This document shows positions 1 to 64,000 of a stretch of DNA of 64,000 bases, piece by piece. Each line of letters starts with the position of its first letter. Position 1 is the first letter of the stretch. The stretch spans positions 96,001 through 160,000 of the IMG/VR virus record IMGVR_UViG_3300027810_000002. One strand, written 5' to 3'. The notes under the pieces were generated by a model that searched no databases, was not told the origin of the DNA, and worked only from the letters and a program-made list of their open reading frames with translations. The translations under genes were made by a program, and so were the position numbers. Source of the DNA: a virus.

Positions 1-2340
1 AGTATTACCTTTTGCTCCTTGGAATCCTCTTGGTCCTCCATTTCCAGTAAGTCCTTTATAACCTTGAGGTCCTACTTGTTGATATCCCTGAGATCCTTTA
101 AGTCCAACTCCTAGACTGCTACCAGTGTTTCCTTGAACTCCTCGAACTGTTCCAGTTGGTCCTTTATAACCAGTAGGTCCTTTATTTCCTGTCCAACCTG
201 TAATAGTAGTTCCGGTGGTTCCTCTTAATCCCTGAGGTCCTGTATATCCTTGAACTCCTTTTGGACTTGCTCCACCATTACCTTGTGCTCCTTGAGGTCC
301 AGTATATCCTTTTGCTCCTCCGGGTTGTGATCCTTTAAGACCTTGAGGTCCCTTAGTACCAACTTTACCTTGATATCCCTTAGGCATTGCTCCTTTAGAA
401 CCCTGAGTTCCTTGGGCTCCTTGTGGTCCTCTATGTCCAGTTAAAGAATCTCCAGTTGGGCCGGTGTTACCGGTTAGTCCTTTATAACCTGTAACTCCTT
501 TATGTGATGTTGGACGTGCGCCTTGATTTCCTTGTGGTCCTCTTGGTCCAGTGCTTCCGGTTGGTTGTGCTCCTTTATCTCCTTGAGTACCCTGTGCTCC
601 TTGTGGTCCTCTTGATCCTCCGGGCTGTGCTCCTTTATCTCCTTGGAATCCTCTTGGTCCTGTTAGTCCAATAAATCCTTTTGGCTGAGCTCCTTTATAT
701 CCTTGAACTCCTTGAGCTCCTTGAACTCCTCTAAATCCTGTTGGATTTGCTCCTTGGAAACCTCTTTCTCCATTAATTCCTTTGAAACCGGTTGCTCCTG
801 TTGGTGAAGATCCTTGAACTCCTCTTGGTCCAGTACTTCCAATAAATCCAGTATACCCCTTTGGCATTGCTCCTCTAATTCCTTGGAATCCTCTTGGTCC
901 TGTTGGTCCTGTTGGCGAAGTTGGTCTAGCTCCTTGAAAACCTCTTGGTCCCGTATTTCCAGCATCACCGATAAGTGCGTTATATGCAGGTCCTGTTGGT
1001 CCTGTATATCCTGTTGGTCCGTTTGGTCCTATGTGTCCTTTTGGACTTGCTCCGATATTACCAATTGCTCCTTGAGATCCTTTAAGACCAGTATATCCCT
1101 TTGGACTTGGTCCTGTATATCCTGTTGGTCCGTTTACTCCTTTATCTCCTTGGAATCCTCTATTAGTACTTCCTTGAGATCCTCTAATACCCTGTACTCC
1201 TTGAAACCCTCTTGGTCCTGTTGGTGAATTACCAATAGCTCCTTGAAAACCTCTTGGTCCAGGATCTCCTGTTTGAGCAGCTGGTGTACTTCCAGTATTT
1301 CCTTGAAAACCTCTTTCTCCGTTTAATCCTTTGTCTCCAACTGGATTTGCTCCTTGTGCTCCTTTAAAACCAGGATAACCTTCAGCTCCTTGAAAACCTT
1401 TTGGACTATTTCCAACGTCTCCTTGAAAACCTCTGTCTCCGTTCAATCCTTTGTCTCCAACTGGATTTGCTCCTTGTGCTCCTTTAAAACCAGGATAACC
1501 TTCAGCTCCTTGAAAACCTTTTGGACTATTTCCAACGTCTCCTTGAAAACCTCTGTCTCCAGTTTGTCCTACTTGTGCAGTTTGAGTTGAACCCTGTGCT
1601 CCTTTTAATCCAGTTGCACCCTGTGAACCTTTATGTCCTTTTTGATTTGTACCTGCAGAACCTTGAAATCCTACATGTCCAACAAAACCAGTTGCTCCAC
1701 CAGGGTTTAACCCCGTAGTACCTTGATCTCCTTGAAAACCTCTGAAACCAGTTGCTCCTGTTAATTGATCTCCCTGAAACCCTCTTGGTCCATCAGGTCC
1801 AATATCACCAACGTAAGCTGTAATTACATTACCCTGTGATCCGGTTGAACCTTGATCTCCTTTTAGTCCTTTAAGACCATTAGTTATTTTACCTGCATCT
1901 CCAACTGTTCCTTGATTTCCTCTAAAACCTTCTGGTCCTTCTGGTGAATCTCCAACTGTTCCTTGGAATCCTCTAAAACCTTGATCAGCAGTACCTTTAT
2001 TTCCTTGAAAACCTCGATCTCCTTGAAAACCTATATTACCTTCATAACCTTGATGTCCTTGTGGACTGTCTCCTTGAAAACCTCTGAAACCAGTATCTCC
2101 AACAGGTTCTAAACCCGCAGATCCTTGAACTCCTTTATCTCCTTGAAAACCTCTATCTCCTTGAGAACCTTGAGAACCTTCAATACCTTGAAAACCTTGA
2201 TCTCCTTGAAAACCTTGAGCTCCAACAATACCTTGGTCTCCCTGGTCTCCTTTCAATTCAGGATAGTTATTAGCATCAAAGTTACCAGTATGTAGGGGAG
2301 TTTCTCCCCCTACAAGTGATCCTGTATTTAATTTTGCCAT
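1..2340 (-). CDS. Collagen-like fibre protein C (3' end runs off window), with periodic G4G interruptions
   Basis: Absent from ORF track. ATG at 2340 gives [31 protein letters not shown] then Gly-X-Y; segments translated by hand (aa 1-340 and the last line) stay in one open frame; N-terminus paralogous to 2381..5041. Confidence 0.9.
1301..1560. repeat. 120-bp (40-aa) tandem duplication in collagen C
   Basis: 1321-1440 and 1441-1560 are nearly identical. Confidence 0.9.
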
Positions 2341-2380
2341 GTTATTTTTATTCTTTTTTTATATATAATTAACTTATTGA

Positions 2381-5041
2381 TTATACTATGAATCCGTTTG
2401 TTACAGTAAATGGTGTACCATTGTCATCTACAAAAAATCCATTAAAACCATTACCAGTAGGTCCAGATCCAGGCCACCCAGCATAACCGATTTTACCCTG
2501 AGGTCCAAAGTTAGTTGGTCCATTACTTCCAGTTGCTCCTCTTGCTCCTGTTGATCCAGATCCTCCAGAAGATCCTTGAGCTCCTCTTGGTCCTGTTGAT
2601 CCTACTAAACCTTGATATCCTGTAGATCCTGGAGATGCAGCCTGTCCTTGAAATCCTCTTGAACCTTGAGATCCTGGTATTCCTGTATATCCTTGAAATC
2701 CTCTTGGTCCTGTTGGTGGGGTTGATCCTTTATATCCTGTTGGTCCATTACTACCTTGTGGTCCTCTTGACCCCGTTGGTCCTGTTGAACCTTTAGCTCC
2801 CTGTGGTCCTTTATAACCTTGTGCTCCTTGTGGACCCGTTGGTCCTTTATAACCTCCACCTCCGGTTGCTCCAGTTCCTCCTTGATATCCTCTTGGTCCA
2901 GTATTACCTTGTGCTCCTTGTGTACCTTGGAATCCTGTTATTCCTCTGTCTCCAGTGGCTCCTTGTGGTCCTCTGTCTCCCACTGCTGAAGTAGTTCCAG
3001 TAATACCTTTTTTACCAATAAATCCAGTATAACCTTTTGCTCCAGTTGCTCCCTGTGATCCAGTTGATCCCTGTGCTCCTTGATTTCCTTTAGCTCCAGT
3101 ATTTCCCTGTACTCCTGTTAATCCAGTTGCTCCTTTAAATCCAGTATAACCAGTTACTCCCTGTGCTCCTTGATTTCCTTGTGATCCGTTAACTCCTGTT
3201 TTACCAATAAATCCAGTATAACCTGTTGCTCCGGTAGATCCTTGTGAACCATTAACTCCAGGATAACCAGTTGGTCCCGTTGGTCCTTGATTTCCAACGG
3301 CTCCAGTTCCTCCAGTTACTCCTTTAGCTCCAACAAGTCCAGTATAACCTTTTGCTCCGGTTGCGCCCTGTGCTCCTGTAAATCCAGTAGGTCCTGTTGA
3401 ACCTTTAACTCCTTGTGCTCCTTGTGCTCCTTTTACATTAGTAAATCCTTGAGGTCCCGTTGGTCCTTGAGGACCTGTGTTACCAACATTAGATGTTGTT
3501 CCTGTTAATCCTTTAAAACCAGTAGCTCCTTTTGCTCCTTGTACTCCTTGTACTCCTGTTAATCCTTTATAACCGGTAGCTCCTTTTGCTCCTTGTGCTC
3601 CTTGTGCTCCTTTAGGTCTTTGAGATCCCTGAGGTCCCTGAGCTCCTTTTGCTCCTTGAGAACCTTTATTACCAGTAGCTCCTTTAGCTCCTATTGCTCC
3701 TTGGAATCCTCTTTCACCAAGTTCTCCAGTGTTTCCTATAGTACCCTGAGGTCCAGTTGATCCCTGTGCTCCTTGATTTCCTTTTAATCCTTCAAATCCT
3801 GTTGAACCAACAACTCCTCTATAACCAGTATCTCCTTTGAAACCGGTAAATCCTGTAGCTCCTTTAGCACCTTGTGCTCCAGTAACTCCTTGGAATCCCT
3901 TTGGTCCCGTTGGTCCTTGTGGTCCTCTTCCACCAGATCCACCAGTTAATCCTTGATAACCAGTTGCTCCAGTATTACCTTTAGTTCCTTGATTTCCTTT
4001 AGCTCCAGTATCTCCTTTAAGGCCGTTAATTCCTTTAATACCAACATATCCAGTAGAACCTTTAGCTCCTGTTGCTCCTTGAAAACCTGTTGCTCCAGTA
4101 TTACCCTTAGTTCCTTGATTTCCTTTAGCCCCAGTATCTCCTTTAAGTCCGTTAATTCCTTTAATACCAACATATCCTGTAGAACCTTTAGCTCCTGTTA
4201 CTCCTTGAAAACCTGTTGCTCCAGTAGATCCTTGTGTTCCTTGAGATCCAGTACTTCCTTTATCTCCTGAAAGACCTTGAAATCCTCTTTCACCAGGATC
4301 TCCTGGTAAAGAATCCGAAGCAGTTGCTCCTTTAAATCCTTTTTGTCCTGTTGAACCTTTAGATCCCTGAGATCCTTTAACTCCATTAGTTCCAGGTAAT
4401 CCTTCAAAACCAGTAGATCCTTTAGATCCCTGTGCTCCATTAACTCCGGTAAATCCTTTTAAACCGGTTGAACCTTGCGATCCTTTATTTCCTTTAACTG
4501 ATGTTGCTCCTTTAGCTCCTTGGAATCCTCTTTCTCCAGTATCTCCTTGTGTACCTTGTGTACCTTTAATACCGAGAGAACCTTGACTTCCTTGAAAACC
4601 TCTTTCTCCGTTAATTCCTTTTACACCCTGTGCTCCAGTAGCTCCTTGGAATCCTTGAAGTCCAATAGAACCTTGATCGCCGACTTGTCCTTGATACCCA
4701 TTAGAACCATTAGGACCTAATATACCTGTTATTCCTTTTTCTCCTCTAATTCCAGTTGCACCGGTAAAACCTTGAAGACCATTTGATCCTTGATTACCTT
4801 TACTACCAGTAGATCCTTGATCACCTTGAATACCTTGATAACCATCAGTTCCAACGAAACCTTGATTACCTGTATCACCTTGATGACCGACACTACCGTC
4901 GGATCCAACAGATCCTTGGGATCCTTGAGATCCCAATTCACCGTTTGGTCCAATAAGCTGAGGAAAATTCGTGCTATTAAGGTTACCACTGTGTAATACA
5001 AGATTACTGTCTAACGTAGTACCTAAGATAAATTTTGCCAT
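2381..5041 (-). CDS. Collagen-like fibre protein B
   Basis: 886 aa; 30-aa N-cap, ~830 aa Gly-X-Y, short C-cap ending TVTNGFIV. Confidence 0.92.
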   Translation of the reverse strand: MAKFILGTTLDSNLVLHSGNLNSTNFPQLIGPNGELGSQGSQGSVGSDGSVGHQGDTGNQGFVGTDGYQGIQGDQGSTGSKGNQGSNGLQGFTGATGIRGEKGITGILGPNGSNGYQGQVGDQGSIGLQGFQGATGAQGVKGINGERGFQGSQGSLGIKGTQGTQGDTGERGFQGAKGATSVKGNKGSQGSTGLKGFTGVNGAQGSKGSTGFEGLPGTNGVKGSQGSKGSTGQKGFKGATASDSLPGDPGERGFQGLSGDKGSTGSQGTQGSTGATGFQGVTGAKGSTGYVGIKGINGLKGDTGAKGNQGTKGNTGATGFQGATGAKGSTGYVGIKGINGLKGDTGAKGNQGTKGNTGATGYQGLTGGSGGRGPQGPTGPKGFQGVTGAQGAKGATGFTGFKGDTGYRGVVGSTGFEGLKGNQGAQGSTGPQGTIGNTGELGERGFQGAIGAKGATGNKGSQGAKGAQGPQGSQRPKGAQGAQGAKGATGYKGLTGVQGVQGAKGATGFKGLTGTTSNVGNTGPQGPTGPQGFTNVKGAQGAQGVKGSTGPTGFTGAQGATGAKGYTGLVGAKGVTGGTGAVGNQGPTGPTGYPGVNGSQGSTGATGYTGFIGKTGVNGSQGNQGAQGVTGYTGFKGATGLTGVQGNTGAKGNQGAQGSTGSQGATGAKGYTGFIGKKGITGTTSAVGDRGPQGATGDRGITGFQGTQGAQGNTGPRGYQGGTGATGGGGYKGPTGPQGAQGYKGPQGAKGSTGPTGSRGPQGSNGPTGYKGSTPPTGPRGFQGYTGIPGSQGSRGFQGQAASPGSTGYQGLVGSTGPRGAQGSSGGSGSTGARGATGSNGPTNFGPQGKIGYAGWPGSGPTGNGFNGFFVDDNGTPFTVTNGFIV
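3971..4222. repeat. 126-bp (42-aa) tandem duplication in collagen B
   Basis: GATGFQG[V/A]TGAKGSTGYVGIKGINGLKGDTGAKGNQGTKGNT occurs twice. Confidence 0.9.
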
Positions 5042-5076
5042 GTTATTATTTTTATATTTTTATTTGTTTTATATTG

Positions 5077-7950
5077 TTATCCGATATTTACACCGTTTAC
5101 AATAGTACGTGCTCCTCCTGCTGCTAAAACAGTTCCGTTATATCCAGAATTTGCAGCAGAAATACCTTGAATTCCTTGTGGTCCTCTTACTCCGGTACCA
5201 GAACCACCTGTGGCTCCTTGATAACCTTGAGGTCCTCGAGATGCAGGTGATCCTGATGCTCCAGTATATCCTTTAGGTCCTTGTGCTCCGTTTGGTCCTT
5301 TTAATCCTGTAGATCCTTGTGATCCTGATATTCCTTTATATCCTTGAACTCCTCTTGGTCCTGTACTACCATTAGGTCCTATATAACCTTGTACTCCACG
5401 TGCTCCTACTGATCCAGTGGTACCCTTTACTCCTTGAGGTCCTGTATATCCTTGAGCTCCTTGTGCTCCTTGGTTTCCTTGAGCTCCTCTTACAGTACCT
5501 GCAAGTCCAATAAAACCTTTAAGTCCGGTTGAACCTTGTGGTCCTCTTCCTCCCTGTGGTCCTATTGGTCCAGTATATCCTTTTGGTCCTGTTGCTCCTT
5601 GGAATCCTCTGTGACCTGGTGCACCACCATAACCTTGTGCTCCAGTTGGTCCTGTATAACCCTGTACTCCTTGAGTTCCTCTTGCAGCCGCAGTTCCCTG
5701 TGGTCCAGTTAGTCCTTTATTACCAGTAGCTCCCTGTGGTCCTCTTGGTCCAGTAGATCCTTTAAAACCTGTATCTCCTTTTGCTCCTTGGAATCCTCTA
5801 ATTCCTTGTGGTCCAAGATCTCCAGTAGGTCCAGTTGCTCCTTTAGGTCCGATATATCCGATATATCCTTTTGGTCCAGTTGCTCCTTGAGGTCCTTTAG
5901 TTCCTTTTGCTCCAGTTGCTCCTTGATTACCCTTTGGTCCAGTTATTCCCTGAACTCCTTTTGCTCCTTGAAAACCTTTTGTTCCTTGGGCTCCTTGAGG
6001 TCCAGTATTTCCTTGAGGTCCTCTAATAGTTCCAGTACTTCCAATTACTCCTTGAAAACCTTTGTTTCCAGTAGCTCCGGTTGCTCCTTGATTACCTTTA
6101 ATTCCTTGGAATCCTCTGTCACCAGTTGCTGCAGTAGATCCTTTAAGACCTTGGAATCCGTTTGTTCCTTGGAATCCTTGGAATCCTCTTGGTGCAGCAG
6201 TTCCCTGTGCTCCGGTATTTCCTTGAAATCCAATCTTTCCAGTTGGTCCTAAATTACCAGTTGCTCCGGTATTTCCTTGAACTCCAATAAATCCTTTATC
6301 TCCTTTAGTTGCACTTGGGGCAATATATCCAGTGTCTCCTTGTGTTCCTCTGTCTCCAGTTGCTCCTTGATTACCTTGTGATCCTGTTACTCCAGTATAT
6401 CCTTTTGCACCAGTAGTACCTTTAGATCCTTGGAATCCTCTTGGTCCACTAGATCCTTGATGTCCTCTTTCACCAGCATCTCCTTGAACTCCTTTTGAAC
6501 CTTGTGGTCCAACTGCTCCAACAGATCCCTGTGCTCCTGTTACTCCAGTGTTTCCTTGAACTCCAATTGCTCCTGTTGATCCTTTATCTCCAATTGCTCC
6601 TTGAGGTCCTGTATAACCTTTTGCTCCTTGTGCTCCAAGAGGTCCTGTTAAACCTTTAGCTCCTTGATTTCCTTTGAAACCTTGATCTCCTTTAAGACCA
6701 ACATTTCCAATAATACCTTGATTTCCTTGGAATCCTCTTGAACCAGTATTACCCTGTGCTCCAGTAGATCCTTTTAAACCTTTAGCTCCTTGGTTTCCTT
6801 TGAAACCTTGATCTCCTTTAAGACCAACATTTCCAATAACACCTTGGTTTCCTTGAAAACCTCTTGAACCAGTATTACCCTGTGCTCCAGTAGATCCTTT
6901 TAAACCTTTAGCTCCTTTTGATCCTTTAAAACCTCTTTCACCAATGATACCATCGGCTCCAGTAGATCCTTGATAACCAGTTGCTCCAGTAGATCCTTGT
7001 GTTCCTATTACTTTATTAATACCAGCGTCTCCTTGAGTTCCTTGATTTCCTTGAAAACCTCTGTCTCCTACGGGTCCGTTAATACCTGTTGTTCCTTTAA
7101 TTCCTTTGTCTCCTTGGAATCCTCTGGCTCCATTTGAACCATTATTTCCTTTTGCTCCTTGAGGTCCTGTAAATCCAACGTCTCCTTGTGCTCCTCTGTT
7201 TCCATCAAGTCCTTTATAACCTGTTGCTCCAGTTGAACCTTTAAAACCTTGATCTCCGATTACCCCATCAGAACCTTGATCACCTTTATAACCGGTAACC
7301 CCTTGATTTCCCTGAACTCCAATAGGTCCAGTAACTCCTTTGTTTCCGACAGATCCTTGGAATCCTCTGGCACCATCTGCACCTGTTAAACCCTTAGTAC
7401 CTTGAGTACCTTTAGTTCCTTGATTTCCTTGGAATCCTCTTTCACCTTGATTTCCAACAATACCTTGAGTTCCTTGGAATCCTCTTTCACCTTTAGCTCC
7501 AGTAGTACCTGAAATACCAATATCTCCTACTAATCCTTTACTACCACGTGATCCTTCACTACCAGTATCTCCTACTAATCCAGTATTTCCAAGAGAACCT
7601 TTATCTCCACGAAAACCTTCATCACCCGTATTTCCTTTTGCTCCTTTTAAAGAAAGAAAATTACCCGGAATAAAATTACCAGGTCTTATCACTAGATTAC
7701 CACCGATTGTTGAATCAGCTTTAAAGTTTCCACCACCATCAAAAGTACCACCCGCTATAATTGCGGAATCAGTACTCCTAATAGTTAACACATTCCCCGC
7801 AGGGAATGTGTTTAACTCTTCTAGGTAAGACGGCGTATAGACGATAGCTGAACCTTGGTCGATACCTGCTCTGTTCGAAGTTTCATCGATCTGAGCCTGG
7901 AATTCTCCGGTAGATTGTACTAGTTTTATCGCTATTTTATTAAATGCCAT
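5077..7950 (-). CDS. Collagen-like fibre protein A with ~100-aa N-terminal domain
   Basis: 957 aa; Gly-X-Y from G103; C-cap ending TIVNGVNIG resembles that of B. Confidence 0.92.
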   Translation of the reverse strand: MAFNKIAIKLVQSTGEFQAQIDETSNRAGIDQGSAIVYTPSYLEELNTFPAGNVLTIRSTDSAIIAGGTFDGGGNFKADSTIGGNLVIRPGNFIPGNFLSLKGAKGNTGDEGFRGDKGSLGNTGLVGDTGSEGSRGSKGLVGDIGISGTTGAKGERGFQGTQGIVGNQGERGFQGNQGTKGTQGTKGLTGADGARGFQGSVGNKGVTGPIGVQGNQGVTGYKGDQGSDGVIGDQGFKGSTGATGYKGLDGNRGAQGDVGFTGPQGAKGNNGSNGARGFQGDKGIKGTTGINGPVGDRGFQGNQGTQGDAGINKVIGTQGSTGATGYQGSTGADGIIGERGFKGSKGAKGLKGSTGAQGNTGSRGFQGNQGVIGNVGLKGDQGFKGNQGAKGLKGSTGAQGNTGSRGFQGNQGIIGNVGLKGDQGFKGNQGAKGLTGPLGAQGAKGYTGPQGAIGDKGSTGAIGVQGNTGVTGAQGSVGAVGPQGSKGVQGDAGERGHQGSSGPRGFQGSKGTTGAKGYTGVTGSQGNQGATGDRGTQGDTGYIAPSATKGDKGFIGVQGNTGATGNLGPTGKIGFQGNTGAQGTAAPRGFQGFQGTNGFQGLKGSTAATGDRGFQGIKGNQGATGATGNKGFQGVIGSTGTIRGPQGNTGPQGAQGTKGFQGAKGVQGITGPKGNQGATGAKGTKGPQGATGPKGYIGYIGPKGATGPTGDLGPQGIRGFQGAKGDTGFKGSTGPRGPQGATGNKGLTGPQGTAAARGTQGVQGYTGPTGAQGYGGAPGHRGFQGATGPKGYTGPIGPQGGRGPQGSTGLKGFIGLAGTVRGAQGNQGAQGAQGYTGPQGVKGTTGSVGARGVQGYIGPNGSTGPRGVQGYKGISGSQGSTGLKGPNGAQGPKGYTGASGSPASRGPQGYQGATGGSGTGVRGPQGIQGISAANSGYNGTVLAAGGARTIVNGVNIG
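6664..6915. repeat. 126-bp (42-aa) tandem duplication in collagen A
   Basis: GAKGLKGSTGAQGNTGSRGFQGNQG[V/I]IGNVGLKGDQGFKGNQ occurs twice. Confidence 0.9.
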
Positions 7951-7998
7951 ATCTTTGTTTTTATTATTTTTTAGTTACTCCTGTTTTATTTATTCCAA

Positions 7999-10782
7999 TT
8001 AATCGAATGAGAATGTAATGTCTCCATTTGCGTCTCTTTCAATTCTTGCTGTTGGGTTACCATTAACATCGTTAAAATAAATAGCTTTATCATTGGCGAT
8101 TGTTATTGAATCTCCATCAAATGCACCAGTTTCTCCTTGATCTCCTTTAGTACCTTGAACTCCTTGAATACCATCGTCTCCTTTGAAACCTTGATCTCCT
8201 TTAGCTCCAGTATCTCCTTTGAAACCTTGATCTCCTTTAATACCTTGAATACCTTGAATACCATCGTCTCCTTTGAATCCTTGATCTCCTTTAATACCTT
8301 GAATACCATCGTCTCCTTTAATACCTTGAATACCATCGTCTCCTTTAGTACCCTGAACTCCGATAACTCCTTGTTCTCCAGTATCTCCTTTGAATCCTTG
8401 ATCTCCTTTAGCTCCAGTATCTCCTTTGAAACCTTGATCTCCTTTAATACCTTGAATACCATCGTCTCCTTTAGTACCTTGAACTCCGATAACTCCTTGT
8501 TCTCCAGTATCTCCTTTGAATCCTTGATCTCCTTTTAAACCAGTATCTCCTTTGAAACCTTGATCTCCTTTTAAACCTTGAATACCATTGTCTCCTTTGA
8601 ATCCTTGATCTCCTTTTAAACCAGTATCTCCTTTAGCTCCAGTATCTCCTTTGAAACCTTGATCTCCTTTAATACCTTGAATACCATCGTCTCCTTTAGT
8701 ACCTTGAACTCCTTGAATACCATCGTCTCCTTTAGTACCTTGAACTCCTTGAATACCATCGTCTCCTTTAGTACCCTGAACTCCGATAACTCCTTGTTCT
8801 CCTTGAATACCTTGAATACCATCGTCTCCTTTTAAACCTGTATCTCCTTGAATACCCTGTTCTCCTTGAATACCCTGTTCTCCTGTATCTCCTTTAAGAC
8901 CAGTATCTCCTTGAATACCTTGAATACCATCGTCTCCTTTAATACCTTGAATACCATCGTCTCCTTTAGTACCTTGAACTCCGATAACTCCTTGTTCCCC
9001 TTGGAAACCTTGAATACCTTGCTCTCCAGTATCTCCTTTGAAACCTTGATCTCCTTTTAAACCTTGAATACCATCGTCTCCTTTAGTACCTTGAACTCCT
9101 TGAATACCATCGTCTCCTTTAGTACCTTGAACTCCTTGAATACCTTGTTCTCCTGTATCTCCTTTAAGACCTGTATCTCCTTTGAATCCTTGATCTCCTT
9201 TAAGACCAGTTTCTCCTTGAATACCTTGAATACCATCGTCTCCTTTAGTACCTTGAACTCCTATAACTCCTTGTTCTCCTTGAATACCATCGTCTCCTTT
9301 AGTACCCTGAACTCCGATAACTCCTTGTTCTCCTTGAATACCTTGAATACCATCGTCTCCTTTAGTACCCTGAACTCCGATAACTCCTTGTTCTCCTTGA
9401 ATACCTTGAATACCATCGTCTCCTTTGAATCCTTGATCTCCTTTAGTACCTACAGTACCTTGAACTCCGATAACTCCTTGTTCTCCAGTATCTCCTTTTA
9501 AACCAGTATCTCCTTGAATACCTTGAATACCATCGTCTCCTTTGAAACCTTGATCTCCTTGAATACCTTGTTCTCCTTGAATACCTTGAATACCATCGTC
9601 TCCTTTAGTACCTACAGTACCTTGAACTCCGATAACTCCTTGTTCTCCTGTATCTCCTTTAAGACCAGTTTCTCCTTGAATACCTTGAATACCATTGTCT
9701 CCTTGGAAACCTTGTTCTCCTTGAATACCTTGTTCTCCTTGAATACCTTGAATACCATTGTCTCCTTGGAAACCTTGTTCTCCTTGAATACCTTGAATAC
9801 CATCGTCTCCTTTAAGACCAGTTTCTCCTTGAATACCATTGTCTCCTTGGAAACCTTGTTCTCCTTGAATACCTTGTTCTCCTTGAATACCTTGAATACC
9901 ATCGTCTCCTTTAGTACCTTGAACTCCGATAACTCCTTGTTCCCCTTGGAAACCTTGAATACCTTGTTCTCCTGTATCTCCTTTAAGACCAGTTTCTCCT
10001 TGAATACCCTGTTCTCCAGTATCTCCTTTGAATCCTTGATCTCCTTGAATACCTTGTTCTCCTGTATCTCCTTTAAGACCAGTTTCTCCTTGAATACCCT
10101 GTTCTCCAGTATCTCCTTTGAATCCTTGATCTCCTTGAATACCTTGAATACCATCGTCTCCTTTGAAACCTTGATCTCCTTGAATACCTTGAATACCATC
10201 GTCTCCTTTGAAACCCTGATCTCCTGTATCTCCTTTAAGACCAGTTTCTCCTTGAATACCTTGAATACCATTGTCTCCTTGGAAACCTTGTTCTCCTTGA
10301 ATACCTTGAATACCCTGTTCTCCTGTATCTCCTTTAAGACCAGTTTCTCCTTGAATACCTTGAATACCATTGTCTCCTTGGAAACCCTGTTCTCCTTGAA
10401 TACCTTGAATACCCTGTTCTCCTTGATCTCCTTTAAGACCATCTACTCCTTGATCTCCTTTAAGACCATCTACTCCTTGATCTCCTTGTTCCCCTTGGAA
10501 ACCTTGAATACCTTGTTCTCCTTGATCTCCTTTAAGACCAGTTTCTCCTTGAATACCAGTGTCTCCTTGGAAACCCTGTTCTCCTTGAACACCTTGAATA
10601 CCTTGTTCACCGGTATCTCCTTTAAAACCTTGATCTCCTTGAAGACCTTGATCTCCTTGAAAGCCTTGAACCCCATCAATACCTTGATCTCCTTGAAGAC
10701 CTTGATCTCCTTGCGCTCCTTGATATCCGGATCCTTGATCTCCCTGGGGACCTGCGGTAGAAATATATGCTGAATATGCCAT
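7999..10782 (-). CDS. Acidic, highly repetitive collagen-like protein D
   Basis: 927 aa built from a few triplets (GIQ, GEQ, GDD, GFK, GDT, GTK); almost no Pro; ~35-aa C-terminal domain. Confidence 0.92.
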   Translation of the reverse strand: MAYSAYISTAGPQGDQGSGYQGAQGDQGLQGDQGIDGVQGFQGDQGLQGDQGFKGDTGEQGIQGVQGEQGFQGDTGIQGETGLKGDQGEQGIQGFQGEQGDQGVDGLKGDQGVDGLKGDQGEQGIQGIQGEQGFQGDNGIQGIQGETGLKGDTGEQGIQGIQGEQGFQGDNGIQGIQGETGLKGDTGDQGFKGDDGIQGIQGDQGFKGDDGIQGIQGDQGFKGDTGEQGIQGETGLKGDTGEQGIQGDQGFKGDTGEQGIQGETGLKGDTGEQGIQGFQGEQGVIGVQGTKGDDGIQGIQGEQGIQGEQGFQGDNGIQGETGLKGDDGIQGIQGEQGFQGDNGIQGIQGEQGIQGEQGFQGDNGIQGIQGETGLKGDTGEQGVIGVQGTVGTKGDDGIQGIQGEQGIQGDQGFKGDDGIQGIQGDTGLKGDTGEQGVIGVQGTVGTKGDQGFKGDDGIQGIQGEQGVIGVQGTKGDDGIQGIQGEQGVIGVQGTKGDDGIQGEQGVIGVQGTKGDDGIQGIQGETGLKGDQGFKGDTGLKGDTGEQGIQGVQGTKGDDGIQGVQGTKGDDGIQGLKGDQGFKGDTGEQGIQGFQGEQGVIGVQGTKGDDGIQGIKGDDGIQGIQGDTGLKGDTGEQGIQGEQGIQGDTGLKGDDGIQGIQGEQGVIGVQGTKGDDGIQGVQGTKGDDGIQGVQGTKGDDGIQGIKGDQGFKGDTGAKGDTGLKGDQGFKGDNGIQGLKGDQGFKGDTGLKGDQGFKGDTGEQGVIGVQGTKGDDGIQGIKGDQGFKGDTGAKGDQGFKGDTGEQGVIGVQGTKGDDGIQGIKGDDGIQGIKGDQGFKGDDGIQGIQGIKGDQGFKGDTGAKGDQGFKGDDGIQGVQGTKGDQGETGAFDGDSITIANDKAIYFNDVNGNPTARIERDANGDITFSFD

Positions 10783-10816
10783 AGTTTAATTTACTTTATT
10801 TTTGTTTTTGTTTTTA

Positions 10817-11581
10817 TTAGTCTAATGAGTTTTTCTCGTATACTATATCGAAAAGATCTCCTCCTCCGATTTCATATCCTGCGAAATTTGAATTCCAAAA
10901 CAGTTCATCACCAGCTTCTAAATCTGCAACAGATTTGGCAGTGATACCTGCGTTGTTAGAGAAATATACATCTCCTGTTTTTTCTCCGTAAGTTTCAGTA
11001 ACAGCTACACCGTTAATATAAACCTGTACAGTTGAATCTGCGAAAGGAGTATAGTCTAATGTAATACCTGTTGCTGATTCATCTCCGTTAGATGCAAGAG
11101 GTGCTAAATCAGCCTGTGTGTATTCAGTACCTTGTGCTACCTGAGTTGGACCTAAACTTGGTCTCCATGGTAATACTTGTGCTTTTGTTGCTGAAATCGC
11201 TTGTAAAACTGGATTGCTGTATGCATACACTGGATCAGAAGCATTCACAAACGCTGAGATAGAACCTGAATCAGATTCATCAACTACGTAAAAAGTACCT
11301 GGAGTTAAATTCCAAGTTGATACTTCAATGTTACCAATTTGTACTGCAATAAAATTAGAATCATCAGTAGCTTCTTCAACTACTAATCTTCCCAATTTGT
11401 CGGCAGTTTTAGAATCTGCTAAAACCCAAGAACCGTTAAAGAATGCAATAACATTCCCTGCTGCAAAACCATGAGCAGCTTGTTCGTAACTTGATTTTAA
11501 AGATCCTGATGCCAGTTGAGAATCGATAGACTCTAACTTTGTCTGTAAGCCTTCGATTTGCTTAATTTTTAATTGTGACAT
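10817..11581 (-). CDS. Putative virion structural/decoration protein
   Basis: C-terminal domain (YTPFADSTVQVYING...GDELFWN...AGYEI) paralogous to the C-terminus of 16336..17589; N-terminal MSQLKIKQI resembles MAQIRSKQI of 14378..16150; late motif upstream. Confidence 0.7.
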   Translation of the reverse strand: MSQLKIKQIEGLQTKLESIDSQLASGSLKSSYEQAAHGFAAGNVIAFFNGSWVLADSKTADKLGRLVVEEATDDSNFIAVQIGNIEVSTWNLTPGTFYVVDESDSGSISAFVNASDPVYAYSNPVLQAISATKAQVLPWRPSLGPTQVAQGTEYTQADLAPLASNGDESATGITLDYTPFADSTVQVYINGVAVTETYGEKTGDVYFSNNAGITAKSVADLEAGDELFWNSNFAGYEIGGGDLFDIVYEKNSLD

Positions 11582-11646
11582 AGATTTTTAATTTTTTTTA
11601 TTTTTTTATAATTTAAAAGAGGCTGTTTAACCTAATTTATCAATTC

Positions 11647-11654
11647 TATATATC
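11647..11654 (-). promoter_or_regulatory. Putative late promoter GATATATA (class representative)
   Basis: (G/A/T)ATA(T/A)ATA recurs shortly upstream of structural genes; resembles the T4 late promoter TATAAATA. Confidence 0.55.
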
Positions 11655-11706
11655 ATGATTAAAAGGACGTAATGTCTATATACTGCCATAATATGGTAAT
11701 ATAATT

Positions 11707-12297
11707 ATGATAAATAGTATAATGAATAGTATTACTAAGAAGATAGTTAGAGATTACATATATTTTAGAGAAACATTAGATGACGTAAAAACTATTTCTA
11801 GTGATGCGGAAGGTATGTTTAGGGACGCGATGCACGATCATAATGAGGTTGCACTAACAGCTCTCACTCCACCAGAAGGAGCACCTCCTATTAAAAAAAT
11901 TGATGAAGAACTTGTTGTAAAATTTGAAGACAAGCTCTTTAAAAAGCTTTTTAGAAAGATAGCAGTATTATGCCATCCGGATAAATTAGATGATTCTTAC
12001 TCTGAAAGAGAAGCTACATTTTTAAAAAAATGCTATGAAGATCTCAATACTTCTAACCAAACATACGATTGGGGATTGTTGTTGAAAGTTGCTATGGAAC
12101 TGGATGTTGAAATTCCGGAATTAAGCGATGAGCAATTTATTAACATTAATAATAATATAGAATCTATTAAAAATACTATTAACCAGTTTGAAGGATCTAT
12201 GGCTTATAAATGGTATACCCTCTCCGACACTGATGCCAAGAAAGGGTATTTAGAAAGCTGTGCTTCTATATTTATGGATAGTTTAAAGAATCGTTAA
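11707..12297 (+). CDS. J-domain-like (HPD) protein
   Basis: KKLFRKIAVLCHPDKL matches J-domain helix II plus the HPD motif. Confidence 0.65.
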   Translation: MINSIMNSITKKIVRDYIYFRETLDDVKTISSDAEGMFRDAMHDHNEVALTALTPPEGAPPIKKIDEELVVKFEDKLFKKLFRKIAVLCHPDKLDDSYSEREATFLKKCYEDLNTSNQTYDWGLLLKVAMELDVEIPELSDEQFININNNIESIKNTINQFEGSMAYKWYTLSDTDAKKGYLESCASIFMDSLKNR

Positions 12298-13076
12298 ACG
12301 TCCCACTTATTAGTTAGATGACATCTTACATAAACAGGTGCCTGATACGCAATACCATTAGGATATTCTGATTGCAATCTCGTATAAAAGTCTACATCTT
12401 CTGACGTGTCTTTAGAGATAATATCTCTCCATTTTGTTGATAAATTAGATTTGTGCATAAATAACCAAGGTGCCATTATCTGTCTGTCTGGTTTTACTTG
12501 AATTGGCTTCCATGCCTCTGGTAAACCTTCTATCTGAATTGCCGGTGTTTCTGAAGGATCTAATATAGCATTCCCATTAGCTAGCTCAGTTGAAACAGAC
12601 TCATGATCAAACCATGAGGTATTTATCCACCAATCTTTTTCTGGGTTTGCGTTAAAATATAAAAGAGATGTCATCGTTGCGTTTGGCATTAAAAAATCAT
12701 CTGAATCCATATACATTACAACGTGGCCGGTTGCTGCAGCTGCACCTAGTCTTCTACCGAATCCTCTATAATATCTTCCTTTATCTTCTATTTCCTCGTA
12801 CATTTGAGGAGTGTCTGTTCTATCGAAATATATTAGTTTTATATTTGGTGTGTTCTTGTGTGATCTATTAAATAGTTGATGTGTTTTATTACACCCATCT
12901 GCTACTATAATAAGTTCGCAGTTTTTATATGTTTGGTTTTGAAAACTTTCGACTGCCCTGTGAAATTTACCAATAGGATCTTTTCTTGAATTTTCGTAGT
13001 TTTCTAGGTTTACTTGCATCACTATAGATATTTTTATCTTGTTTAGTGATTCGAATATTTCTTTAAAATTGCTCAT
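12294..13076 (-). CDS. Glycosyltransferase family 2
   Basis: AVESFQNQTYKNCELIIVADG, YMDSDD (DxD), SEDVDF. Confidence 0.85.
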   Translation of the reverse strand: MSNFKEIFESLNKIKISIVMQVNLENYENSRKDPIGKFHRAVESFQNQTYKNCELIIVADGCNKTHQLFNRSHKNTPNIKLIYFDRTDTPQMYEEIEDKGRYYRGFGRRLGAAAATGHVVMYMDSDDFLMPNATMTSLLYFNANPEKDWWINTSWFDHESVSTELANGNAILDPSETPAIQIEGLPEAWKPIQVKPDRQIMAPWLFMHKSNLSTKWRDIISKDTSEDVDFYTRLQSEYPNGIAYQAPVYVRCHLTNKWDV

Positions 13077-14272
13077 TATTTATATAGGTTTGTTTTCCAA
13101 TTATATTTATAAGATAATTCATGTGTTCCTGGTTTAAATAAATTATCTATTAACTTTTTATATGTATCTACCAGATCCGCGTTAGTTGACAAATAACGGT
13201 CTAATACTTTTTTACTGTTTTCATTATATTGATCTAGGTTATTGTCATGTTCCTCAAGTGCCAATTTTAATTGATCGGCTCCTTGTGATATATTAAATCC
13301 TTCATAATAATATCCTGCATCCTTTATCATGTCTGCATTGTGCACTATAGGGTACCCAAAATAGAGTGCGTCTAAGTATGCATAGTTTAATGGGTTTTCC
13401 CATTGGTGTGATAAGACTATGTCGGTTTCACTTGCTAAGAACGTCGATACTGGGTACCTTCCAACATACTTTATTTTGTTATCTGGAGAGTTAACTATGT
13501 CGAAATTCTTAATCATCGATAAATAGTATTTATTCTTTAGTAATTTCTTGCCAGATCCTATGTATATTTGTTTAAACGCGTTTTTACCGGATTCTCTAAA
13601 AACTCTTTCAGCGATCATGATAGTCATCAATGAATATTTAACAACATTTATATTTGGTTCCATTACAGATAACTTTTTATCTTTAGCATCCTTTGGAATA
13701 TATCCCGGAATCAATTTGCCGGCACGTTTTAGTAATTTATTAAATTCATCAAGCGGCTCAGGGTCCCATATGAAAGGAACTGTTTTTATCTGAGAATCCT
13801 CTTGTCTGTATATTGTTTTAAAGTATTCTAGGTTTTGATATTCCTGTTGAGGTATTACCCATGTTTCGTCGTGGCCTCCATCCCATGAAGGAACCATTGA
13901 CTCGGTAATTGTATCAAACATTACTCGTTCCATGTCAACTACATAACTATTTCCACATTGGTATTTTACTACTTTTAAATTTGGATTTTTGCTTTTCATT
14001 AAAGATATCCTACTTGTAGGCAAAGAAGCACCTACCATAAACATTAAGTCTATCTCATTCTCCATCGCTGTAAATTTTGCGATTTTATATTTATTATAAT
14101 CCCAGTTTACTTTAGTTAAATCAGAAACATTCTTAGCTGCGTCTAAAATATAAACATCAAGTCCTTCTATTTGGTTTAACATTTTAGATAGGTTCAGCGC
14201 ATTTAATTTAATGCCGTTGATCCACATGCTTTCATATTCCTTTGTTAGGGATATTATAATTCCTACTTTCAT
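13076..14272 (-). CDS. DUF2827-like putative GT-B glycosyltransferase
   Basis: SMWINGIKLN, VPFIWDP, MEPNINVVK, SHQWENPLNYAYLDALYFGYPIVHN, DAGYYY are characteristic of DUF2827. Confidence 0.8.
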   Translation of the reverse strand: MKVGIIISLTKEYESMWINGIKLNALNLSKMLNQIEGLDVYILDAAKNVSDLTKVNWDYNKYKIAKFTAMENEIDLMFMVGASLPTSRISLMKSKNPNLKVVKYQCGNSYVVDMERVMFDTITESMVPSWDGGHDETWVIPQQEYQNLEYFKTIYRQEDSQIKTVPFIWDPEPLDEFNKLLKRAGKLIPGYIPKDAKDKKLSVMEPNINVVKYSLMTIMIAERVFRESGKNAFKQIYIGSGKKLLKNKYYLSMIKNFDIVNSPDNKIKYVGRYPVSTFLASETDIVLSHQWENPLNYAYLDALYFGYPIVHNADMIKDAGYYYEGFNISQGADQLKLALEEHDNNLDQYNENSKKVLDRYLSTNADLVDTYKKLIDNLFKPGTHELSYKYNWKTNLYK

Positions 14273-14304
14273 AAATTATACTTTATTTATTATATCTATA
14301 TATT

Positions 14305-14337
14305 AAAAAAAGAAAGGGTCCCCGTTAGAGGACCCTT
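14305..14337 (-). terminator. Intrinsic terminator
   Basis: AAGGGTCC/GGACCCTT stem with U-tract on the minus strand. Confidence 0.75.
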
Positions 14338-14377
14338 AATTTAAAAACTATGAATTAATACTTTCGTATTTTTCTTC

Positions 14378-16150
14378 TTAGTGTTGGTAAACGAATACTA
14401 CTTCGTCTTGTGCATCAATTACATAACCTGGGTTAGATAAAGTAACCTGTGGTCCTGCAACTGTTTGAACAAATACTCTGTGTCCGTTAACAAATACATC
14501 TACTAAAGATGATTGGTCTTCTTGTACAGGGTGTGCTAAACTGTAAACTAATCCAGCTCCAGCGAATGTTTCAGTAGCCATTTGATCATCTTCGATGATA
14601 GCAGCTTCTAATACATCTAATCTACCGTCTTGAACTGATTGCTCAGCGTCAGTAGAAGCGATTTCAGCAGCTAGTGCAGAATCAATTCTTGTAACGTCAG
14701 CGTTAGTAGCAACGATTTCAGCGTTTAACTGAGATTGTAAATCAGAATCAGCTTGATCTCTTGCTAATTCCTCAGCAGCCATTTCAGCGTCATGCTTAGC
14801 TTCTAATGAAGTAAAGTCTGCGTTAGTAGCAGCGATTTCATCAACTAAACCAGCTTCAACCTCTGATACTCTCGTATCGATTGAAGTAAATTCAGCAGTG
14901 ATAGCTCCTTCTAAAGAAATAACATCAGAATTAGTAGCAGCGATTTCAGCAGATAAAGCAGTATCGATTCTAGTAACATCAGAGTTAGTAGCAGCGATTT
15001 CAGCAGATAAAGCAGAATTGATACTAGTGATATCAGAATCAGTAGCAGCGATTTCAGCGTTTAAGTTAGAAATTACTACAGCTAAAGCGTTATCATTTAC
15101 AGTATCAACAGCGTTGATTAAAGAAACAACCTCAACGAATGTATCTTTGTCAGCGTCAGCAGCTAATAAGATTGCGTCGATTCTTGCGTTTTCTGCATCA
15201 ATGTTAGCTTGTAACGTTGAGTCAGCAGCAGCATAAGCAGCTTCAACTCTTACGAAGTCAGAATTAGTAGATGCAATTTCTGCAGCTAATTCTCCTTCAA
15301 CTCTTGTAAAGTCAGAGTTAGTAGAAGCGATTTCAGCAGCTAGTGCAGAATCAATTCTTGTAACGTCTCCATTAGTAGCTAAAACTTCAGCGTCTAATTC
15401 AACTCTTAAGTCAGATACTTCATCAACTAAATCTCCAGATACTTCTCCTAATCTTAAGTCAATAGAAGTAACATCAGAATTAGTAGATGCGATTTCATTG
15501 TCTAAAGCAGATTGTAATGCAGTGTCAGCTTGCTCTCTTGCTAATTCCTCAGCAGACATTTCAGCGTCATGCTTAGCCTCTAAAGAAGTGAAGTCAGAGT
15601 TAGTAGCTGCAATCTCTGCAGATAATTCTCCTTCAACTCTTGTAAAGTCAGCGTTTGTTGCAGCGATCTCTTGAGAGATTGCTAAGTTAATGCTTGTGAA
15701 ATCTGCGTTAGTTGCAGAGATCTCATTGTTTAAGTCAACGATTACCGCTCCTAAAGCGTTATCATTTTCTAAATCAACAGCATTGATTAAAGAAACAACC
15801 TCAACGAATGTATCTTTATCAGCATCAGCTGCTAATAAGATTGCGTCGATTCTTGCATTTTCTGCATCAATGTTAGATTGTAACGTTGATTCAGCACCTT
15901 CAGCTCTTGATTGTTCAGTAGATAAATCTCCTTCTAATCTAGAAACGTCTGTGTTTGTAGCTGATACTTCACCAGCTAAAGCAACTTCTAAAGAGTCAAT
16001 TGATGCGTCTAATTCCGTTTGAGCTGCAACTATCTCATCACCAACGTACTTTGCGATGTCAGATGTGTTTGCAATCTCAAAAGAAGATGTAGCTGCCCAG
16101 TTTACTGTGCTTAAGAAATCCTTAATTTGTTTTGAACGAATTTGTGCCAT
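14378..16150 (-). CDS. Acidic coiled-coil fibre/whisker protein
   Basis: Repeated AEIAATNSD motif; duplicated STLQxNIDAENARIDAILLAADADKDTFVEVVSLINAVD block; C-terminal VFVNG...GY domain. Confidence 0.75.
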   Translation of the reverse strand: MAQIRSKQIKDFLSTVNWAATSSFEIANTSDIAKYVGDEIVAAQTELDASIDSLEVALAGEVSATNTDVSRLEGDLSTEQSRAEGAESTLQSNIDAENARIDAILLAADADKDTFVEVVSLINAVDLENDNALGAVIVDLNNEISATNADFTSINLAISQEIAATNADFTRVEGELSAEIAATNSDFTSLEAKHDAEMSAEELAREQADTALQSALDNEIASTNSDVTSIDLRLGEVSGDLVDEVSDLRVELDAEVLATNGDVTRIDSALAAEIASTNSDFTRVEGELAAEIASTNSDFVRVEAAYAAADSTLQANIDAENARIDAILLAADADKDTFVEVVSLINAVDTVNDNALAVVISNLNAEIAATDSDITSINSALSAEIAATNSDVTRIDTALSAEIAATNSDVISLEGAITAEFTSIDTRVSEVEAGLVDEIAATNADFTSLEAKHDAEMAAEELARDQADSDLQSQLNAEIVATNADVTRIDSALAAEIASTDAEQSVQDGRLDVLEAAIIEDDQMATETFAGAGLVYSLAHPVQEDQSSLVDVFVNGHRVFVQTVAGPQVTLSNPGYVIDAQDEVVFVYQH

Positions 16151-16335
16151 ATTATTTTATTTATTATATTTTGGCCTAACAACCTTATTGTCGTTAGTGA
16201 ATTATATATTCTTGTTAAGTTGTAATAATTGTCATATTTGGACGTAATATGTTAATAGAATTCAAAAAATTGGGTTTTTCCCATTTTCCCTATTAAAGAT
16301 GAGGTATACGTGTGCACACGTGAATTAGGATATTA

Positions 16336-17589
16336 TTACCTTAGATCGTCGGATTTTGCTTCGTATATTAAATTGATCTCGTCTCCGATTTCTAATTCAT
16401 ACCCTGCAATATCTCCATTCCAATATAATTGATCTCCTGATCTAATCTCTTCAACGCTTGCAGCCGCTAATCCGCTATTACCTGAAAAATACGCGTCTTT
16501 GTCTTTAGTTCCATCTCCAACTTCAACACTAAGTCCGTTTACTTCAACCATAACATAAGAATCTTGATATGGTGAATACGTTATTAGTATTCCTGTTGCA
16601 GAATGATTTCCTACAGATGCTGATGGGTTTATATTCTTATCAACGTACGTTAAGATACCACTTTCACTAGCAGCTCCGCCTCCTTCAAAATTAAAAGTGC
16701 TTCCGGCAGCATGTGCATCTAGCGTATATGTTACTTCTTGATCTATTTCCCATTCTGTTTTTGTAACACCAGGCCCTGCTGATGCCGCTTCCATTGTTAC
16801 ATGTACCTTTATACCATCGCTGTCATCGTCAATTCCATTTCCCGAGGTAATATCAACTCTTTCCCATGTCTCTATTTTATAAATAGCGTACAGGTTTGAA
16901 TCCGATTGATCTATTATTGTAATTACTCCACTTATTTTATCATTAGTTATTCTTTTCTCTAAAAAGTTTTCTAGAGTTGTTAATCTAGTGTTGTTTGAAT
17001 TTAAGTTTCTAAATATTATAGTTTTAACTGCCATTGGGTAATGGGAATCAACTGTTAAATACCCAGGTGCCGTTGGATTAGAACCATCGATCTCTTGTAT
17101 TGTAAACGTTCCCGTACTAGAAGGTGCTTGTATTATTGTAGTAGTTCCTCCACCTGTTTCTCCAGATGGATCTCCATTGTCTATTACTGGATTGTTAATA
17201 ACGTCTCCAAGTAATAGTCTTGGGAATACGTAGTTTTTAGGTTGCGGATAATAGTTTTCGTAGTATACGCTTATCTGTGCATATAATCTACCAGATGACA
17301 AGTGAGTTGAGTTAGTTTCGTTAATATTAAAACTTATTTTACCTGTATCGTCTACTAAATCAACGTCTAAATCAACAGAAACTCCTGAAATAGAAGGTCT
17401 TGAAAATTGCAAAACTTTTTTATCTTCAACGTAAAGAGCAACATTAAATGATGTTGGTTGATTTAAATTCAATACAGATCCTATAAAATCTTTATATAAT
17501 ATGATATCATATGTCTGTGAATTTCCTTGAATGAAGTTTGATCCCCCGTCAATAAATGCTATTATATCGTCCTTTGCTACGTAAGCCAT
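16336..17589 (-). CDS. Putative virion structural protein
   Basis: 417 aa, beta-rich; C-terminal domain paralogous to 10817..11581; late motif upstream. Confidence 0.65.
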   Translation of the reverse strand: MAYVAKDDIIAFIDGGSNFIQGNSQTYDIILYKDFIGSVLNLNQPTSFNVALYVEDKKVLQFSRPSISGVSVDLDVDLVDDTGKISFNINETNSTHLSSGRLYAQISVYYENYYPQPKNYVFPRLLLGDVINNPVIDNGDPSGETGGGTTTIIQAPSSTGTFTIQEIDGSNPTAPGYLTVDSHYPMAVKTIIFRNLNSNNTRLTTLENFLEKRITNDKISGVITIIDQSDSNLYAIYKIETWERVDITSGNGIDDDSDGIKVHVTMEAASAGPGVTKTEWEIDQEVTYTLDAHAAGSTFNFEGGGAASESGILTYVDKNINPSASVGNHSATGILITYSPYQDSYVMVEVNGLSVEVGDGTKDKDAYFSGNSGLAAASVEEIRSGDQLYWNGDIAGYELEIGDEINLIYEAKSDDLR

Positions 17590-17631
17590 TTCTATTAAGT
17601 ATTTTTTATATATATTCTTTTAAATTTAACT

Positions 17632-18318
17632 TTATTTTGTTAATTTATTATAAAGTGAATATCGCAGAACTGGTAATATACATCCTTCTAAATCTTCTTT
17701 TAACTTATGGTCTACTCTCCAAAACCTATTATCATCCGATTTTAATTTTAAATTAGTAACATAGTCTATCATTTCTGGAATTCCAGATAATTCAATGTCT
17801 ACATTTTTTAGTTGCATATCTTTCCACTCCCCTACTAATCTATAAGGATTATTATAAGAATAAGTTAATATATTATTATGATTTTTGTTTATTAGAAAAA
17901 CTATTCCTTTTGTTTTAGTAGGCATTTTATGAGGAATCTCAGTGATTATCATTTTTGACATGATTGCTCTCCACTTAACTCTTACCATTCTGAATAATGC
18001 TTCGAATTCTTCTATTGCAATTTCTACTAAATTATATATGTGAAATATTTCGTCTTGGGAATCTGGGTATTCGTAATCTAACGACATCGTGTCTAGATTA
18101 ATACCTGTAAGAACCTTTAATCTATCATCGATTTCACTCTTTTGGTTCTTGAGTTTATATAAGTCTTCTAACTGATATTCAACTTCAATAAGTGCGTCAT
18201 AGATCAATCCGGCCTTGATCATAGATTTTATCTTTTGAGTTGCCCCTAAAAGTTTATATCTTTTTAATTCAAAGTCGAAAGGTAAATCTGTAAGCCAATT
18301 CTTTTCTAATACGTTCAT
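17632..18318 (-). CDS. Hypothetical protein (Bacteroidota-like W..D.FE.K.Y.LL N-terminus)
   Basis: 228-aa ORF in operon orientation. Confidence 0.7.
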   Translation of the reverse strand: MNVLEKNWLTDLPFDFELKRYKLLGATQKIKSMIKAGLIYDALIEVEYQLEDLYKLKNQKSEIDDRLKVLTGINLDTMSLDYEYPDSQDEIFHIYNLVEIAIEEFEALFRMVRVKWRAIMSKMIITEIPHKMPTKTKGIVFLINKNHNNILTYSYNNPYRLVGEWKDMQLKNVDIELSGIPEMIDYVTNLKLKSDDNRFWRVDHKLKEDLEGCILPVLRYSLYNKLTK

Positions 18319-18369
18319 GAATATATTTATTCATATTTTTCTCGAGTATTAGTAAAAATTAAACTTATA

Positions 18370-18684
18370 TTATAAAGTTTTTTTGTTTTTATTTTCTTCT
18401 TTAGTATTACTTTGTTTATTTAAACTAGTATTACTAAGGGTAAGTCCCCACTGTAGAATAAACCATTGAGCTTCTTTGATCGCCATAAATTTATTTATTT
18501 TTAAAACTTCTCTAATCCTATTAACACAGTGTTCGATAAAGGCGTCTTCTTCCACCTTGGTTGTCTTGTATTCCATGTACCATTGTGGATTATTTTTAAC
18601 ATCCTCATACGTTACATTGTGTGGTTTTAACTGCTCGTTAATTAATTCAACGAAAAGCTCTTTTGTTTTTTCTCGCTTTGTCAT
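18370..18684 (-). CDS. Hypothetical protein
   Basis: 104-aa ORF with A-rich start context. Confidence 0.7.
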   Translation of the reverse strand: MTKREKTKELFVELINEQLKPHNVTYEDVKNNPQWYMEYKTTKVEEDAFIEHCVNRIREVLKINKFMAIKEAQWFILQWGLTLSNTSLNKQSNTKEENKNKKTL

Positions 18685-18709
18685 ATTACTTTATTATTTT
18701 ATTAATATA

Positions 18710-18904
18710 TTATAATGATATAAGAGTAGCAAAAGCATCTCTATCACTGAGTCCTATAAAGTCATCAATTAATAGAGATACCATTACTGCATCGTTCATC
18801 GGATTGAAAGAAACTTCTACAGGTTCTATTAGATTATTATAATCCTTTAATATCGTATTAAGATACTCTAATTTTTCTTGTTTAACGTAAAAATATACTT
18901 TCAT
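18710..18904 (-). CDS. Hypothetical protein
   Basis: 64-aa ORF directly downstream of clpP. Confidence 0.6.
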   Translation of the reverse strand: MKVYFYVKQEKLEYLNTILKDYNNLIEPVEVSFNPMNDAVMVSLLIDDFIGLSDRDAFATLISL

Positions 18905-18921
18905 AATCCTATACTATTATA

Positions 18922-19590
18922 TTATCTTTTTTTAATAATCTCATCAATGATCCCGTACTTCTTAGCTTCAGCAGCACTCAACCAGAAATCTCTAGTAGCG
19001 TCTTTCATTACTACCTCAGGCTTTTTACCACAGTATTCTCCTAATAAAACAAACAACTCTTTGTTTACATCTTGCCAGTTTTTCCAATCAATCTCAGCAT
19101 CCTGTATATTTCCACTGAAACCCCCAGAAGACTGGTGTAACATTGTTGTGGAGTGCTTTAGTGACATTCTCTTACCTTTAGTTCCTGCTCCTAATAATAC
19201 TGAACCCATTGATGCGGCCATCCCTGTGTTGATCGTACGTATATCACACTTAATGTAATCCATAACATCTACCATAGAAAGTCCTGATTTAACAGAACCT
19301 CCTGGCGAATCAATATGCATTGTGATATCTCCCTCTGAAGTCGTATCTAAAAACATTAATTGAGCTTGTACTATTGTAGACATATTGTCATTAACTGGAC
19401 CAGCGACCCATAGTAATCTATCCATCATCAATCTTGAAAAGATATCCATCTGAGTTGCTCTCAATTCTCTTTCCTCTAAAATATAAGGAGTCATCGAGTT
19501 TTCAATCTGCTTTTCATAATAGTTCATGTTAGAAGAACTAACGTTGTGATCGCTTATCGCGTACTTTTTAAACTCGTTACTGTAATTCAT
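18922..19590 (-). CDS. clpP: ATP-dependent Clp protease proteolytic subunit
   Basis: MDIFSRLMMDR, DSPGGSV, GMAASMGS (Ser), MLHQ (His), RDFWL (Asp). Confidence 0.95.
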   Translation of the reverse strand: MNYSNEFKKYAISDHNVSSSNMNYYEKQIENSMTPYILEERELRATQMDIFSRLMMDRLLWVAGPVNDNMSTIVQAQLMFLDTTSEGDITMHIDSPGGSVKSGLSMVDVMDYIKCDIRTINTGMAASMGSVLLGAGTKGKRMSLKHSTTMLHQSSGGFSGNIQDAEIDWKNWQDVNKELFVLLGEYCGKKPEVVMKDATRDFWLSAAEAKKYGIIDEIIKKR

Positions 19591-19888
19591 ATTCTTTAAT
19601 TAAGTTTGTTATTTTTTCACAGGCTTCATACTCTTCCTGTTCTTTATAGTATTGTAATGACATTAACAATGATTTCGCGTACCCTTCTTTTTCTAACTTA
19701 GCTTCCATAGTGGTTCCGTCAGTATCTACAAAATAGCATAAAATATTTATTTCATAATTACTTTTTATATTAAAATCTATAAACTCTATCATTCTTTTAT
19801 AGAACGCGTCAGTATCTATTACTGGCCCGTGCTTAGATTCTAAGAAACCATTATCGTGTATATCAAAGTATGGTATTTCTCCTATCAT
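19577..19888 (-). CDS. Small protein with C-terminal UVR-like motif
   Basis: YYKEQEEYEACEKITNL resembles the UVR helix hairpin; overlaps the clpP start. Confidence 0.6.
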   Translation of the reverse strand: MIGEIPYFDIHDNGFLESKHGPVIDTDAFYKRMIEFIDFNIKSNYEINILCYFVDTDGTTMEAKLEKEGYAKSLLMSLQYYKEQEEYEACEKITNLIKEYELQ

Positions 19889-19892
19889 AATA

Positions 19893-20747
19893 TTATGTTA
19901 ATCTAATATTAAGATATTCTCTTAATATATTATTATATGTTATTTGTTTACTTTTATTTCCAACAGCTTCATTAATATCTTTCATGAAATTAATACCATA
20001 TTCTGTTAATAACATATTATCTTTCGTAAGATTGAATAAAGGATTTTCAATATTCATTGTGTAATTACTACCTTGCTTTTCGCTTTCTGATACAATTTTA
20101 GAAGACATATCAAAATGTCTTTCGTAAAAATGAATATTATCTGCACAGTGGTAGTATGTTCCTAGTTCTAATTCTGGGTAAGTTTCTAATAACCACAATC
20201 TCATATGTTGGTGTATGAAACTAAAGTAAGGTGCATCGAATGTAAGGCCATAGAATATATCATTAGATCTCATTTGAACTTTCATATTCAATTTATTGTC
20301 TCTAATAAAAAAGTTGAGATACATTGTACATACAAAATCTTTATTACCTTCAAATTGAAATTTAGGTTGGTTTAAGAATGATATTGCTTGTCTTGTATTC
20401 TTGTCTGACTTTAAAGAATCTAATGCCCATTGTAATTGGCCACCTAATAATAGGTAACCGTAATTAGAATTGATCTCATTAGAATTTGGATTAGTTAAAG
20501 TAGACCACATTCCTGAAAATTGACCAATGTAATCTACATCACGATCTCTATTAAGATACCAGCACAACTCTCCACCGAAATATTTCCAATTAAAAGATCT
20601 GCTATCAAAATGCGCAATCGTTTGTGTAGGATCAAACTCTAGGGTTTGAACAGTAAGTTCCTTAACCTTCATATCTCGAGGTTGAGAAACACTACCGTCA
20701 TGTTCTATATCTAAAATTAAATCTTTGAATTTATCGTTAAATGTCAT
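19893..20747 (-). CDS. Thymidylate-synthase-fold dCMP (hydroxy)methylase-like enzyme
   Basis: INSNYG, TRQA, catalytic FVCT, MRSNDIFYGLTFD with Asp at the base-specificity position, NIHFYERHF. Confidence 0.8.
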   Translation of the reverse strand: MTFNDKFKDLILDIEHDGSVSQPRDMKVKELTVQTLEFDPTQTIAHFDSRSFNWKYFGGELCWYLNRDRDVDYIGQFSGMWSTLTNPNSNEINSNYGYLLLGGQLQWALDSLKSDKNTRQAISFLNQPKFQFEGNKDFVCTMYLNFFIRDNKLNMKVQMRSNDIFYGLTFDAPYFSFIHQHMRLWLLETYPELELGTYYHCADNIHFYERHFDMSSKIVSESEKQGSNYTMNIENPLFNLTKDNMLLTEYGINFMKDINEAVGNKSKQITYNNILREYLNIRLT

Positions 20748-20776
20748 ATATTATATTATTAAAGTAACTTACTAAT

Positions 20777-20803
20777 ATTATACTACTATTTTAAAGAAAG
20801 TTT
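20777..20803 (-). promoter_or_regulatory. AAAC-N17-TATAAT promoter (putative middle class)
   Basis: taaac-tttctttaaaatagtag-tataat upstream of the dCMP-type enzyme. Confidence 0.7.
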
Positions 20804-22762
20804 ATCTTCTCCTTTTTTATGCGATATTGAATAAACCTTAGTTCCCATTACCATTTTCTTATCTATGATAGCGTCTGCTAAAATATCTTCTACATAATTT
20901 TGAACTGCTCTTTTTAGAGGACGTGCTCCATATAGTGGATCATATCCTTGTTCTGCTAAGAATGCTTTTGCAGGTTTATTGATTTTAATGGAATATCCTT
21001 GTTTTTCTAATCTAGTGATAACTTTATTTAATTCAATATCTACAATCTCCATCATATTATCTTTGCTTAAAGAATTAAATAAGATCATGTCATCTAATCT
21101 ATTTAAGAATTCAGGTGCAAACTTATTTTTAAGTTCTTTTCTGATAATAGATTCTACATGAGATTTCTGAGTAGCCATTGAACTATGACTTTCAAATCCT
21201 ATTCCTGCTCCGAAGTCTGAAACTTTCTTAGCACCTACGTTTGATGTCATTATAATAATAGTATTAGTGAAATCTACGGTTCTTCCTAGAGAATCTGTTA
21301 ATCTACCCTCGTCTAATACTTGCAATAGTGTATTGAATGTATCTGGATGTGCTTTTTCAACCTCATCAAATAATACAACCGAATAAGGTTTACGTCTTAC
21401 TTGTTCTGTTAATTGTCCACCACTCTCATGTCCAACATATCCAGGAGGAGATCCGATTAATTTAGAAACATTAAACTTTTCTTGATATTCTGACATATCA
21501 ATTCTAATAATAGAATCTTCATCGCCAAAATAATAGTTTGCTAAAGCTTTAACTGTTTCTGTTTTACCAACTCCAGTAGGACCAATAAACATAAAAGAAC
21601 CGATTGGTTTTTTAGATGAACTAACACCGGCTCTAGATCTTTTAATTACTTTACATAATCCAGTAACTGCAGTATCTTGTCCGATTATCATTGACTTAAG
21701 TTTAGCTTCCATGTCTGTAATTACTTTACTTTCGTCGTCTGTCATTCTAGAAATTGGAATTCCAGTTGCATCTGAAATTGTTTCAGCGATATCATCATAT
21801 GTTACAGGGCGTCTGTTAATTCTTAAATCACTTTGCCAATCCGCAATAGTTTTATCAATAAGATCTCTTTGTTTTATTTCAGCGTCTCTGTATTTTGCTG
21901 CTTTTTCATAATCTTGTTCTTCGACTGCAGATAGTTTTTGAGACTTTACTACTTCAATATTTTTCTCAGCCTCTTTAATATTTTCTGGCATTTTAACCTG
22001 AGATAGGTGTACTTTTGCGCCAGCTTCATCCATTAAATCGATTGCTTTGTCTGGTAATTCTCTAGAAGTAACATATCTATCAGAAAGTTCAACACATGCT
22101 TTCAGTGCTTCATCTGTATATTCTACTGCGTGATATTCTTCGTAGTTATCTTTAATTCTATTTAAGATCTCGATAGAATCTTCAATTGAAGGTGGATCAA
22201 TAAAAACTTCTTGGAATCTTCTAGTAAGTGCTCCATCAGTTTCTATATTTTCTCTGTATTCATCGAGGGTTGTTGCGCCAATACACTGTACCTGTCCTCT
22301 TGCAAGAGCTGGTTTTAAAATATTACTAGCATCTAAAGAACCGCTAACTCCACCAGCTCCTACCATTGTGTGAATCTCATCAACAAAGATTATAATATCC
22401 GGATTAGCCTTTAGCTCATCAACAATCTTTTTCATTCTCTCTTCAAATTCTCCACGGTATTTAGTACCTGCCACAATCGTCGACATATTTAAAGAGATTA
22501 CTCTTTTACCTGTAAGCGTCATTGCTACTTTTTTATCAACAATTCTTTGTGCTATAGCCTCGACCAGCGCCGTTTTACCTACACCAGGATCTCCTAATAT
22601 AATTGGGTTGTTCTTCTTTCTTCTAGAAAGGATTTGACAAATTCTATAAACCTCTTTGTCTCTTCCAATAATAGGATCTAATTTACCCTCAGCTGCTTGA
22701 GCTGTTAAGTCTTCTCCAAATTGATCTATTAACGGTGTTTTTGCTTGTTTCTTATTTGCCAT
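20786..22762 (-). CDS. clpC: ClpC-like Hsp100 ATPase lacking the N-terminal domain
   Basis: Two AAA+ modules (GDPGVGKT, GPTGVGKT), UVR middle domain (EQDYEKAAKYRD), ClpP-docking IGF loop (GIGF); protein begins at the D1 linker. Confidence 0.9.
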   Translation of the reverse strand: MANKKQAKTPLIDQFGEDLTAQAAEGKLDPIIGRDKEVYRICQILSRRKKNNPIILGDPGVGKTALVEAIAQRIVDKKVAMTLTGKRVISLNMSTIVAGTKYRGEFEERMKKIVDELKANPDIIIFVDEIHTMVGAGGVSGSLDASNILKPALARGQVQCIGATTLDEYRENIETDGALTRRFQEVFIDPPSIEDSIEILNRIKDNYEEYHAVEYTDEALKACVELSDRYVTSRELPDKAIDLMDEAGAKVHLSQVKMPENIKEAEKNIEVVKSQKLSAVEEQDYEKAAKYRDAEIKQRDLIDKTIADWQSDLRINRRPVTYDDIAETISDATGIPISRMTDDESKVITDMEAKLKSMIIGQDTAVTGLCKVIKRSRAGVSSSKKPIGSFMFIGPTGVGKTETVKALANYYFGDEDSIIRIDMSEYQEKFNVSKLIGSPPGYVGHESGGQLTEQVRRKPYSVVLFDEVEKAHPDTFNTLLQVLDEGRLTDSLGRTVDFTNTIIIMTSNVGAKKVSDFGAGIGFESHSSMATQKSHVESIIRKELKNKFAPEFLNRLDDMILFNSLSKDNMMEIVDIELNKVITRLEKQGYSIKINKPAKAFLAEQGYDPLYGARPLKRAVQNYVEDILADAIIDKKMVMGTKVYSISHKKGEDKLSLK

Positions 22763-22785
22763 GTTCTTAATTAGTATTTATAGTT

Positions 22786-22812
22786 ATTATAACGAATAAA
22801 CTGGATTTGTTT
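22786..22812 (-). promoter_or_regulatory. AAAC-N17-TATAAT promoter
   Basis: taaac-aaatccagtttattcgt-tataat upstream of clpC. Confidence 0.7.
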
Positions 22813-22823
22813 ATTTATTAGTG

Positions 22824-22857
22824 AAAAAAAAAGAGCCAGTGGTTAACTAGCTCTTTT
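22824..22857. terminator. Bidirectional intrinsic terminator
   Basis: A-tract, AAAAGAGC(C)AGT/ACTAGCTCTTTT stem, T-tract. Confidence 0.7.
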
Positions 22858-22940
22858 ATAAAAATCTATGTGGTTAAATGAATCTAACGCAGCACTGTTA
22901 AATATCGTTCTGATTTATATATCTATTTTTTACGAGCAAT

Positions 22941-23156
22941 TTAAAAATTTACAGATCTCATAGTACATTGAGAACAAACTACAGCTGAGGTATTTTCAGT
23001 TACTTCTGTCCATTCTTTACATCGAGTCTCACCGTCGTTTGGCGCCCACTGAGGATATCTGCTTTCTTCCAAATCGGAATTCATACAAATCATCGTGATA
23101 GTTTTGTCGGTCTTTTTAGTTTTCCAAACTTTCGTCATCTTTTTCTTCTTGGTCAT
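22941..23156 (-). CDS. Small Cys-containing (possible Zn-ribbon) protein
   Basis: 71 aa with C..C..CSQC; own promoter at 23176-23202. Confidence 0.65.
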   Translation of the reverse strand: MTKKKKMTKVWKTKKTDKTITMICMNSDLEESRYPQWAPNDGETRCKEWTEVTENTSAVVCSQCTMRSVNF

Positions 23157-23175
23157 AATATATTATTATTTGATT

Positions 23176-23202
23176 ATTATACTTAAATATTACCTTTTGT
23201 TT
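23176..23202 (-). promoter_or_regulatory. AAAC-N17-TATAAT promoter
   Basis: gaaac-aaaaggtaatatttaag-tataat. Confidence 0.7.
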
Positions 23203-23801
23203 CTATTTTATTATTCCTTAATTCTCAGAGTTGTTAGAGTTATTCATAGGATTCTTTGGGGGAATTAAAAATTTTTATTTTTGCAGCTTCTCATTTATTC
23301 CACCTCCACCTTCTTTATTATTTACTTAAAGTAGTTTAAACGTTATTCAAAGTCTGGGAAAATAATTTTCAGCAACATTCAAAAACTAAAAAAACCCAAA
23401 AACCCAAATCAATACCAACACTATATCGTAGGTTCCCACTCACAGGTTAGGATCCCTAGAAGAACCCTCAGCCTAGGAGGTACCCTCGGAGAAAATATCA
23501 GGGGGTGTTCCACCCAACCTCTCACGTCACACTTGGGGACCGCAGGGGATGGACCCCACTAGTACACACACCACTCTGAAGAACCCTCTTTAAAAGTTGG
23601 CGCAGAGTACATGTGAGATTTGGGTTTTTCCCTTTTTTCTTCCAAGCCCTCTTATACTTACTAGTCCTTATAGAATACTATAGAATATTTCTTTTATATC
23701 TTATAGGTTCTCTATCCTGATAGAACAAGTAGACGGCGCCAACCTGCCTTTTTCGGGGTGCTTTCTTTTTGGGTTATTTGAGGGGTACTTTAAAAGGGGA
23801 C

Positions 23802-23860
23802 TGTGAGTGCTTGGAACCGATGTGAGTGCTTAGATCCTCTGATTGTAGTGAGTGCTTGGA
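23802..23860. repeat. Three direct repeats of GTGAGTGCTT(G/A)GA
   Basis: Copies at about 23803, 23822 and 23848. Confidence 0.8.
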
Positions 23861-23905
23861 GTTGGCCTCTCCCTCCCTATTCAACCTTCAAGCTTAAAGA
23901 CATAA

Positions 23906-23933
23906 GTTATATTCACAGGTACCAGATTTGTTT
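23906..23933 (-). promoter_or_regulatory. AAAC-N18-TATAAC promoter pointing into the non-coding region
   Basis: gaaac-aaatctggtacctgtgaa-tataac; only an 8-codon ORF follows. Confidence 0.5.
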
Positions 23934-24262
23934 CATAATTTGTAAACTTTTTTTATTAACAGTTCTCGGAGGGTACTAGGAAGAGGGCGCCCCGCCCGAC
24001 GGGGTCTAGGGGGTCACTCCCACCCGGGGGATATTTCGGGGACTGGAGCACTTTCGCGGTTATATTATTGAGTGTAGGGGGATGGGATCCTTAGAGGGTA
24101 CCTCTGAGATCTCAAAGAGTACTCCCCATTGGTTTGGAAGGGTTCTTTTCCCGGGAGACCAGATGGTGCCCATTGAGTAAAGTGTTTTTTGATATATGTT
24201 TATTATTAATAGTAGTCATAGCCCTTGACCCCCCTCCCCTGGAGCCATGGTAAATTCAGGAA

Positions 24263-24712
24263 CTATCTCCTGAACTTGGGTATTTGCGGCTTTGGTACTT
24301 TGGGTGTTGGAGTCCCCCCAAGCTTGGGTACGTTCGGCGTGGGTTGGTTGGCTTTGGGTCTTTGAGCCGTTGGAGAGCCTGGAGCGCCTGGGCTTGCGGG
24401 TTGCCCCTTGCCTGGTTGGCCGTCAGGATTCATGGTACTCTGCATCTTGTCGCTTGCCTTACCCATGGCATAGTTCCACGCTTTGTCTTTAGCCCACTCT
24501 TTTCCACGACTCCACTTGTCCCCTACCCAGTCGCTAAATCCGCGCTCAGGTGCTTCCCCAGCATTGACCTGAGGGGGTGCTACAGGGGTTGCCTTGGGCC
24601 TGTTGATCGAGGGCTTCCCTAGGGAGCTCTTTTGATTAGCCTGAGTGTTAGCCCCCTGGGTGTTACTCTGTACCTGTGAGTTTAATTTAGCTTGTGGGCT
24701 CTGGTTGATCAT
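24263..24712 (-). CDS. Pro/Gln/Lys-rich disordered protein with a central Trp-rich amphipathic helix
   Basis: 149 aa, GC-rich codons; FSDWVGDKWSRGKEWAKDKAWNY. Confidence 0.6.
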   Translation of the reverse strand: MINQSPQAKLNSQVQSNTQGANTQANQKSSLGKPSINRPKATPVAPPQVNAGEAPERGFSDWVGDKWSRGKEWAKDKAWNYAMGKASDKMQSTMNPDGQPGKGQPASPGAPGSPTAQRPKANQPTPNVPKLGGTPTPKVPKPQIPKFRR

Positions 24713-24827
24713 AGGTTAACTGGTCTAGTTGTTGATTTAGTTTAGGTATAGACTTGTCATAGGGGTTGGATAGCTTAAGTGCTATAATACGATTTCTTAA
24801 CTCTACTATCTGGTCTTGCTTGTTCAT
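24687..24827 (-). CDS. Small hypothetical protein (46 aa)
   Basis: MNKQDQIVELRNRIIALKLSNPYDKSIPKLNQQLDQLTYDQPEPTS, translated by hand. Confidence 0.45.
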   Translation of the reverse strand: MNKQDQIVELRNRIIALKLSNPYDKSIPKLNQQLDQLTYDQPEPTS

Positions 24828-24952
24828 ACTCTCTATTTGGTTTTAATTAGGTTCTTTATTCATGCCCCCAGGTGGTTCACTCTGGGAACACTATATAGGG
24901 GTCACCTATTAGTTACTATAGGTTATATATAAGTGACCCACCGGGGTGACCC

Positions 24953-25411
24953 TTATAGGGCCTCTACCTCATCTGGCTGGTTCATAACGAATACTTTACT
25001 TGCCCATGTTTTACTATTAACTGCCTTATACTGATCCATATTATATAAGTTTGTATTGTACCATAATTGGTTTATAGTTCCAACTTCTAAGGTTGCCATT
25101 ATAGCTTCATCCATTACCAAGATCTTATTTCCTTTCTTTGCGAATACTGTAAAGTAATTATCAGATCCGAATGGCTTATACTCTACTGTGTGTAAGGCTC
25201 CTTTCTTATATGAACTTAATACTGTTCCTGGATTCTCATATAATCTTTGATCATCAAAATCTCTTGCGTCGTTACAGTTCATATAACCAGCTCTACATTT
25301 TGTGATAAATCTGAATTTACCTGGAACCTTCTTGTAATGATCATTGTTAATAATGTTTACTGTTTGGATCCCGGTGTGGTTGATGATGTTTTTGTTGTTT
25401 AATTCGTACAT
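24953..25411 (-). CDS. Hypothetical early protein
   Basis: Start moved to ATG 25411 because the promoter core lies at 25442-25449. Confidence 0.75.
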   Translation of the reverse strand: MYELNNKNIINHTGIQTVNIINNDHYKKVPGKFRFITKCRAGYMNCNDARDFDDQRLYENPGTVLSSYKKGALHTVEYKPFGSDNYFTVFAKKGNKILVMDEAIMATLEVGTINQLWYNTNLYNMDQYKAVNSKTWASKVFVMNQPDEVEAL

Positions 25412-25441
25412 TTTTGTGGTGTTTAAGTTATTATTATATAG

Positions 25442-25575
25442 TAAATATAACACTTTTTATTGACACCTGACAACTTTTATGCATTTATTTTCAAAAAAAG
25501 TCCTATTTATAATGATTATAAATTAGAAAGTTTTCACCTCAGATTTTTTTATATCAATTATTATACTTATATTTA
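25442..25575. promoter_or_regulatory. Divergent early promoter pair sharing one palindromic box
   Basis: TATATTTA at 25442-25449 (-) and 25568-25575 (+); ATTTATAAT-G-ATTATAAAT centred at 25514. Confidence 0.8.
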
Positions 25576-25602
25576 CTATATAATAATTAAAACAACAACT
25601 AC

Positions 25603-25956
25603 ATGAATATCAAAATCACCGCAGCCGAAGAAAGAATCATCAAAGACGCACTCGCAGACTATACTAATAACTTAGTTGGTAAGGGAGTTAACTATAATAC
25701 CGTTGTTGGTATCTTAAATAAGATCAACGATGCTGGTATTGTGAAGTCAGCGAGAACACCTAAGGTGCTGGTTAATAAGCAGTATATGTTTACATTCGAG
25801 AACGGCGGATGGAACACAGTGTGGGCTAAAACATTACCTGGTGCTAGACGAGCGGCCTTATTAGAGTATAAGGATAGTGATTTAAATGTTAGTATGGACA
25901 GCGTTCACCTAGCTACTAAGAAAGGATTAGATTCAGCAATGTCCTTATTCTACTAG
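25603..25956 (+). CDS. Hypothetical early protein
   Basis: 117 aa, flanked by near-identical promoter modules. Confidence 0.75.
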   Translation: MNIKITAAEERIIKDALADYTNNLVGKGVNYNTVVGILNKINDAGIVKSARTPKVLVNKQYMFTFENGGWNTVWAKTLPGARRAALLEYKDSDLNVSMDSVHLATKKGLDSAMSLFY

Positions 25957-25965
25957 GGAACCCTT

Positions 25966-26036
25966 ATTTATAATCATTATAAATTAGAAAGTTTTCACCT
26001 CAGATTTTTTTATATCAATTAAAAGGTTTATATTTA
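25966..26036 (+). promoter_or_regulatory. Early promoter module (palindrome plus TATATTTA)
   Basis: ~57 bp identical to 25504-25560 except the palindrome centre. Confidence 0.8.
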
Positions 26037-26065
26037 CTATATAATAATAACAACAACTACTAATT

Positions 26066-26278
26066 ATGACATCATTTAAAAACTTATCAATTTACATCCT
26101 ATTAATCGCGGTCGGTATAGCTCTAGTAGCCTTTATCATACCTGCTCTTATTAAAGGTTTCTTTATTGGTCTATTATGGTTGATGAATAATCCTATTACG
26201 GGGATGATCATCTCATCTGCTTTTTTAGCTGGATGTTTTCTTGGTAGTGTTGAAACAAAATCTAATAAATCAGTATAA
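26066..26278 (+). CDS. Small membrane protein
   Basis: 70 aa, almost entirely hydrophobic. Confidence 0.65.
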   Translation: MTSFKNLSIYILLIAVGIALVAFIIPALIKGFFIGLLWLMNNPITGMIISSAFLAGCFLGSVETKSNKSV

Positions 26279-26298
26279 TAATAAATCAAACAAACATT

Positions 26299-27435
26299 AT
26301 GAGCATTCAAACTTTATCACAAACCGCAGTAGCAACAAGTAAACAAGAGAGCATCAACGCTCAATCTTTACGCCGCACCCTTCCTTTCAGAGACATTACG
26401 ATGATCGACGAAACAACCATCGAGTATAAAGGAACTCGTATCCCACTTACCAAGCAAGCTTTTAAATCCTTACTATCCTTAGTAGGTATGAGTCAGTCAT
26501 TCGCAGACAAATTCTCTAAGCTGTTTAACAAAGAGACTAAAGCGCAATTCATTAATACTATGAAAAACGCAATGGCATCTAATGCAGGTAAACTTAGCAA
26601 CGTTACATTGGTATTAAATCCAATTTCGAAAGCTGTGATCTTATTTACTAAAGAAGACAAGCTGCAAATCTCAAACGATCAAATGATCCAAGTTGCAGAG
26701 AACATGATCTCAGATAGTTCAATGGGAGTTTCCCGATGGACTACGGATCCAACAACAGGTATTATCACAATCGACGCTCATAACCCTAAGGCTGAGTTCG
26801 AGATCTTAGGATTAAGTGATGAGGTCTTTACAGGAGGAGTTACATTCCGTAACAGTCCACTAAAAGGATTCGAAGTTATGCCATACGTAAATCGTCAATG
26901 GTGTACTAACGGTCTAACAACAGCTATGGCACAAGAAGCATACCAACTACACTCTTTAGATAATAAGAGTATGGAAAGCTTTTTCGAGAACATGCAAGAT
27001 TTAAGACGTAACAACTACGCCCCTGAAGGATTTGCTGATCGAGTTCGTCAAGCTAACAACACACCTGCTTCACTACACGAAATGTCTTTTGCACATAACT
27101 TAATTGCAAAGCATGCTGGTGAAAGAGCAGAACAATGGGTACCTCTACAAGAGAACCTCAACGAATATAATAAAGCCGGATTTGATAAATTAACTAACGA
27201 TCAAATGAAGATGGCTAAAACTAACCAATCGCTTTGGTCAGTAATTAATGGAGTTACACACTTTAGTAGTCATGGTAAAGGTATCATCGACACTAACATG
27301 CAACCTCATAATGAAGCTGATATCCAAACACGTATTGGAAACCTATTAGGCAAAAAGAGTTTTGATCACGAAAACACAATGCCAAACCCTTTTAGTAAGG
27401 AACAGCTTCAACAGACTGGAGCTCTTCTTAACTAA
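26299..27435 (+). CDS. DUF932-like phage/plasmid protein
   Basis: GVTFRNS...RQWCTNGL and SLWSVINGVTHFSSH match DUF932 motifs. Confidence 0.65.
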   Translation: MSIQTLSQTAVATSKQESINAQSLRRTLPFRDITMIDETTIEYKGTRIPLTKQAFKSLLSLVGMSQSFADKFSKLFNKETKAQFINTMKNAMASNAGKLSNVTLVLNPISKAVILFTKEDKLQISNDQMIQVAENMISDSSMGVSRWTTDPTTGIITIDAHNPKAEFEILGLSDEVFTGGVTFRNSPLKGFEVMPYVNRQWCTNGLTTAMAQEAYQLHSLDNKSMESFFENMQDLRRNNYAPEGFADRVRQANNTPASLHEMSFAHNLIAKHAGERAEQWVPLQENLNEYNKAGFDKLTNDQMKMAKTNQSLWSVINGVTHFSSHGKGIIDTNMQPHNEADIQTRIGNLLGKKSFDHENTMPNPFSKEQLQQTGALLN

Positions 27436-27464
27436 TGTTTAGTTTGATTTTTAATTATTATTAT

Positions 27465-27495
27465 AAAAGGCAGGCGTTGTTTCCTGCCTTTTTTT
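27465..27495 (+). terminator. Intrinsic terminator
   Basis: AAAAGGCAGG/CCTGCCTTTT stem followed by T7. Confidence 0.8.
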
Positions 27496-27519
27496 ATGCA
27501 CCTCAGCCAGGGGGCCCTT

Positions 27520-27591
27520 ATCTATAATCATTATAAATTACAAATCAGTTGTCCCAAAGTTTTTTTATATCAATAAAAAGTGTTATATTTA
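27520..27591 (+). promoter_or_regulatory. Early promoter module (palindrome plus TATATTTA)
   Basis: TATAATCATTATA centred at 27529; TATATTTA at 27584. Confidence 0.75.
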
Positions 27592-27615
27592 ACTATAATT
27601 AAAAAACAAACACAT

Positions 27616-27900
27616 ATGACTTATTCACAAATCGTTACAGCTATCAACAATGCTAATCTTTCAGTAGAAGAACTAAGTAAGCTTAACTCTTTCGTAGTTG
27701 ACACTGTTAAATTAAAACGCAGAATGAATGGCGCAGTTATTAAGCAATCCCTATCTAAAGGTTCAGTAGTAATGGTAGATCATCCATCACATAAGAACTC
27801 TACATTCACGATCGATTCGGTTCGTAGAACTAAAGCAACCATCGTTGATAGTCAAGGTCGCAGAATGAATGCACCTCTATCAATGTTAATTCCAATGTAA
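27616..27900 (+). CDS. Small basic protein, possible SH3/KOW-like C-terminus
   Basis: Start moved to ATG 27616, downstream of the promoter. Confidence 0.7.
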   Translation: MTYSQIVTAINNANLSVEELSKLNSFVVDTVKLKRRMNGAVIKQSLSKGSVVMVDHPSHKNSTFTIDSVRRTKATIVDSQGRRMNAPLSMLIPM

Positions 27901-27901
27901 T

Positions 27902-27967
27902 TGTTAATAACTTTAGGGATATAATGTCCCTAAAGTTTTCCTATCCCATTAAAAAGGTTTATATTTA
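27902..27967 (+). promoter_or_regulatory. Early promoter module (TGTTAATAA box, hairpin, TATATTTA)
   Basis: Box at 27902; AACTTTAGGGA/TCCCTAAAGTT stem; core at 27960. Confidence 0.75.
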
Positions 27968-27990
27968 CATATAACATAATAACACCACAC

Positions 27991-29076
27991 ATGAAACATT
28001 ACACTATTCAAAAAACCACAAACACATATACCCTAACTGAGGTAGAATCAGGTACAACACTATCAATCGGATCAACACATCCTAAATTTGACTATGTCGC
28101 TAAAGAAGATTCTAAAGGATCAAGAATTGTTAATATCAATGGCGACAAGTTCACCTCATCTAAAGATTACAGAGGTCACTATAATAAGGCACCTAAGACT
28201 ACTAAGCTAGCTCAGCCTCTTAATATTACCTTAACAAAATTAGATGATTTAAATATCAATCAAAACTTATTTATACCTATAGAGACTAAAACAGTCTTTG
28301 ACAAATTCGCATCTACCGCCGGTGGTATTATGCCAGGTACAAACATCATGGCGGCCGGAGCCCCTGGTGTTGGTAAAACCACGGTCCTATTAGATCTATT
28401 AAGTACTGCACATGAGAGTGGTAAGAAGGTCCTATTCATCTCAGCTGAAATGTCTCAGATAGATATGGCCCGCTACTTACAACGTTTTCCTCACTGGGGT
28501 CAGTTACCAATCTTATTCCTTGCAGACTATGTGGATGAATGTCCAAAGTCTGTAATCGAACAAGTATTAAGCACTGGCTGGGATATTGTCCTAACCGATT
28601 CATACACTGAAGTTAACGACACCGTAAAGGAAGCTTGTAACCTAACCCGTGGTAAAGTAGAAAAATGGTTCCTAGATCTTATGATCTCAAATAACAAAGG
28701 CGGTAACAAGCCTGGAATCTACACAACCTTTATAACAATCTTACAATTATCTAAAGGAGGTCAATTCGTCGGATCTAACAAACTAAAACACATGACCACT
28801 AGTATGATGAGCCTAGATTGGGAAGGTGGAGAAAACGCCGGTCGTAGATATATGGAATTCTCTAAAAACCGAGTAGGTGCAGTAAACAAGAAACTCTACT
28901 TCTCTATAGAGGGTGGAGTAAGTTTTGACGAAGCCAGATATGTACGAGATCTTTTTAACGACGAGCTAGTATCTACGGAACGCAAGCAATTAGAAACAGA
29001 AGCGGATGCCTTCGACAAGTTATTCGGATTTAACGAGGCAGATGTAGAAGACTTAGAAGCTCATATCGAAATATAA
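27991..29076 (+). CDS. RadA/Sms-like RecA-superfamily ATPase (no Zn finger or Lon-like domain)
   Basis: GAPGVGKTT, VLFISAE, LTDS, LKHM and KNRVG (RadA KNRFG motif). Confidence 0.75.
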   Translation: MKHYTIQKTTNTYTLTEVESGTTLSIGSTHPKFDYVAKEDSKGSRIVNINGDKFTSSKDYRGHYNKAPKTTKLAQPLNITLTKLDDLNINQNLFIPIETKTVFDKFASTAGGIMPGTNIMAAGAPGVGKTTVLLDLLSTAHESGKKVLFISAEMSQIDMARYLQRFPHWGQLPILFLADYVDECPKSVIEQVLSTGWDIVLTDSYTEVNDTVKEACNLTRGKVEKWFLDLMISNNKGGNKPGIYTTFITILQLSKGGQFVGSNKLKHMTTSMMSLDWEGGENAGRRYMEFSKNRVGAVNKKLYFSIEGGVSFDEARYVRDLFNDELVSTERKQLETEADAFDKLFGFNEADVEDLEAHIEI

Positions 29077-29630
29077 GGGTCCTAGGATCCTAAGCCTGCC
29101 CCCTGGTTATGTGGTGTTTCCTGGGGGTTTGGTGTATTCGGAGTACTGGGATGCAGTCATGGTAAAAAACGCTCCTCAGGTGTGAGTCAATTGGCGTTGG
29201 GGTTTAAGGTTCCTACAGGGACTTTACTTGGAGCTTTACTAGGGAGTACCCTTGGATTACTAGGAGGATCCTTACAGGCTTACCTATGTTTCTTATATCT
29301 CTATTAGGTTATTATAGGAGAGTATGAGTTCTTATACTTCTATTACTAGGATCCGTATTACCTGGATAGTTGTTTGCTTGGTCTTGCTTATCTCTTATAT
29401 CTTTCTCTTGTTTCTTATTGTTCTTACTTAGATTCTTATTCTTATCTCTTCTTTGTTATCTATTATGTATGATATCTTTGGTCACGTGCGTGGGTCCATT
29501 TTACAAGAATCTTTGCATGCTTGGGTGGTTTGTAGTGTGGTCGGTCAAACGGATTGATATTCTACAGGTATTTAGGATCGGGTTCTTAAGGAGTGAGCCT
29601 ATATATACCTCTTCTTTTTGTACCCTTATT
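29077..29630. other. Non-coding tract: GC-richer palindrome-rich part followed by a pyrimidine-rich part
   Basis: No credible ORF; T/C-dominated plus strand at ~29375-29470. Confidence 0.55.
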
Positions 29631-29699
29631 TGGAATCATTATAAATTAAGAAAGTTTATCACCTAGGTTTTTTTATATCAATAATTAGTGTTATATTTA
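29628..29699 (+). promoter_or_regulatory. Early promoter module (degenerate palindrome plus TATATTTA)
   Basis: ATTTGGAATCATTATAAAT centred at 29637; core at 29692. Confidence 0.75.
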
Positions 29700-29727
29700 C
29701 TATATAATAATTAAAACAACTAACATT

Positions 29728-30105
29728 ATGCCGTACATTACCAAAGATCAAGTTACCCAAAAAAGAAAAGAATTGAAAGCTGCCTTACCTAACTACAAGT
29801 TATCTATTACTACTGAACATTATTCTGGTATTAAGGTTGCTATCATGTCTGGTCCTACTGATCTTGGAACTGAATACTCTCAACTTAATCCAAACATGGA
29901 TTATAGAGAGGAAACTTGGAACCGCTATACTGAAGAATACGATTCTAATCCTCCTATACAAGATTTATTAGATATTATTATGCCTATATTAAATGAAGGC
30001 AAAGGAGCTTCACATGAAGATAGCGATTATGGATCTATTCCTGATTATTATACTTGGGTTCATGTTGGTAAATGGGATAAAGCTTATGAAATTAAAACTA
30101 AATAA
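29728..30105 (+). CDS. LPD29-like protein
   Basis: LKAALPNYKLSI...IKVAIMSGP...DSDYGSIPDYY pattern. Confidence 0.55.
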   Translation: MPYITKDQVTQKRKELKAALPNYKLSITTEHYSGIKVAIMSGPTDLGTEYSQLNPNMDYREETWNRYTEEYDSNPPIQDLLDIIMPILNEGKGASHEDSDYGSIPDYYTWVHVGKWDKAYEIKTK

Positions 30106-30107
30106 TT

Positions 30108-30407
30108 ATGGAAAGAATAGAACAAATTAAAATAGTAAAAGGAATAGTAGAAGATTCATTTGATGAGAATGCAATGTATACTGGAATAGACGATATGAAT
30201 GAAGAAAATAAAGCACATATCATAAACATAGGAACTTCAATCTTATGTACTAAATGGCAAATAGGATTTGAAGGAGGAGGCTTTGTACAATCAGTTGTTG
30301 ATAATAATCTTATGAAAGCAGTTGGAAGCGCAGATGGAACATCACTTAGAGGTTTAAAATTCTTTGCATCTTTACTATACAATACAGTTAAACCAAACTT
30401 TGAATAA
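30108..30407 (+). CDS. Hypothetical protein
   Basis: 99 aa; GGGFVQSVVDNNLMKAVGSAD motif. Confidence 0.7.
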   Translation: MERIEQIKIVKGIVEDSFDENAMYTGIDDMNEENKAHIINIGTSILCTKWQIGFEGGGFVQSVVDNNLMKAVGSADGTSLRGLKFFASLLYNTVKPNFE

Positions 30408-30408
30408 T

Positions 30409-31473
30409 ATGAAAATTAAATTTATTGTAATCGCATTTTTTGTAGTAGCTACATGTAATGCACAAAAAACTCTTGTATCTGATATCACGGATGCGGATCT
30501 AAGTAATACAGAACAATCTGGATTTGTAAATTGGGATTTCACCAATAATACAACCGGATATGCCTGGACATGGGGAGCTCCTGGCATGTTAGTTTATGGA
30601 GATACTCCTGAAATGTGTTATGATATAGAAGCTGAAATTAAAAATGTATCTCACGTATGGGGAGCTGGCATCTCTATTGGAGTAAATGAATCCTCATCAG
30701 ATAGTGAACTAAAGTATAATGGTATTAATAACTATTATTTGTCAGTTGAAGATAATGCGGTTGGATTATTTAAAGGAACTAATAATACACAAGAAGATTT
30801 CATAGCCGATACGCTTGTATATGTAGGTGTCGAAATTGATCAAACAGAATGGCATAAACTAAGATTAAAAATAGAAGCAGATACTATATATGGATACGTT
30901 AACGATGTCTTATACATTAGCCATAAAGTAGATAATATACAAAAGAATGGTAAGTTTGCTATAGTATCTTCTAATAGTGAAAATACATATAAGAATATAA
31001 AAGCAAGATATCATAAAGATCCTTACTATATTAGTAGTGATACTATTGTAGAATTTGTAAGTGATGTTAATCATCCAGAATGGAATAACTTACCTGTCAC
31101 TCGATTAGATGATGTTGAAACTGTAGTAGAAGCCGATGGATTAGATCATTTTATAAGCCACTATATACAATATAAAGAATCCGAATCAATTGATATACCC
31201 GATGATGTTGTTGATTGTAATTGTATTTGCCCAGAAGTAACTACTTTATCGATATATCCAAATCCAGTATCTGAATATGTTAACGTAAGTATACAACAAC
31301 CCGAAGGAACATTAAAGATTTATAGCATGCATGGCGCAATCGCTAGATCATACGACTTAACGTATGGAATTAATAGAATAGATATGACAAGATATCCAAT
31401 AGGACATTATTTATTCAAAGTAGAATACGAAGGAAGAAAAGCATTAATAGAAAAGATAATAGTAACTCATTAA
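30409..31473 (+). CDS. Secreted ConA/DUF1080-like protein with T9SS type A C-terminal sorting domain
   Basis: Signal peptide MKIKFIVIAFFVVATCNA-Q; WHKLRLKI...YVND...YKNI beta-sandwich; IYPNPVSEYVNV...IYSMHG...IDMTRYPIGHYLFKV...KIIV. Confidence 0.85.
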   Translation: MKIKFIVIAFFVVATCNAQKTLVSDITDADLSNTEQSGFVNWDFTNNTTGYAWTWGAPGMLVYGDTPEMCYDIEAEIKNVSHVWGAGISIGVNESSSDSELKYNGINNYYLSVEDNAVGLFKGTNNTQEDFIADTLVYVGVEIDQTEWHKLRLKIEADTIYGYVNDVLYISHKVDNIQKNGKFAIVSSNSENTYKNIKARYHKDPYYISSDTIVEFVSDVNHPEWNNLPVTRLDDVETVVEADGLDHFISHYIQYKESESIDIPDDVVDCNCICPEVTTLSIYPNPVSEYVNVSIQQPEGTLKIYSMHGAIARSYDLTYGINRIDMTRYPIGHYLFKVEYEGRKALIEKIIVTH

Positions 31474-31479
31474 CATTTT

Positions 31480-32073
31480 ATGATAATATATGTTGCACCC
31501 CCTCGAGGGATTCAAGAAAAACAAGATTGCTTTAATTGGCTAACGCACTACGGCCATGAAGTCGTTTGGTTAGATTTAAGACGTAAAGTCAAAGGCCCTC
31601 TACTCCTATGTGGAGGCGCTGATATCGGTAAAGACCAAGAACGTGATGATCGAGAAGATATTTGGATTAAACAAACCCTTGCTGATGGATATCCTATTAT
31701 TGGTCTTTGTCGAGGCATGCAAGTTTTAAACTCTTATTTTGGAGGTGTTGTTGAAGATCTTAGTGATCTCATAGTAGAAGATCATAAAGCTGCTGATTTT
31801 TCAGAAAATACTGATCACAGTGGAAAACCTTCACAATTTCACACAGTAGAAGATTTAGATGGTAAATTAATAAATGTTAATTCTCGACACCATCAACATT
31901 GTTCAGTAATAGCAGACAATTTCAAAGCCACACATCTTTCATATCCTTTATATTCCGTAGTAGAGGGGTTTGAAGATGTTGATCAAAGGATTTGGGCTGT
32001 ACAGTGGCATCCTGAAAAAATGGAATCAGAAGATAATGAATATCCTTTAAATAAACTAATTAATTTAAGATAA
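31480..32073 (+). CDS. Class I glutamine amidotransferase / peptidase C26 family
   Basis: GGADI, GLCRGMQ, VNSRHHQ, AVQWHPE. Confidence 0.9.
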   Translation: MIIYVAPPRGIQEKQDCFNWLTHYGHEVVWLDLRRKVKGPLLLCGGADIGKDQERDDREDIWIKQTLADGYPIIGLCRGMQVLNSYFGGVVEDLSDLIVEDHKAADFSENTDHSGKPSQFHTVEDLDGKLINVNSRHHQHCSVIADNFKATHLSYPLYSVVEGFEDVDQRIWAVQWHPEKMESEDNEYPLNKLINLR

Positions 32074-32327
32074 TGGACCAAAACATGATACTAAGATCTG
32101 GCAAATATCAAGGATATACTGTCAGAGAAGCTTATAGAAAAGATCCTTCGTATATTAGATGGGTTATTGAAAATATACCAGCAATGTTAAAGAACCACGG
32201 TCCTAGGAGAAAAACCAAAGCCGTAGAATCTCGGAAACCATTTGAGTATAAGCAACCACCTGATGTTGAAAAGACTATAGAAAATGGTTGGATTCCACCT
32301 GGTAACGTGGAAGATGCATTTTTTTAA
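32073..32327 (+). CDS. Small protein with GKYxG...PSYxxW motif (DUF3820/ExoX C-terminal-like)
   Basis: SGKYQGYTV...DPSYIRWV. Confidence 0.6.
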   Translation: MDQNMILRSGKYQGYTVREAYRKDPSYIRWVIENIPAMLKNHGPRRKTKAVESRKPFEYKQPPDVEKTIENGWIPPGNVEDAFF

Positions 32328-32340
32328 AAATAAATGCACA

Positions 32341-32376
32341 AAAGTTTTTTTATCCCAATAAAAAGTGTTATATTTA
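32341..32376 (+). promoter_or_regulatory. Early promoter core
   Basis: aaagttttttt...caataaaaagtgtTATATTTA, core at 32369. Confidence 0.75.
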
Positions 32377-32400
32377 ACTATAATTAAAAAACAATAAATT

Positions 32401-32688
32401 ATGAAAACAAAAAAACTAGTTTGGGAATTAGAATCTTCTATCTACTTATTAGATGAAATCGTTCAAAAATATAAGTCAGTTGACTTTGGAATACTAAAAG
32501 GTAGTATTGCTGCCTATATAGGAGTTACTAAAGGATCTGTTAATATGGCTATAGGAAATATGAAGTATATTTTATCTGATGGTGGTGAAGGTCTTTCTGC
32601 CTATACAACTCGACAGGAGGAAGCTGTTAAGCTTACTTTAGAGAAATATGATTTGAGTGCGAAAAAACTATTAATGATCCTATCTTAG
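32401..32688 (+). CDS. Hypothetical protein, possible HTH
   Basis: IAAYIGVTKGSVNMAI resembles an HTH recognition helix. Confidence 0.6.
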   Translation: MKTKKLVWELESSIYLLDEIVQKYKSVDFGILKGSIAAYIGVTKGSVNMAIGNMKYILSDGGEGLSAYTTRQEEAVKLTLEKYDLSAKKLLMILS

Positions 32689-32690
32689 AT

Positions 32691-32756
32691 TGTTAATAAC
32701 TTTGTGAAAATAACTTAACAAAAGTTTTCGTATATCAATAAAAAGAGTTATATTTA
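32691..32756 (+). promoter_or_regulatory. Early promoter module (TGTTAATAA box plus TATATTTA)
   Basis: Box at 32691, core at 32749. Confidence 0.75.
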
Positions 32757-32779
32757 ACTATAATTAAAAACAAACAGAT

Positions 32780-33103
32780 ATGAACAAATTAGAAACATTA
32801 GGACTGACCAACGTAACTTCAAAAACTCAAAAAAAGAATGGTACTGAATGTTATTATGATCCAATCGCTGATTGTGATTACTTAAGCTATCGAAGTGGAT
32901 ATGTTCGTAGAGCATATACTAAAGCTACTCACTATTCTTCTAGACTACACCGAACTATTTATCAATTGAATCCTCAGAGAAAAGCAAGAAGATTCTGGAA
33001 TGAAACGGAATATGAAGTTACTGAAAGAATATTAATCCATAATCCTGGATATAGAATTCACTTATTAACAAGAGCTGTTGTAAATTATAGAAATAAAAAA
33101 TAA
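32780..33103 (+). CDS. Hypothetical basic protein
   Basis: 107 aa behind a promoter module. Confidence 0.7.
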   Translation: MNKLETLGLTNVTSKTQKKNGTECYYDPIADCDYLSYRSGYVRRAYTKATHYSSRLHRTIYQLNPQRKARRFWNETEYEVTERILIHNPGYRIHLLTRAVVNYRNKK

Positions 33104-33114
33104 TAAACTTTAAT

Positions 33115-33201
33115 ATGATAATTGAATGGATTATAGTAGGTTCTATTCTAGTAGCATGGAATGCCTTTCTAATTATTAAAATGCGTAAACAAGATAAATA
33201 G
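33115..33201 (+). CDS. Single-pass membrane microprotein (28 aa)
   Basis: MIIEWIIVGSILVAWNAFLIIKMRKQDK fills the gap before glnS. Confidence 0.55.
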   Translation: MIIEWIIVGSILVAWNAFLIIKMRKQDK

Positions 33202-33205
33202 ATTA

Positions 33206-34735
33206 ATGAATTTTATAGAAGAAATAATCGAGAGTGGAGATACTTCTAAGCTGATGTTTAGATTTCCACCTGAACCAAACGGACACTTACATTTAGGACA
33301 TGCCAAAGCGATTTGTCTTAATTTTGATCTAGCACATAAATATAAAACCGGATGTAATCTTAGATTTGATGATACAAATCCTATTGCAGAAAATTCTATA
33401 TTTGTAGATTCTATAATAGAAGATATTGCTTGGTTAGGTTATCGACCTACTGAAGTCGAAGAAACTAGTAACTATTTCAAACTTATACAAAGATGTGCTA
33501 CTCAATTAATTATAGAGGGTAATGCGTATATGGATGATTCAACCTCTGAAGAGATAGCTGAATTAAAAGGAGATCTTGAAAATCCAGGAACTGATTCACC
33601 ATATCGGAGCAGAACTATCGCAGATAATCTTGAAGAGTTTAGGAAACTATGTGAAGGCAGTGTTAAAACGGTTCTTAGAGCTAAAATAGATATGGCAGAT
33701 CCTAATTTATTAATGAGAGATCCTGTTATCTATAGATCTATTGATGCTCCTCATCATAACACAGGTACTGAATTTAAAGCGTATCCTATGTATGATTTTG
33801 CACATCCAATTTCAGATTGGAAAGAAGATATCACACATTCACTATGTACTTTAGAATTTGAAGCACATCGACCTTTTTATAATTGGACTCTTGATAAATT
33901 ATTTGATACTAGTGTTTTTGGTCCTAATCCTCGTCAAATTGAGTTTTCAAGATTAAACGTCGAAGGAATGATATTGAGTAAGCGGTATCTGAAGAAAATG
34001 GTAGAAGATGGAATAGTTGATGGATGGGACGATCCTAGAATGCCAACATTGAAAGGATTGAAGCGTCGTGGATTTACTCCAGATTCTATTAGAAACTTTT
34101 GTGAAAAGGTTGGGATCTCTAAGAGAGAGTCTCAAATTGAGCGATCTTTATTAGATGGATGTTTACGTGATGATTTAAATAAGATCGCAGAACGTCGCAT
34201 GGTAGTTAAAGATCCAATTAAACTAACAATTGTTGGTGATTTTAAACCAGGGTTTGCTGCTCTTGAAAATAATCCAGAATCATCTGTAATATCAGCTCGT
34301 CGAGTAAATTACACTGATCAGTTTTGGATTGAGAGAGAAGACTTTAGACCTACTGCAAATAGGAAGTATAAGAGACTTAAGCTAGGTACTAATGTTCGCT
34401 TAAAAGGTGTCTGTATAGTCAAGGCGATCGATTATACTGAAATTGATGGAGTTATCACTGAAGTATTTTGTGAACATTATCCAGATAGTTTTTCAGGTAT
34501 GGAAACAGAAATTAAAGCTAAAGGGGTTATTCACTGGGTAGATAGACAGTCATGTATTTCATTAAATTTAAATCATTTTGATGATATGAATAAATCTACA
34601 AATGTATCATTCGGTGAACCTTTATTGAGACTAGAATACGAAAAACCAGTACAATTTATTCGACATGGTTACTATATGAAAGATGGAGACAGCTGGAACC
34701 ATTCAGTTTCTTTAAAAAGTAGTTATAAGGGGTGA
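33206..34735 (+). CDS. glnS: Glutaminyl-tRNA synthetase
   Basis: RFPPEPNGHLHLGHAK (HIGH), RFDDTNP, YPMYDFAH, THSLCTLEF, LSKR, GWDDPRMPT, KGVIHWV. Confidence 0.95.
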   Translation: MNFIEEIIESGDTSKLMFRFPPEPNGHLHLGHAKAICLNFDLAHKYKTGCNLRFDDTNPIAENSIFVDSIIEDIAWLGYRPTEVEETSNYFKLIQRCATQLIIEGNAYMDDSTSEEIAELKGDLENPGTDSPYRSRTIADNLEEFRKLCEGSVKTVLRAKIDMADPNLLMRDPVIYRSIDAPHHNTGTEFKAYPMYDFAHPISDWKEDITHSLCTLEFEAHRPFYNWTLDKLFDTSVFGPNPRQIEFSRLNVEGMILSKRYLKKMVEDGIVDGWDDPRMPTLKGLKRRGFTPDSIRNFCEKVGISKRESQIERSLLDGCLRDDLNKIAERRMVVKDPIKLTIVGDFKPGFAALENNPESSVISARRVNYTDQFWIEREDFRPTANRKYKRLKLGTNVRLKGVCIVKAIDYTEIDGVITEVFCEHYPDSFSGMETEIKAKGVIHWVDRQSCISLNLNHFDDMNKSTNVSFGEPLLRLEYEKPVQFIRHGYYMKDGDSWNHSVSLKSSYKG

Positions 34736-34769
34736 TTCTGTAGATATATAAAGAAAACAGATCAAAACC

Positions 34770-34853
34770 ATGATGATATTTTGCATTGTATTCCTAGCAG
34801 TTAGTTTTGTAATTGGCGTTCATATGCTAACAGAACATAGAAACCGCAAGTAA
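34770..34853 (+). CDS. Single-pass membrane microprotein (27 aa)
   Basis: MMIFCIVFLAVSFVIGVHMLTEHRNRK; GATATATA at 34743. Confidence 0.5.
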   Translation: MMIFCIVFLAVSFVIGVHMLTEHRNRK

Positions 34854-34854
34854 T

Positions 34855-34920
34855 TGTTAATAACTTTTTTAAAATAAGTGAGCTAGTATTTTTCTAGTTC
34901 ACTTTTTTTGCTTATATTTA
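34855..34920 (+). promoter_or_regulatory. Early promoter module (TGTTAATAA box, hairpin, TATATTTA)
   Basis: Box at 34855; AAGTGAGCTAG/CTAGTTCACTT stem; core at 34913. Confidence 0.7.
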
Positions 34921-34944
34921 TACTATAATTAAAAGATAATCAAT

Positions 34945-35376
34945 ATGGCAATACCTAAAATTTACAAGTACGGAATCGAAATCACAAAGCCTTGGTCTTC
35001 CGAGATGTATGATTTTAATCAAAACATCAAAGAATATTACCAAGATCAAATCAATGATCTGATAAACTCTCTCAAAGAAACGGAAGCTTGTAATTTTATC
35101 GCTGGGATAGTAAATCCATATAAATATGGAATGGGAACTTCTGATGATATTGAGTATATGAAATCAGATATGCTTAAGAACATCGAGAACGCCGAAAGCC
35201 ATTGGATGAAAGAGGTTATTGAAGAACTTTTGATCTTACAAAGAATTTACCCTATGATTTGCGAAGCTACTCCAGAAATGCCAGCAATTTCTCTATATGA
35301 TTTAGGAATTCCAATGAATATTATTGGATTTGAAACACGCGATGAGATCTTACTTTTGCGCGAAAGATATTCTTAA
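34945..35376 (+). CDS. Hypothetical protein
   Basis: 143 aa behind a promoter module. Confidence 0.7.
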   Translation: MAIPKIYKYGIEITKPWSSEMYDFNQNIKEYYQDQINDLINSLKETEACNFIAGIVNPYKYGMGTSDDIEYMKSDMLKNIENAESHWMKEVIEELLILQRIYPMICEATPEMPAISLYDLGIPMNIIGFETRDEILLLRERYS

Positions 35377-35390
35377 AAGCATTAATCCTT

Positions 35391-35472
35391 ATTTATAATC
35401 ATTATAAATAGGACTTTTTGTGAAAATAAATGTACAAAAGTTTTCATATATCAATAAAAAGTGTTATATTTA
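35391..35472 (+). promoter_or_regulatory. Early promoter module (palindrome plus TATATTTA)
   Basis: ATTTATAATCATTATAAAT centred at 35400; core at 35465; close copy of the minus-strand module at 25442-25523. Confidence 0.8.
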
Positions 35473-35495
35473 ATTATAATTAAAAAACAAACAAT

Positions 35496-35876
35496 ATGTC
35501 AATAAACAAAGTCTTAATTCACACACAGTACGAAGAAAATTACGGATTCCATGAAGGTAACTTTCATTGGAAGAAGAAAGGCGGTCATACATTTCAGATC
35601 GAGATGGATGCAGATCTTATGTTTTACTCTAATCCTGCTGAAGTTTTTAGTAAGATGCTAGAGAAGCACAACTCAGATCTTGAAAGATTTACATACGTTG
35701 ATCATGATATTCAGTTTCATTCACCTACTGTTCTTGGTAATCAAGACGAGTATATTGAGGCTAATCAATCAATAATAGATCACGAAGATATTCAAGATTT
35801 TGAAGAAGTTAATCACGTTATCGCTGGCGTTGATTTCTCAGAAAGTATTAACCAATTAAATAACCTTAAAATATAA
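35496..35876 (+). CDS. Hypothetical phage protein
   Basis: TQYEENYG...WKKKGG motif; acidic tail. Confidence 0.7.
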   Translation: MSINKVLIHTQYEENYGFHEGNFHWKKKGGHTFQIEMDADLMFYSNPAEVFSKMLEKHNSDLERFTYVDHDIQFHSPTVLGNQDEYIEANQSIIDHEDIQDFEEVNHVIAGVDFSESINQLNNLKI

Positions 35877-35880
35877 ACCC

Positions 35881-35991
35881 ATGAAAACTCCTAAACAATT
35901 AAGAGACAGTTATCGAATGGTCGGATTCAGTATAGTCGGACTTGCAATCATTTTAATATCATTAATAATCGCTGAAAATATATGTCTGTAG
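35881..35991 (+). CDS. Single-pass membrane microprotein (36 aa)
   Basis: MKTPKQLRDSYRMVGFSIVGLAIILISLIIAENICL. Confidence 0.5.
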   Translation: MKTPKQLRDSYRMVGFSIVGLAIILISLIIAENICL

Positions 35992-36206
35992 AAACTTTAT
36001 ATGCAATACCAAGTGTTAATTGTTTTATTAACGATGATTTGATTGTCTATCCAATGAACGATCGTAATGAACCAGACTTAAGTCAATGGAATGAATTAGA
36101 AAACTTAACATCTGAATTCGTTAATAAATTAAACACAGAAGACGATTCCCTTATCTCGGAACTAATATACTGGAAAGTTAGATTTTCAGAAAACATAAAC
36201 AATTAA
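35982..36206 (+). CDS. Small acidic hypothetical protein
   Basis: 74-aa ORF. Confidence 0.65.
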   Translation: MSVETLYAIPSVNCFINDDLIVYPMNDRNEPDLSQWNELENLTSEFVNKLNTEDDSLISELIYWKVRFSENINN

Positions 36207-36217
36207 AAAATAAAAAA

Positions 36218-36439
36218 ATGAAAATACCTAATTTTGAAACAGCATTATCAGAAACAGCAACACTTACAGAAATCGCTGGTTATATTTTTGACAACTATAA
36301 TAATGACCCACAATTTATTGCAGCACTTCGTGATGATAGCCAACCCTGGCCCGATGGAGTACAAGAAGTTCTAGATGCTCATGATGTTCTAGTAGAAGAA
36401 TTAATTGATTCTTTAGAAGTATACATTCAAACCTGTTAA
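36218..36439 (+). CDS. Small acidic hypothetical protein
   Basis: 73-aa ORF, last gene of the plus-strand island. Confidence 0.65.
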   Translation: MKIPNFETALSETATLTEIAGYIFDNYNNDPQFIAALRDDSQPWPDGVQEVLDAHDVLVEELIDSLEVYIQTC

Positions 36440-36440
36440 T

Positions 36441-36875
36441 CTACTCACAAATTAATTTCACTCTATTCTCCGCGTCAATTTCCCACAATCTGGATTTATA
36501 TGGCGTGGAGAAGGGGTATTTGGTACCTTTCCAAATAAAATATCCACCCTCTGTCTCCAAATCTCCACTATATATTTGATAAACATGTACCAATTCATGC
36601 ATTAGTGTTTTTTCTAATTGGTTGTCATCCCACATTGGATTTAGATCAACTATAAACCAACCACTCGAAAGCTCTCGGGTGATTCCTACAATCCTAGGAT
36701 AAAGAGGTGCGTATTTTATTATAACTATAGGTTGTGCAAAGAGAGGGCCCTTAAACATCTCACTGCAAATCTGCGAAGTGGCGGTTGTAATGTGTTTTTC
36801 TAGTCCTGTATCTGGTTTTAAAATTTGTCCGCTAACTTGTAATGAAAAAAGAATTGCGATAATAAATCTCCACAT
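36441..36875 (-). CDS. Secreted HExxH metallopeptidase-like protein
   Basis: Signal peptide; LMHELVHVYQ...LWEIDA. Confidence 0.7.
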   Translation of the reverse strand: MWRFIIAILFSLQVSGQILKPDTGLEKHITTATSQICSEMFKGPLFAQPIVIIKYAPLYPRIVGITRELSSGWFIVDLNPMWDDNQLEKTLMHELVHVYQIYSGDLETEGGYFIWKGTKYPFSTPYKSRLWEIDAENRVKLICE

Positions 36876-36877
36876 GT

Positions 36878-37333
36878 TTACTTGTATATTTTTAATTTCT
36901 TTATTGAATATAAGATACTGTGTGTTACGAAAAAGAAAACGGCAACCGTCTCAAACCAAAACAACGTAATTGCTGGTATTAGAAAGGCAGCACTGACGAT
37001 TGGAATCGCTAAATAATTAAAACGCTTGTCCTTAAATATGGTATATGTAGTGTATATGAAAAATCCAGCAGCAAATATATTGTGAGTCCATTCGTAATCA
37101 AATGTATTAAATAAAGCAACACCAATTAAGAGTAACCCAGAGATGATATTATCACTTATAAGGTAACTTATACCTAATAATAATAAACTAATCAATAAAA
37201 TATAAGTGGCCTCTGTTCCATGGTATACGCTGTATGAATACTTTACAGCTCCAGTTTTAAGATATAAAGCAAGAGGTAAGAATAACGCAGCAGCGGAACA
37301 AGTTAAGTTGATAAATATACCCAGTCTTTTCAA
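36878..37333 (-). CDS. Multi-pass membrane protein
   Basis: 151 aa with several hydrophobic segments. Confidence 0.7.
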   Translation of the reverse strand: MKRLGIFINLTCSAAALFLPLALYLKTGAVKYSYSVYHGTEATYILLISLLLLGISYLISDNIISGLLLIGVALFNTFDYEWTHNIFAAGFFIYTTYTIFKDKRFNYLAIPIVSAAFLIPAITLFWFETVAVFFFVTHSILYSIKKLKIYK

Positions 37334-37364
37334 TTTTGATAATGTCTTTAGATATCTATCAAAA

Positions 37365-38198
37365 TTATATGTCTAGTTTTTCAGAATTACTTAATAATTT
37401 TTTAATCTCTTGATAATTTTTATCAAAAGTGTCTGTGTTTGTGTAGTGACCTCCTTTATTATTGTCTATATTATATTGACTATTTCTTTTGCCATACATA
37501 GAGTGTCTCTCTGTCACGTATTCACTCCCAATAAACTTGTAGTGTAATAGTTTTAATGGTTCTTTTTTAAAGATATGTAGTAAATCATGCATGATATTCC
37601 ATTTTCCCCATCGATGTCCTTTGTATTCTCCTTCGGGTCTTACACTCTCAGGAACGACATGATAGATATCACCATTATATTTATTGCTCAAATATACTTC
37701 ATGCTGACCTCCTGCCCATTCAAATTCTTCTAATAGGTTTGGATTAATTAATATCGGTTTAGAATACCAAGGGTTAGGTACTCCTGTTTTGATTGAATCA
37801 TATATTTGTAGATCTTTATTTGGAAACTCATGACTAACCATATCAAACCCTGCTGGATAGAATACTGCCGTTTTTCCTAAATGATCTTCTAAAAACTGTG
37901 TAAGATTTGGATGGTAAATAAATTCATCACAATCGCCGATGATTGCATAATCGCATTTACCAACACAGTGTGCGATTGCACCGTGTTTAAGGCTCATGTG
38001 TTCCCCGTCATCAAAGGTTCCACCTGTGTTGAACGATATAATTTCAGTATTAGGATATGAGTTTATTATCTCCCTAGATCGGTCATCTGACTCGTTATCG
38101 AAGAATATCATCTTGTCGCAGAATTGAGAATAATGCCTTAAATAAAATTCTAGCATTTTCTCTTCATTCCATACTGTCGCGTAGCTCCAGATTTTCAT
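37365..38198 (-). CDS. Glycosyltransferase (GT-A, family-2-like)
   Basis: WNEEKML...HY...FDNESDDRS, GDCDEF (DxD), GQH, LLHYKF. Confidence 0.8.
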   Translation of the reverse strand: MKIWSYATVWNEEKMLEFYLRHYSQFCDKMIFFDNESDDRSREIINSYPNTEIISFNTGGTFDDGEHMSLKHGAIAHCVGKCDYAIIGDCDEFIYHPNLTQFLEDHLGKTAVFYPAGFDMVSHEFPNKDLQIYDSIKTGVPNPWYSKPILINPNLLEEFEWAGGQHEVYLSNKYNGDIYHVVPESVRPEGEYKGHRWGKWNIMHDLLHIFKKEPLKLLHYKFIGSEYVTERHSMYGKRNSQYNIDNNKGGHYTNTDTFDKNYQEIKKLLSNSEKLDI

Positions 38199-38201
38199 AA
38201 G

Positions 38202-38372
38202 TTACGTTTTTCTTAATAAGACTTCTATCATCTCATTGTTAGATCCATATATCGCAAGGTCTCTCATTCCTAAGGTTTCACCTTTTTTAATCCTATTCAC
38301 GATATCTTTAATAACTGCATATGAAACTTCACCAGTGTCGACATACTTCTGCCAAGCTTTATCAGACATCAT
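38202..38372 (-). CDS. Small hypothetical protein (56 aa)
   Basis: MMSDKAWQKYVDTGEV...LLRKT fills the gap exactly. Confidence 0.6.
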   Translation of the reverse strand: MMSDKAWQKYVDTGEVSYAVIKDIVNRIKKGETLGMRDLAIYGSNNEMIEVLLRKT

Positions 38373-38374
38373 GA

Positions 38375-39814
38375 TTATTTCATTTTAAATCCTAACTTAC
38401 CATTACCTGGATTAGGCGTAGATACGTTAGGTGCTTCGAAAGTTAATTTAGCATTGTCATCTCCAAATCCTTTTAGATAAAATAATACTTCTTCCGTTTT
38501 TAAAGAAACATCCATATATAATTGCTTTACTTCTAGTTTTGAAACTATCTTTCTTAAGGTATCTATGTATAAGTCTACGTCTCCTAATTTACCATTAAGT
38601 TTATCTATTAATTGAAGCGATAGTGGATATGATAAAAGACCTACGTATCTGTTTGCTTTTTCTAGTTTATCCCAGTCTACCTTCGCAAAAGATTTAACTC
38701 CTCTTCCTGCAACATCAACCAGTGGCTTTACATATTGATTAAAGAATTCTTCTTTTCCTATTGTATTTAATTTGTCTTGTATGAATGCTTCTAAAGCTTT
38801 GTGTTCTAATTCTACGTTGCCAACTAATTCTTTTAATTTAATTGCTGATGGAATTTGCATGAATTCTGCTCCTTTGATATATCCGTTGATTACACTATTA
38901 GATTCTACTATTTTAAATAGATCATATAGTTTAACTTCTGAATCTTCTGTAAAGTTTTCTGCTTTAAGATCTTTAATAATATTAGATAGTGTAGGTGCAG
39001 CTCCAGCTTTATATTTTGAAGAGATACCATATCCGTCGATATGGAAATCAACTAAAGGATTATTACCGGAAGGAAAAGATATCCCATCCGTTGTGTTTAC
39101 TATGTTTAGCATTAATGCGGCTCCTAGTATTTCTCCAAAGTCTTTTCCAATTGTATTTAAATCAGTTGCTCCTAAGGCATCAATAGCTTCTTTAATCTCT
39201 GCGTTGTATTTGATATTCTCAGTAAAAGGCCCTAATTCAGTTAATTCTATATTAGTATAAGAAGGAGTGTGATTAGCCACTAACATATATAATTCTGTCA
39301 AGAAAGAATTCATAAATGGATTCGATTTACTATATTTCTTTTTAATAACTCCAGATACAGCAGCATTTAATTTATTTAATTGCATTTGAGTATCTTCCGG
39401 TAACTTTAAAGAAGATGGTGTAAGTTCTTTAGATTTTATAGATCCTTTAGGAGGATTGTTATCAACCAATTTTACAGTATCTCCAGTGCTTATTTTTAAT
39501 GAAGATAATTTAGAATCTTTATTAAATGTAACTACGAATGTGGTGAATTTACCAGAATTAGCTCCATTAGCATAATCTCCAGCAGCAGCTGCTTCGATTG
39601 ATACATCTTGTTTTAATTTTTTAAAAGCGTTAGATATCTTTTTAATAGATTGCTTGTCTTCTCCACCAAGGTCAAATCTAAGATCCTTACCTCCGTTTTT
39701 GCTATTAATTCTACCGTCTCCTAATATTTTTTGTATAGAAGGGAATATTATTCCTTCGATAGTGGTAGCACGTTCATTCAGTGCCATTTCAAATAATGCT
39801 CTAATATCTCCCAT
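38375..39814 (-). CDS. Hypothetical protein, possible PD-(D/E)xK nuclease fold
   Basis: KDFGE...NPLVDF...ISSK resembles an E...D...SxK active site. Confidence 0.55.
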   Translation of the reverse strand: MGDIRALFEMALNERATTIEGIIFPSIQKILGDGRINSKNGGKDLRFDLGGEDKQSIKKISNAFKKLKQDVSIEAAAAGDYANGANSGKFTTFVVTFNKDSKLSSLKISTGDTVKLVDNNPPKGSIKSKELTPSSLKLPEDTQMQLNKLNAAVSGVIKKKYSKSNPFMNSFLTELYMLVANHTPSYTNIELTELGPFTENIKYNAEIKEAIDALGATDLNTIGKDFGEILGAALMLNIVNTTDGISFPSGNNPLVDFHIDGYGISSKYKAGAAPTLSNIIKDLKAENFTEDSEVKLYDLFKIVESNSVINGYIKGAEFMQIPSAIKLKELVGNVELEHKALEAFIQDKLNTIGKEEFFNQYVKPLVDVAGRGVKSFAKVDWDKLEKANRYVGLLSYPLSLQLIDKLNGKLGDVDLYIDTLRKIVSKLEVKQLYMDVSLKTEEVLFYLKGFGDDNAKLTFEAPNVSTPNPGNGKLGFKMK

Positions 39815-39818
39815 AATT

Positions 39819-40376
39819 TTATTTCTTTGCTAGGTGTGTTTTAATCTTAACGTCTTTAAGTTCTCTATCTAATTCTTTAATTAGTTTTATGTTATGTTTA
39901 TCATCATCGAAAAAAGTAATGTCAATATAACCCTGTTCTACAAAGTATCTCATTGCGTCTTTCTTTCTCTCTTGTATAGTTCCTGTTAATCCATGAATTG
40001 GATCGTTAACTGCCCAGATGAATTCTCTTTTAATATGAAATCCAACATGATAACGTAACCATTCATATATCATATTCTGGTCGTCTCGTGCTGTAATAAC
40101 TCCGATTGCTATTCCTTTTTTATAATTCTTTTTCAGAACATTAAAGTATTTATCAATCATCTTACCTGCCTTCATAATCTCTAAAGATTTGAATTGTTCA
40201 AAATCTAGTACATGGTTAGGGCTCTTTTCGTAATCGTTAAATTCCTCAGGAGTCAATTCATATCGCTCTCCTTTCTTTTTATCATATACTATAATCTTAG
40301 CGGCTGAAACCACAATAGTATCATCTAGATCGAAGATCAAGATTTTATCAGTTGTCATTTTTTCGTTAATCATCAT
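39819..40376 (-). CDS. HAD-superfamily phosphatase (true start possibly 40358)
   Basis: FDLDDT, ITAR, K, FFDDD motifs; promoter -10 abuts 40376. Confidence 0.8.
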   Translation of the reverse strand: MMINEKMTTDKILIFDLDDTIVVSAAKIIVYDKKKGERYELTPEEFNDYEKSPNHVLDFEQFKSLEIMKAGKMIDKYFNVLKKNYKKGIAIGVITARDDQNMIYEWLRYHVGFHIKREFIWAVNDPIHGLTGTIQERKKDAMRYFVEQGYIDITFFDDDKHNIKLIKELDRELKDVKIKTHLAKK

Positions 40377-40378
40377 GT

Positions 40379-40405
40379 ATTATATAACTTTGTTTTAAAA
40401 AGTTT
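40379..40405 (-). promoter_or_regulatory. AAAC-N17-TATAAT promoter
   Basis: taaac-tttttaaaacaaagtta-tataat. Confidence 0.65.
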
Positions 40406-40892
40406 ATGTTGGGCTTATTACATCTCCTTTATTTCCTTTATTACCGCCAGATGGACCACAAAGACCAGTTACTGTCGGGAATATTGATGGATCACTTACA
40501 ACAGCTGTTCCCATGATCTCATAACATGTAAGGTCGTTACTTACAGCTACAATCTGGTTAACAGCAAAGCTAGAATTTAATTGAGCATACGTGCTAAATC
40601 CATCACTAGTTCTTTCAATTGTAAACGCGTTATCAGTGACTGGTCCTCCACCTGAACTAGAACACGGTCCTTGTATTGCTGCAGTCATATTATTATTGCT
40701 AAAGGTCCATGCATAATTATCAACACATAACTGAAAAGAGTTTTGATTAGCTCCTAGTGTTAATGTCGATGGTTTTGAGCCACCACATATAGTGTAAGTT
40801 ACTGTTCCTCCGAAGAAACCTCCGTTAAATACAACACTTATACACGGGCTGATTGTTAGTTGCTCCTGTAAATGACCAAATACTGTTATCAT
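40404..40892 (-). CDS. Cys/Thr/Gly-rich putative virion protein
   Basis: 162 aa; TATAAATA at 40912-40919 upstream. Confidence 0.65.
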   Translation of the reverse strand: MITVFGHLQEQLTISPCISVVFNGGFFGGTVTYTICGGSKPSTLTLGANQNSFQLCVDNYAWTFSNNNMTAAIQGPCSSSGGGPVTDNAFTIERTSDGFSTYAQLNSSFAVNQIVAVSNDLTCYEIMGTAVVSDPSIFPTVTGLCGPSGGNKGNKGDVISPT

Positions 40893-40934
40893 AATATGCT
40901 TATTAATTTTATATTTATAATACGTTTTATCTAT

Positions 40935-43900
40935 TTACATTAAAAAACATGAACTGTGTGTTAGTGTAAGAGTTACTGTATATCCAATTCCTCCACCTGC
41001 TGATCCAGATTTAACTCTAATGCTATAGTGATTATCTTTAACTATTGCAGGAGAGGCCGATACAATAGATGAAACCATCTTCTGGTTACTAGGGTGTGTA
41101 TACTCGGTTACTACCACTACTGAATTTGCACTATCGTGTCTAATTAATTCAAAGATACATCCTTCACCATTAGCAGTTTGACCATAAGATGCACTAATAC
41201 CCGTTATATAGTAACCATTAGTGAAAGTTATTGGAATCTGAACAAATGAATTAGATATGTTTGTTGTTGTGTTTTGCGTACTATATGCTGTTGAATTTAT
41301 TCCAATGTATTCAGTACATGTAAATCCTGTATTTTCAGGTCCTTGTGTTCCTTGGAAACCTTTATCTCCTTTTAGACCTGTATCTCCTTGATCACCTATT
41401 CCTCCACCTGTTCCCGAGTCTCCTTTAGTTCCTTTTAATCCTTGGAATCCTTGGTCTCCAGCTCCTCCAGCAGAACCTTTCTCTCCTTGGAATCCTTGGT
41501 CTCCTTTAGTTCCTTTTAATCCTTGGAATCCTTGGTCTCCTTTAGTTCCTTTTAATCCTTGGAATCCTTGGTCTCCTTTAGTTCCTTTTAATCCTTGGAA
41601 TCCTTTAGCTCCTTGGAATCCTTTAGCTCCCTGGAATCCTTGATCTCCAGCTCCTCCAGCAGAACCTTTCTCTCCTTGGAATCCTTGATCTCCAGCTCCT
41701 CCAGCAGAACCTTTCTCTCCTTGGAATCCTTTATCTCCTTGGAATCCAGATCCTCCAGAAGATCCTTGGAAACCTTTATCTCCTTTTAGACCTTTATCTC
41801 CTTGGAATCCTTTATCTCCTTGGAATCCAGATCCTCCAGAAGATCCTTGGAAACCTTTATCTCCTTTTAATCCTTTCTCTCCTTGGAATCCTTGATCTCC
41901 AGCTCCTCCAGTAGATCCTTGGAAACCTTTATCTCCTTTTAGACCTTTATCTCCTTGGAATCCTTTATCTCCTTGGAATCCAGCTCCTCCGGTAGATCCT
42001 TGGAAACCTTTATCTCCTTTTAGACCTTTATCTCCTTGGAATCCTTGATCTCCAGCTCCTCCAGCAGAACCTTTCTCTCCTTGGAATCCTTGATCTCCAG
42101 CTCCTCCAGCAGAACCTTGGAAACCTTTATCTCCTTTTAGACCTTTATCTCCTTGGAATCCTTTATCTCCTTGGAATCCAGATCCTCCAGAAGATCCTTG
42201 GAAACCTTTATCTCCTTTTAGACCTTTATCTCCTTGGAATCCAGCTCCTCCAGTAGAACCTTGGAAACCTTTATCTCCTTTTAATCCTGTATCTCCTTGG
42301 AATCCTTGGTCTCCAGCTCCTCCAGTAGAACCTTTCTCTCCTTGGAATCCTTTATCTCCTTTTAATCCTGTATCTCCTTGGAATCCAGCTCCTCCAGTAG
42401 AACCTTGGAAACCTTTATCTCCTTTTAATCCTGTATCTCCTTGGAATCCTTGGTCTCCAGCTCCTCCAGTAGAACCTTTCTCTCCTTGGAATCCTTTATC
42501 TCCTTTTAATCCTGTATCTCCTTGGAATCCAGCTCCTCCAGTAGAACCTTGGAAACCTTTATCTCCTTTTAATCCTGTATCTCCTTGGAATCCTTGGTCT
42601 CCAGCTCCTCCAGTAGAACCTTTCTCTCCTTGGAATCCTTTATCTCCTTTTAATCCTGTATCTCCTTGGAATCCAGCTCCTCCAGTAGAACCTTGGAAAC
42701 CTTTATCTCCTTTTAGACCTTTATCTCCTTGGAATCCTTGGTCTCCAGCTCCTCCAGCAGAACCTTTCTCTCCTTGGAATCCTTGATCTCCAGCTCCTCC
42801 AGTAGAACCTTGGAAACCTTTATCTCCTTTTAGACCTTTATCTCCTTGGAATCCTTTATCTCCTTGGAATCCTTTATCTCCTTGGAATCCAGATCCTCCA
42901 GAAGATCCTTGGAAACCTTTATCTCCTTTTAATCCTGTATCTCCTTGGAATCCTTGATCTCCAGCTCCTCCCGTAGAACCTATAGTTCCTTGGAATCCTG
43001 TATCTCCTTGGAATCCTTGATCTCCAGCTCCTCCAGTAGAACCTTTCTCTCCTTGGAATCCAGCTCCTCCAGTAGAACCTTGGAAACCTTTATCTCCTTT
43101 TAGACCTTTATCTCCTTGGAAACCCTGGTCTCCAGCTCCTCCAGCAGAACCTTTCTCTCCTTGGAATCCTTTATCTCCTTTTAATCCTGTATCTCCTTGG
43201 AATCCTTGGTCTCCAGCTCCTCCAGTAGAACCTTTCTCTCCTTGGAATCCAGCTCCTCCAGTAGAACCTTGGAAACCTTTATCTCCTTTTAGACCTTTAT
43301 CTCCTTGGAATCCAGATCCTCCAGAAGATCCTTGGAAACCTGTATCTCCTTTTAGACCTTTATCTCCTTGGAATCCCTGATCTCCAGCTCCTCCCGTAGA
43401 ACCTGTAGCTCCTTGGAATCCTGTATCTCCTTGGAATCCCTGGGCTCCTCCTCCTCCAGTAGAACCATCTGATCCTTGGAATCCTTGAGTTCCATCTGAT
43501 CCTGTAATACTTGCACCATATACTTCGATTTCAATACCTAATTTAGAACTATTAGTTATAATTCCATATGTCGTAGAATTTCCATTAGGTACACATGTGA
43601 ATCCTGAAGTACCGTGTAATTGGAATGTCTTGTCAATTGGAATTCTTACAAAGTTTGTAAAGTCATCACAATCAATAAGAGTTATCATACCAATTAATTG
43701 ATTAACACTTGATGCGGATTTAACTGCGTTCAATGCTTGTGATACTGCTAATAATTGTTGCGATATTGCGCTATCTTGTTTACAGTTATCATAACCGTCT
43801 AAAGATACTGCCATGTCATGTATTGCATAACTTGAAGTTAACGCTCCAGTTGGGTTTAATGTACCATGATAGTTCCATGTTACTTTACTAGCAACTATAT

Positions 43901-46900
43901 TTGAACTGGTCCATGGATTTACATAATCACCAACCTGTATTATCGCGTTATTTGTTGAATGTCCTTCAAATAATTCTATTCCTTGGAATCCTTGATCTCC
44001 TTTAGTTCCTTTTAATCCTTGATCTCCAGCTCCTCCAGTAGATCCTTTCTCTCCTTGGAATCCAGATCCTCCAGTAGAACCTTGGAATCCTTTATCTCCT
44101 TTTAATCCTTTATCTCCTTGGAATCCTTGATCTCCAGCTCCTCCAGTAGATCCTTTCTCTCCTTGGAATCCAGCTCCTCCAGTAGAACCTTGGAAACCTT
44201 TATCTCCCTTTAACCCGGTGTCTCCTTGGAATCCTTGATCTCCAGCTCCTCCAGTAGATCCTTTCTCTCCTTGGAATCCAGCTCCTCCAGTAGATCCTTG
44301 GAAACCTTTATCTCCTTTTAGACCTTTATCTCCTTGATCTCCTTGATCTCCAGCTCCTCCAGTAGAACCTGTAGCTCCTTGGAATCCGGTATCTCCTTGG
44401 AATCCCTGGGCTCCTCCTCCTCCAGTAGAACCATCTGATCCTTGGAATCCTTGATCTCCAGCTCCTCCAGTAGATCCTTTCTCTCCTTGGAATCCTTGAT
44501 CTCCAGCTCCTCCAGCAGATCCTTTCTCTCCTTGGAATCCTTGATCTCCTTTTAATCCTGTATCTCCTTGGAATCCTTGATCTCCAGCTCCTCCAGTAGA
44601 ACCAATAGTTCCTTGGAATCCTTGATCTCCAGCTCCTCCAGTAGATCCTGTATCTCCTTGGAATCCTTGATCTCCAGCTCCTCCAGTAGAACCAATAGTT
44701 CCTTGGAATCCTTGATCTCCAGCTCCTCCAGTAGATCCTGTATCTCCTTGGAATCCTTGATCTCCAGCTCCTCCAGTAGATCCTTGATCTCCTTGGAATC
44801 CATCAGCACCATCTATACCATTAGTACCATCTATACCATTTGTACCGTTTGTACCGGCATCTCCTTGTGCTCCATCTATTCCGTTTGTACCGTCTGTTCC
44901 ATCTGCTCCGTTTGTACCGTTTGTACCGGCATCTCCTTGTGCTCCATCTATTCCGTTTGTACCGTCTGTTCCATCTGCTCCGTTTGTACCGTCAGTTCCA
45001 GCAGCTCCTTGTGCTCCATCTGCTCCGTCTATACCGTTTGTACCAGCATCTCCTTGTGCTCCATCTATTCCGTCTGTACCGTCAGTTCCAGCAGCTCCTT
45101 GTGCTCCATCTGCTCCGTCTATACCGTTTGTACCAGCATCTCCTTGTGCTCCATCTATTCCGTCTGTACCGTTTGTACCAGCAGCTCCATCTGCTCCGTC
45201 TGTTCCGTCTATACCGTTTGTGCCAGCATCTCCTTGTGCTCCATCTATTCCGTTTGTACCGTCTGTTCCATCTGCTCCATCTATTCCGTTTGTACCAGCA
45301 TCTCCTTGTGCTCCATCTATTCCGTTTGTACCGTCTGTTCCGTTTGTACCATCAGTTCCAGCGGCTCCTTGTGCTCCATCTGTTCCATCAGTTCCAACAG
45401 CTCCTTGTGCTCCATCTATTCCGTTTGTACCGTTTGTACCATCAGCTCCGTCTATACCGTTTGTACCAGCATCTCCTTGTGCTCCATCTATTCCGTTTGT
45501 ACCGTTTGTACCATCAGTTCCGTTTGTACCATCAGCTCCGTCTATACCGTCTGTTCCAGCAGCTCCTTGTGCTCCATCTATTCCGTTTGTTCCGTCTGTT
45601 CCGTCTATTCCGTTTGTACCGTCTGCTCCGTCTATACCGTCTGTTCCAGCAGCTCCTTGTGCTCCATCTATTCCGTTTGTACCGTTTGTACCATGAGCTC
45701 CATCTATACCATCAACTCCAGCATCTCCTTGGAATCCTTGAATTCCATCAATTCCTTTGTCTCCTACTTCTCCTTGATATCCTTGGAAACCAACAGCTCC
45801 GTCTGTTCCGTCTATTCCGTTTGTACCGTCTGTTCCGTCTATACCGTTTGTACCATCTGTTCCGTTTGTACCATCAGCTCCGTCTATACCATCAGCTCCG
45901 TCTATGCCGTTCGTACCGGCAGCTCCTTGTGCTCCATCTATTCCGTTTGTACCGTCTGTTCCGTTTGTACCATCTGTTCCGTCTATACCGTCTGTTCCAG
46001 CAGCTCCTTGTGCTCCGTCTATACCGTTTGTACCATCTGTTCCGTTTGTACCATCTGTTCCGTCTATACCGTCTGTTCCAGCAGCTCCTTGTGCTCCGTC
46101 TATACCGTTTGTACCATCTGTTCCGTTTGTACCATCTGTTCCAGCAGCTCCTTGTGCTCCATCTGTTCCGTCTGTTCCGTCTATACCGTTTGTACCATCA
46201 GCTCCGTCTATACCGTCTGTTCCAGCAGCTCCTTGTGCTCCATCTATTCCGTTTGTTCCGTCTGTTCCGTCTATTCCGTTTGTACCGTCTGCTCCGTCTA
46301 TACCGTCTGTTCCAGCAGCTCCTTGTGCTCCATCTATTCCGTTTGTACCGTCTGCTCCGTTTGTACCGTCTATACCGTTTGTACCATCAGCTCCATCTAT
46401 TCCGTTTGTACCGTCTGTTCCATCTGCTCCGTCTGTTCCGTTTGTACCATCAGTTCCAGCAGCTCCGTCTGTTCCGTCTATACCGTTTGTACCGTCTATG
46501 CCGTTTGTACCATCAGCTCCGTCTATACCGTCTGTTCCAGCAGCTCCTTGTGCTCCATCTATTCCGTTTGTACCGTCTGTTCCGTCTATACCGTCTGTTC
46601 CAGCAGCTCCTTGTGCTCCATCTATTCCGTTTGTACCGTCTATACCGTTTGTACCATCAGCTCCAAAATCTCCATCTCTTCCAGGATCTCCTTGATCTCC
46701 TTGGAAACCTTTATCTCCTTCAAACCCCTGAGGACCAATAGGTCCTTGTGCTCCACCGCCTCCGGTTCCTCCTGCACTTGGAATCCAAACATAATCACCA
46801 GCTTCAGCACCAGCCCCTAAAAGACCAGTATCATTTGAATTAACTAAGTGTAATTTTAAAACTTTATCTAAATCGTCTATTAGATCTAGGTCGCCGTCAG

Positions 46901-47075
46901 TACCGGTTCCCATTACCCTATAACCTTTTATAACTTGGCCAACTAAATCAAGATTATAATCCATCTCATCGTGGGTTAATGGTCTTAATCTATCTCCTTC
47001 ATTCGGGTATTGTGGCTGGTATTGTCCGTTCTCTGATTTATACTGTTCACCAGATGTGTTTAGTGGATCTTGCAT
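40935..47075 (-). CDS. Giant collagen-like fibre protein (2046 aa)
   Basis: N-terminal anchor (PLTHDEMDYNL), two long Gly-X-Y tracts split by a ~155-aa globular insert (~43510-43980), C-terminal beta domain. Confidence 0.92.
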   Translation of the reverse strand: MQDPLNTSGEQYKSENGQYQPQYPNEGDRLRPLTHDEMDYNLDLVGQVIKGYRVMGTGTDGDLDLIDDLDKVLKLHLVNSNDTGLLGAGAEAGDYVWIPSAGGTGGGGAQGPIGPQGFEGDKGFQGDQGDPGRDGDFGADGTNGIDGTNGIDGAQGAAGTDGIDGTDGTNGIDGAQGAAGTDGIDGADGTNGIDGTNGIDGTDGAAGTDGTNGTDGADGTDGTNGIDGADGTNGIDGTNGADGTNGIDGAQGAAGTDGIDGADGTNGIDGTDGTNGIDGAQGAAGTDGIDGADGTNGIDGTDGTDGAQGAAGTDGTNGTDGTNGIDGAQGAAGTDGIDGTDGTNGTDGTNGIDGAQGAAGTDGIDGTDGTNGTDGTNGIDGAQGAAGTNGIDGADGIDGADGTNGTDGTNGIDGTDGTNGIDGTDGAVGFQGYQGEVGDKGIDGIQGFQGDAGVDGIDGAHGTNGTNGIDGAQGAAGTDGIDGADGTNGIDGTDGTNGIDGAQGAAGTDGIDGADGTNGTDGTNGTNGIDGAQGDAGTNGIDGADGTNGTNGIDGAQGAVGTDGTDGAQGAAGTDGTNGTDGTNGIDGAQGDAGTNGIDGADGTDGTNGIDGAQGDAGTNGIDGTDGADGAAGTNGTDGIDGAQGDAGTNGIDGADGAQGAAGTDGTDGIDGAQGDAGTNGIDGADGAQGAAGTDGTNGADGTDGTNGIDGAQGDAGTNGTNGADGTDGTNGIDGAQGDAGTNGTNGIDGTNGIDGADGFQGDQGSTGGAGDQGFQGDTGSTGGAGDQGFQGTIGSTGGAGDQGFQGDTGSTGGAGDQGFQGTIGSTGGAGDQGFQGDTGLKGDQGFQGEKGSAGGAGDQGFQGEKGSTGGAGDQGFQGSDGSTGGGGAQGFQGDTGFQGATGSTGGAGDQGDQGDKGLKGDKGFQGSTGGAGFQGEKGSTGGAGDQGFQGDTGLKGDKGFQGSTGGAGFQGEKGSTGGAGDQGFQGDKGLKGDKGFQGSTGGSGFQGEKGSTGGAGDQGLKGTKGDQGFQGIELFEGHSTNNAIIQVGDYVNPWTSSNIVASKVTWNYHGTLNPTGALTSSYAIHDMAVSLDGYDNCKQDSAISQQLLAVSQALNAVKSASSVNQLIGMITLIDCDDFTNFVRIPIDKTFQLHGTSGFTCVPNGNSTTYGIITNSSKLGIEIEVYGASITGSDGTQGFQGSDGSTGGGGAQGFQGDTGFQGATGSTGGAGDQGFQGDKGLKGDTGFQGSSGGSGFQGDKGLKGDKGFQGSTGGAGFQGEKGSTGGAGDQGFQGDTGLKGDKGFQGEKGSAGGAGDQGFQGDKGLKGDKGFQGSTGGAGFQGEKGSTGGAGDQGFQGDTGFQGTIGSTGGAGDQGFQGDTGLKGDKGFQGSSGGSGFQGDKGFQGDKGFQGDKGLKGDKGFQGSTGGAGDQGFQGEKGSAGGAGDQGFQGDKGLKGDKGFQGSTGGAGFQGDTGLKGDKGFQGEKGSTGGAGDQGFQGDTGLKGDKGFQGSTGGAGFQGDTGLKGDKGFQGEKGSTGGAGDQGFQGDTGLKGDKGFQGSTGGAGFQGDTGLKGDKGFQGEKGSTGGAGDQGFQGDTGLKGDKGFQGSTGGAGFQGDKGLKGDKGFQGSSGGSGFQGDKGFQGDKGLKGDKGFQGSAGGAGDQGFQGEKGSAGGAGDQGFQGDKGLKGDKGFQGSTGGAGFQGDKGFQGDKGLKGDKGFQGSTGGAGDQGFQGEKGLKGDKGFQGSSGGSGFQGDKGFQGDKGLKGDKGFQGSSGGSGFQGDKGFQGEKGSAGGAGDQGFQGEKGSAGGAGDQGFQGAKGFQGAKGFQGLKGTKGDQGFQGLKGTKGDQGFQGLKGTKGDQGFQGEKGSAGGAGDQGFQGLKGTKGDSGTGGGIGDQGDTGLKGDKGFQGTQGPENTGFTCTEYIGINSTAYSTQNTTTNISNSFVQIPITFTNGYYITGISASYGQTANGEGCIFELIRHDSANSVVVVTEYTHPSNQKMVSSIVSASPAIVKDNHYSIRVKSGSAGGGIGYTVTLTLTHSSCFLM

Positions 47076-47093
47076 TATTATTTTTTAGTATTT

Positions 47094-47633
47094 TTAATTT
47101 TGACTTCTTTCTTTCTTATATAAATCTATTAAATAATTAATAGTATTAATAAAGTATACCTCGATATAACCACAATCGATGTATTGTCTTTGTACTTTAA
47201 TGTATTCGTCTAATTTTAATTCATTCCAAACAGCTAAGATCTCATTATACTTATATAAGTAAGAGTCTTTTCCTGTGTTCAGCGCATCCATCGAGGCAGT
47301 TTGCACGTTTTCTGATGTTGTTGTAAATCTACGAGTGGTTGGTTCGTATTGCACAGGGGTTGTTGAGGTGTTAGGTGATGTCATTGTAAATCTTTTTAAT
47401 AAATAAAGATTTAATTGAAAACATTGAATATTATCCCAATTAGGTTCCGCTGGAAATGTAGCAATAAATGCATCTAAATCCGCAAGAGTATTAAATGTTC
47501 TTGAGGTTTTAACGTCTGATTCATTACTTAACGATTCTAAAAGAATGTTGGAAATACTACTCTCCGCATTTAAATTCCTAAATTGTCGAAGTTTTACTGA
47601 AATAAGTTTTAAAGTAAGTATATCTGTTATCAT
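47094..47633 (-). CDS. Hypothetical protein
   Basis: 179 aa, coupled upstream of the fibre gene. Confidence 0.7.
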   Translation of the reverse strand: MITDILTLKLISVKLRQFRNLNAESSISNILLESLSNESDVKTSRTFNTLADLDAFIATFPAEPNWDNIQCFQLNLYLLKRFTMTSPNTSTTPVQYEPTTRRFTTTSENVQTASMDALNTGKDSYLYKYNEILAVWNELKLDEYIKVQRQYIDCGYIEVYFINTINYLIDLYKKERSQN

Positions 47634-48038
47634 CTATCCTCCTGTTTTTTTGAATAAGTCTAGTGCTTGTGTAATTAAAATTGCAATAAGACCACCAATA
47701 CCTGTTAAAAGAGCCCATGCAAATTTAACGAAACCCGATTTGAATCTCATAAGATCTTTGTGTTCTTCAAGTATTTTTTGAGTTTGTTCTAATTCAGCCT
47801 CAGCTGCTAATCTAGCCTCAGTATTCTTTTTAGTCTCAACAATAACTCCATCAAAAGGACTTAAGAGTTGTCTTTTCATCTCTTTCATTTCCCTTTTCAT
47901 ATCATTTTGGTTTTCAACCAATTGATTTAAGGCATTCTCGATTTGAATAAAATTAGGATCTTCCATTCTACCTTTAAATGTAGAAAATAGATCATATAAT
48001 TCTTGTATAAGTTCCTTAGGTGATTTTTCGTGTTGCAT
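47634..48038 (-). CDS. Coiled-coil protein with C-terminal TM segment
   Basis: FAWALLTGIGGLIAILI; GATATATA at 48068-48075. Confidence 0.7.
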   Translation of the reverse strand: MQHEKSPKELIQELYDLFSTFKGRMEDPNFIQIENALNQLVENQNDMKREMKEMKRQLLSPFDGVIVETKKNTEARLAAEAELEQTQKILEEHKDLMRFKSGFVKFAWALLTGIGGLIAILITQALDLFKKTGG

Positions 48039-48104
48039 CTAGTTAAATTGATCTTTTTTGTCTAATCTATATATCTAAATGAAATCAGACTCAATTTAAT
48101 TTAA

Positions 48105-48617
48105 TCACTTCGCGTTCAATTCGTTTTGTATTTTTGCCCAGTAGTATTCAGTCCTTTTATTCTTATAACCCCGGGGACCTCCGTTCCAATTACGAGCAAT
48201 AGTTTCAAAGCCTCCTTTAGGGTGGTGATAGTTTTTCCAAACCATAAACATTTCAATAGACCTTTCTCTATTGTATCGATCTTTTTTAGAATATCTTTTA
48301 TTGGATTTCTGAATCTTTAAAATTCTATTAACCTCTCTCAGCATTATTGGTCTGATTTGTAAAGCACCTACTGCTTCATTACCTACCAGGTGTTTGTCAC
48401 CTATTGCTGAGTCATTACCTAGTGACTCGACCTGAATCATCGCCGGAATTAGGTTATCTTTTACACTAATCAGTTCGACTCTCTTAGGTTCAATCTTTGT
48501 AACTGCTATGATCTTCTTTCTTTCTTGAGGAGGATCATTAGGCACCTGTTTAATACTACCCCCACTAATAATAAGTGGTAAAATAAAAACAGAAATAAGT
48601 AATGGATTACGTTTCAT
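48105..48617 (-). CDS. Lysozyme-like/lytic transglycosylase with N-terminal signal-anchor
   Basis: MIQVES (catalytic Glu), AVGALQI, ARNWNGGPRGY, YWAKI. Confidence 0.8.
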   Translation of the reverse strand: MKRNPLLISVFILPLIISGGSIKQVPNDPPQERKKIIAVTKIEPKRVELISVKDNLIPAMIQVESLGNDSAIGDKHLVGNEAVGALQIRPIMLREVNRILKIQKSNKRYSKKDRYNRERSIEMFMVWKNYHHPKGGFETIARNWNGGPRGYKNKRTEYYWAKIQNELNAK

Positions 48618-48640
48618 ATTATTATTGTTTATTTACTATA

Positions 48641-48685
48641 CTAATATAAACAAAAAAACCCAAACAAAAAAATGTTTGGGCTTTT
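48641..48685 (-). promoter_or_regulatory. Early-type promoter (TATATTAG, TTTG upstream) overlapping a terminator hairpin
   Basis: ttttttgtttgggtttttttgtt-TATATTAG; CCCAAACA/TGTTTGGG stem. Confidence 0.55.
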
Positions 48686-48705
48686 ATTTTCAATAAATTT
48701 TAAAT

Positions 48706-49182
48706 TTATTTAAGTTGACCTTTAATGTAATCAGAAGGTGCATCTTTTATAATGATATTGCTTCCGCTTTCATCTAATAAATCTTTAGGACCTTTATATC
48801 CTTGATATCCTAATCCTCCAGATCCTATACCAGATCCTGAACCAGATCCTGAACCATCTACAGGTCCTCCTGGATTAATCTTAATAATACCATCACTAGA
48901 ACCTCCAGATCCTATACCAGATCCTGAACCAGATCCTGAACCAAATTCAGGTATATCAGTTATAATAGGTTTTATAGGTTTTATTCCACCTGTACCATAA
49001 CCTGATCCTGATCCTGATCCTGAGTTAGTTGTTCCACCGTGTCCAGATCCTGAACCAGATCCTGAACTAGTTGTTTGACCACCAGAACCAACTGGCTTAA
49101 CTGGTGCGTTCTTTTTAGTAACCGCCTTTCTAACGAAGAATGCAACCACTGCTAATACCAATAATCCTAATAATAATTTCAT
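48706..49182 (-). CDS. Membrane-anchored Gly/Ser-rich protein
   Basis: N-terminal TM followed by repeated GSGSGSG tracts. Confidence 0.75.
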   Translation of the reverse strand: MKLLLGLLVLAVVAFFVRKAVTKKNAPVKPVGSGGQTTSSGSGSGSGHGGTTNSGSGSGSGYGTGGIKPIKPIITDIPEFGSGSGSGSGIGSGGSSDGIIKINPGGPVDGSGSGSGSGIGSGGLGYQGYKGPKDLLDESGSNIIIKDAPSDYIKGQLK

Positions 49183-49276
49183 GCTTTATATAATTGTTTT
49201 TAATTTATAGATAGTTCTACATGGTATATATTCACAAAAAAAGTGTAACATTTCACAATTACACTTTTTTAATAGC

Positions 49277-49465
49277 TTAGGCCGGTCCACCGACGCCGAA
49301 GTTGAACAAGTAATAGTCATCAGACTCTTCATCACTTTCATCAAATTGGTCAAACATAATTGGCTCGAAGTCAATCATGTCTTCCACTGAAAGGGATTTA
49401 TTAACAGATAATTTTTCGTTTTGTTCATCTAGCGAAGTTGGATCTACTTCGTTGATGAAATCCAT
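49277..49465 (-). CDS. Small highly acidic protein
   Basis: 62 aa, D/E/F-rich; promoter at 49508-49534. Confidence 0.6.
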   Translation of the reverse strand: MDFINEVDPTSLDEQNEKLSVNKSLSVEDMIDFEPIMFDQFDESDEESDDYYLFNFGVGGPA

Positions 49466-49507
49466 TAGATAAATAAATATTTTTTAGTATAGGTTATTCT
49501 ATATTAA

Positions 49508-49534
49508 TATATATTCTAGTTTCTAAAAAAGTTT
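49508..49534 (-). promoter_or_regulatory. AAAC-N17-TATATA promoter
   Basis: taaac-ttttttagaaactagaa-tatata. Confidence 0.55.
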
Positions 49535-49535
49535 A

Positions 49536-49862
49536 TTATTTTTTGTGATTATTTTCACTTGATTCTAAATCTTTTTCAAGATTTAAACTCCAGATTCTAT
49601 CGTTAGGTACGACGAACTTTCTTTCATGATCGTATAGGTAAAAAGTAGTGCGATAAACTGATTGTCTGACTATTCTCGCCTTCTTAGTTCCATTGATCCA
49701 TACTACATCATCCACGTTAAAATCGTTACCGTATAAGAACATAGCACCTGTGTAAAATTTAGATATAGAATCCTTGAAAGCAATAGAAATAACAGCAGTT
49801 GCAACAAGCCATCCCCATTCTCCTAGTATTTTTTCAACTATTTCCCTTACTGATTCTATCAT
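49536..49862 (-). CDS. Minimal MscS-like protein (pore helix plus beta domain)
   Basis: AFKDSISKFYTG...FNVDDVVWING...RTT...VVPN matches the MscS TM3/Sm-like domain pattern. Confidence 0.6.
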   Translation of the reverse strand: MIESVREIVEKILGEWGWLVATAVISIAFKDSISKFYTGAMFLYGNDFNVDDVVWINGTKKARIVRQSVYRTTFYLYDHERKFVVPNDRIWSLNLEKDLESSENNHKK

Positions 49863-49998
49863 CCCAATATGCTTTATAATCTTTTATAGTTCCTTTGAAC
49901 CTTCTGATTTTATTTAACCTAGGATCTTCAGCAACACCAGGCTGGGTTGCATTAATTTCTTGATTAGGTTTTATGTTTTTTCCTCCAATAGTCTTCAT
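49834..49998 (-). CDS. Small hypothetical protein (54 aa)
   Basis: MKTIGGKNIKPNQEI...ISKGNS; GATATATA at 50003-50010. Confidence 0.5.
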   Translation of the reverse strand: MKTIGGKNIKPNQEINATQPGVAEDPRLNKIRRFKGTIKDYKAYWDDRISKGNS

Positions 49999-50016
49999 TA
50001 GTTATATATCTATAAC

Positions 50017-50217
50017 TTAATCTAAGCTTATTCGATAACCAACCCACCATAGATCTATTCTAATAAAGAAAGCGCCATTATTAAATCCAAATCCAAAACG
50101 TAACATTCTGTTCCAATGATCAAGTTTGATTTTGTGAATCATTTTTCTTTTTTTAGCTCCTATTCTAATCATCCAATCATTTATAGATTCTTCTTCTCTG
50201 CGTTTGCGATTATTCAT
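50017..50217 (-). CDS. Small hypothetical protein
   Basis: 66 aa in a tightly packed operon. Confidence 0.6.
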   Translation of the reverse strand: MNNRKRREEESINDWMIRIGAKKRKMIHKIKLDHWNRMLRFGFGFNNGAFFIRIDLWWVGYRISLD

Positions 50218-50316
50218 TTATAATAAAGGTCCCGCACTTCCTGATTTGATTGCAGCCTTCATTCGCTGTTCTTCTAACCAAATTAGATAGTTCCATATTT
50301 TTTTAATAGTATTCAT
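50218..50316 (-). CDS. Microprotein (32 aa)
   Basis: MNTIKKIWNYLIWLEEQRMKAAIKSGSAGPLL fills the gap exactly. Confidence 0.5.
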   Translation of the reverse strand: MNTIKKIWNYLIWLEEQRMKAAIKSGSAGPLL

Positions 50317-50319
50317 AGT

Positions 50320-51366
50320 TTAATTACTTAAGGGTGCTTTAATACTCGGGTGATATTTATAATCTTTAACTTCAAAATCAAATTCACCATCTAATAAGTT
50401 TACATTACTAAATTCTACTGTTGGTAAATCATACATTTCCCTAGATAATTGTTCTCTTGCTTGATCTTCATGATTCTTATATAAGTGAACATCACCTAAG
50501 TTTCCAATCAATTGATCTGGAATCATATTAACTTCCTCTGCAATTAAACAAAGTAATGCCGCATAACTCGCAATATTAAATGGAAGTCCTAAGAAAGTAT
50601 CTACAGATCTTTGGTTCCACATTAGAGAGATTGCCCTTGTAGGTACATTATCATCGTCCATCATGTCCAGGCCATTTATTTTACCATAAGTATTTCCTCC
50701 TCCTTCTTCCCATGTTTTATCTGAACCTGAATATATTTTATATCTTTCGTCAAAACTTAACTCCCTAGTGTAAACTTGGAATCCATAATGACAAGGTGGA
50801 AGAGTCATTTGGTCTAACTCACCAACATTCCATGCTGATACCATTAACCTTCTACTATCTGGGTTTGTTTTTAATTCTTTAATAAGGTTTGCGATTTGGT
50901 CTATTAAAACTTCTCCTTCTTTGTAACCCCATTCAAATACATCTTCTTGTTTCCATTTCCTCCACTGTTTACCGTATATTGGACCAAGTTCTCCCCACTT
51001 CTCTGCAAAAGCATCATTGGTTTTAATGTTATCAATAAATTCCTTTTGGGATAATGAATGATCGTGTGGTGGGTTACATTCTATATCTGCGTATTTCTTA
51101 TAAGCATCACCGTTCCATACGTTACAATTATTATCAACTAAGTATTTGATGTTTGTATCTCCTTTAAGAAACCATTTCAATTCAGTCATCATCGTCTTAA
51201 CTGCCATTCTCTTGGTAGTCAATAAAGGAAATCCATCAGACATATTGTGTCTAATTTGGCGACCGAATACTGAAAGTGTTCCAGTTCCTGTGCGATCTGA
51301 TTTTTCTGTTGAGTTTTCTAATAGAGTTCCAAGCAAGGCTCGGTATTGTTCTTCAATTCTATTCAT
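50320..51366 (-). CDS. thyA: Thymidylate synthase
   Basis: DRTGTGT, ELKWFL, PDSRR, LPPCH, QRSVDTFLGLPFN (Asn, dUMP-specific), HLYKNH. Confidence 0.97.
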   Translation of the reverse strand: MNRIEEQYRALLGTLLENSTEKSDRTGTGTLSVFGRQIRHNMSDGFPLLTTKRMAVKTMMTELKWFLKGDTNIKYLVDNNCNVWNGDAYKKYADIECNPPHDHSLSQKEFIDNIKTNDAFAEKWGELGPIYGKQWRKWKQEDVFEWGYKEGEVLIDQIANLIKELKTNPDSRRLMVSAWNVGELDQMTLPPCHYGFQVYTRELSFDERYKIYSGSDKTWEEGGGNTYGKINGLDMMDDDNVPTRAISLMWNQRSVDTFLGLPFNIASYAALLCLIAEEVNMIPDQLIGNLGDVHLYKNHEDQAREQLSREMYDLPTVEFSNVNLLDGEFDFEVKDYKYHPSIKAPLSN

Positions 51367-51472
51367 TTTCTATTTCTTTACTGCATCCTCCGCAAGTTTC
51401 TCTCCATACTGCGTTTAATGCTCCACATTCACATATCCATGATTGATCTACTAAACTTTTCTCAGTGTTCAT
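51359..51472 (-). CDS. RanBP2-like zinc-finger microprotein (37 aa)
   Basis: WICECGALNAVWRETCGGC. Confidence 0.6.
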   Translation of the reverse strand: MNTEKSLVDQSWICECGALNAVWRETCGGCSKEIENE

Positions 51473-51550
51473 TTAGTTAATTGGTTTATGTCCACCTATT
51501 AGTAATTCCCAGTATGCTTTTAAAGCCTTTTTAATTTTTCTTATTGCCAT
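51473..51550 (-). CDS. Microprotein (25 aa)
   Basis: MAIRKIKKALKAYWELLIGGHKPIN abuts the next ATG. Confidence 0.45.
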   Translation of the reverse strand: MAIRKIKKALKAYWELLIGGHKPIN

Positions 51551-51589
51551 CTTTTCTTAACATTACATGTTTTAGTTTGTTCTTCAATT

Positions 51590-51811
51590 CTATTCATTAA
51601 TAAAGTTGTTAATGTCTTCCATCTCTCTTTTGATGATAGCGCAATATGTATATAATTCTTCTTTCTCAAAGGCCTTAAGAGCCCATCCCATTTCTTGTAC
51701 TGTACCTATTCTTAACCAGTCAATAAAATCATCTTCATCCTCAAAGTGTTCTATTAAAACCCTAGGGTTAATTAGATCAATATACATTCTTTCTAGTTCT
51801 TCTGGATCCAT
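51590..51811 (-). CDS. Small acidic protein with UVR-like C-terminus
   Basis: Start at a TAATG overlap (51811); FEKEELYTYCAIIKR. Confidence 0.6.
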   Translation of the reverse strand: MDPEELERMYIDLINPRVLIEHFEDEDDFIDWLRIGTVQEMGWALKAFEKEELYTYCAIIKREMEDINNFINE

Positions 51812-52176
51812 TATAGATATTTTAACCAAGCCCAAAATCTTCGGTTCTTAAGGTATTCATAGTCATTTTCATTTGCATACGCTTCTCTTTCAAAAGAGAT
51901 ATTATAGTAAGCTTTCTTTCCATAGAAAAACAGTTTTATAAACCATTCAGTAATATACAAAACATAAAAAGGAATGATTAGAAGTTCTTCCTGTTGCTTG
52001 ATATGAATACTCTCATGATTAACTGTTCTTTTTCTTTTAGTCACGTAATAGTTTGTAGTTCTTTGGTAGTATTCTCTTAAAATTACAAATGGCCATAAGG
52101 TTATTCCACCAATATTCATAAACCAACTAATACTATTTAAGAATTTATCACTATACTTAACAATAGGAGTTTTCAT
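51811..52176 (-). CDS. HExxH-containing membrane-associated protein
   Basis: GITLWPF, NHESIHIKQQ, ISFEREAY. Confidence 0.75.
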   Translation of the reverse strand: MKTPIVKYSDKFLNSISWFMNIGGITLWPFVILREYYQRTTNYYVTKRKRTVNHESIHIKQQEELLIIPFYVLYITEWFIKLFFYGKKAYYNISFEREAYANENDYEYLKNRRFWAWLKYL

Positions 52177-52177
52177 T

Positions 52178-52438
52178 CTATTTAATTTTGTTTTGTCGAG
52201 ATACTTGATTGCTCTCCATTTCTTTTAATAACTTATATTTTAATTCTTCGAACTGAATATCAGTATGTGTACTGTTGATACACTCAAATTGTATCTCAGT
52301 TTCTCCTGGTGTATAGTTCTTAAGAACAAGTAAATTATATTCATCCATGATTGGTGACTCCTGGAAGTCTAAAAACACGTTCGATACTTCATCTTCGGTT
52401 TTACCATAGGGCATTCTAACTATTAAAATTGGTGTCAT
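52178..52438 (-). CDS. Hypothetical protein
   Basis: 86 aa; promoter at 52460-52486. Confidence 0.65.
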   Translation of the reverse strand: MTPILIVRMPYGKTEDEVSNVFLDFQESPIMDEYNLLVLKNYTPGETEIQFECINSTHTDIQFEELKYKLLKEMESNQVSRQNKIK

Positions 52439-52459
52439 TTTTATGATGTTTAATTTAAA

Positions 52460-52486
52460 ATTATATCAAAAAATTACAGATTGTTT
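52460..52486 (-). promoter_or_regulatory. AAAC-N17-TATAAT promoter
   Basis: gaaac-aatctgtaattttttga-tataat. Confidence 0.7.
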
Positions 52487-52794
52487 CAAATGTTAAATAT
52501 ATCCTCATCTCCTTCAAGATCCACGTTATCGTCTTGAAATCTATTTAAAGCTTCTTTTAGTTCGTGAACTCTCCATTCATGATCGAAAACTTCTTCAATA
52601 CTTACCTTACCGTTCTTGTGTAATTTTTTAAATTTAGAAAGATCTTTTTTTGCCGTATTTAGCATACGTGTAAGTTCTTTTTCACCTGTTGTTAAAGATT
52701 CTATTGAAATTTTATTAGATTTAATTTCTTTTTCTATTACCTCAAAATGAATACGAGGAAATAGGTCACAAAATTTACTTAAAAGTTGTTTCAT
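52486..52794 (-). CDS. Hypothetical protein
   Basis: 102 aa; GATATATA at 52838-52845. Confidence 0.65.
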   Translation of the reverse strand: MKQLLSKFCDLFPRIHFEVIEKEIKSNKISIESLTTGEKELTRMLNTAKKDLSKFKKLHKNGKVSIEEVFDHEWRVHELKEALNRFQDDNVDLEGDEDIFNI

Positions 52795-52866
52795 AATGAT
52801 ATGAATTATGTTATGTTTATAATTGCACTATAAAAATTATATATCTGAGTCTTATGCTTATAAATG

Positions 52867-52900
52867 AAAAAAGGCCCTAATAAAAATTAGAGCCTTTTTT
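52867..52900. terminator. Bidirectional intrinsic terminator
   Basis: AAAAAAGGC(C)CTAAT/ATTAGAGCCTTTTTT. Confidence 0.8.
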
Positions 52901-52916
52901 AGATTGAGTCCTATTC

Positions 52917-53132
52917 TTAAATAGTACCTGGTCTTAGAGTGTCGATTGACTTTGCCAATAAGACAGAGTCTCTTACACTTAATCTTCCAGAATTCTGAGC
53001 TAATTGAGCCGCTTGGATCAATACGTTAACTGCAGCAGTCTCGTCGATGTTTGTAATTTCTTCAAATACTGGTGATAATTGTTGTTCAGCAGTTTCTTGA
53101 GTTTCAGCAGTTGCTGTGTTTTCTAGTGACAT
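52917..53132 (-). CDS. Hypothetical protein
   Basis: 71 aa with its own promoter and terminator. Confidence 0.7.
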   Translation of the reverse strand: MSLENTATAETQETAEQQLSPVFEEITNIDETAAVNVLIQAAQLAQNSGRLSVRDSVLLAKSIDTLRPGTI

Positions 53133-53173
53133 AATTTTTGTTTTTAAATTTATATTTGTTAACTAATACGAAT

Positions 53174-53200
53174 ATTATACTCGTGTTTCTTAAAAAGTTT
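53174..53200 (-). promoter_or_regulatory. AAAC-N17-TATAAT promoter
   Basis: taaac-tttttaagaaacacgag-tataat. Confidence 0.7.
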
Positions 53201-53201
53201 A

Positions 53202-53609
53202 CTAATTATTTAATATTTTATCTAAATCTTTTATACATGACAATACTTCACTGTATATCGTGTCAGCTTTGATAGATATAATCTCACTTCGATAAATTAC
53301 TTTATTAGTTTGTTTATTTGTAACTCGACATCTTAGTATGTATCGAGGTTTAATTCTTAATATAGGCTGTAGGTGTTTAACATTCCAGATCTGTGCTCTT
53401 GCTTCACCTGCAGCAGCAGCTGAGGTTTTTATACTTGCAATTACATGATAGTCTTTATTTTCGTTTTCATAGAAAGATTGAACTTCCTTAACGTTATTAG
53501 TAATTAAATAAAGGCGATATGCTGTTTGATAGGTAGACGCAAGCACAGTTTTCAACGCACTTGCATCTATCTTTTTTGTTATGTAAGGTTCTTGTAGGTT
53601 AAACTTCAC
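53202..53609 (-). CDS. Hypothetical protein
   Basis: 135 aa, GTG start. Confidence 0.65.
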   Translation of the reverse strand: MKFNLQEPYITKKIDASALKTVLASTYQTAYRLYLITNNVKEVQSFYENENKDYHVIASIKTSAAAAGEARAQIWNVKHLQPILRIKPRYILRCRVTNKQTNKVIYRSEIISIKADTIYSEVLSCIKDLDKILNN

Positions 53610-53910
53610 CCGGTTGTGTTTTATCCGTTCTTTGAACTAAGCCTAATCCGCCTAATCCATTGTCTGGTTGTGTTATTCTTCTTCTAACAGGCTTAACTAT
53701 TCTAGCTTCTTTAACTTGAGCTGTTAAACCAACAGGCTTAACTTCCTCTTCCAATTCTTCATCCTCTAGTATATCAAGTGGAGAATTAATCTCATTTGCT
53801 AGTTTGGTCCATTCTTGTATTTCATCCTCGTCTGTTCCTAAAACAGATTTACCAGATGCGACATTAGGATATTTAACCGGTCTATCTAAAGAATCCTCTA
53901 TTATTTCACT
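53599..53910 (-). CDS. Start-less 103-codon -1 frame extension of 53901..54422
   Basis: SEIIEDSLDRPVKYPNVASG...TDKTQPGEV*; no ATG in frame; entered only through the A9 run. Confidence 0.7.
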   Translation of the reverse strand, partial: SEIIEDSLDRPVKYPNVASGKSVLGTDEDEIQEWTKLANEINSPLDILEDEELEEEVKPVGLTAQVKEARIVKPVRRRITQPDNGLGGLGLVQRTDKTQPGEV

Positions 53911-54422
53911 TTTTTTTTCTCAGAAGTAACATTAATATCAGACGCTATATCTTCTAAATTAGTTGGAGATAATTCACCAACCTCAGATTCTGGTTTAATA
54001 TAATCTACTAGCGATTTAATAAATCCTAAAGCAACTAATGGTAAGATTGCTCCAGATACTGCAGCTAATAATCTTTTTTGTTCTAAAGGTTCCCATTCTA
54101 CTAGGTTAAATAATTCAACCCAACCATAATAGTTATCTAAGTTGATAAATGCATAGTACATGTTACCTTGCATCTGCATCGCGGTTATCGTGATAAATAG
54201 GGCCCATACTAGGGACTTGTTCATTTTATCTAAAGTTATTAATGCCGCTAGCGATGCTGCTGCTCCTAATTCAAATCCAATTGCTAGGGTTATTGCTAAC
54301 CACTTTGGGTTAGATAGTTCGAAGAAATCGACAACGTGAATTGTTGATACAACACTCACTAAAATGTATAGTGAAACGAAAGTTCCAATGATGAAATTGT
54401 TAACTAATTTACTCTGGTTCAT
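53901..54422 (-). CDS. Four-TM membrane protein
   Basis: 173 aa ending at GAG AAA AAA AAA GTG AAA TAA. Confidence 0.8.
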   Translation of the reverse strand: MNQSKLVNNFIIGTFVSLYILVSVVSTIHVVDFFELSNPKWLAITLAIGFELGAAASLAALITLDKMNKSLVWALFITITAMQMQGNMYYAFINLDNYYGWVELFNLVEWEPLEQKRLLAAVSGAILPLVALGFIKSLVDYIKPESEVGELSPTNLEDIASDINVTSEKKKVK

Positions 54423-54423
54423 A

Positions 54424-54732
54424 TTATTTAGATTCTAATTCATCGATTAAACGCTCGATCTCGTTTTGGCGTTGAACATCTAACATCTTTCTGTCAGTTC
54501 CTTGAATCATTCTCTTCTCAGCTTTTAAACCTTCGATTCTTATATCTAATTTAGTTGGAAGTGTTTCTATAGTTGCTTTTAATTCAGCAGCTGCAGTATG
54601 TTCAATTTTAAGTTCTTTCTTAACTCTTGTTAATTCGGAGTCTACTCCGCATGATTTAAAGTATACTAGTACTAATAAGATAGTAATTACCTTAGATCCG
54701 TGTTTTGCAAAAAATGCATTGATTTTATTCAT
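54424..54732 (-). CDS. Membrane-anchored coiled-coil protein (spanin-like architecture)
   Basis: TM ending YFKSC, followed by heptads. Confidence 0.6.
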   Translation of the reverse strand: MNKINAFFAKHGSKVITILLVLVYFKSCGVDSELTRVKKELKIEHTAAAELKATIETLPTKLDIRIEGLKAEKRMIQGTDRKMLDVQRQNEIERLIDELESK

Positions 54733-54801
54733 AATTCTAATATTTGTTTAAGTTTTATGTTGTTTATATATCTCGATTTAAATAATAAACTTATCTAGTT
54801 A

Positions 54802-54828
54802 GTTATACGTTAAAATTCAAGATTGTTT
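54802..54828 (-). promoter_or_regulatory. AAAC-N17-TATAAC promoter
   Basis: taaac-aatcttgaattttaacg-tataac; late motif GATATATA also at 54765-54772. Confidence 0.6.
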
Positions 54829-54831
54829 ATT

Positions 54832-57800
54832 TTATCCACAATATAGATATCCATATACTCCTTCAGACTTTCCTTCGGTATCAAATGCACAATCTTCCAT
54901 ACATTTACCTACGGTATATGATGTGATAGTTTGTCTTTCTTCATACTGTGGAGTTCCATCTTCAAATCCAATTATTACCCATTCAGTTGGTTGTTTCATA
55001 ACATATCCTGGTGTATCTGAAGAACATACTAAATCCCCTATAAGAACAAGTCCATTTTGATCACATACTTTCATACCAGTTAATCCACCTTCACGTGAAT
55101 CTCCAATAGATGCTACTCTCCAAATCGTTTTAATATCTCTATCATCTACTGGTATTTTATTTCCTAGTGAGTCTCTGTAATGGTGTGGTTTTTCTGAAGT
55201 ATCTTTTCCGTTTGGTAAAAATTTATCTAATGGGCTCTCCTTTATAGTAAAATCAAGACCTTGCCACAATATACCTACGATAGCAGTATCTTGTACTGAA
55301 GATGCTTTAACTAATTCGTTGTTTTCATCTAACTTAACCAAATCTCCAACTTCTATCTGCATATCATTTCTTTTAATATACATGTGTGATGCTGTAAAGC
55401 CAATTGGATCTAGCATTTTAGGGCTATCACTAATGGTCGCACCACTACCGCTATCATATGTAACGTCCTCATATCGGTTTGCATAATTTCCTGCTATAGT
55501 TTGAAAATCATTTCTAAAATCAGAAAATTTATTATCTCCGAATTTTACTTCGGGTTTAAATCTAAGTAATTTATATCCGTCATCGCCAAATAAAGGGTCA
55601 TCATTAGAATCTAACTCAATATCAAATATAGAACTTGCAAGTCCACCTGCAATTGTTGCGCCTCCTTCAATGTCCATATCACCTCTAAACTTCGCATTAC
55701 CCGATGGGTCTATATAAAAATTCTTAGCATTAATAGCACCATTATCTAAATTAATACCCATACCAAGAGAGGTATAATCATCCCATCCTGCTACTCCAGA
55801 AAAATTAGCATTCTTTATGACACCTGTTGTTATCTTTCCTCCACTTATTACTGTTGACGTTGTTAAGAACGTACTAGTGTCTGGATCTGGTCCTTGAGGT
55901 CCAGTAGCACCAGTCTTACCTTCAGCTGACACTGAAAGCGTTTGTTGTTTTGTAAAAGGAAAGGTTGCACCATTAGATCTTTTCACAATAATATTATAAT
56001 CAACGTATGCTGATTTGTATAGTATATTAGTATGATCTGCAACACCTACAGTCTTACCTGAGATATATGTATTCCCTGGGGTAATTCCTGAACCACTGCG
56101 AGTTATCATGTATTGTCCGTTGGTCAGTCCAGATTGGTTAGTGGTTGCACTATATTGTAATTCATTTACACCCTCATATACCTGTAGCCTGGTTCCTGAT
56201 CCGATGTAATTAACTGTTCCGAATCCAACGCCAGCGCCACTTCCACTTCCGCTACCGGCTAGTGCAGGTAAGGTATGAGACTCATTGCTCATTATTATTG
56301 ATATTGCATCTTCACCATCTTTAGATGACTGAAGTCCTGCCATTGTTATCTGATCCCTTGCTAAAATAGGTGCCGTTCCATTACCTTCTCTAATCTCTAC
56401 TTCTATAGTTTGTGGCATACGATCATAATCTGCAGGTGGAGCGTATGTGTACGTAATTTCCGTTGATGGACCTTGTACAACTATATCATTTAAAAGAAAA
56501 GTATAATAAACTGTTCCTGTTGTATTAAGCGCTTTTGCCCTAACCCCTATATCATTTATAAACCATCGTTCTCCAGTATGTTGGTATGGAACTACATATG
56601 AGGTTGCTACTAAATTTACAGCTCTATAATTTGATCCAGCCGATCCAGTGTTACCCACAGCTCCTTGTACTCCAGATAATCCTTGTGACCCCTTTGCTCC
56701 AGTAGGTCCAGTTGGTCCTGTTGGTCCTGCTGGGCCATCAGTAAAACTAACTTCTCCGTTAAACGCAACCTGTCCGTTTTTTATTGAGAATGGCGTTAAT
56801 AATGTACCATTTTTGACATCTGCACTAGTTATTTTAAAACTATCTGCAAGAAACGCTATTGAACTTCCAGTTTCATTTGCACCTAATTTCATACCTGCAA
56901 CATTACCATTTGTATTTACTTCTAATGTATATTGCGCTTCTATTGTACTTGTAATTGCGTTTATATCTGCTGTTTGTTGGGTGGTTACTCCAGCAGTTTC
57001 ACTTCCTAGAGCTGCTATTAAACTTGTTGTTGAGGTAACAGTTGCTTGGTTTGCAGTTGCGACCGTACTGTCTATTGTTGATTTAATGGCCGAAGATCCT
57101 CTAACTCCGGTGATAGATCCATCGTTGGGATTTATCTTGTATTCTGCTTCCAGTGTATCTACTCTACTGGCTGCTGCTGCATTTAATGTTGTTAGTGCTG
57201 TTTCAGTTGATGTTATAGCTGCATTAGTTTCTACGATATCTGTTGAAACACTTGAAGTTAATTCAGTAATTCTGTTTGAAAGAGCAGTGTCTGCTGTTGC
57301 AAATGTTGTTTCAGCTGTATTAATATCTGCGTTAGTTGCCACAAGATTAGTTGAAACACTTGCAGTTAAAGTATCTATTCTACCTGAAAGGGCAGTGTCT
57401 GCTGTCGCAAATGCAGTTTCAATTGTACCAATATCTGCGTTAGTTGCTACGATATCTGTTGAAACACTGGCGGTTAAAGTATCTATTCTACCTGAAAGAG
57501 CGGTATCTGCTGTTGCGAATGCTATTTCAGCAGTATCTATTGCCGCATTAGTTGCTACGATATCTGTTGAAACACTTGCAGTTAAAGTATCTACTCTGTT
57601 TGAGATTGCAGTGTCTGCGTTTACAAATGCAGTTTCAACTGTACCAATGTCTGCGTTAGTTGCAGCGATATCTGTTGAAACACTAGCTGTTAAAGTATCT
57701 ATTCTACCTGCAAGGGCGGTGTCTGCATTTGCAAATACCGTTTCAGCCGTGCTAATATCTGCATTAGTTGTAGCGATATCGGTCGAAACACTAGCTGTTA

Positions 57801-60513
57801 AAGTATCTATTCTACTTGAAAGAGCAGCGTCCGCTGTTGCAAGTGTAGTTTCGGCTGTACCAATATCTGCATTAGTTGCAACAAGATTGGTTGAAACACT
57901 TGTAGTTAAATTAGTAATTCTTTCAGATAAAGCGGAATCCGCAGTCGTGTATGTCGTTTCAACTGTACTAATATCTGCATTAGTTGCAACAAGATTGGTT
58001 GAAACGCTAGCATTTAAAGTATCTATTCTACTTGCAAGAGCCGAATCCGCTGTTGCAGCAGTTTGTTCGGCCGTACTGATATCTGCATTAGTTGCAGCAA
58101 TGTCGGTTGAAACACTTGCTGTTAATTCAGTAATTCTTTCTGCTAATGCAGCATCTTTCGCCGCTAATGTGGTTTCGGTGGTATTTATATCTGCATTAGT
58201 TGCAGCGATGTCTGTTGAAACGCTGGCTGTTAAAGTATCTATTCTACCCGCAAGAGCAGTGTCTGCTGTTGCGAATGCGGTTTCGGTGGTATTTATATCT
58301 GCGTTGGTTGTAGCTAGATCGGTTGATACGCTGGCAGTTAAATTAGTAATTCTTTCCGATAATGCGGAATCCTCCAATGCTAGTGCTGTTTCAGTTGATG
58401 TTATATCTGCGTTAGTTGTCGCGATATCTGTTGAAACGCTTGCCGTTAATTCAGTAATTCTATTTGAAAGGGCTGAGTCGCTGGTTGTATATGCAGTTTC
58501 TACAGAACTTAAATTAGCTTCTGTTGTAGCACTTTCTGTTGAAACGCTTGCCGTTAATTCAGTAATTCTATTTGAAAGGGCTGAGTCGCTGGTTGTATAT
58601 GCAGTTTCTACAGAACTTAAATTAGCTTCTGTTGTAGCACTTTCTGTTGAAACTTTAGCTGTCAAAGTTTCAATTCTCTGTAACATGGCAGTGTCCTCGT
58701 CAACAAGTGCTGTCATATCGTTTTCTATACTAGCAGTTACTATTAATTCATCAGAACTAAGCTGTGCAATTAAAGAACTTGCTTGGGTTACTACCGCTCC
58801 ATCTGCATTTGCAAATGCGGTTTCAATTGAACCTAGATCTGCTTGAGTTACTGCGCCATCAGCTGTAAAGCTTGTAGCTAATTCATCTATTCTGGTTGCT
58901 AAAGCACCATCTGCCGTTGTAAGTACAGTTTCAGTAGAAGTTATTGTTGCGTTAGTTTCAACAAGATTGGTTGAAACACTGGCTTCTAAAATATCTATTT
59001 TACTTGAAAGAGCAGTATCTTCATTAGCTAGTATTGTTATATCTGATGAAACTCCTGCATTTGTTTGTACTAGTTCATTACTAATTTCCGCAGTTAATGC
59101 TCTTGTTTCTGAAATAACAACTTCATCGGCAGCTACGGTTACCTGTAATAAAGATGTTATGTCGGCTGATGCTAATGCACTTTCAGATGAAATCTCAGCC
59201 TGTAGCGATTCTTTTAATTCGATTAGTGCTGCATCTGCTGTTGCTATTGCAGTTATGCTTTCGCCTAAGCTTATATTTGTATTTGTTAATTCAGTCGATA
59301 CAACTGCGTTTAATCTCTTTGCTTCTGTTAGTATTGCTTCGTCTTCATCTGCTAAAAAAGAAGATATTGATTCTAATCCAGCAACGGTTTCAGAACTTGC
59401 AGTACTAAATGATGTTTCAACTGAAGTTGATAACTGTGCAAAAGCCTCACTTGAAGTAACTAATGCATTAACATCCTGTCGAATACTTGCTTCCGCACTT
59501 GTGATGTCATCACTTAGTGTTGCATTAACACTGTCTATTTTTTGATCTAAAACAAAGTTACCATCTGATATTTCACCATTTAGGTAATCTTGTAAACCAC
59601 TTACCCTAGTCTCAATTGAACCATTAACTTGAATAAATTCAGCAGAAGTTGCATCTGCAATTGAATTAATATACGTATCATTGTCTGAAATAAGACTGTT
59701 TATTGATTGGGTAGTATTGTCAAGAGTAGAAGAAACTAAATCTGTGACCGCGTTAGCTTCTGAAACCTCCGAAGTTAATCTTTCTCTTAAAACCTCTAGA
59801 TTCTCTTCTATAGATACTTGAGTATCGTTAATTTTTGTATTTGTTGATGCTATATTATCTTCAACAGATGCTCTAGTTTCGCTGATTTCATTTTCAATTG
59901 AACTAGTGTTATTATCTAATATTGTTTCTGCTTGAGATCGTATTGTGTTCGCTAAATCAAGAGACACTAGCATAGCATCAATAATACTTGTAACTTCATC
60001 GTCTGATATCGCAGCGGAATCAATTATAGATCCATTTACATTTAATTGACCATCAACGATACTAATACTATTTTCTCCTAAATAAAGCGTACTATTACTT
60101 AAATAAATATCTCTAAATTTATTTGTAGCGGATCCTAAATCGTATGATACGTTTGCATCAGGTATTAAACTACTAACAACAGTACCTCCTATAATATTAG
60201 ATGAACCTCCTCCTCCTCCAGTAGCTGTAATCCATACATAATCTCCAACTTCAGCGCCTTTATCAATATATGTAACGTCGCTTGTTATTACTTTATGTAG
60301 TTTTAAAACTTTATCTATATCATTTATTAGATCTAATTCTCCATCGGAGCCCGATCCCATTACCAGATAACCATTAAGAGTTTTCCCAATTAAACTTAAA
60401 TTGGAATCCATTTCATCGTGTTTCAGCGCTCTTTTTAAAACCTTTCGATAGTTTGGTGTATATTTACCGTTTTCGTCCTTGTTGAAATAGTCTCTAGAAT
60501 TTCCTTGTTGCAT
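54832..60513 (-). CDS. Long tail-fibre protein (1893 aa): anchor, 36-aa coiled-coil repeats, DUF1983-like domain, short collagen, beta domains, C-terminal chaperone-like domain
   Basis: ALKHDEMDSNL anchor; RIDTLTASVSTDIAATNADI repeats; QYTLEVNTNGNVAGMKLG...FLADSF...PFSI; FTASH...GDLVCSS..PGYVMKQ...YTVGK. Confidence 0.85.
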   Translation of the reverse strand: MQQGNSRDYFNKDENGKYTPNYRKVLKRALKHDEMDSNLSLIGKTLNGYLVMGSGSDGELDLINDIDKVLKLHKVITSDVTYIDKGAEVGDYVWITATGGGGGSSNIIGGTVVSSLIPDANVSYDLGSATNKFRDIYLSNSTLYLGENSISIVDGQLNVNGSIIDSAAISDDEVTSIIDAMLVSLDLANTIRSQAETILDNNTSSIENEISETRASVEDNIASTNTKINDTQVSIEENLEVLRERLTSEVSEANAVTDLVSSTLDNTTQSINSLISDNDTYINSIADATSAEFIQVNGSIETRVSGLQDYLNGEISDGNFVLDQKIDSVNATLSDDITSAEASIRQDVNALVTSSEAFAQLSTSVETSFSTASSETVAGLESISSFLADEDEAILTEAKRLNAVVSTELTNTNISLGESITAIATADAALIELKESLQAEISSESALASADITSLLQVTVAADEVVISETRALTAEISNELVQTNAGVSSDITILANEDTALSSKIDILEASVSTNLVETNATITSTETVLTTADGALATRIDELATSFTADGAVTQADLGSIETAFANADGAVVTQASSLIAQLSSDELIVTASIENDMTALVDEDTAMLQRIETLTAKVSTESATTEANLSSVETAYTTSDSALSNRITELTASVSTESATTEANLSSVETAYTTSDSALSNRITELTASVSTDIATTNADITSTETALALEDSALSERITNLTASVSTDLATTNADINTTETAFATADTALAGRIDTLTASVSTDIAATNADINTTETTLAAKDAALAERITELTASVSTDIAATNADISTAEQTAATADSALASRIDTLNASVSTNLVATNADISTVETTYTTADSALSERITNLTTSVSTNLVATNADIGTAETTLATADAALSSRIDTLTASVSTDIATTNADISTAETVFANADTALAGRIDTLTASVSTDIAATNADIGTVETAFVNADTAISNRVDTLTASVSTDIVATNAAIDTAEIAFATADTALSGRIDTLTASVSTDIVATNADIGTIETAFATADTALSGRIDTLTASVSTNLVATNADINTAETTFATADTALSNRITELTSSVSTDIVETNAAITSTETALTTLNAAAASRVDTLEAEYKINPNDGSITGVRGSSAIKSTIDSTVATANQATVTSTTSLIAALGSETAGVTTQQTADINAITSTIEAQYTLEVNTNGNVAGMKLGANETGSSIAFLADSFKITSADVKNGTLLTPFSIKNGQVAFNGEVSFTDGPAGPTGPTGPTGAKGSQGLSGVQGAVGNTGSAGSNYRAVNLVATSYVVPYQHTGERWFINDIGVRAKALNTTGTVYYTFLLNDIVVQGPSTEITYTYAPPADYDRMPQTIEVEIREGNGTAPILARDQITMAGLQSSKDGEDAISIIMSNESHTLPALAGSGSGSGAGVGFGTVNYIGSGTRLQVYEGVNELQYSATTNQSGLTNGQYMITRSGSGITPGNTYISGKTVGVADHTNILYKSAYVDYNIIVKRSNGATFPFTKQQTLSVSAEGKTGATGPQGPDPDTSTFLTTSTVISGGKITTGVIKNANFSGVAGWDDYTSLGMGINLDNGAINAKNFYIDPSGNAKFRGDMDIEGGATIAGGLASSIFDIELDSNDDPLFGDDGYKLLRFKPEVKFGDNKFSDFRNDFQTIAGNYANRYEDVTYDSGSGATISDSPKMLDPIGFTASHMYIKRNDMQIEVGDLVKLDENNELVKASSVQDTAIVGILWQGLDFTIKESPLDKFLPNGKDTSEKPHHYRDSLGNKIPVDDRDIKTIWRVASIGDSREGGLTGMKVCDQNGLVLIGDLVCSSDTPGYVMKQPTEWVIIGFEDGTPQYEERQTITSYTVGKCMEDCAFDTEGKSEGVYGYLYCG

Positions 60514-60575
60514 TTTAATACTTTATTTTTAAATATATCGTATTATATTTATCTCAATTATAATGTATAAAATAC

Positions 60576-60604
60576 AAAAAGCCTATATTTTCATATAGGC
60601 TTTT
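60576..60604. terminator. Bidirectional intrinsic terminator
   Basis: AAAAAGCCTATAT/ATATAGGCTTTT. Confidence 0.8.
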
Positions 60605-60842
60605 ATTTATTTGCTTTTTGATTCTGTGATTTGAATTTAGAAGAGGGGTTTGATTTAGAATGTTTTGTCTTACGACCTTTAACTCGTTTTCTCCACATTT
60701 TAAAACTAGATTCTTTCATGTTAGATCTCATTATCTTTCTAACATCATTTTCTTTTATACCGAATTGAAATTCAATAGCTTCAAAAGGGGTTCGATCCTC
60801 CCATGCCATTTCTATAATTCTATCGATTTGTTCTTCTGTCAT
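60603..60842 (-). CDS. TIGR03643/DUF2805 family protein
   Basis: RIIEMAWEDRTPFEAI..QFG...SSFKMWRKRV.GR.TKH. Confidence 0.9.
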   Translation of the reverse strand: MTEEQIDRIIEMAWEDRTPFEAIEFQFGIKENDVRKIMRSNMKESSFKMWRKRVKGRKTKHSKSNPSSKFKSQNQKANK

Positions 60843-61415
60843 TTATTTCAAATCTCTTTTAATATCTTTCTTTACTACTTCTAAATATTTTGCTCTCTTT
60901 TCATCAGATACAAAAGGTACTGACCAAAATTGCTTTGTTTTAAACCATCTATTTAGATTCCATCCAAATACAAATGTATATACTCCCATTACTAAACGAA
61001 GTTTCACTGAGTTTAAATAGAGAGTTAGTACGGGTAGGGATGGCGCTCCGTGTGTAATATAAGTTCTAACTTTTTTATCACTTAAAAAGGGTTGAGGATA
61101 TGCGTATGCACCAATTAACGGTACAAATTTATATGCAAAACCTGGTGTAAATACTTCATCGAAAAAGATTTCCATCCTCGGAGTTAATCTAAACCACCAT
61201 ACTGGAGATACAAAATAAATACGATCTGACCATGTAACCATATCTTGGTACCCTTTAATTAGATCGGTCCTTGGTCTTATAAAATCATCTGAATAGAGAT
61301 CCGCTATCTTTGTTTCTTCTCCTTCGACATCCAATTCTTTTACAATAGTCTTATAAATACCATTATAACAGAATGATTTCTGATCAGGGTGCGCTATCAC
61401 TATTAAATTTTTCAT
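60843..61415 (-). CDS. NAD(P)H-dependent oxidoreductase, flavodoxin-like (MdaB/KefF family)
   Basis: IAHPDQKSF, DLY, SPVWWF, FFDEVFTPGFAY. Confidence 0.85.
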   Translation of the reverse strand: MKNLIVIAHPDQKSFCYNGIYKTIVKELDVEGEETKIADLYSDDFIRPRTDLIKGYQDMVTWSDRIYFVSPVWWFRLTPRMEIFFDEVFTPGFAYKFVPLIGAYAYPQPFLSDKKVRTYITHGAPSLPVLTLYLNSVKLRLVMGVYTFVFGWNLNRWFKTKQFWSVPFVSDEKRAKYLEVVKKDIKRDLK

Positions 61416-61417
61416 AG

Positions 61418-62137
61418 TTACTTATTATTATTTCTTTTAAGATCAATATCCCAAGGTTTAATTGTTTGGAATTTACATGCTAACATGTTTGTTGAATTAT
61501 TAGTACCTAACCAAATAGTACAGTTCTTATTAATTGCTTTTATTTCAAAAGATTTAGAGTATCTAAATGAATGCCAATTTCCTATTCTATATAAGATATA
61601 ACCAGTTCCTATGATTGAAGTACGATTAGATTGGATTTCACCAGTGTTTACTTGCCATATATCATCTTTAGGATTATCTGTCGCATATTTAATTTCTGCA
61701 CGAGCTTCCCATCTGCCGTCTTGCTTGTATTTAGTACCGTCGTATTTTCTTAAATCATCAATAACTGTTTTTGTTACTGTGATGTTGTTGTTTCCTGAAC
61801 CTTTCTTAAATTTTGAACTAGGTACTGGAAATAAACTTCTAAAATTAATAACTCTATTCCTAGAAACCATCCAGTAATAAGCTATCTTAAAGTTTTCTTC
61901 TTCTAATCCCTCTCTACGTAGGAAAACTTGATAATCTACCCCATATCCAGTTGGTGTAATTCTACCATCATCCATCCAAATCCAAAAAGGACTCCATTTA
62001 CCTAAACCTCTAAATACCCATGCTATTGGAAACATATACGGAGATGTTAATACTCCAAATAAGTTTACTGGGACCGCTGATATGAACCATCTAACGTGGA
62101 TCCATATGTTTCTAAAAACTGTTTTAATTCCTTCCAT
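61418..62137 (-). CDS. Hypothetical membrane-associated protein
   Basis: 239 aa, hydrophobic N-terminus, W..RN motif. Confidence 0.65.
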   Translation of the reverse strand: MEGIKTVFRNIWIHVRWFISAVPVNLFGVLTSPYMFPIAWVFRGLGKWSPFWIWMDDGRITPTGYGVDYQVFLRREGLEEENFKIAYYWMVSRNRVINFRSLFPVPSSKFKKGSGNNNITVTKTVIDDLRKYDGTKYKQDGRWEARAEIKYATDNPKDDIWQVNTGEIQSNRTSIIGTGYILYRIGNWHSFRYSKSFEIKAINKNCTIWLGTNNSTNMLACKFQTIKPWDIDLKRNNNK

Positions 62138-63201
62138 TATTTATTATTAAATTTATTAATTTTTTCTGGTGTTAGTTCCTTTAAAAATTCAACGAATAAT
62201 TTAATACAGGATTTAACATCTTTCTTATGGGCCATTTCCACGGTAGTGTGCATATATTTTAATGGAGTTGCTAAGATCGCTGTTGGTGTATTCTCCATAA
62301 AGAATGCTACCGTATCATTACCCATTGATCCAACTGTTAATTGAACTGGTATCTTTTTGTCCTTTGCAATTTCCCTTAACATCTTATTAATACCTCTGTG
62401 ATTTTGCGAAGTATACTCTAGACATGGACCAGCTCCGCCTTTATTATCTCCATCTTTTGCTTTGTCTATTTTTGGAGTATTAGTATTATGACAAACATCG
62501 TGAACCAGTGCAAGATCTGCTTGTAAGTGTTTAGCAATCTTTTTGGCACCATGTAAGCCAACTTCTTCTTGAACTGAATTTACTACATATAAATCATAAG
62601 GTAATTCTATTCCTTTCTCTGTGATCTCTCTAAGAGCTTCGGCAATGATATATCCACCAATCTTGTTATCTAATGATCTACCAACATAATAGTCTCCCAT
62701 CTCGTGGAATTGATCGTCAAATGTAATTAAGTTTCCAACTTCAACGCCAGCTTTATTGACTGCTTTCTTATCTTTTAATCCGGTATCAACCCACAGCTCA
62801 TGTTGATCATATCCTGTCTCGACATATGATTTTCTAGTATGAATTGCTGGCCATCCGAAAACTCCCTTAACTTTAGTTCCAGTATGGGTATGTATCATTA
62901 CAGTTTTACTTGGTGCAATCATATTATCAGATCCACCATGTCTCTTTACTCTAATATATCCATCTGCTTCGATATTTGTAATAATCCATGCAATCTCGTC
63001 ACAGTGTGCTTCTATAACTACTTTAGTTGAGTTTTCTGTTTTAGATCTTTTAATACCATAGCTTGTGCCGTATGCATCAGTGTGTATTACGTCAGTAAAT
63101 TTCTCAATGTAATCTCTCCATATGGATTGACCTTCTTCCTCCTGTCCAACAGGGGCGTATGCATTTAAATAATTGTATAAAAATTTCTTGTTTTCTTTCA
63201 T
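62137..63201 (-). CDS. M42 family metallo-aminopeptidase
   Basis: EAHCDEI, SLDNK, VQEEVGL, HDV, YMHTTVE. Confidence 0.9.
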   Translation of the reverse strand: MKENKKFLYNYLNAYAPVGQEEEGQSIWRDYIEKFTDVIHTDAYGTSYGIKRSKTENSTKVVIEAHCDEIAWIITNIEADGYIRVKRHGGSDNMIAPSKTVMIHTHTGTKVKGVFGWPAIHTRKSYVETGYDQHELWVDTGLKDKKAVNKAGVEVGNLITFDDQFHEMGDYYVGRSLDNKIGGYIIAEALREITEKGIELPYDLYVVNSVQEEVGLHGAKKIAKHLQADLALVHDVCHNTNTPKIDKAKDGDNKGGAGPCLEYTSQNHRGINKMLREIAKDKKIPVQLTVGSMGNDTVAFFMENTPTAILATPLKYMHTTVEMAHKKDVKSCIKLFVEFLKELTPEKINKFNNK

Positions 63202-63202
63202 A

Positions 63203-63427
63203 TTAATCTTCTTTATTTCCTGTTAATTGATATGCTTCCCATAATTTATCCTGGGCTTCACTAATTAAATCTTTTATTTTTGTTTCTATTTTGGCAACTG
63301 GATGCTGCTGTAAATGATCATCTATCATTGACATAACTACATGTAACCTATCTAACATTTCATGATAATGAAATTTATCTAGCTCTACCTTTTTAGAAGT
63401 TTGTTTCTGTTGATTTGTTTTTTTCAT
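63203..63427 (-). CDS. Hypothetical protein
   Basis: DKFHYHEMLDR...QHP motif; likely start ATG 63427. Confidence 0.65.
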   Translation of the reverse strand: MKKTNQQKQTSKKVELDKFHYHEMLDRLHVVMSMIDDHLQQHPVAKIETKIKDLISEAQDKLWEAYQLTGNKED

Positions 63428-64000
63428 GGTACTCTGTAATTTTTGCAACTGCTTCTTCTGCAGTATCTACAACTCTAAATAAATCAAAATCTCTTTTGCT
63501 TATTGCACCGTGTTCCCATAGCGTATTTTGCATCCAATCAATTAATCCTTTCCAGTATTTTTGACCTACCAGAACTATTGGATATTTTACATTGTGTCCA
63601 CATTGTGCAAGAGTGATGGCCTCAAATAACTCATCTAAAGTGCCAACGCCGCCTGGAAATATCACAAATGCCTGTGAGTATTTAAGGAACATCACCTTGC
63701 GAGTAAAGAAATATCTATTCTCAACCCCTAAATCTACGTATTCATTCATGCTTGCTTCGAATGGTAATTCAATACCTACTCCGATAGATTTTCCACCAGC
63801 ATTATGTGCTCCTTTGTTAGCAGCTTCCATAATTCCTGGACCTCCACCTGTAATAACTCCGTATCCAGCTTCAACCAATAATCTACCGATCTTTTCTGCT
63901 TCTTTATATATTGGATTTGTTGAAAGAGTTCTGGCGCTTCCAAAAACAGAAACGCAAGATCCTAATTCATTAAATGTATCGAATCCCTTTGTGAATTCTC
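63393..64000 (-). CDS. LOG family (TIGR00730) nucleotide phosphoribohydrolase, 5' end outside window
   Basis: Frame continues to the edge (EFTKGF...VSVFGSAR); TGGGPGIMEAAN, FFTRK, PGGVGTLDE. Confidence 0.9.
   Translation of the reverse strand, partial: EFTKGFDTFNELGSCVSVFGSARTLSTNPIYKEAEKIGRLLVEAGYGVITGGGPGIMEAANKGAHNAGGKSIGVGIELPFEASMNEYVDLGVENRYFFTRKVMFLKYSQAFVIFPGGVGTLDELFEAITLAQCGHNVKYPIVLVGQKYWKGLIDWMQNTLWEHGAISKRDFDLFRVVDTAEEAVAKITEYHEKNKSTETNF

What the first reader, a model, noticed from the sequence alone, without database searches (positions are those of the whole stretch)
1..7950. Three collagen chains in register: candidate phage hetero-oligomeric collagen
Seen: chains A (5077..7950), B (2381..5041) and C (<1..2340) share a ~22-aa motif just before the first collagen Gly: IGGNLVIRPGNFIPGNFLSLKG, LDSNLVLHSGNLNSTNFPQLIG and [22 protein letters not shown]. 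From that Gly, A has 855 residues and B has 856, with similar C-caps. A and B each carry one recent 42-aa tandem duplication of unrelated sequence, both starting 243 residues after the first Gly. C carries a 40-aa duplication containing two one-residue-short interruptions (42 equivalents) starting at 230 residues plus 10 earlier interruptions (240 equivalents). Inference: three separate duplications of equal axial length at the same axial position imply strong selection for register matching. The chains would then co-assemble as an ABC heterotrimer or an in-register bundle. Established: characterised prokaryotic and phage collagen-like proteins are mostly described as homotrimers, whereas chain selection is familiar from animal collagens. 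At ~0.29 nm per residue the rod would be ~240 nm.
Basis: partly seen in the sequence, partly recalled or inferred. Interest (0 to 1): 0.85.

Follow-up and report, generated by a model that had tools for sequence, protein, structure and literature searches.

The report
Phage three-chain (ABC) collagen fibre
Three neighbouring genes of an uncultured marine jumbo phage encode different collagen chains whose lengths, length changes, break points and contact residues fit together only as one mixed triple helix, a design so far described for animal collagens but not for viruses or bacteria; the case is computational.

Summary
Completed from the genome, chain C is 869 aa, and the register-corrected collagen lengths are 825/828/828 (A/B/C). 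Relatives gain or lose segments in all three genes together: 42/42/40, 63/63/60, 126/126/120 aa. Lengths match across 13 loci spanning 480-828 residues; inserted globular domains do not count. The strongest evidence: Lys/Arg-to-Asp/Glu pairs are enriched only for B→A (+1 triplet), A→C (+1) and C→B (+2), the published leading/middle/trailing geometry (52 seen, 17.6 expected; 0 of 400 shifted controls). B-A-C ranks first of 27 registers in all 15 loci. Homotrimers show no signal, whereas neighbouring single collagens do. A model of the three N-terminal ends passed (0.61, best control 0.02). Chain C drops one residue every 21 positions, 30 times running, so the ~237-nm rod is probably regularly kinked (inferred). 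Caveats: no physical data; three assemblies have a short chain C (collapse or real mismatch); the copies are homogenised, so 'recent' is unproven; virion location is inferred. The scan found this system before on other DNA (e1-5354748).

The parts
5077..7950 (-). Chain A gene, 957 aa; middle strand of the predicted triple helix
7708..7950 (-). Chain A N-terminal extension (81 aa) that B and C lack; candidate anchor to the virion (inferred); no family or fold found
   Evidence: residues 69-80 touch chain C's cap in the complex model
7642..7707 (-). Chain A cap motif ending in the first collagen Gly
5158..7644 (-). Chain A collagen region, ~825 axial residues, 9 interruptions
6629..6917 (-). Chain A tandem duplication, 126-nt (42-aa, 14-triplet) unit
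2381..5041 (-). Chain B gene, 886 aa; leading strand
4949..5041 (-). Chain B N-cap (30 aa plus first Gly)
2471..4951 (-). Chain B collagen region, ~828 axial residues, 9 interruptions
3945..4226 (-). Chain B tandem duplication, 126-nt unit
1..2340 (-). Chain C gene (part inside the window; it ends 270 bases before the window starts; 869 aa in all); trailing strand, 828 axial residues from 795 real ones
2248..2340 (-). Chain C N-cap (30 aa plus first Gly)
199..1953 (-). Chain C periodic zone: 30 one-residue-short interruptions (Gly+4 or Gly+7 residues), one per 20 residues (21 axial positions)
1300..1560 (-). Chain C tandem duplication, 120-nt (40-aa, 42-equivalent) unit
7999..10782 (-). Gene D, a fourth collagen with no cap motif; not part of the heterotrimer; internal control (free length, homotrimer contact signature)

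Best explanation
Genes A, B and C each supply one strand of a single ~237-nm collagen triple helix, in the register B leading, A middle, C trailing. Shown by sequence: equal axial lengths, indels shared by all three genes, coincident interruptions, and Lys-Asp, Arg-Tyr and Gln-Phe pairs placed between chains in the published triple-helix geometry. Inferred: the three paralogous 30-residue N-caps select and align the chains, and the inter-chain pairs hold the register along the rod and disfavour homotrimers. Inferred: chain A's extra N-terminal domain anchors one asymmetric fibre to the virion surface. Inferred: chain C's missing residue every 21 positions puts a small kink or flex point at regular intervals, giving a curved or coiled fibre that a homotrimer could not encode. 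Inferred: the fibre is a long adhesion or host-capture stalk, since relatives hang lectin-like and carbohydrate-binding-like domains on it. Length changes by whole 21-residue units through tandem-repeat expansion and loss, and selection keeps genomes in which all three chains match.
For: (1) Contact geometry. Salt pairs peak only at B→A +1 (104), A→C +1 (135) and C→B +2 (84) against a background near 45, pooled over 7 loci. This is the i+2, i+2, i+5 rule of PMC11923368. In this genome B-A-C has 52 pairs against 17.6 expected (z 9.9); the best of 27 registers in 400 circular shifts reached at most 4.8; homotrimers gave z 0, -1.1, -1.6. (2) The most enriched pairs in that register are Arg-Tyr (185 vs 28), Lys-Asp (268 vs 89), Lys-Asn, Ile-Pro and Gln-Phe (217 vs 105); KD, RY and QF are the axial pairs used to design synthetic heterotrimers (10.1101/2024.05.21.595195). 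With these three, B-A-C ranks first of 27 in 15 of 15 loci and in every quarter of the rod. (3) Positive control: gene D and three single-gene S74 collagens of related phages give a homotrimer signal, z 7-8.5. (4) Shared indels 42/42/40, 63/63/60, 126/126/120 and about 129/129/123; the single-copy state recurs in other samples (L082, L099). (5) Axial lengths agree within 3-9 residues in 11 of 13 loci over 480-828, while 157-185-aa inserted domains in A or B are not counted; gene D varies from 180 to 1279 aa. (6) 13 of 14 A/B interruptions lie within one triplet of a C break (chance 0.45 each). (7) Complex model of the three N-terminal ends: score 0.61, best of 3 controls 0.02; the mark was reached by 58 of 80 solved complexes and 2 of 110 mismatched pairs; runs agree in at least 96% of contacts, partner pLDDT at least 75. 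Its Gly contacts (A103-C31, B34-C31) fit the same order. (8) In L032 the gene order differs (A, C, B by cap tree) yet the B-A-C order holds.
Against: No protein has been made or seen. In L083, L089 and L103 chain C is one repeat unit (40-60 aa) short of A and B; this may be assembly collapse, but real mismatched phages are not excluded. L008 (798/777/774) and L085 (651/666/654) match less well under my counting rule. The complex pass may partly reflect likeness to solved collagen helices, and homotrimers were not modelled. The loci are related, so they are not 15 independent tests. About 33 one-chain deletions must destabilise the helix, and no solved structure of such interruptions exists. 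Location on the virion and the adhesion role rest on context only.
Confidence: 0.88

Rival explanations
1. Each chain forms its own homotrimer, and A3, B3 and C3 pack side by side as an in-register bundle.
For: It would also explain matched lengths and shared indels. [quoted passage not shown]
Against: AAA, BBB and CCC show no enrichment, or depletion, of stabilising pairs, unlike gene D and the S74 collagens. The cyclic +1/+1/+2 pattern is specific to strands within one helix. Lengths match in Gly-register units, not in real residues (795 for C against 826-827).
Confidence: 0.06
2. The register match is a leftover of gene triplication from one ancestral collagen, with no co-assembly.
For: The caps are paralogous and a shared 21-residue ancestral period could align breaks.
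Against: The duplicated units are unrelated in sequence. Later indels hit all three genes together in four comparisons. Common ancestry would give a symmetric pattern, not a one-way B→A→C→B cycle.
Confidence: 0.02
3. The heterotrimer is real but is not a virion fibre: it acts in the infected cell or is released as a decoy or matrix, or it adopts a non-canonical or higher-order collagen bundle.
For: No match to a known virion attachment domain for the caps. The genes lie about 17 kb or more from the baseplate genes of this genome.
Against: At the same locus more distant phages carry one collagen with an S74 chaperone typical of phage fibres. An insert in a relative's chain B resembles a phage head-spike fibre domain (E 3e-7, below cut-off).
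Confidence: 0.04

Closest known systems
Animal ABC heterotrimeric collagens: complement C1q (A, B, C chains; own knowledge) and collagen IV alpha3-alpha4-alpha5 / collagen IX (PMC11923368, PMC7824840)
   Same: Three different genes give one strand each; defined register; inter-chain Lys-Asp/Glu bridges in the i+2, i+2, i+5 geometry; interruptions that differ between chains.
   Different: Viral; no C1q, NC1 or C-propeptide domain, only 30-residue caps; no cysteines; little Pro at Y (about 2%); about 30 evenly spaced one-chain deletions instead of a single kink or scattered breaks; heavy use of Arg-Tyr, Gln-Phe and Lys-Asn pairs.
Phage collagen-like proteins: SPP1 gp12 capsid spike (PMC7602432), PRD1 capsid collagen segments (PMC8968730), and S74-chaperone collagen fibres of related jumbo phages (L016-L065)
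   Same: Gly-X-Y rod in a tailed phage; same genomic position as the S74 fibres, just upstream of DUF6445.
   Different: Those are single-gene trimers; here three genes, no S74 chaperone, and no homotrimer contact signature.
Bacterial collagen-like proteins BclA and Scl2 (PMC8968730; 10.1101/2025.06.24.661383)
   Same: Hydroxyproline-independent sequence, Thr-rich Y position, stabilising salt bridges.
   Different: Described as homotrimers; heterotrimers were tested by modelling and rejected for C. difficile BclA, and only speculated for Pasteuria Pcl (PMC7743900).
Designed ABC collagen-mimetic peptides (HT1-3, PDB 8TW0; 10.1101/2024.05.21.595195)
   Same: Register set by axial KD, RY/RF and QF pairs.
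   Different: Synthetic peptides some tens of residues long; this is a natural rod of 276 triplets.

Membership tests
Collagen triple-helix proteins (PF01391) | Long Gly-X-Y repeat | tested here: met
   Pfam Collagen above cut-off for A, B and C; 259, 257 and 199 perfect triplets
Collagen triple-helix proteins (PF01391) | Folds physically into a triple helix (CD, protease resistance, structure) | not testable with these tools
   Only a model of the first 15 triplets
ABC heterotrimeric collagens (works like) | Three distinct chains of equal helical length | tested here: met
   825/828/828 here; within 9 residues in 11 of 13 loci
ABC heterotrimeric collagens (works like) | One defined chain register with inter-chain pairs in leading/middle/trailing geometry | tested here: met
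   B-A-C first of 27 registers in 15 of 15 loci
ABC heterotrimeric collagens (works like) | A non-collagenous domain that selects the chains | tested here: inconclusive
   N-caps form three chain-specific groups and are modelled together, but homotrimeric caps were not modelled and the C-caps were not tested
ABC heterotrimeric collagens (works like) | 1:1:1 stoichiometry shown biochemically | not testable with these tools
   needs co-expression or virions
C1q / animal collagen families (membership) | C1q, NC1 or COLFI trimerisation domain | tested here: not met
   Pfam finds only Collagen in A, B and C; tails are 26-44 aa
Homotrimeric prokaryotic or phage collagen-like proteins | Self-complementary pairs in a homotrimer register | tested here: not met
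   z at or below 0 for AAA, BBB, CCC, against 7-8.5 for gene D and S74 collagens
S74-chaperone phage fibres | C-terminal Peptidase_S74 domain | tested here: not met
   absent from A, B, C; present in the single collagen of L016
Virion surface fibre | Present in the particle | not testable with these tools
   context only

The most novel reading that the evidence does not exclude
A phage family has independently evolved an obligate, single-register ABC collagen and uses the asymmetry to program shape: one strand is one residue short at every seventh triplet, so the rod bends regularly into an arc or coil, while single strands carry swappable binding domains or a self-cleaving Hint tail. It would be a natural heterotrimeric collagen outside animals with a readable chain-selection and curvature code.
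Probability: 0.5. Interest if true: 0.9.

Novelty: new variant of a known kind. Interest (0 to 1): 0.8.

Why it matters
[quoted passage not shown] I found no paper on a viral or bacterial heterotrimeric collagen in the library searched, which lacks most subscription journals. A 2025 paper says that native chain alignments cannot be verified and that interruptions differing between chains are structurally not understood (PMC11923368). This family offers a cysteine-free three-chain collagen, without Pro at Y to hydroxylate, whose register can be read from many natural variants. It has about 30 regularly spaced one-chain interruptions and 30-residue caps that may serve as heterotrimerisation modules. 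That makes chain selection and the geometry of such interruptions directly testable in bacterial expression systems. It also shows three genes changing length in step, a clear case of multi-gene compensatory evolution.

Tried and rejected
The search for homologous proteins with A's N-terminus found nothing, and the representative search gave only fragments; relatives came from DNA scans instead. No match for A's N-terminal part in GenBank phages, Pfam or the Atlas; PHROGs and PDB matched only collagen repeats; cap hits to ankyrin repeats are chance. The single-chain fold of A's N-terminus was poor (pLDDT 48) and was not searched. PDB 8ZXL/9IUS, the top collagen hit, belongs to a study of extracellular-matrix collagen assembly and is irrelevant. 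The 'goes back 2846' joint most likely comes from contigs running past the window edge and was not counted. Only contigs, not raw reads, were available, so variants lacking one duplication could not be counted. An RNA run covers all three genes, but contigs cannot show transcription, so it is not used as support. The promoter scan was at chance level. L083's apparent C-B-A register was a one-triplet parsing offset; corrected, it is B-A-C. Assembly collapse as the cause of L002's short chains was rejected because L082 and L099, from other samples, share the single-copy state. The KD+RY+QF set was chosen; the test fixed in advance is the salt-pair test.

Full report
Setting. The window lies in a 175,162-base linear virus record, 34% GC, estimated 66% complete. 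It carries a T4-type portal, DNA end protector, baseplate wedge and hub. Its DNA polymerase is closest to uncultured huge phages (39-45% identity), Sphingomonas phage PAU and Lak phages. Runs that hold the stretch are mostly marine. The upstream regions of the ten genes I looked at are A-rich and lack a Shine-Dalgarno motif, which from my own knowledge suggests a Bacteroidota host; this is inference. Four collagen genes lie head to tail on the minus strand, D-A-B-C, 35-48 bases apart, with a terminator-like hairpin after C.

Observation. The coordinates, cap motifs, the 855 and 856 counts and the three duplications are as reported. The genome completes chain C at 869 aa. Counting each interruption as the nearest whole number of triplets, the collagen parts are 825, 828 and 828 residues long, about 237 nm. 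Chain C has a one-residue-short break every 20 residues, 30 times in a row; 32 of its 36 breaks fall at the same phase of a 21-residue period. Thirteen of 14 breaks in A and B lie within one triplet of a C break, against 0.45 by chance for each. The duplications are real: the copies differ slightly, other assemblies hold them, and contigs of three runs break at them.

Relatives. Scans with A's N-terminus, the downstream DUF6445 gene and a cap alignment gave 15 complete three-gene loci counting this one. L003 has all three duplications and L002 lacks all three; L082 and L099 confirm the short state in other samples. Other pairs differ by 63/63/60, 126/126/120 and about 129/129/123 residues: always whole 21-position units, with C shorter by one residue per unit. 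Across 13 loci the three axial lengths run from 480 to 828 and correlate at 0.998; 11 agree within 9 residues. Globular inserts of 157-185 aa sit in A, in B or in both and do not count towards the length. Gene D varies from 180 to 1279 aa. In the L032 lineage one chain is one residue long and another one residue short at the same six joints, 42 positions apart. Three assemblies break the rule, all with chain C one unit short (L083, L089, L103). In L083 and L089 the contact pattern after the gap is restored by padding exactly the missing unit, so these C genes are not adapted to their short length. Collapse of near-identical repeats or a transient natural mismatch both fit; I cannot tell them apart. 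Copies within a genome differ by 0-5 nt in A and B but by 5-33 nt between genomes. So either the arrays are homogenised or the same unit duplicated more than once; 'recent' is unproven.

Heterotrimer or bundle. In a triple helix a Lys of the leading or middle chain pairs with Asp/Glu at i+2 of the next chain, and a Lys of the trailing chain pairs at i+5 of the leading chain (PMC11923368). Scanning all chain pairs and offsets, basic-to-acidic pairs peak at exactly three cells: B→A +1 triplet, A→C +1 and C→B +2. In this genome the B-A-C register holds 52 pairs against 17.6 expected; no circular shift of 400 came near; homotrimers are at or below expectation. The pairs most enriched in this register are Arg-Tyr, Lys-Asp, Lys-Asn, Ile-Pro and Gln-Phe. 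KD, RY and QF are the pairs chemists use to design ABC peptides (PMC9599227). With those three, B-A-C has 140 pairs against 36.9, ranks first of 27 in all 15 loci, and holds in each quarter of the rod including the duplicated part. The same test gives a homotrimer signal for gene D and for three single-gene S74 collagens (z 7-8.5), so it can see homotrimers. The z values are approximate and the loci are related; the single-genome shift test is the safe figure. A note of this scan on a related genome (e1-5354748) mentioned contact residues and prompted this test, which I ran independently.

Model. The first 75, 147 and 75 residues of B, A and C scored 0.61 against a best control of 0.02 (mark reached by 58 of 80 solved complexes and 2 of 110 mismatched pairs; runs agree in at least 96% of contacts; partner pLDDT at least 75). 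Replacing A abolished the score, and the Gly contacts fit the order B, A, C. Collagen helices, including designed ABC peptides, are in the PDB, so this shows compatibility rather than binding.

How it probably works. Shown: register, order and coupled lengths. Inferred: the paralogous caps, which form three chain-specific groups, align the strands, and the inter-chain pairs zip them in one register without disulfides or hydroxyproline at Y. Twenty-one residues is one superhelical turn of a strand in the 7/2 form (own knowledge), which would put all C breaks on one face and bend the rod into an arc. Imino-poor sequences favour the looser 10/3 form (PMC7824840), in which the breaks would spiral and give a coil. 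Interruptions that differ between chains have been proposed to kink the helix but no structure exists. Function as a virion adhesion fibre is inferred from three things. Distant relatives have a single S74-chaperone collagen at this locus. The 172-aa insert folds with high confidence into a concanavalin/SPRY-type sandwich (pLDDT 90, TM about 0.6) and occurs in A of some phages and B of others. The 154-aa insert weakly matches a carbohydrate-binding module and a head-spike fibre domain. Head or tail attachment is unknown. Flanking 2OG-Fe(II) oxygenase, DUF6445 and glycosyltransferase genes may modify the Thr- and Lys-rich rod; untested.

Comparison and novelty. It works like C1q or collagen IV heterotrimers but is not a member of those families, having none of their trimerisation domains. 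It fails the homotrimer test that fits known phage and bacterial collagen-like proteins. Reviews describe those as homotrimers; a heterotrimer was modelled and rejected for C. difficile BclA and only speculated for Pasteuria. My searches found no report of a viral heterotrimeric collagen, within the limits of the library. This scan has noted the same system on a related genome and similar three-gene sets in giant viruses and a bacterium; those notes are unchecked except where I retested them.

Verdict. A real feature with strong, multi-line sequence evidence for an obligate B-A-C collagen heterotrimer (0.88). The regular curvature and the virion role are plausible but unproven. New variant of a known kind; interest 0.8.

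Noticed in passing
window 7999..10782 (gene D); L002 156..3674; L003 6107..9946: Fourth collagen of very low complexity with a homotrimer contact signature; length varies 180-1279 aa, and close relatives carry a ~150-aa inserted domain that this genome lacks.
   Followed up: partly
L008 6927..9890; L009 7228..9510; L084 12560..15523: Chain C of some relatives ends in a Hint/intein-like domain (starts Cys-Leu, ends His-Asn, followed by Arg); it may cleave itself off. Absent here, where C ends in a Gly-rich tail.
   Followed up: partly
L009 5707..6222; L012 4745..5257; L085 2035..2550; L098 1625..2140 and 3595..4113: A mobile 172-aa concanavalin/SPRY-fold module inserted into chain A or chain B at different rod positions; weak sequence match to a PDB 'structural protein' (26gp_Q, E 0.0014).
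   Followed up: yes
L032 3735..8787 (also L075): A lineage with gene order A, C, B, all caps 30 aa long, and paired +1/-1 interruptions every 42 positions (raw periods 43/42/41); the B-A-C register is kept.
   Followed up: yes
genome 92238..95621 (just before the window start); window 12294..14272: Collagen genes are flanked by a 2OG-Fe(II) oxygenase, a two-domain glycosyltransferase, DUF6445, another GT2 and DUF2827; DUF6445 lies just downstream of collagen genes in many relatives. Possible fibre-modifying pathway.
   Followed up: partly
window 40935..47075 and 54832..60513: A fifth collagen (2046 aa, weak homotrimer signal z 2.8) and a 1893-aa fibre-like protein with a short collagen stretch; their N-termini look alike.
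   Followed up: partly
window 10817..11581, 14378..16150, 16336..17589: Three unannotated genes upstream of the collagens: two share a similar N-terminal peptide, the 590-aa one is a repetitive coiled-coil-like protein, and the 254-aa one has a weak Hoc-like hit (E 0.005). They may form the fibre's attachment.
   Followed up: no
L083 8102..10573; L089 5580..7715; L103 4209..6305: Chain C alone is one repeat unit short; it is always C and always shorter. Unexplained: collapse or natural intermediate.
   Followed up: partly
L016-L065, upstream of DUF6445: More distant phages carry a single collagen gene with an S74 chaperone tail at the same locus, suggesting exchange between one-gene and three-gene fibres.
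   Followed up: partly
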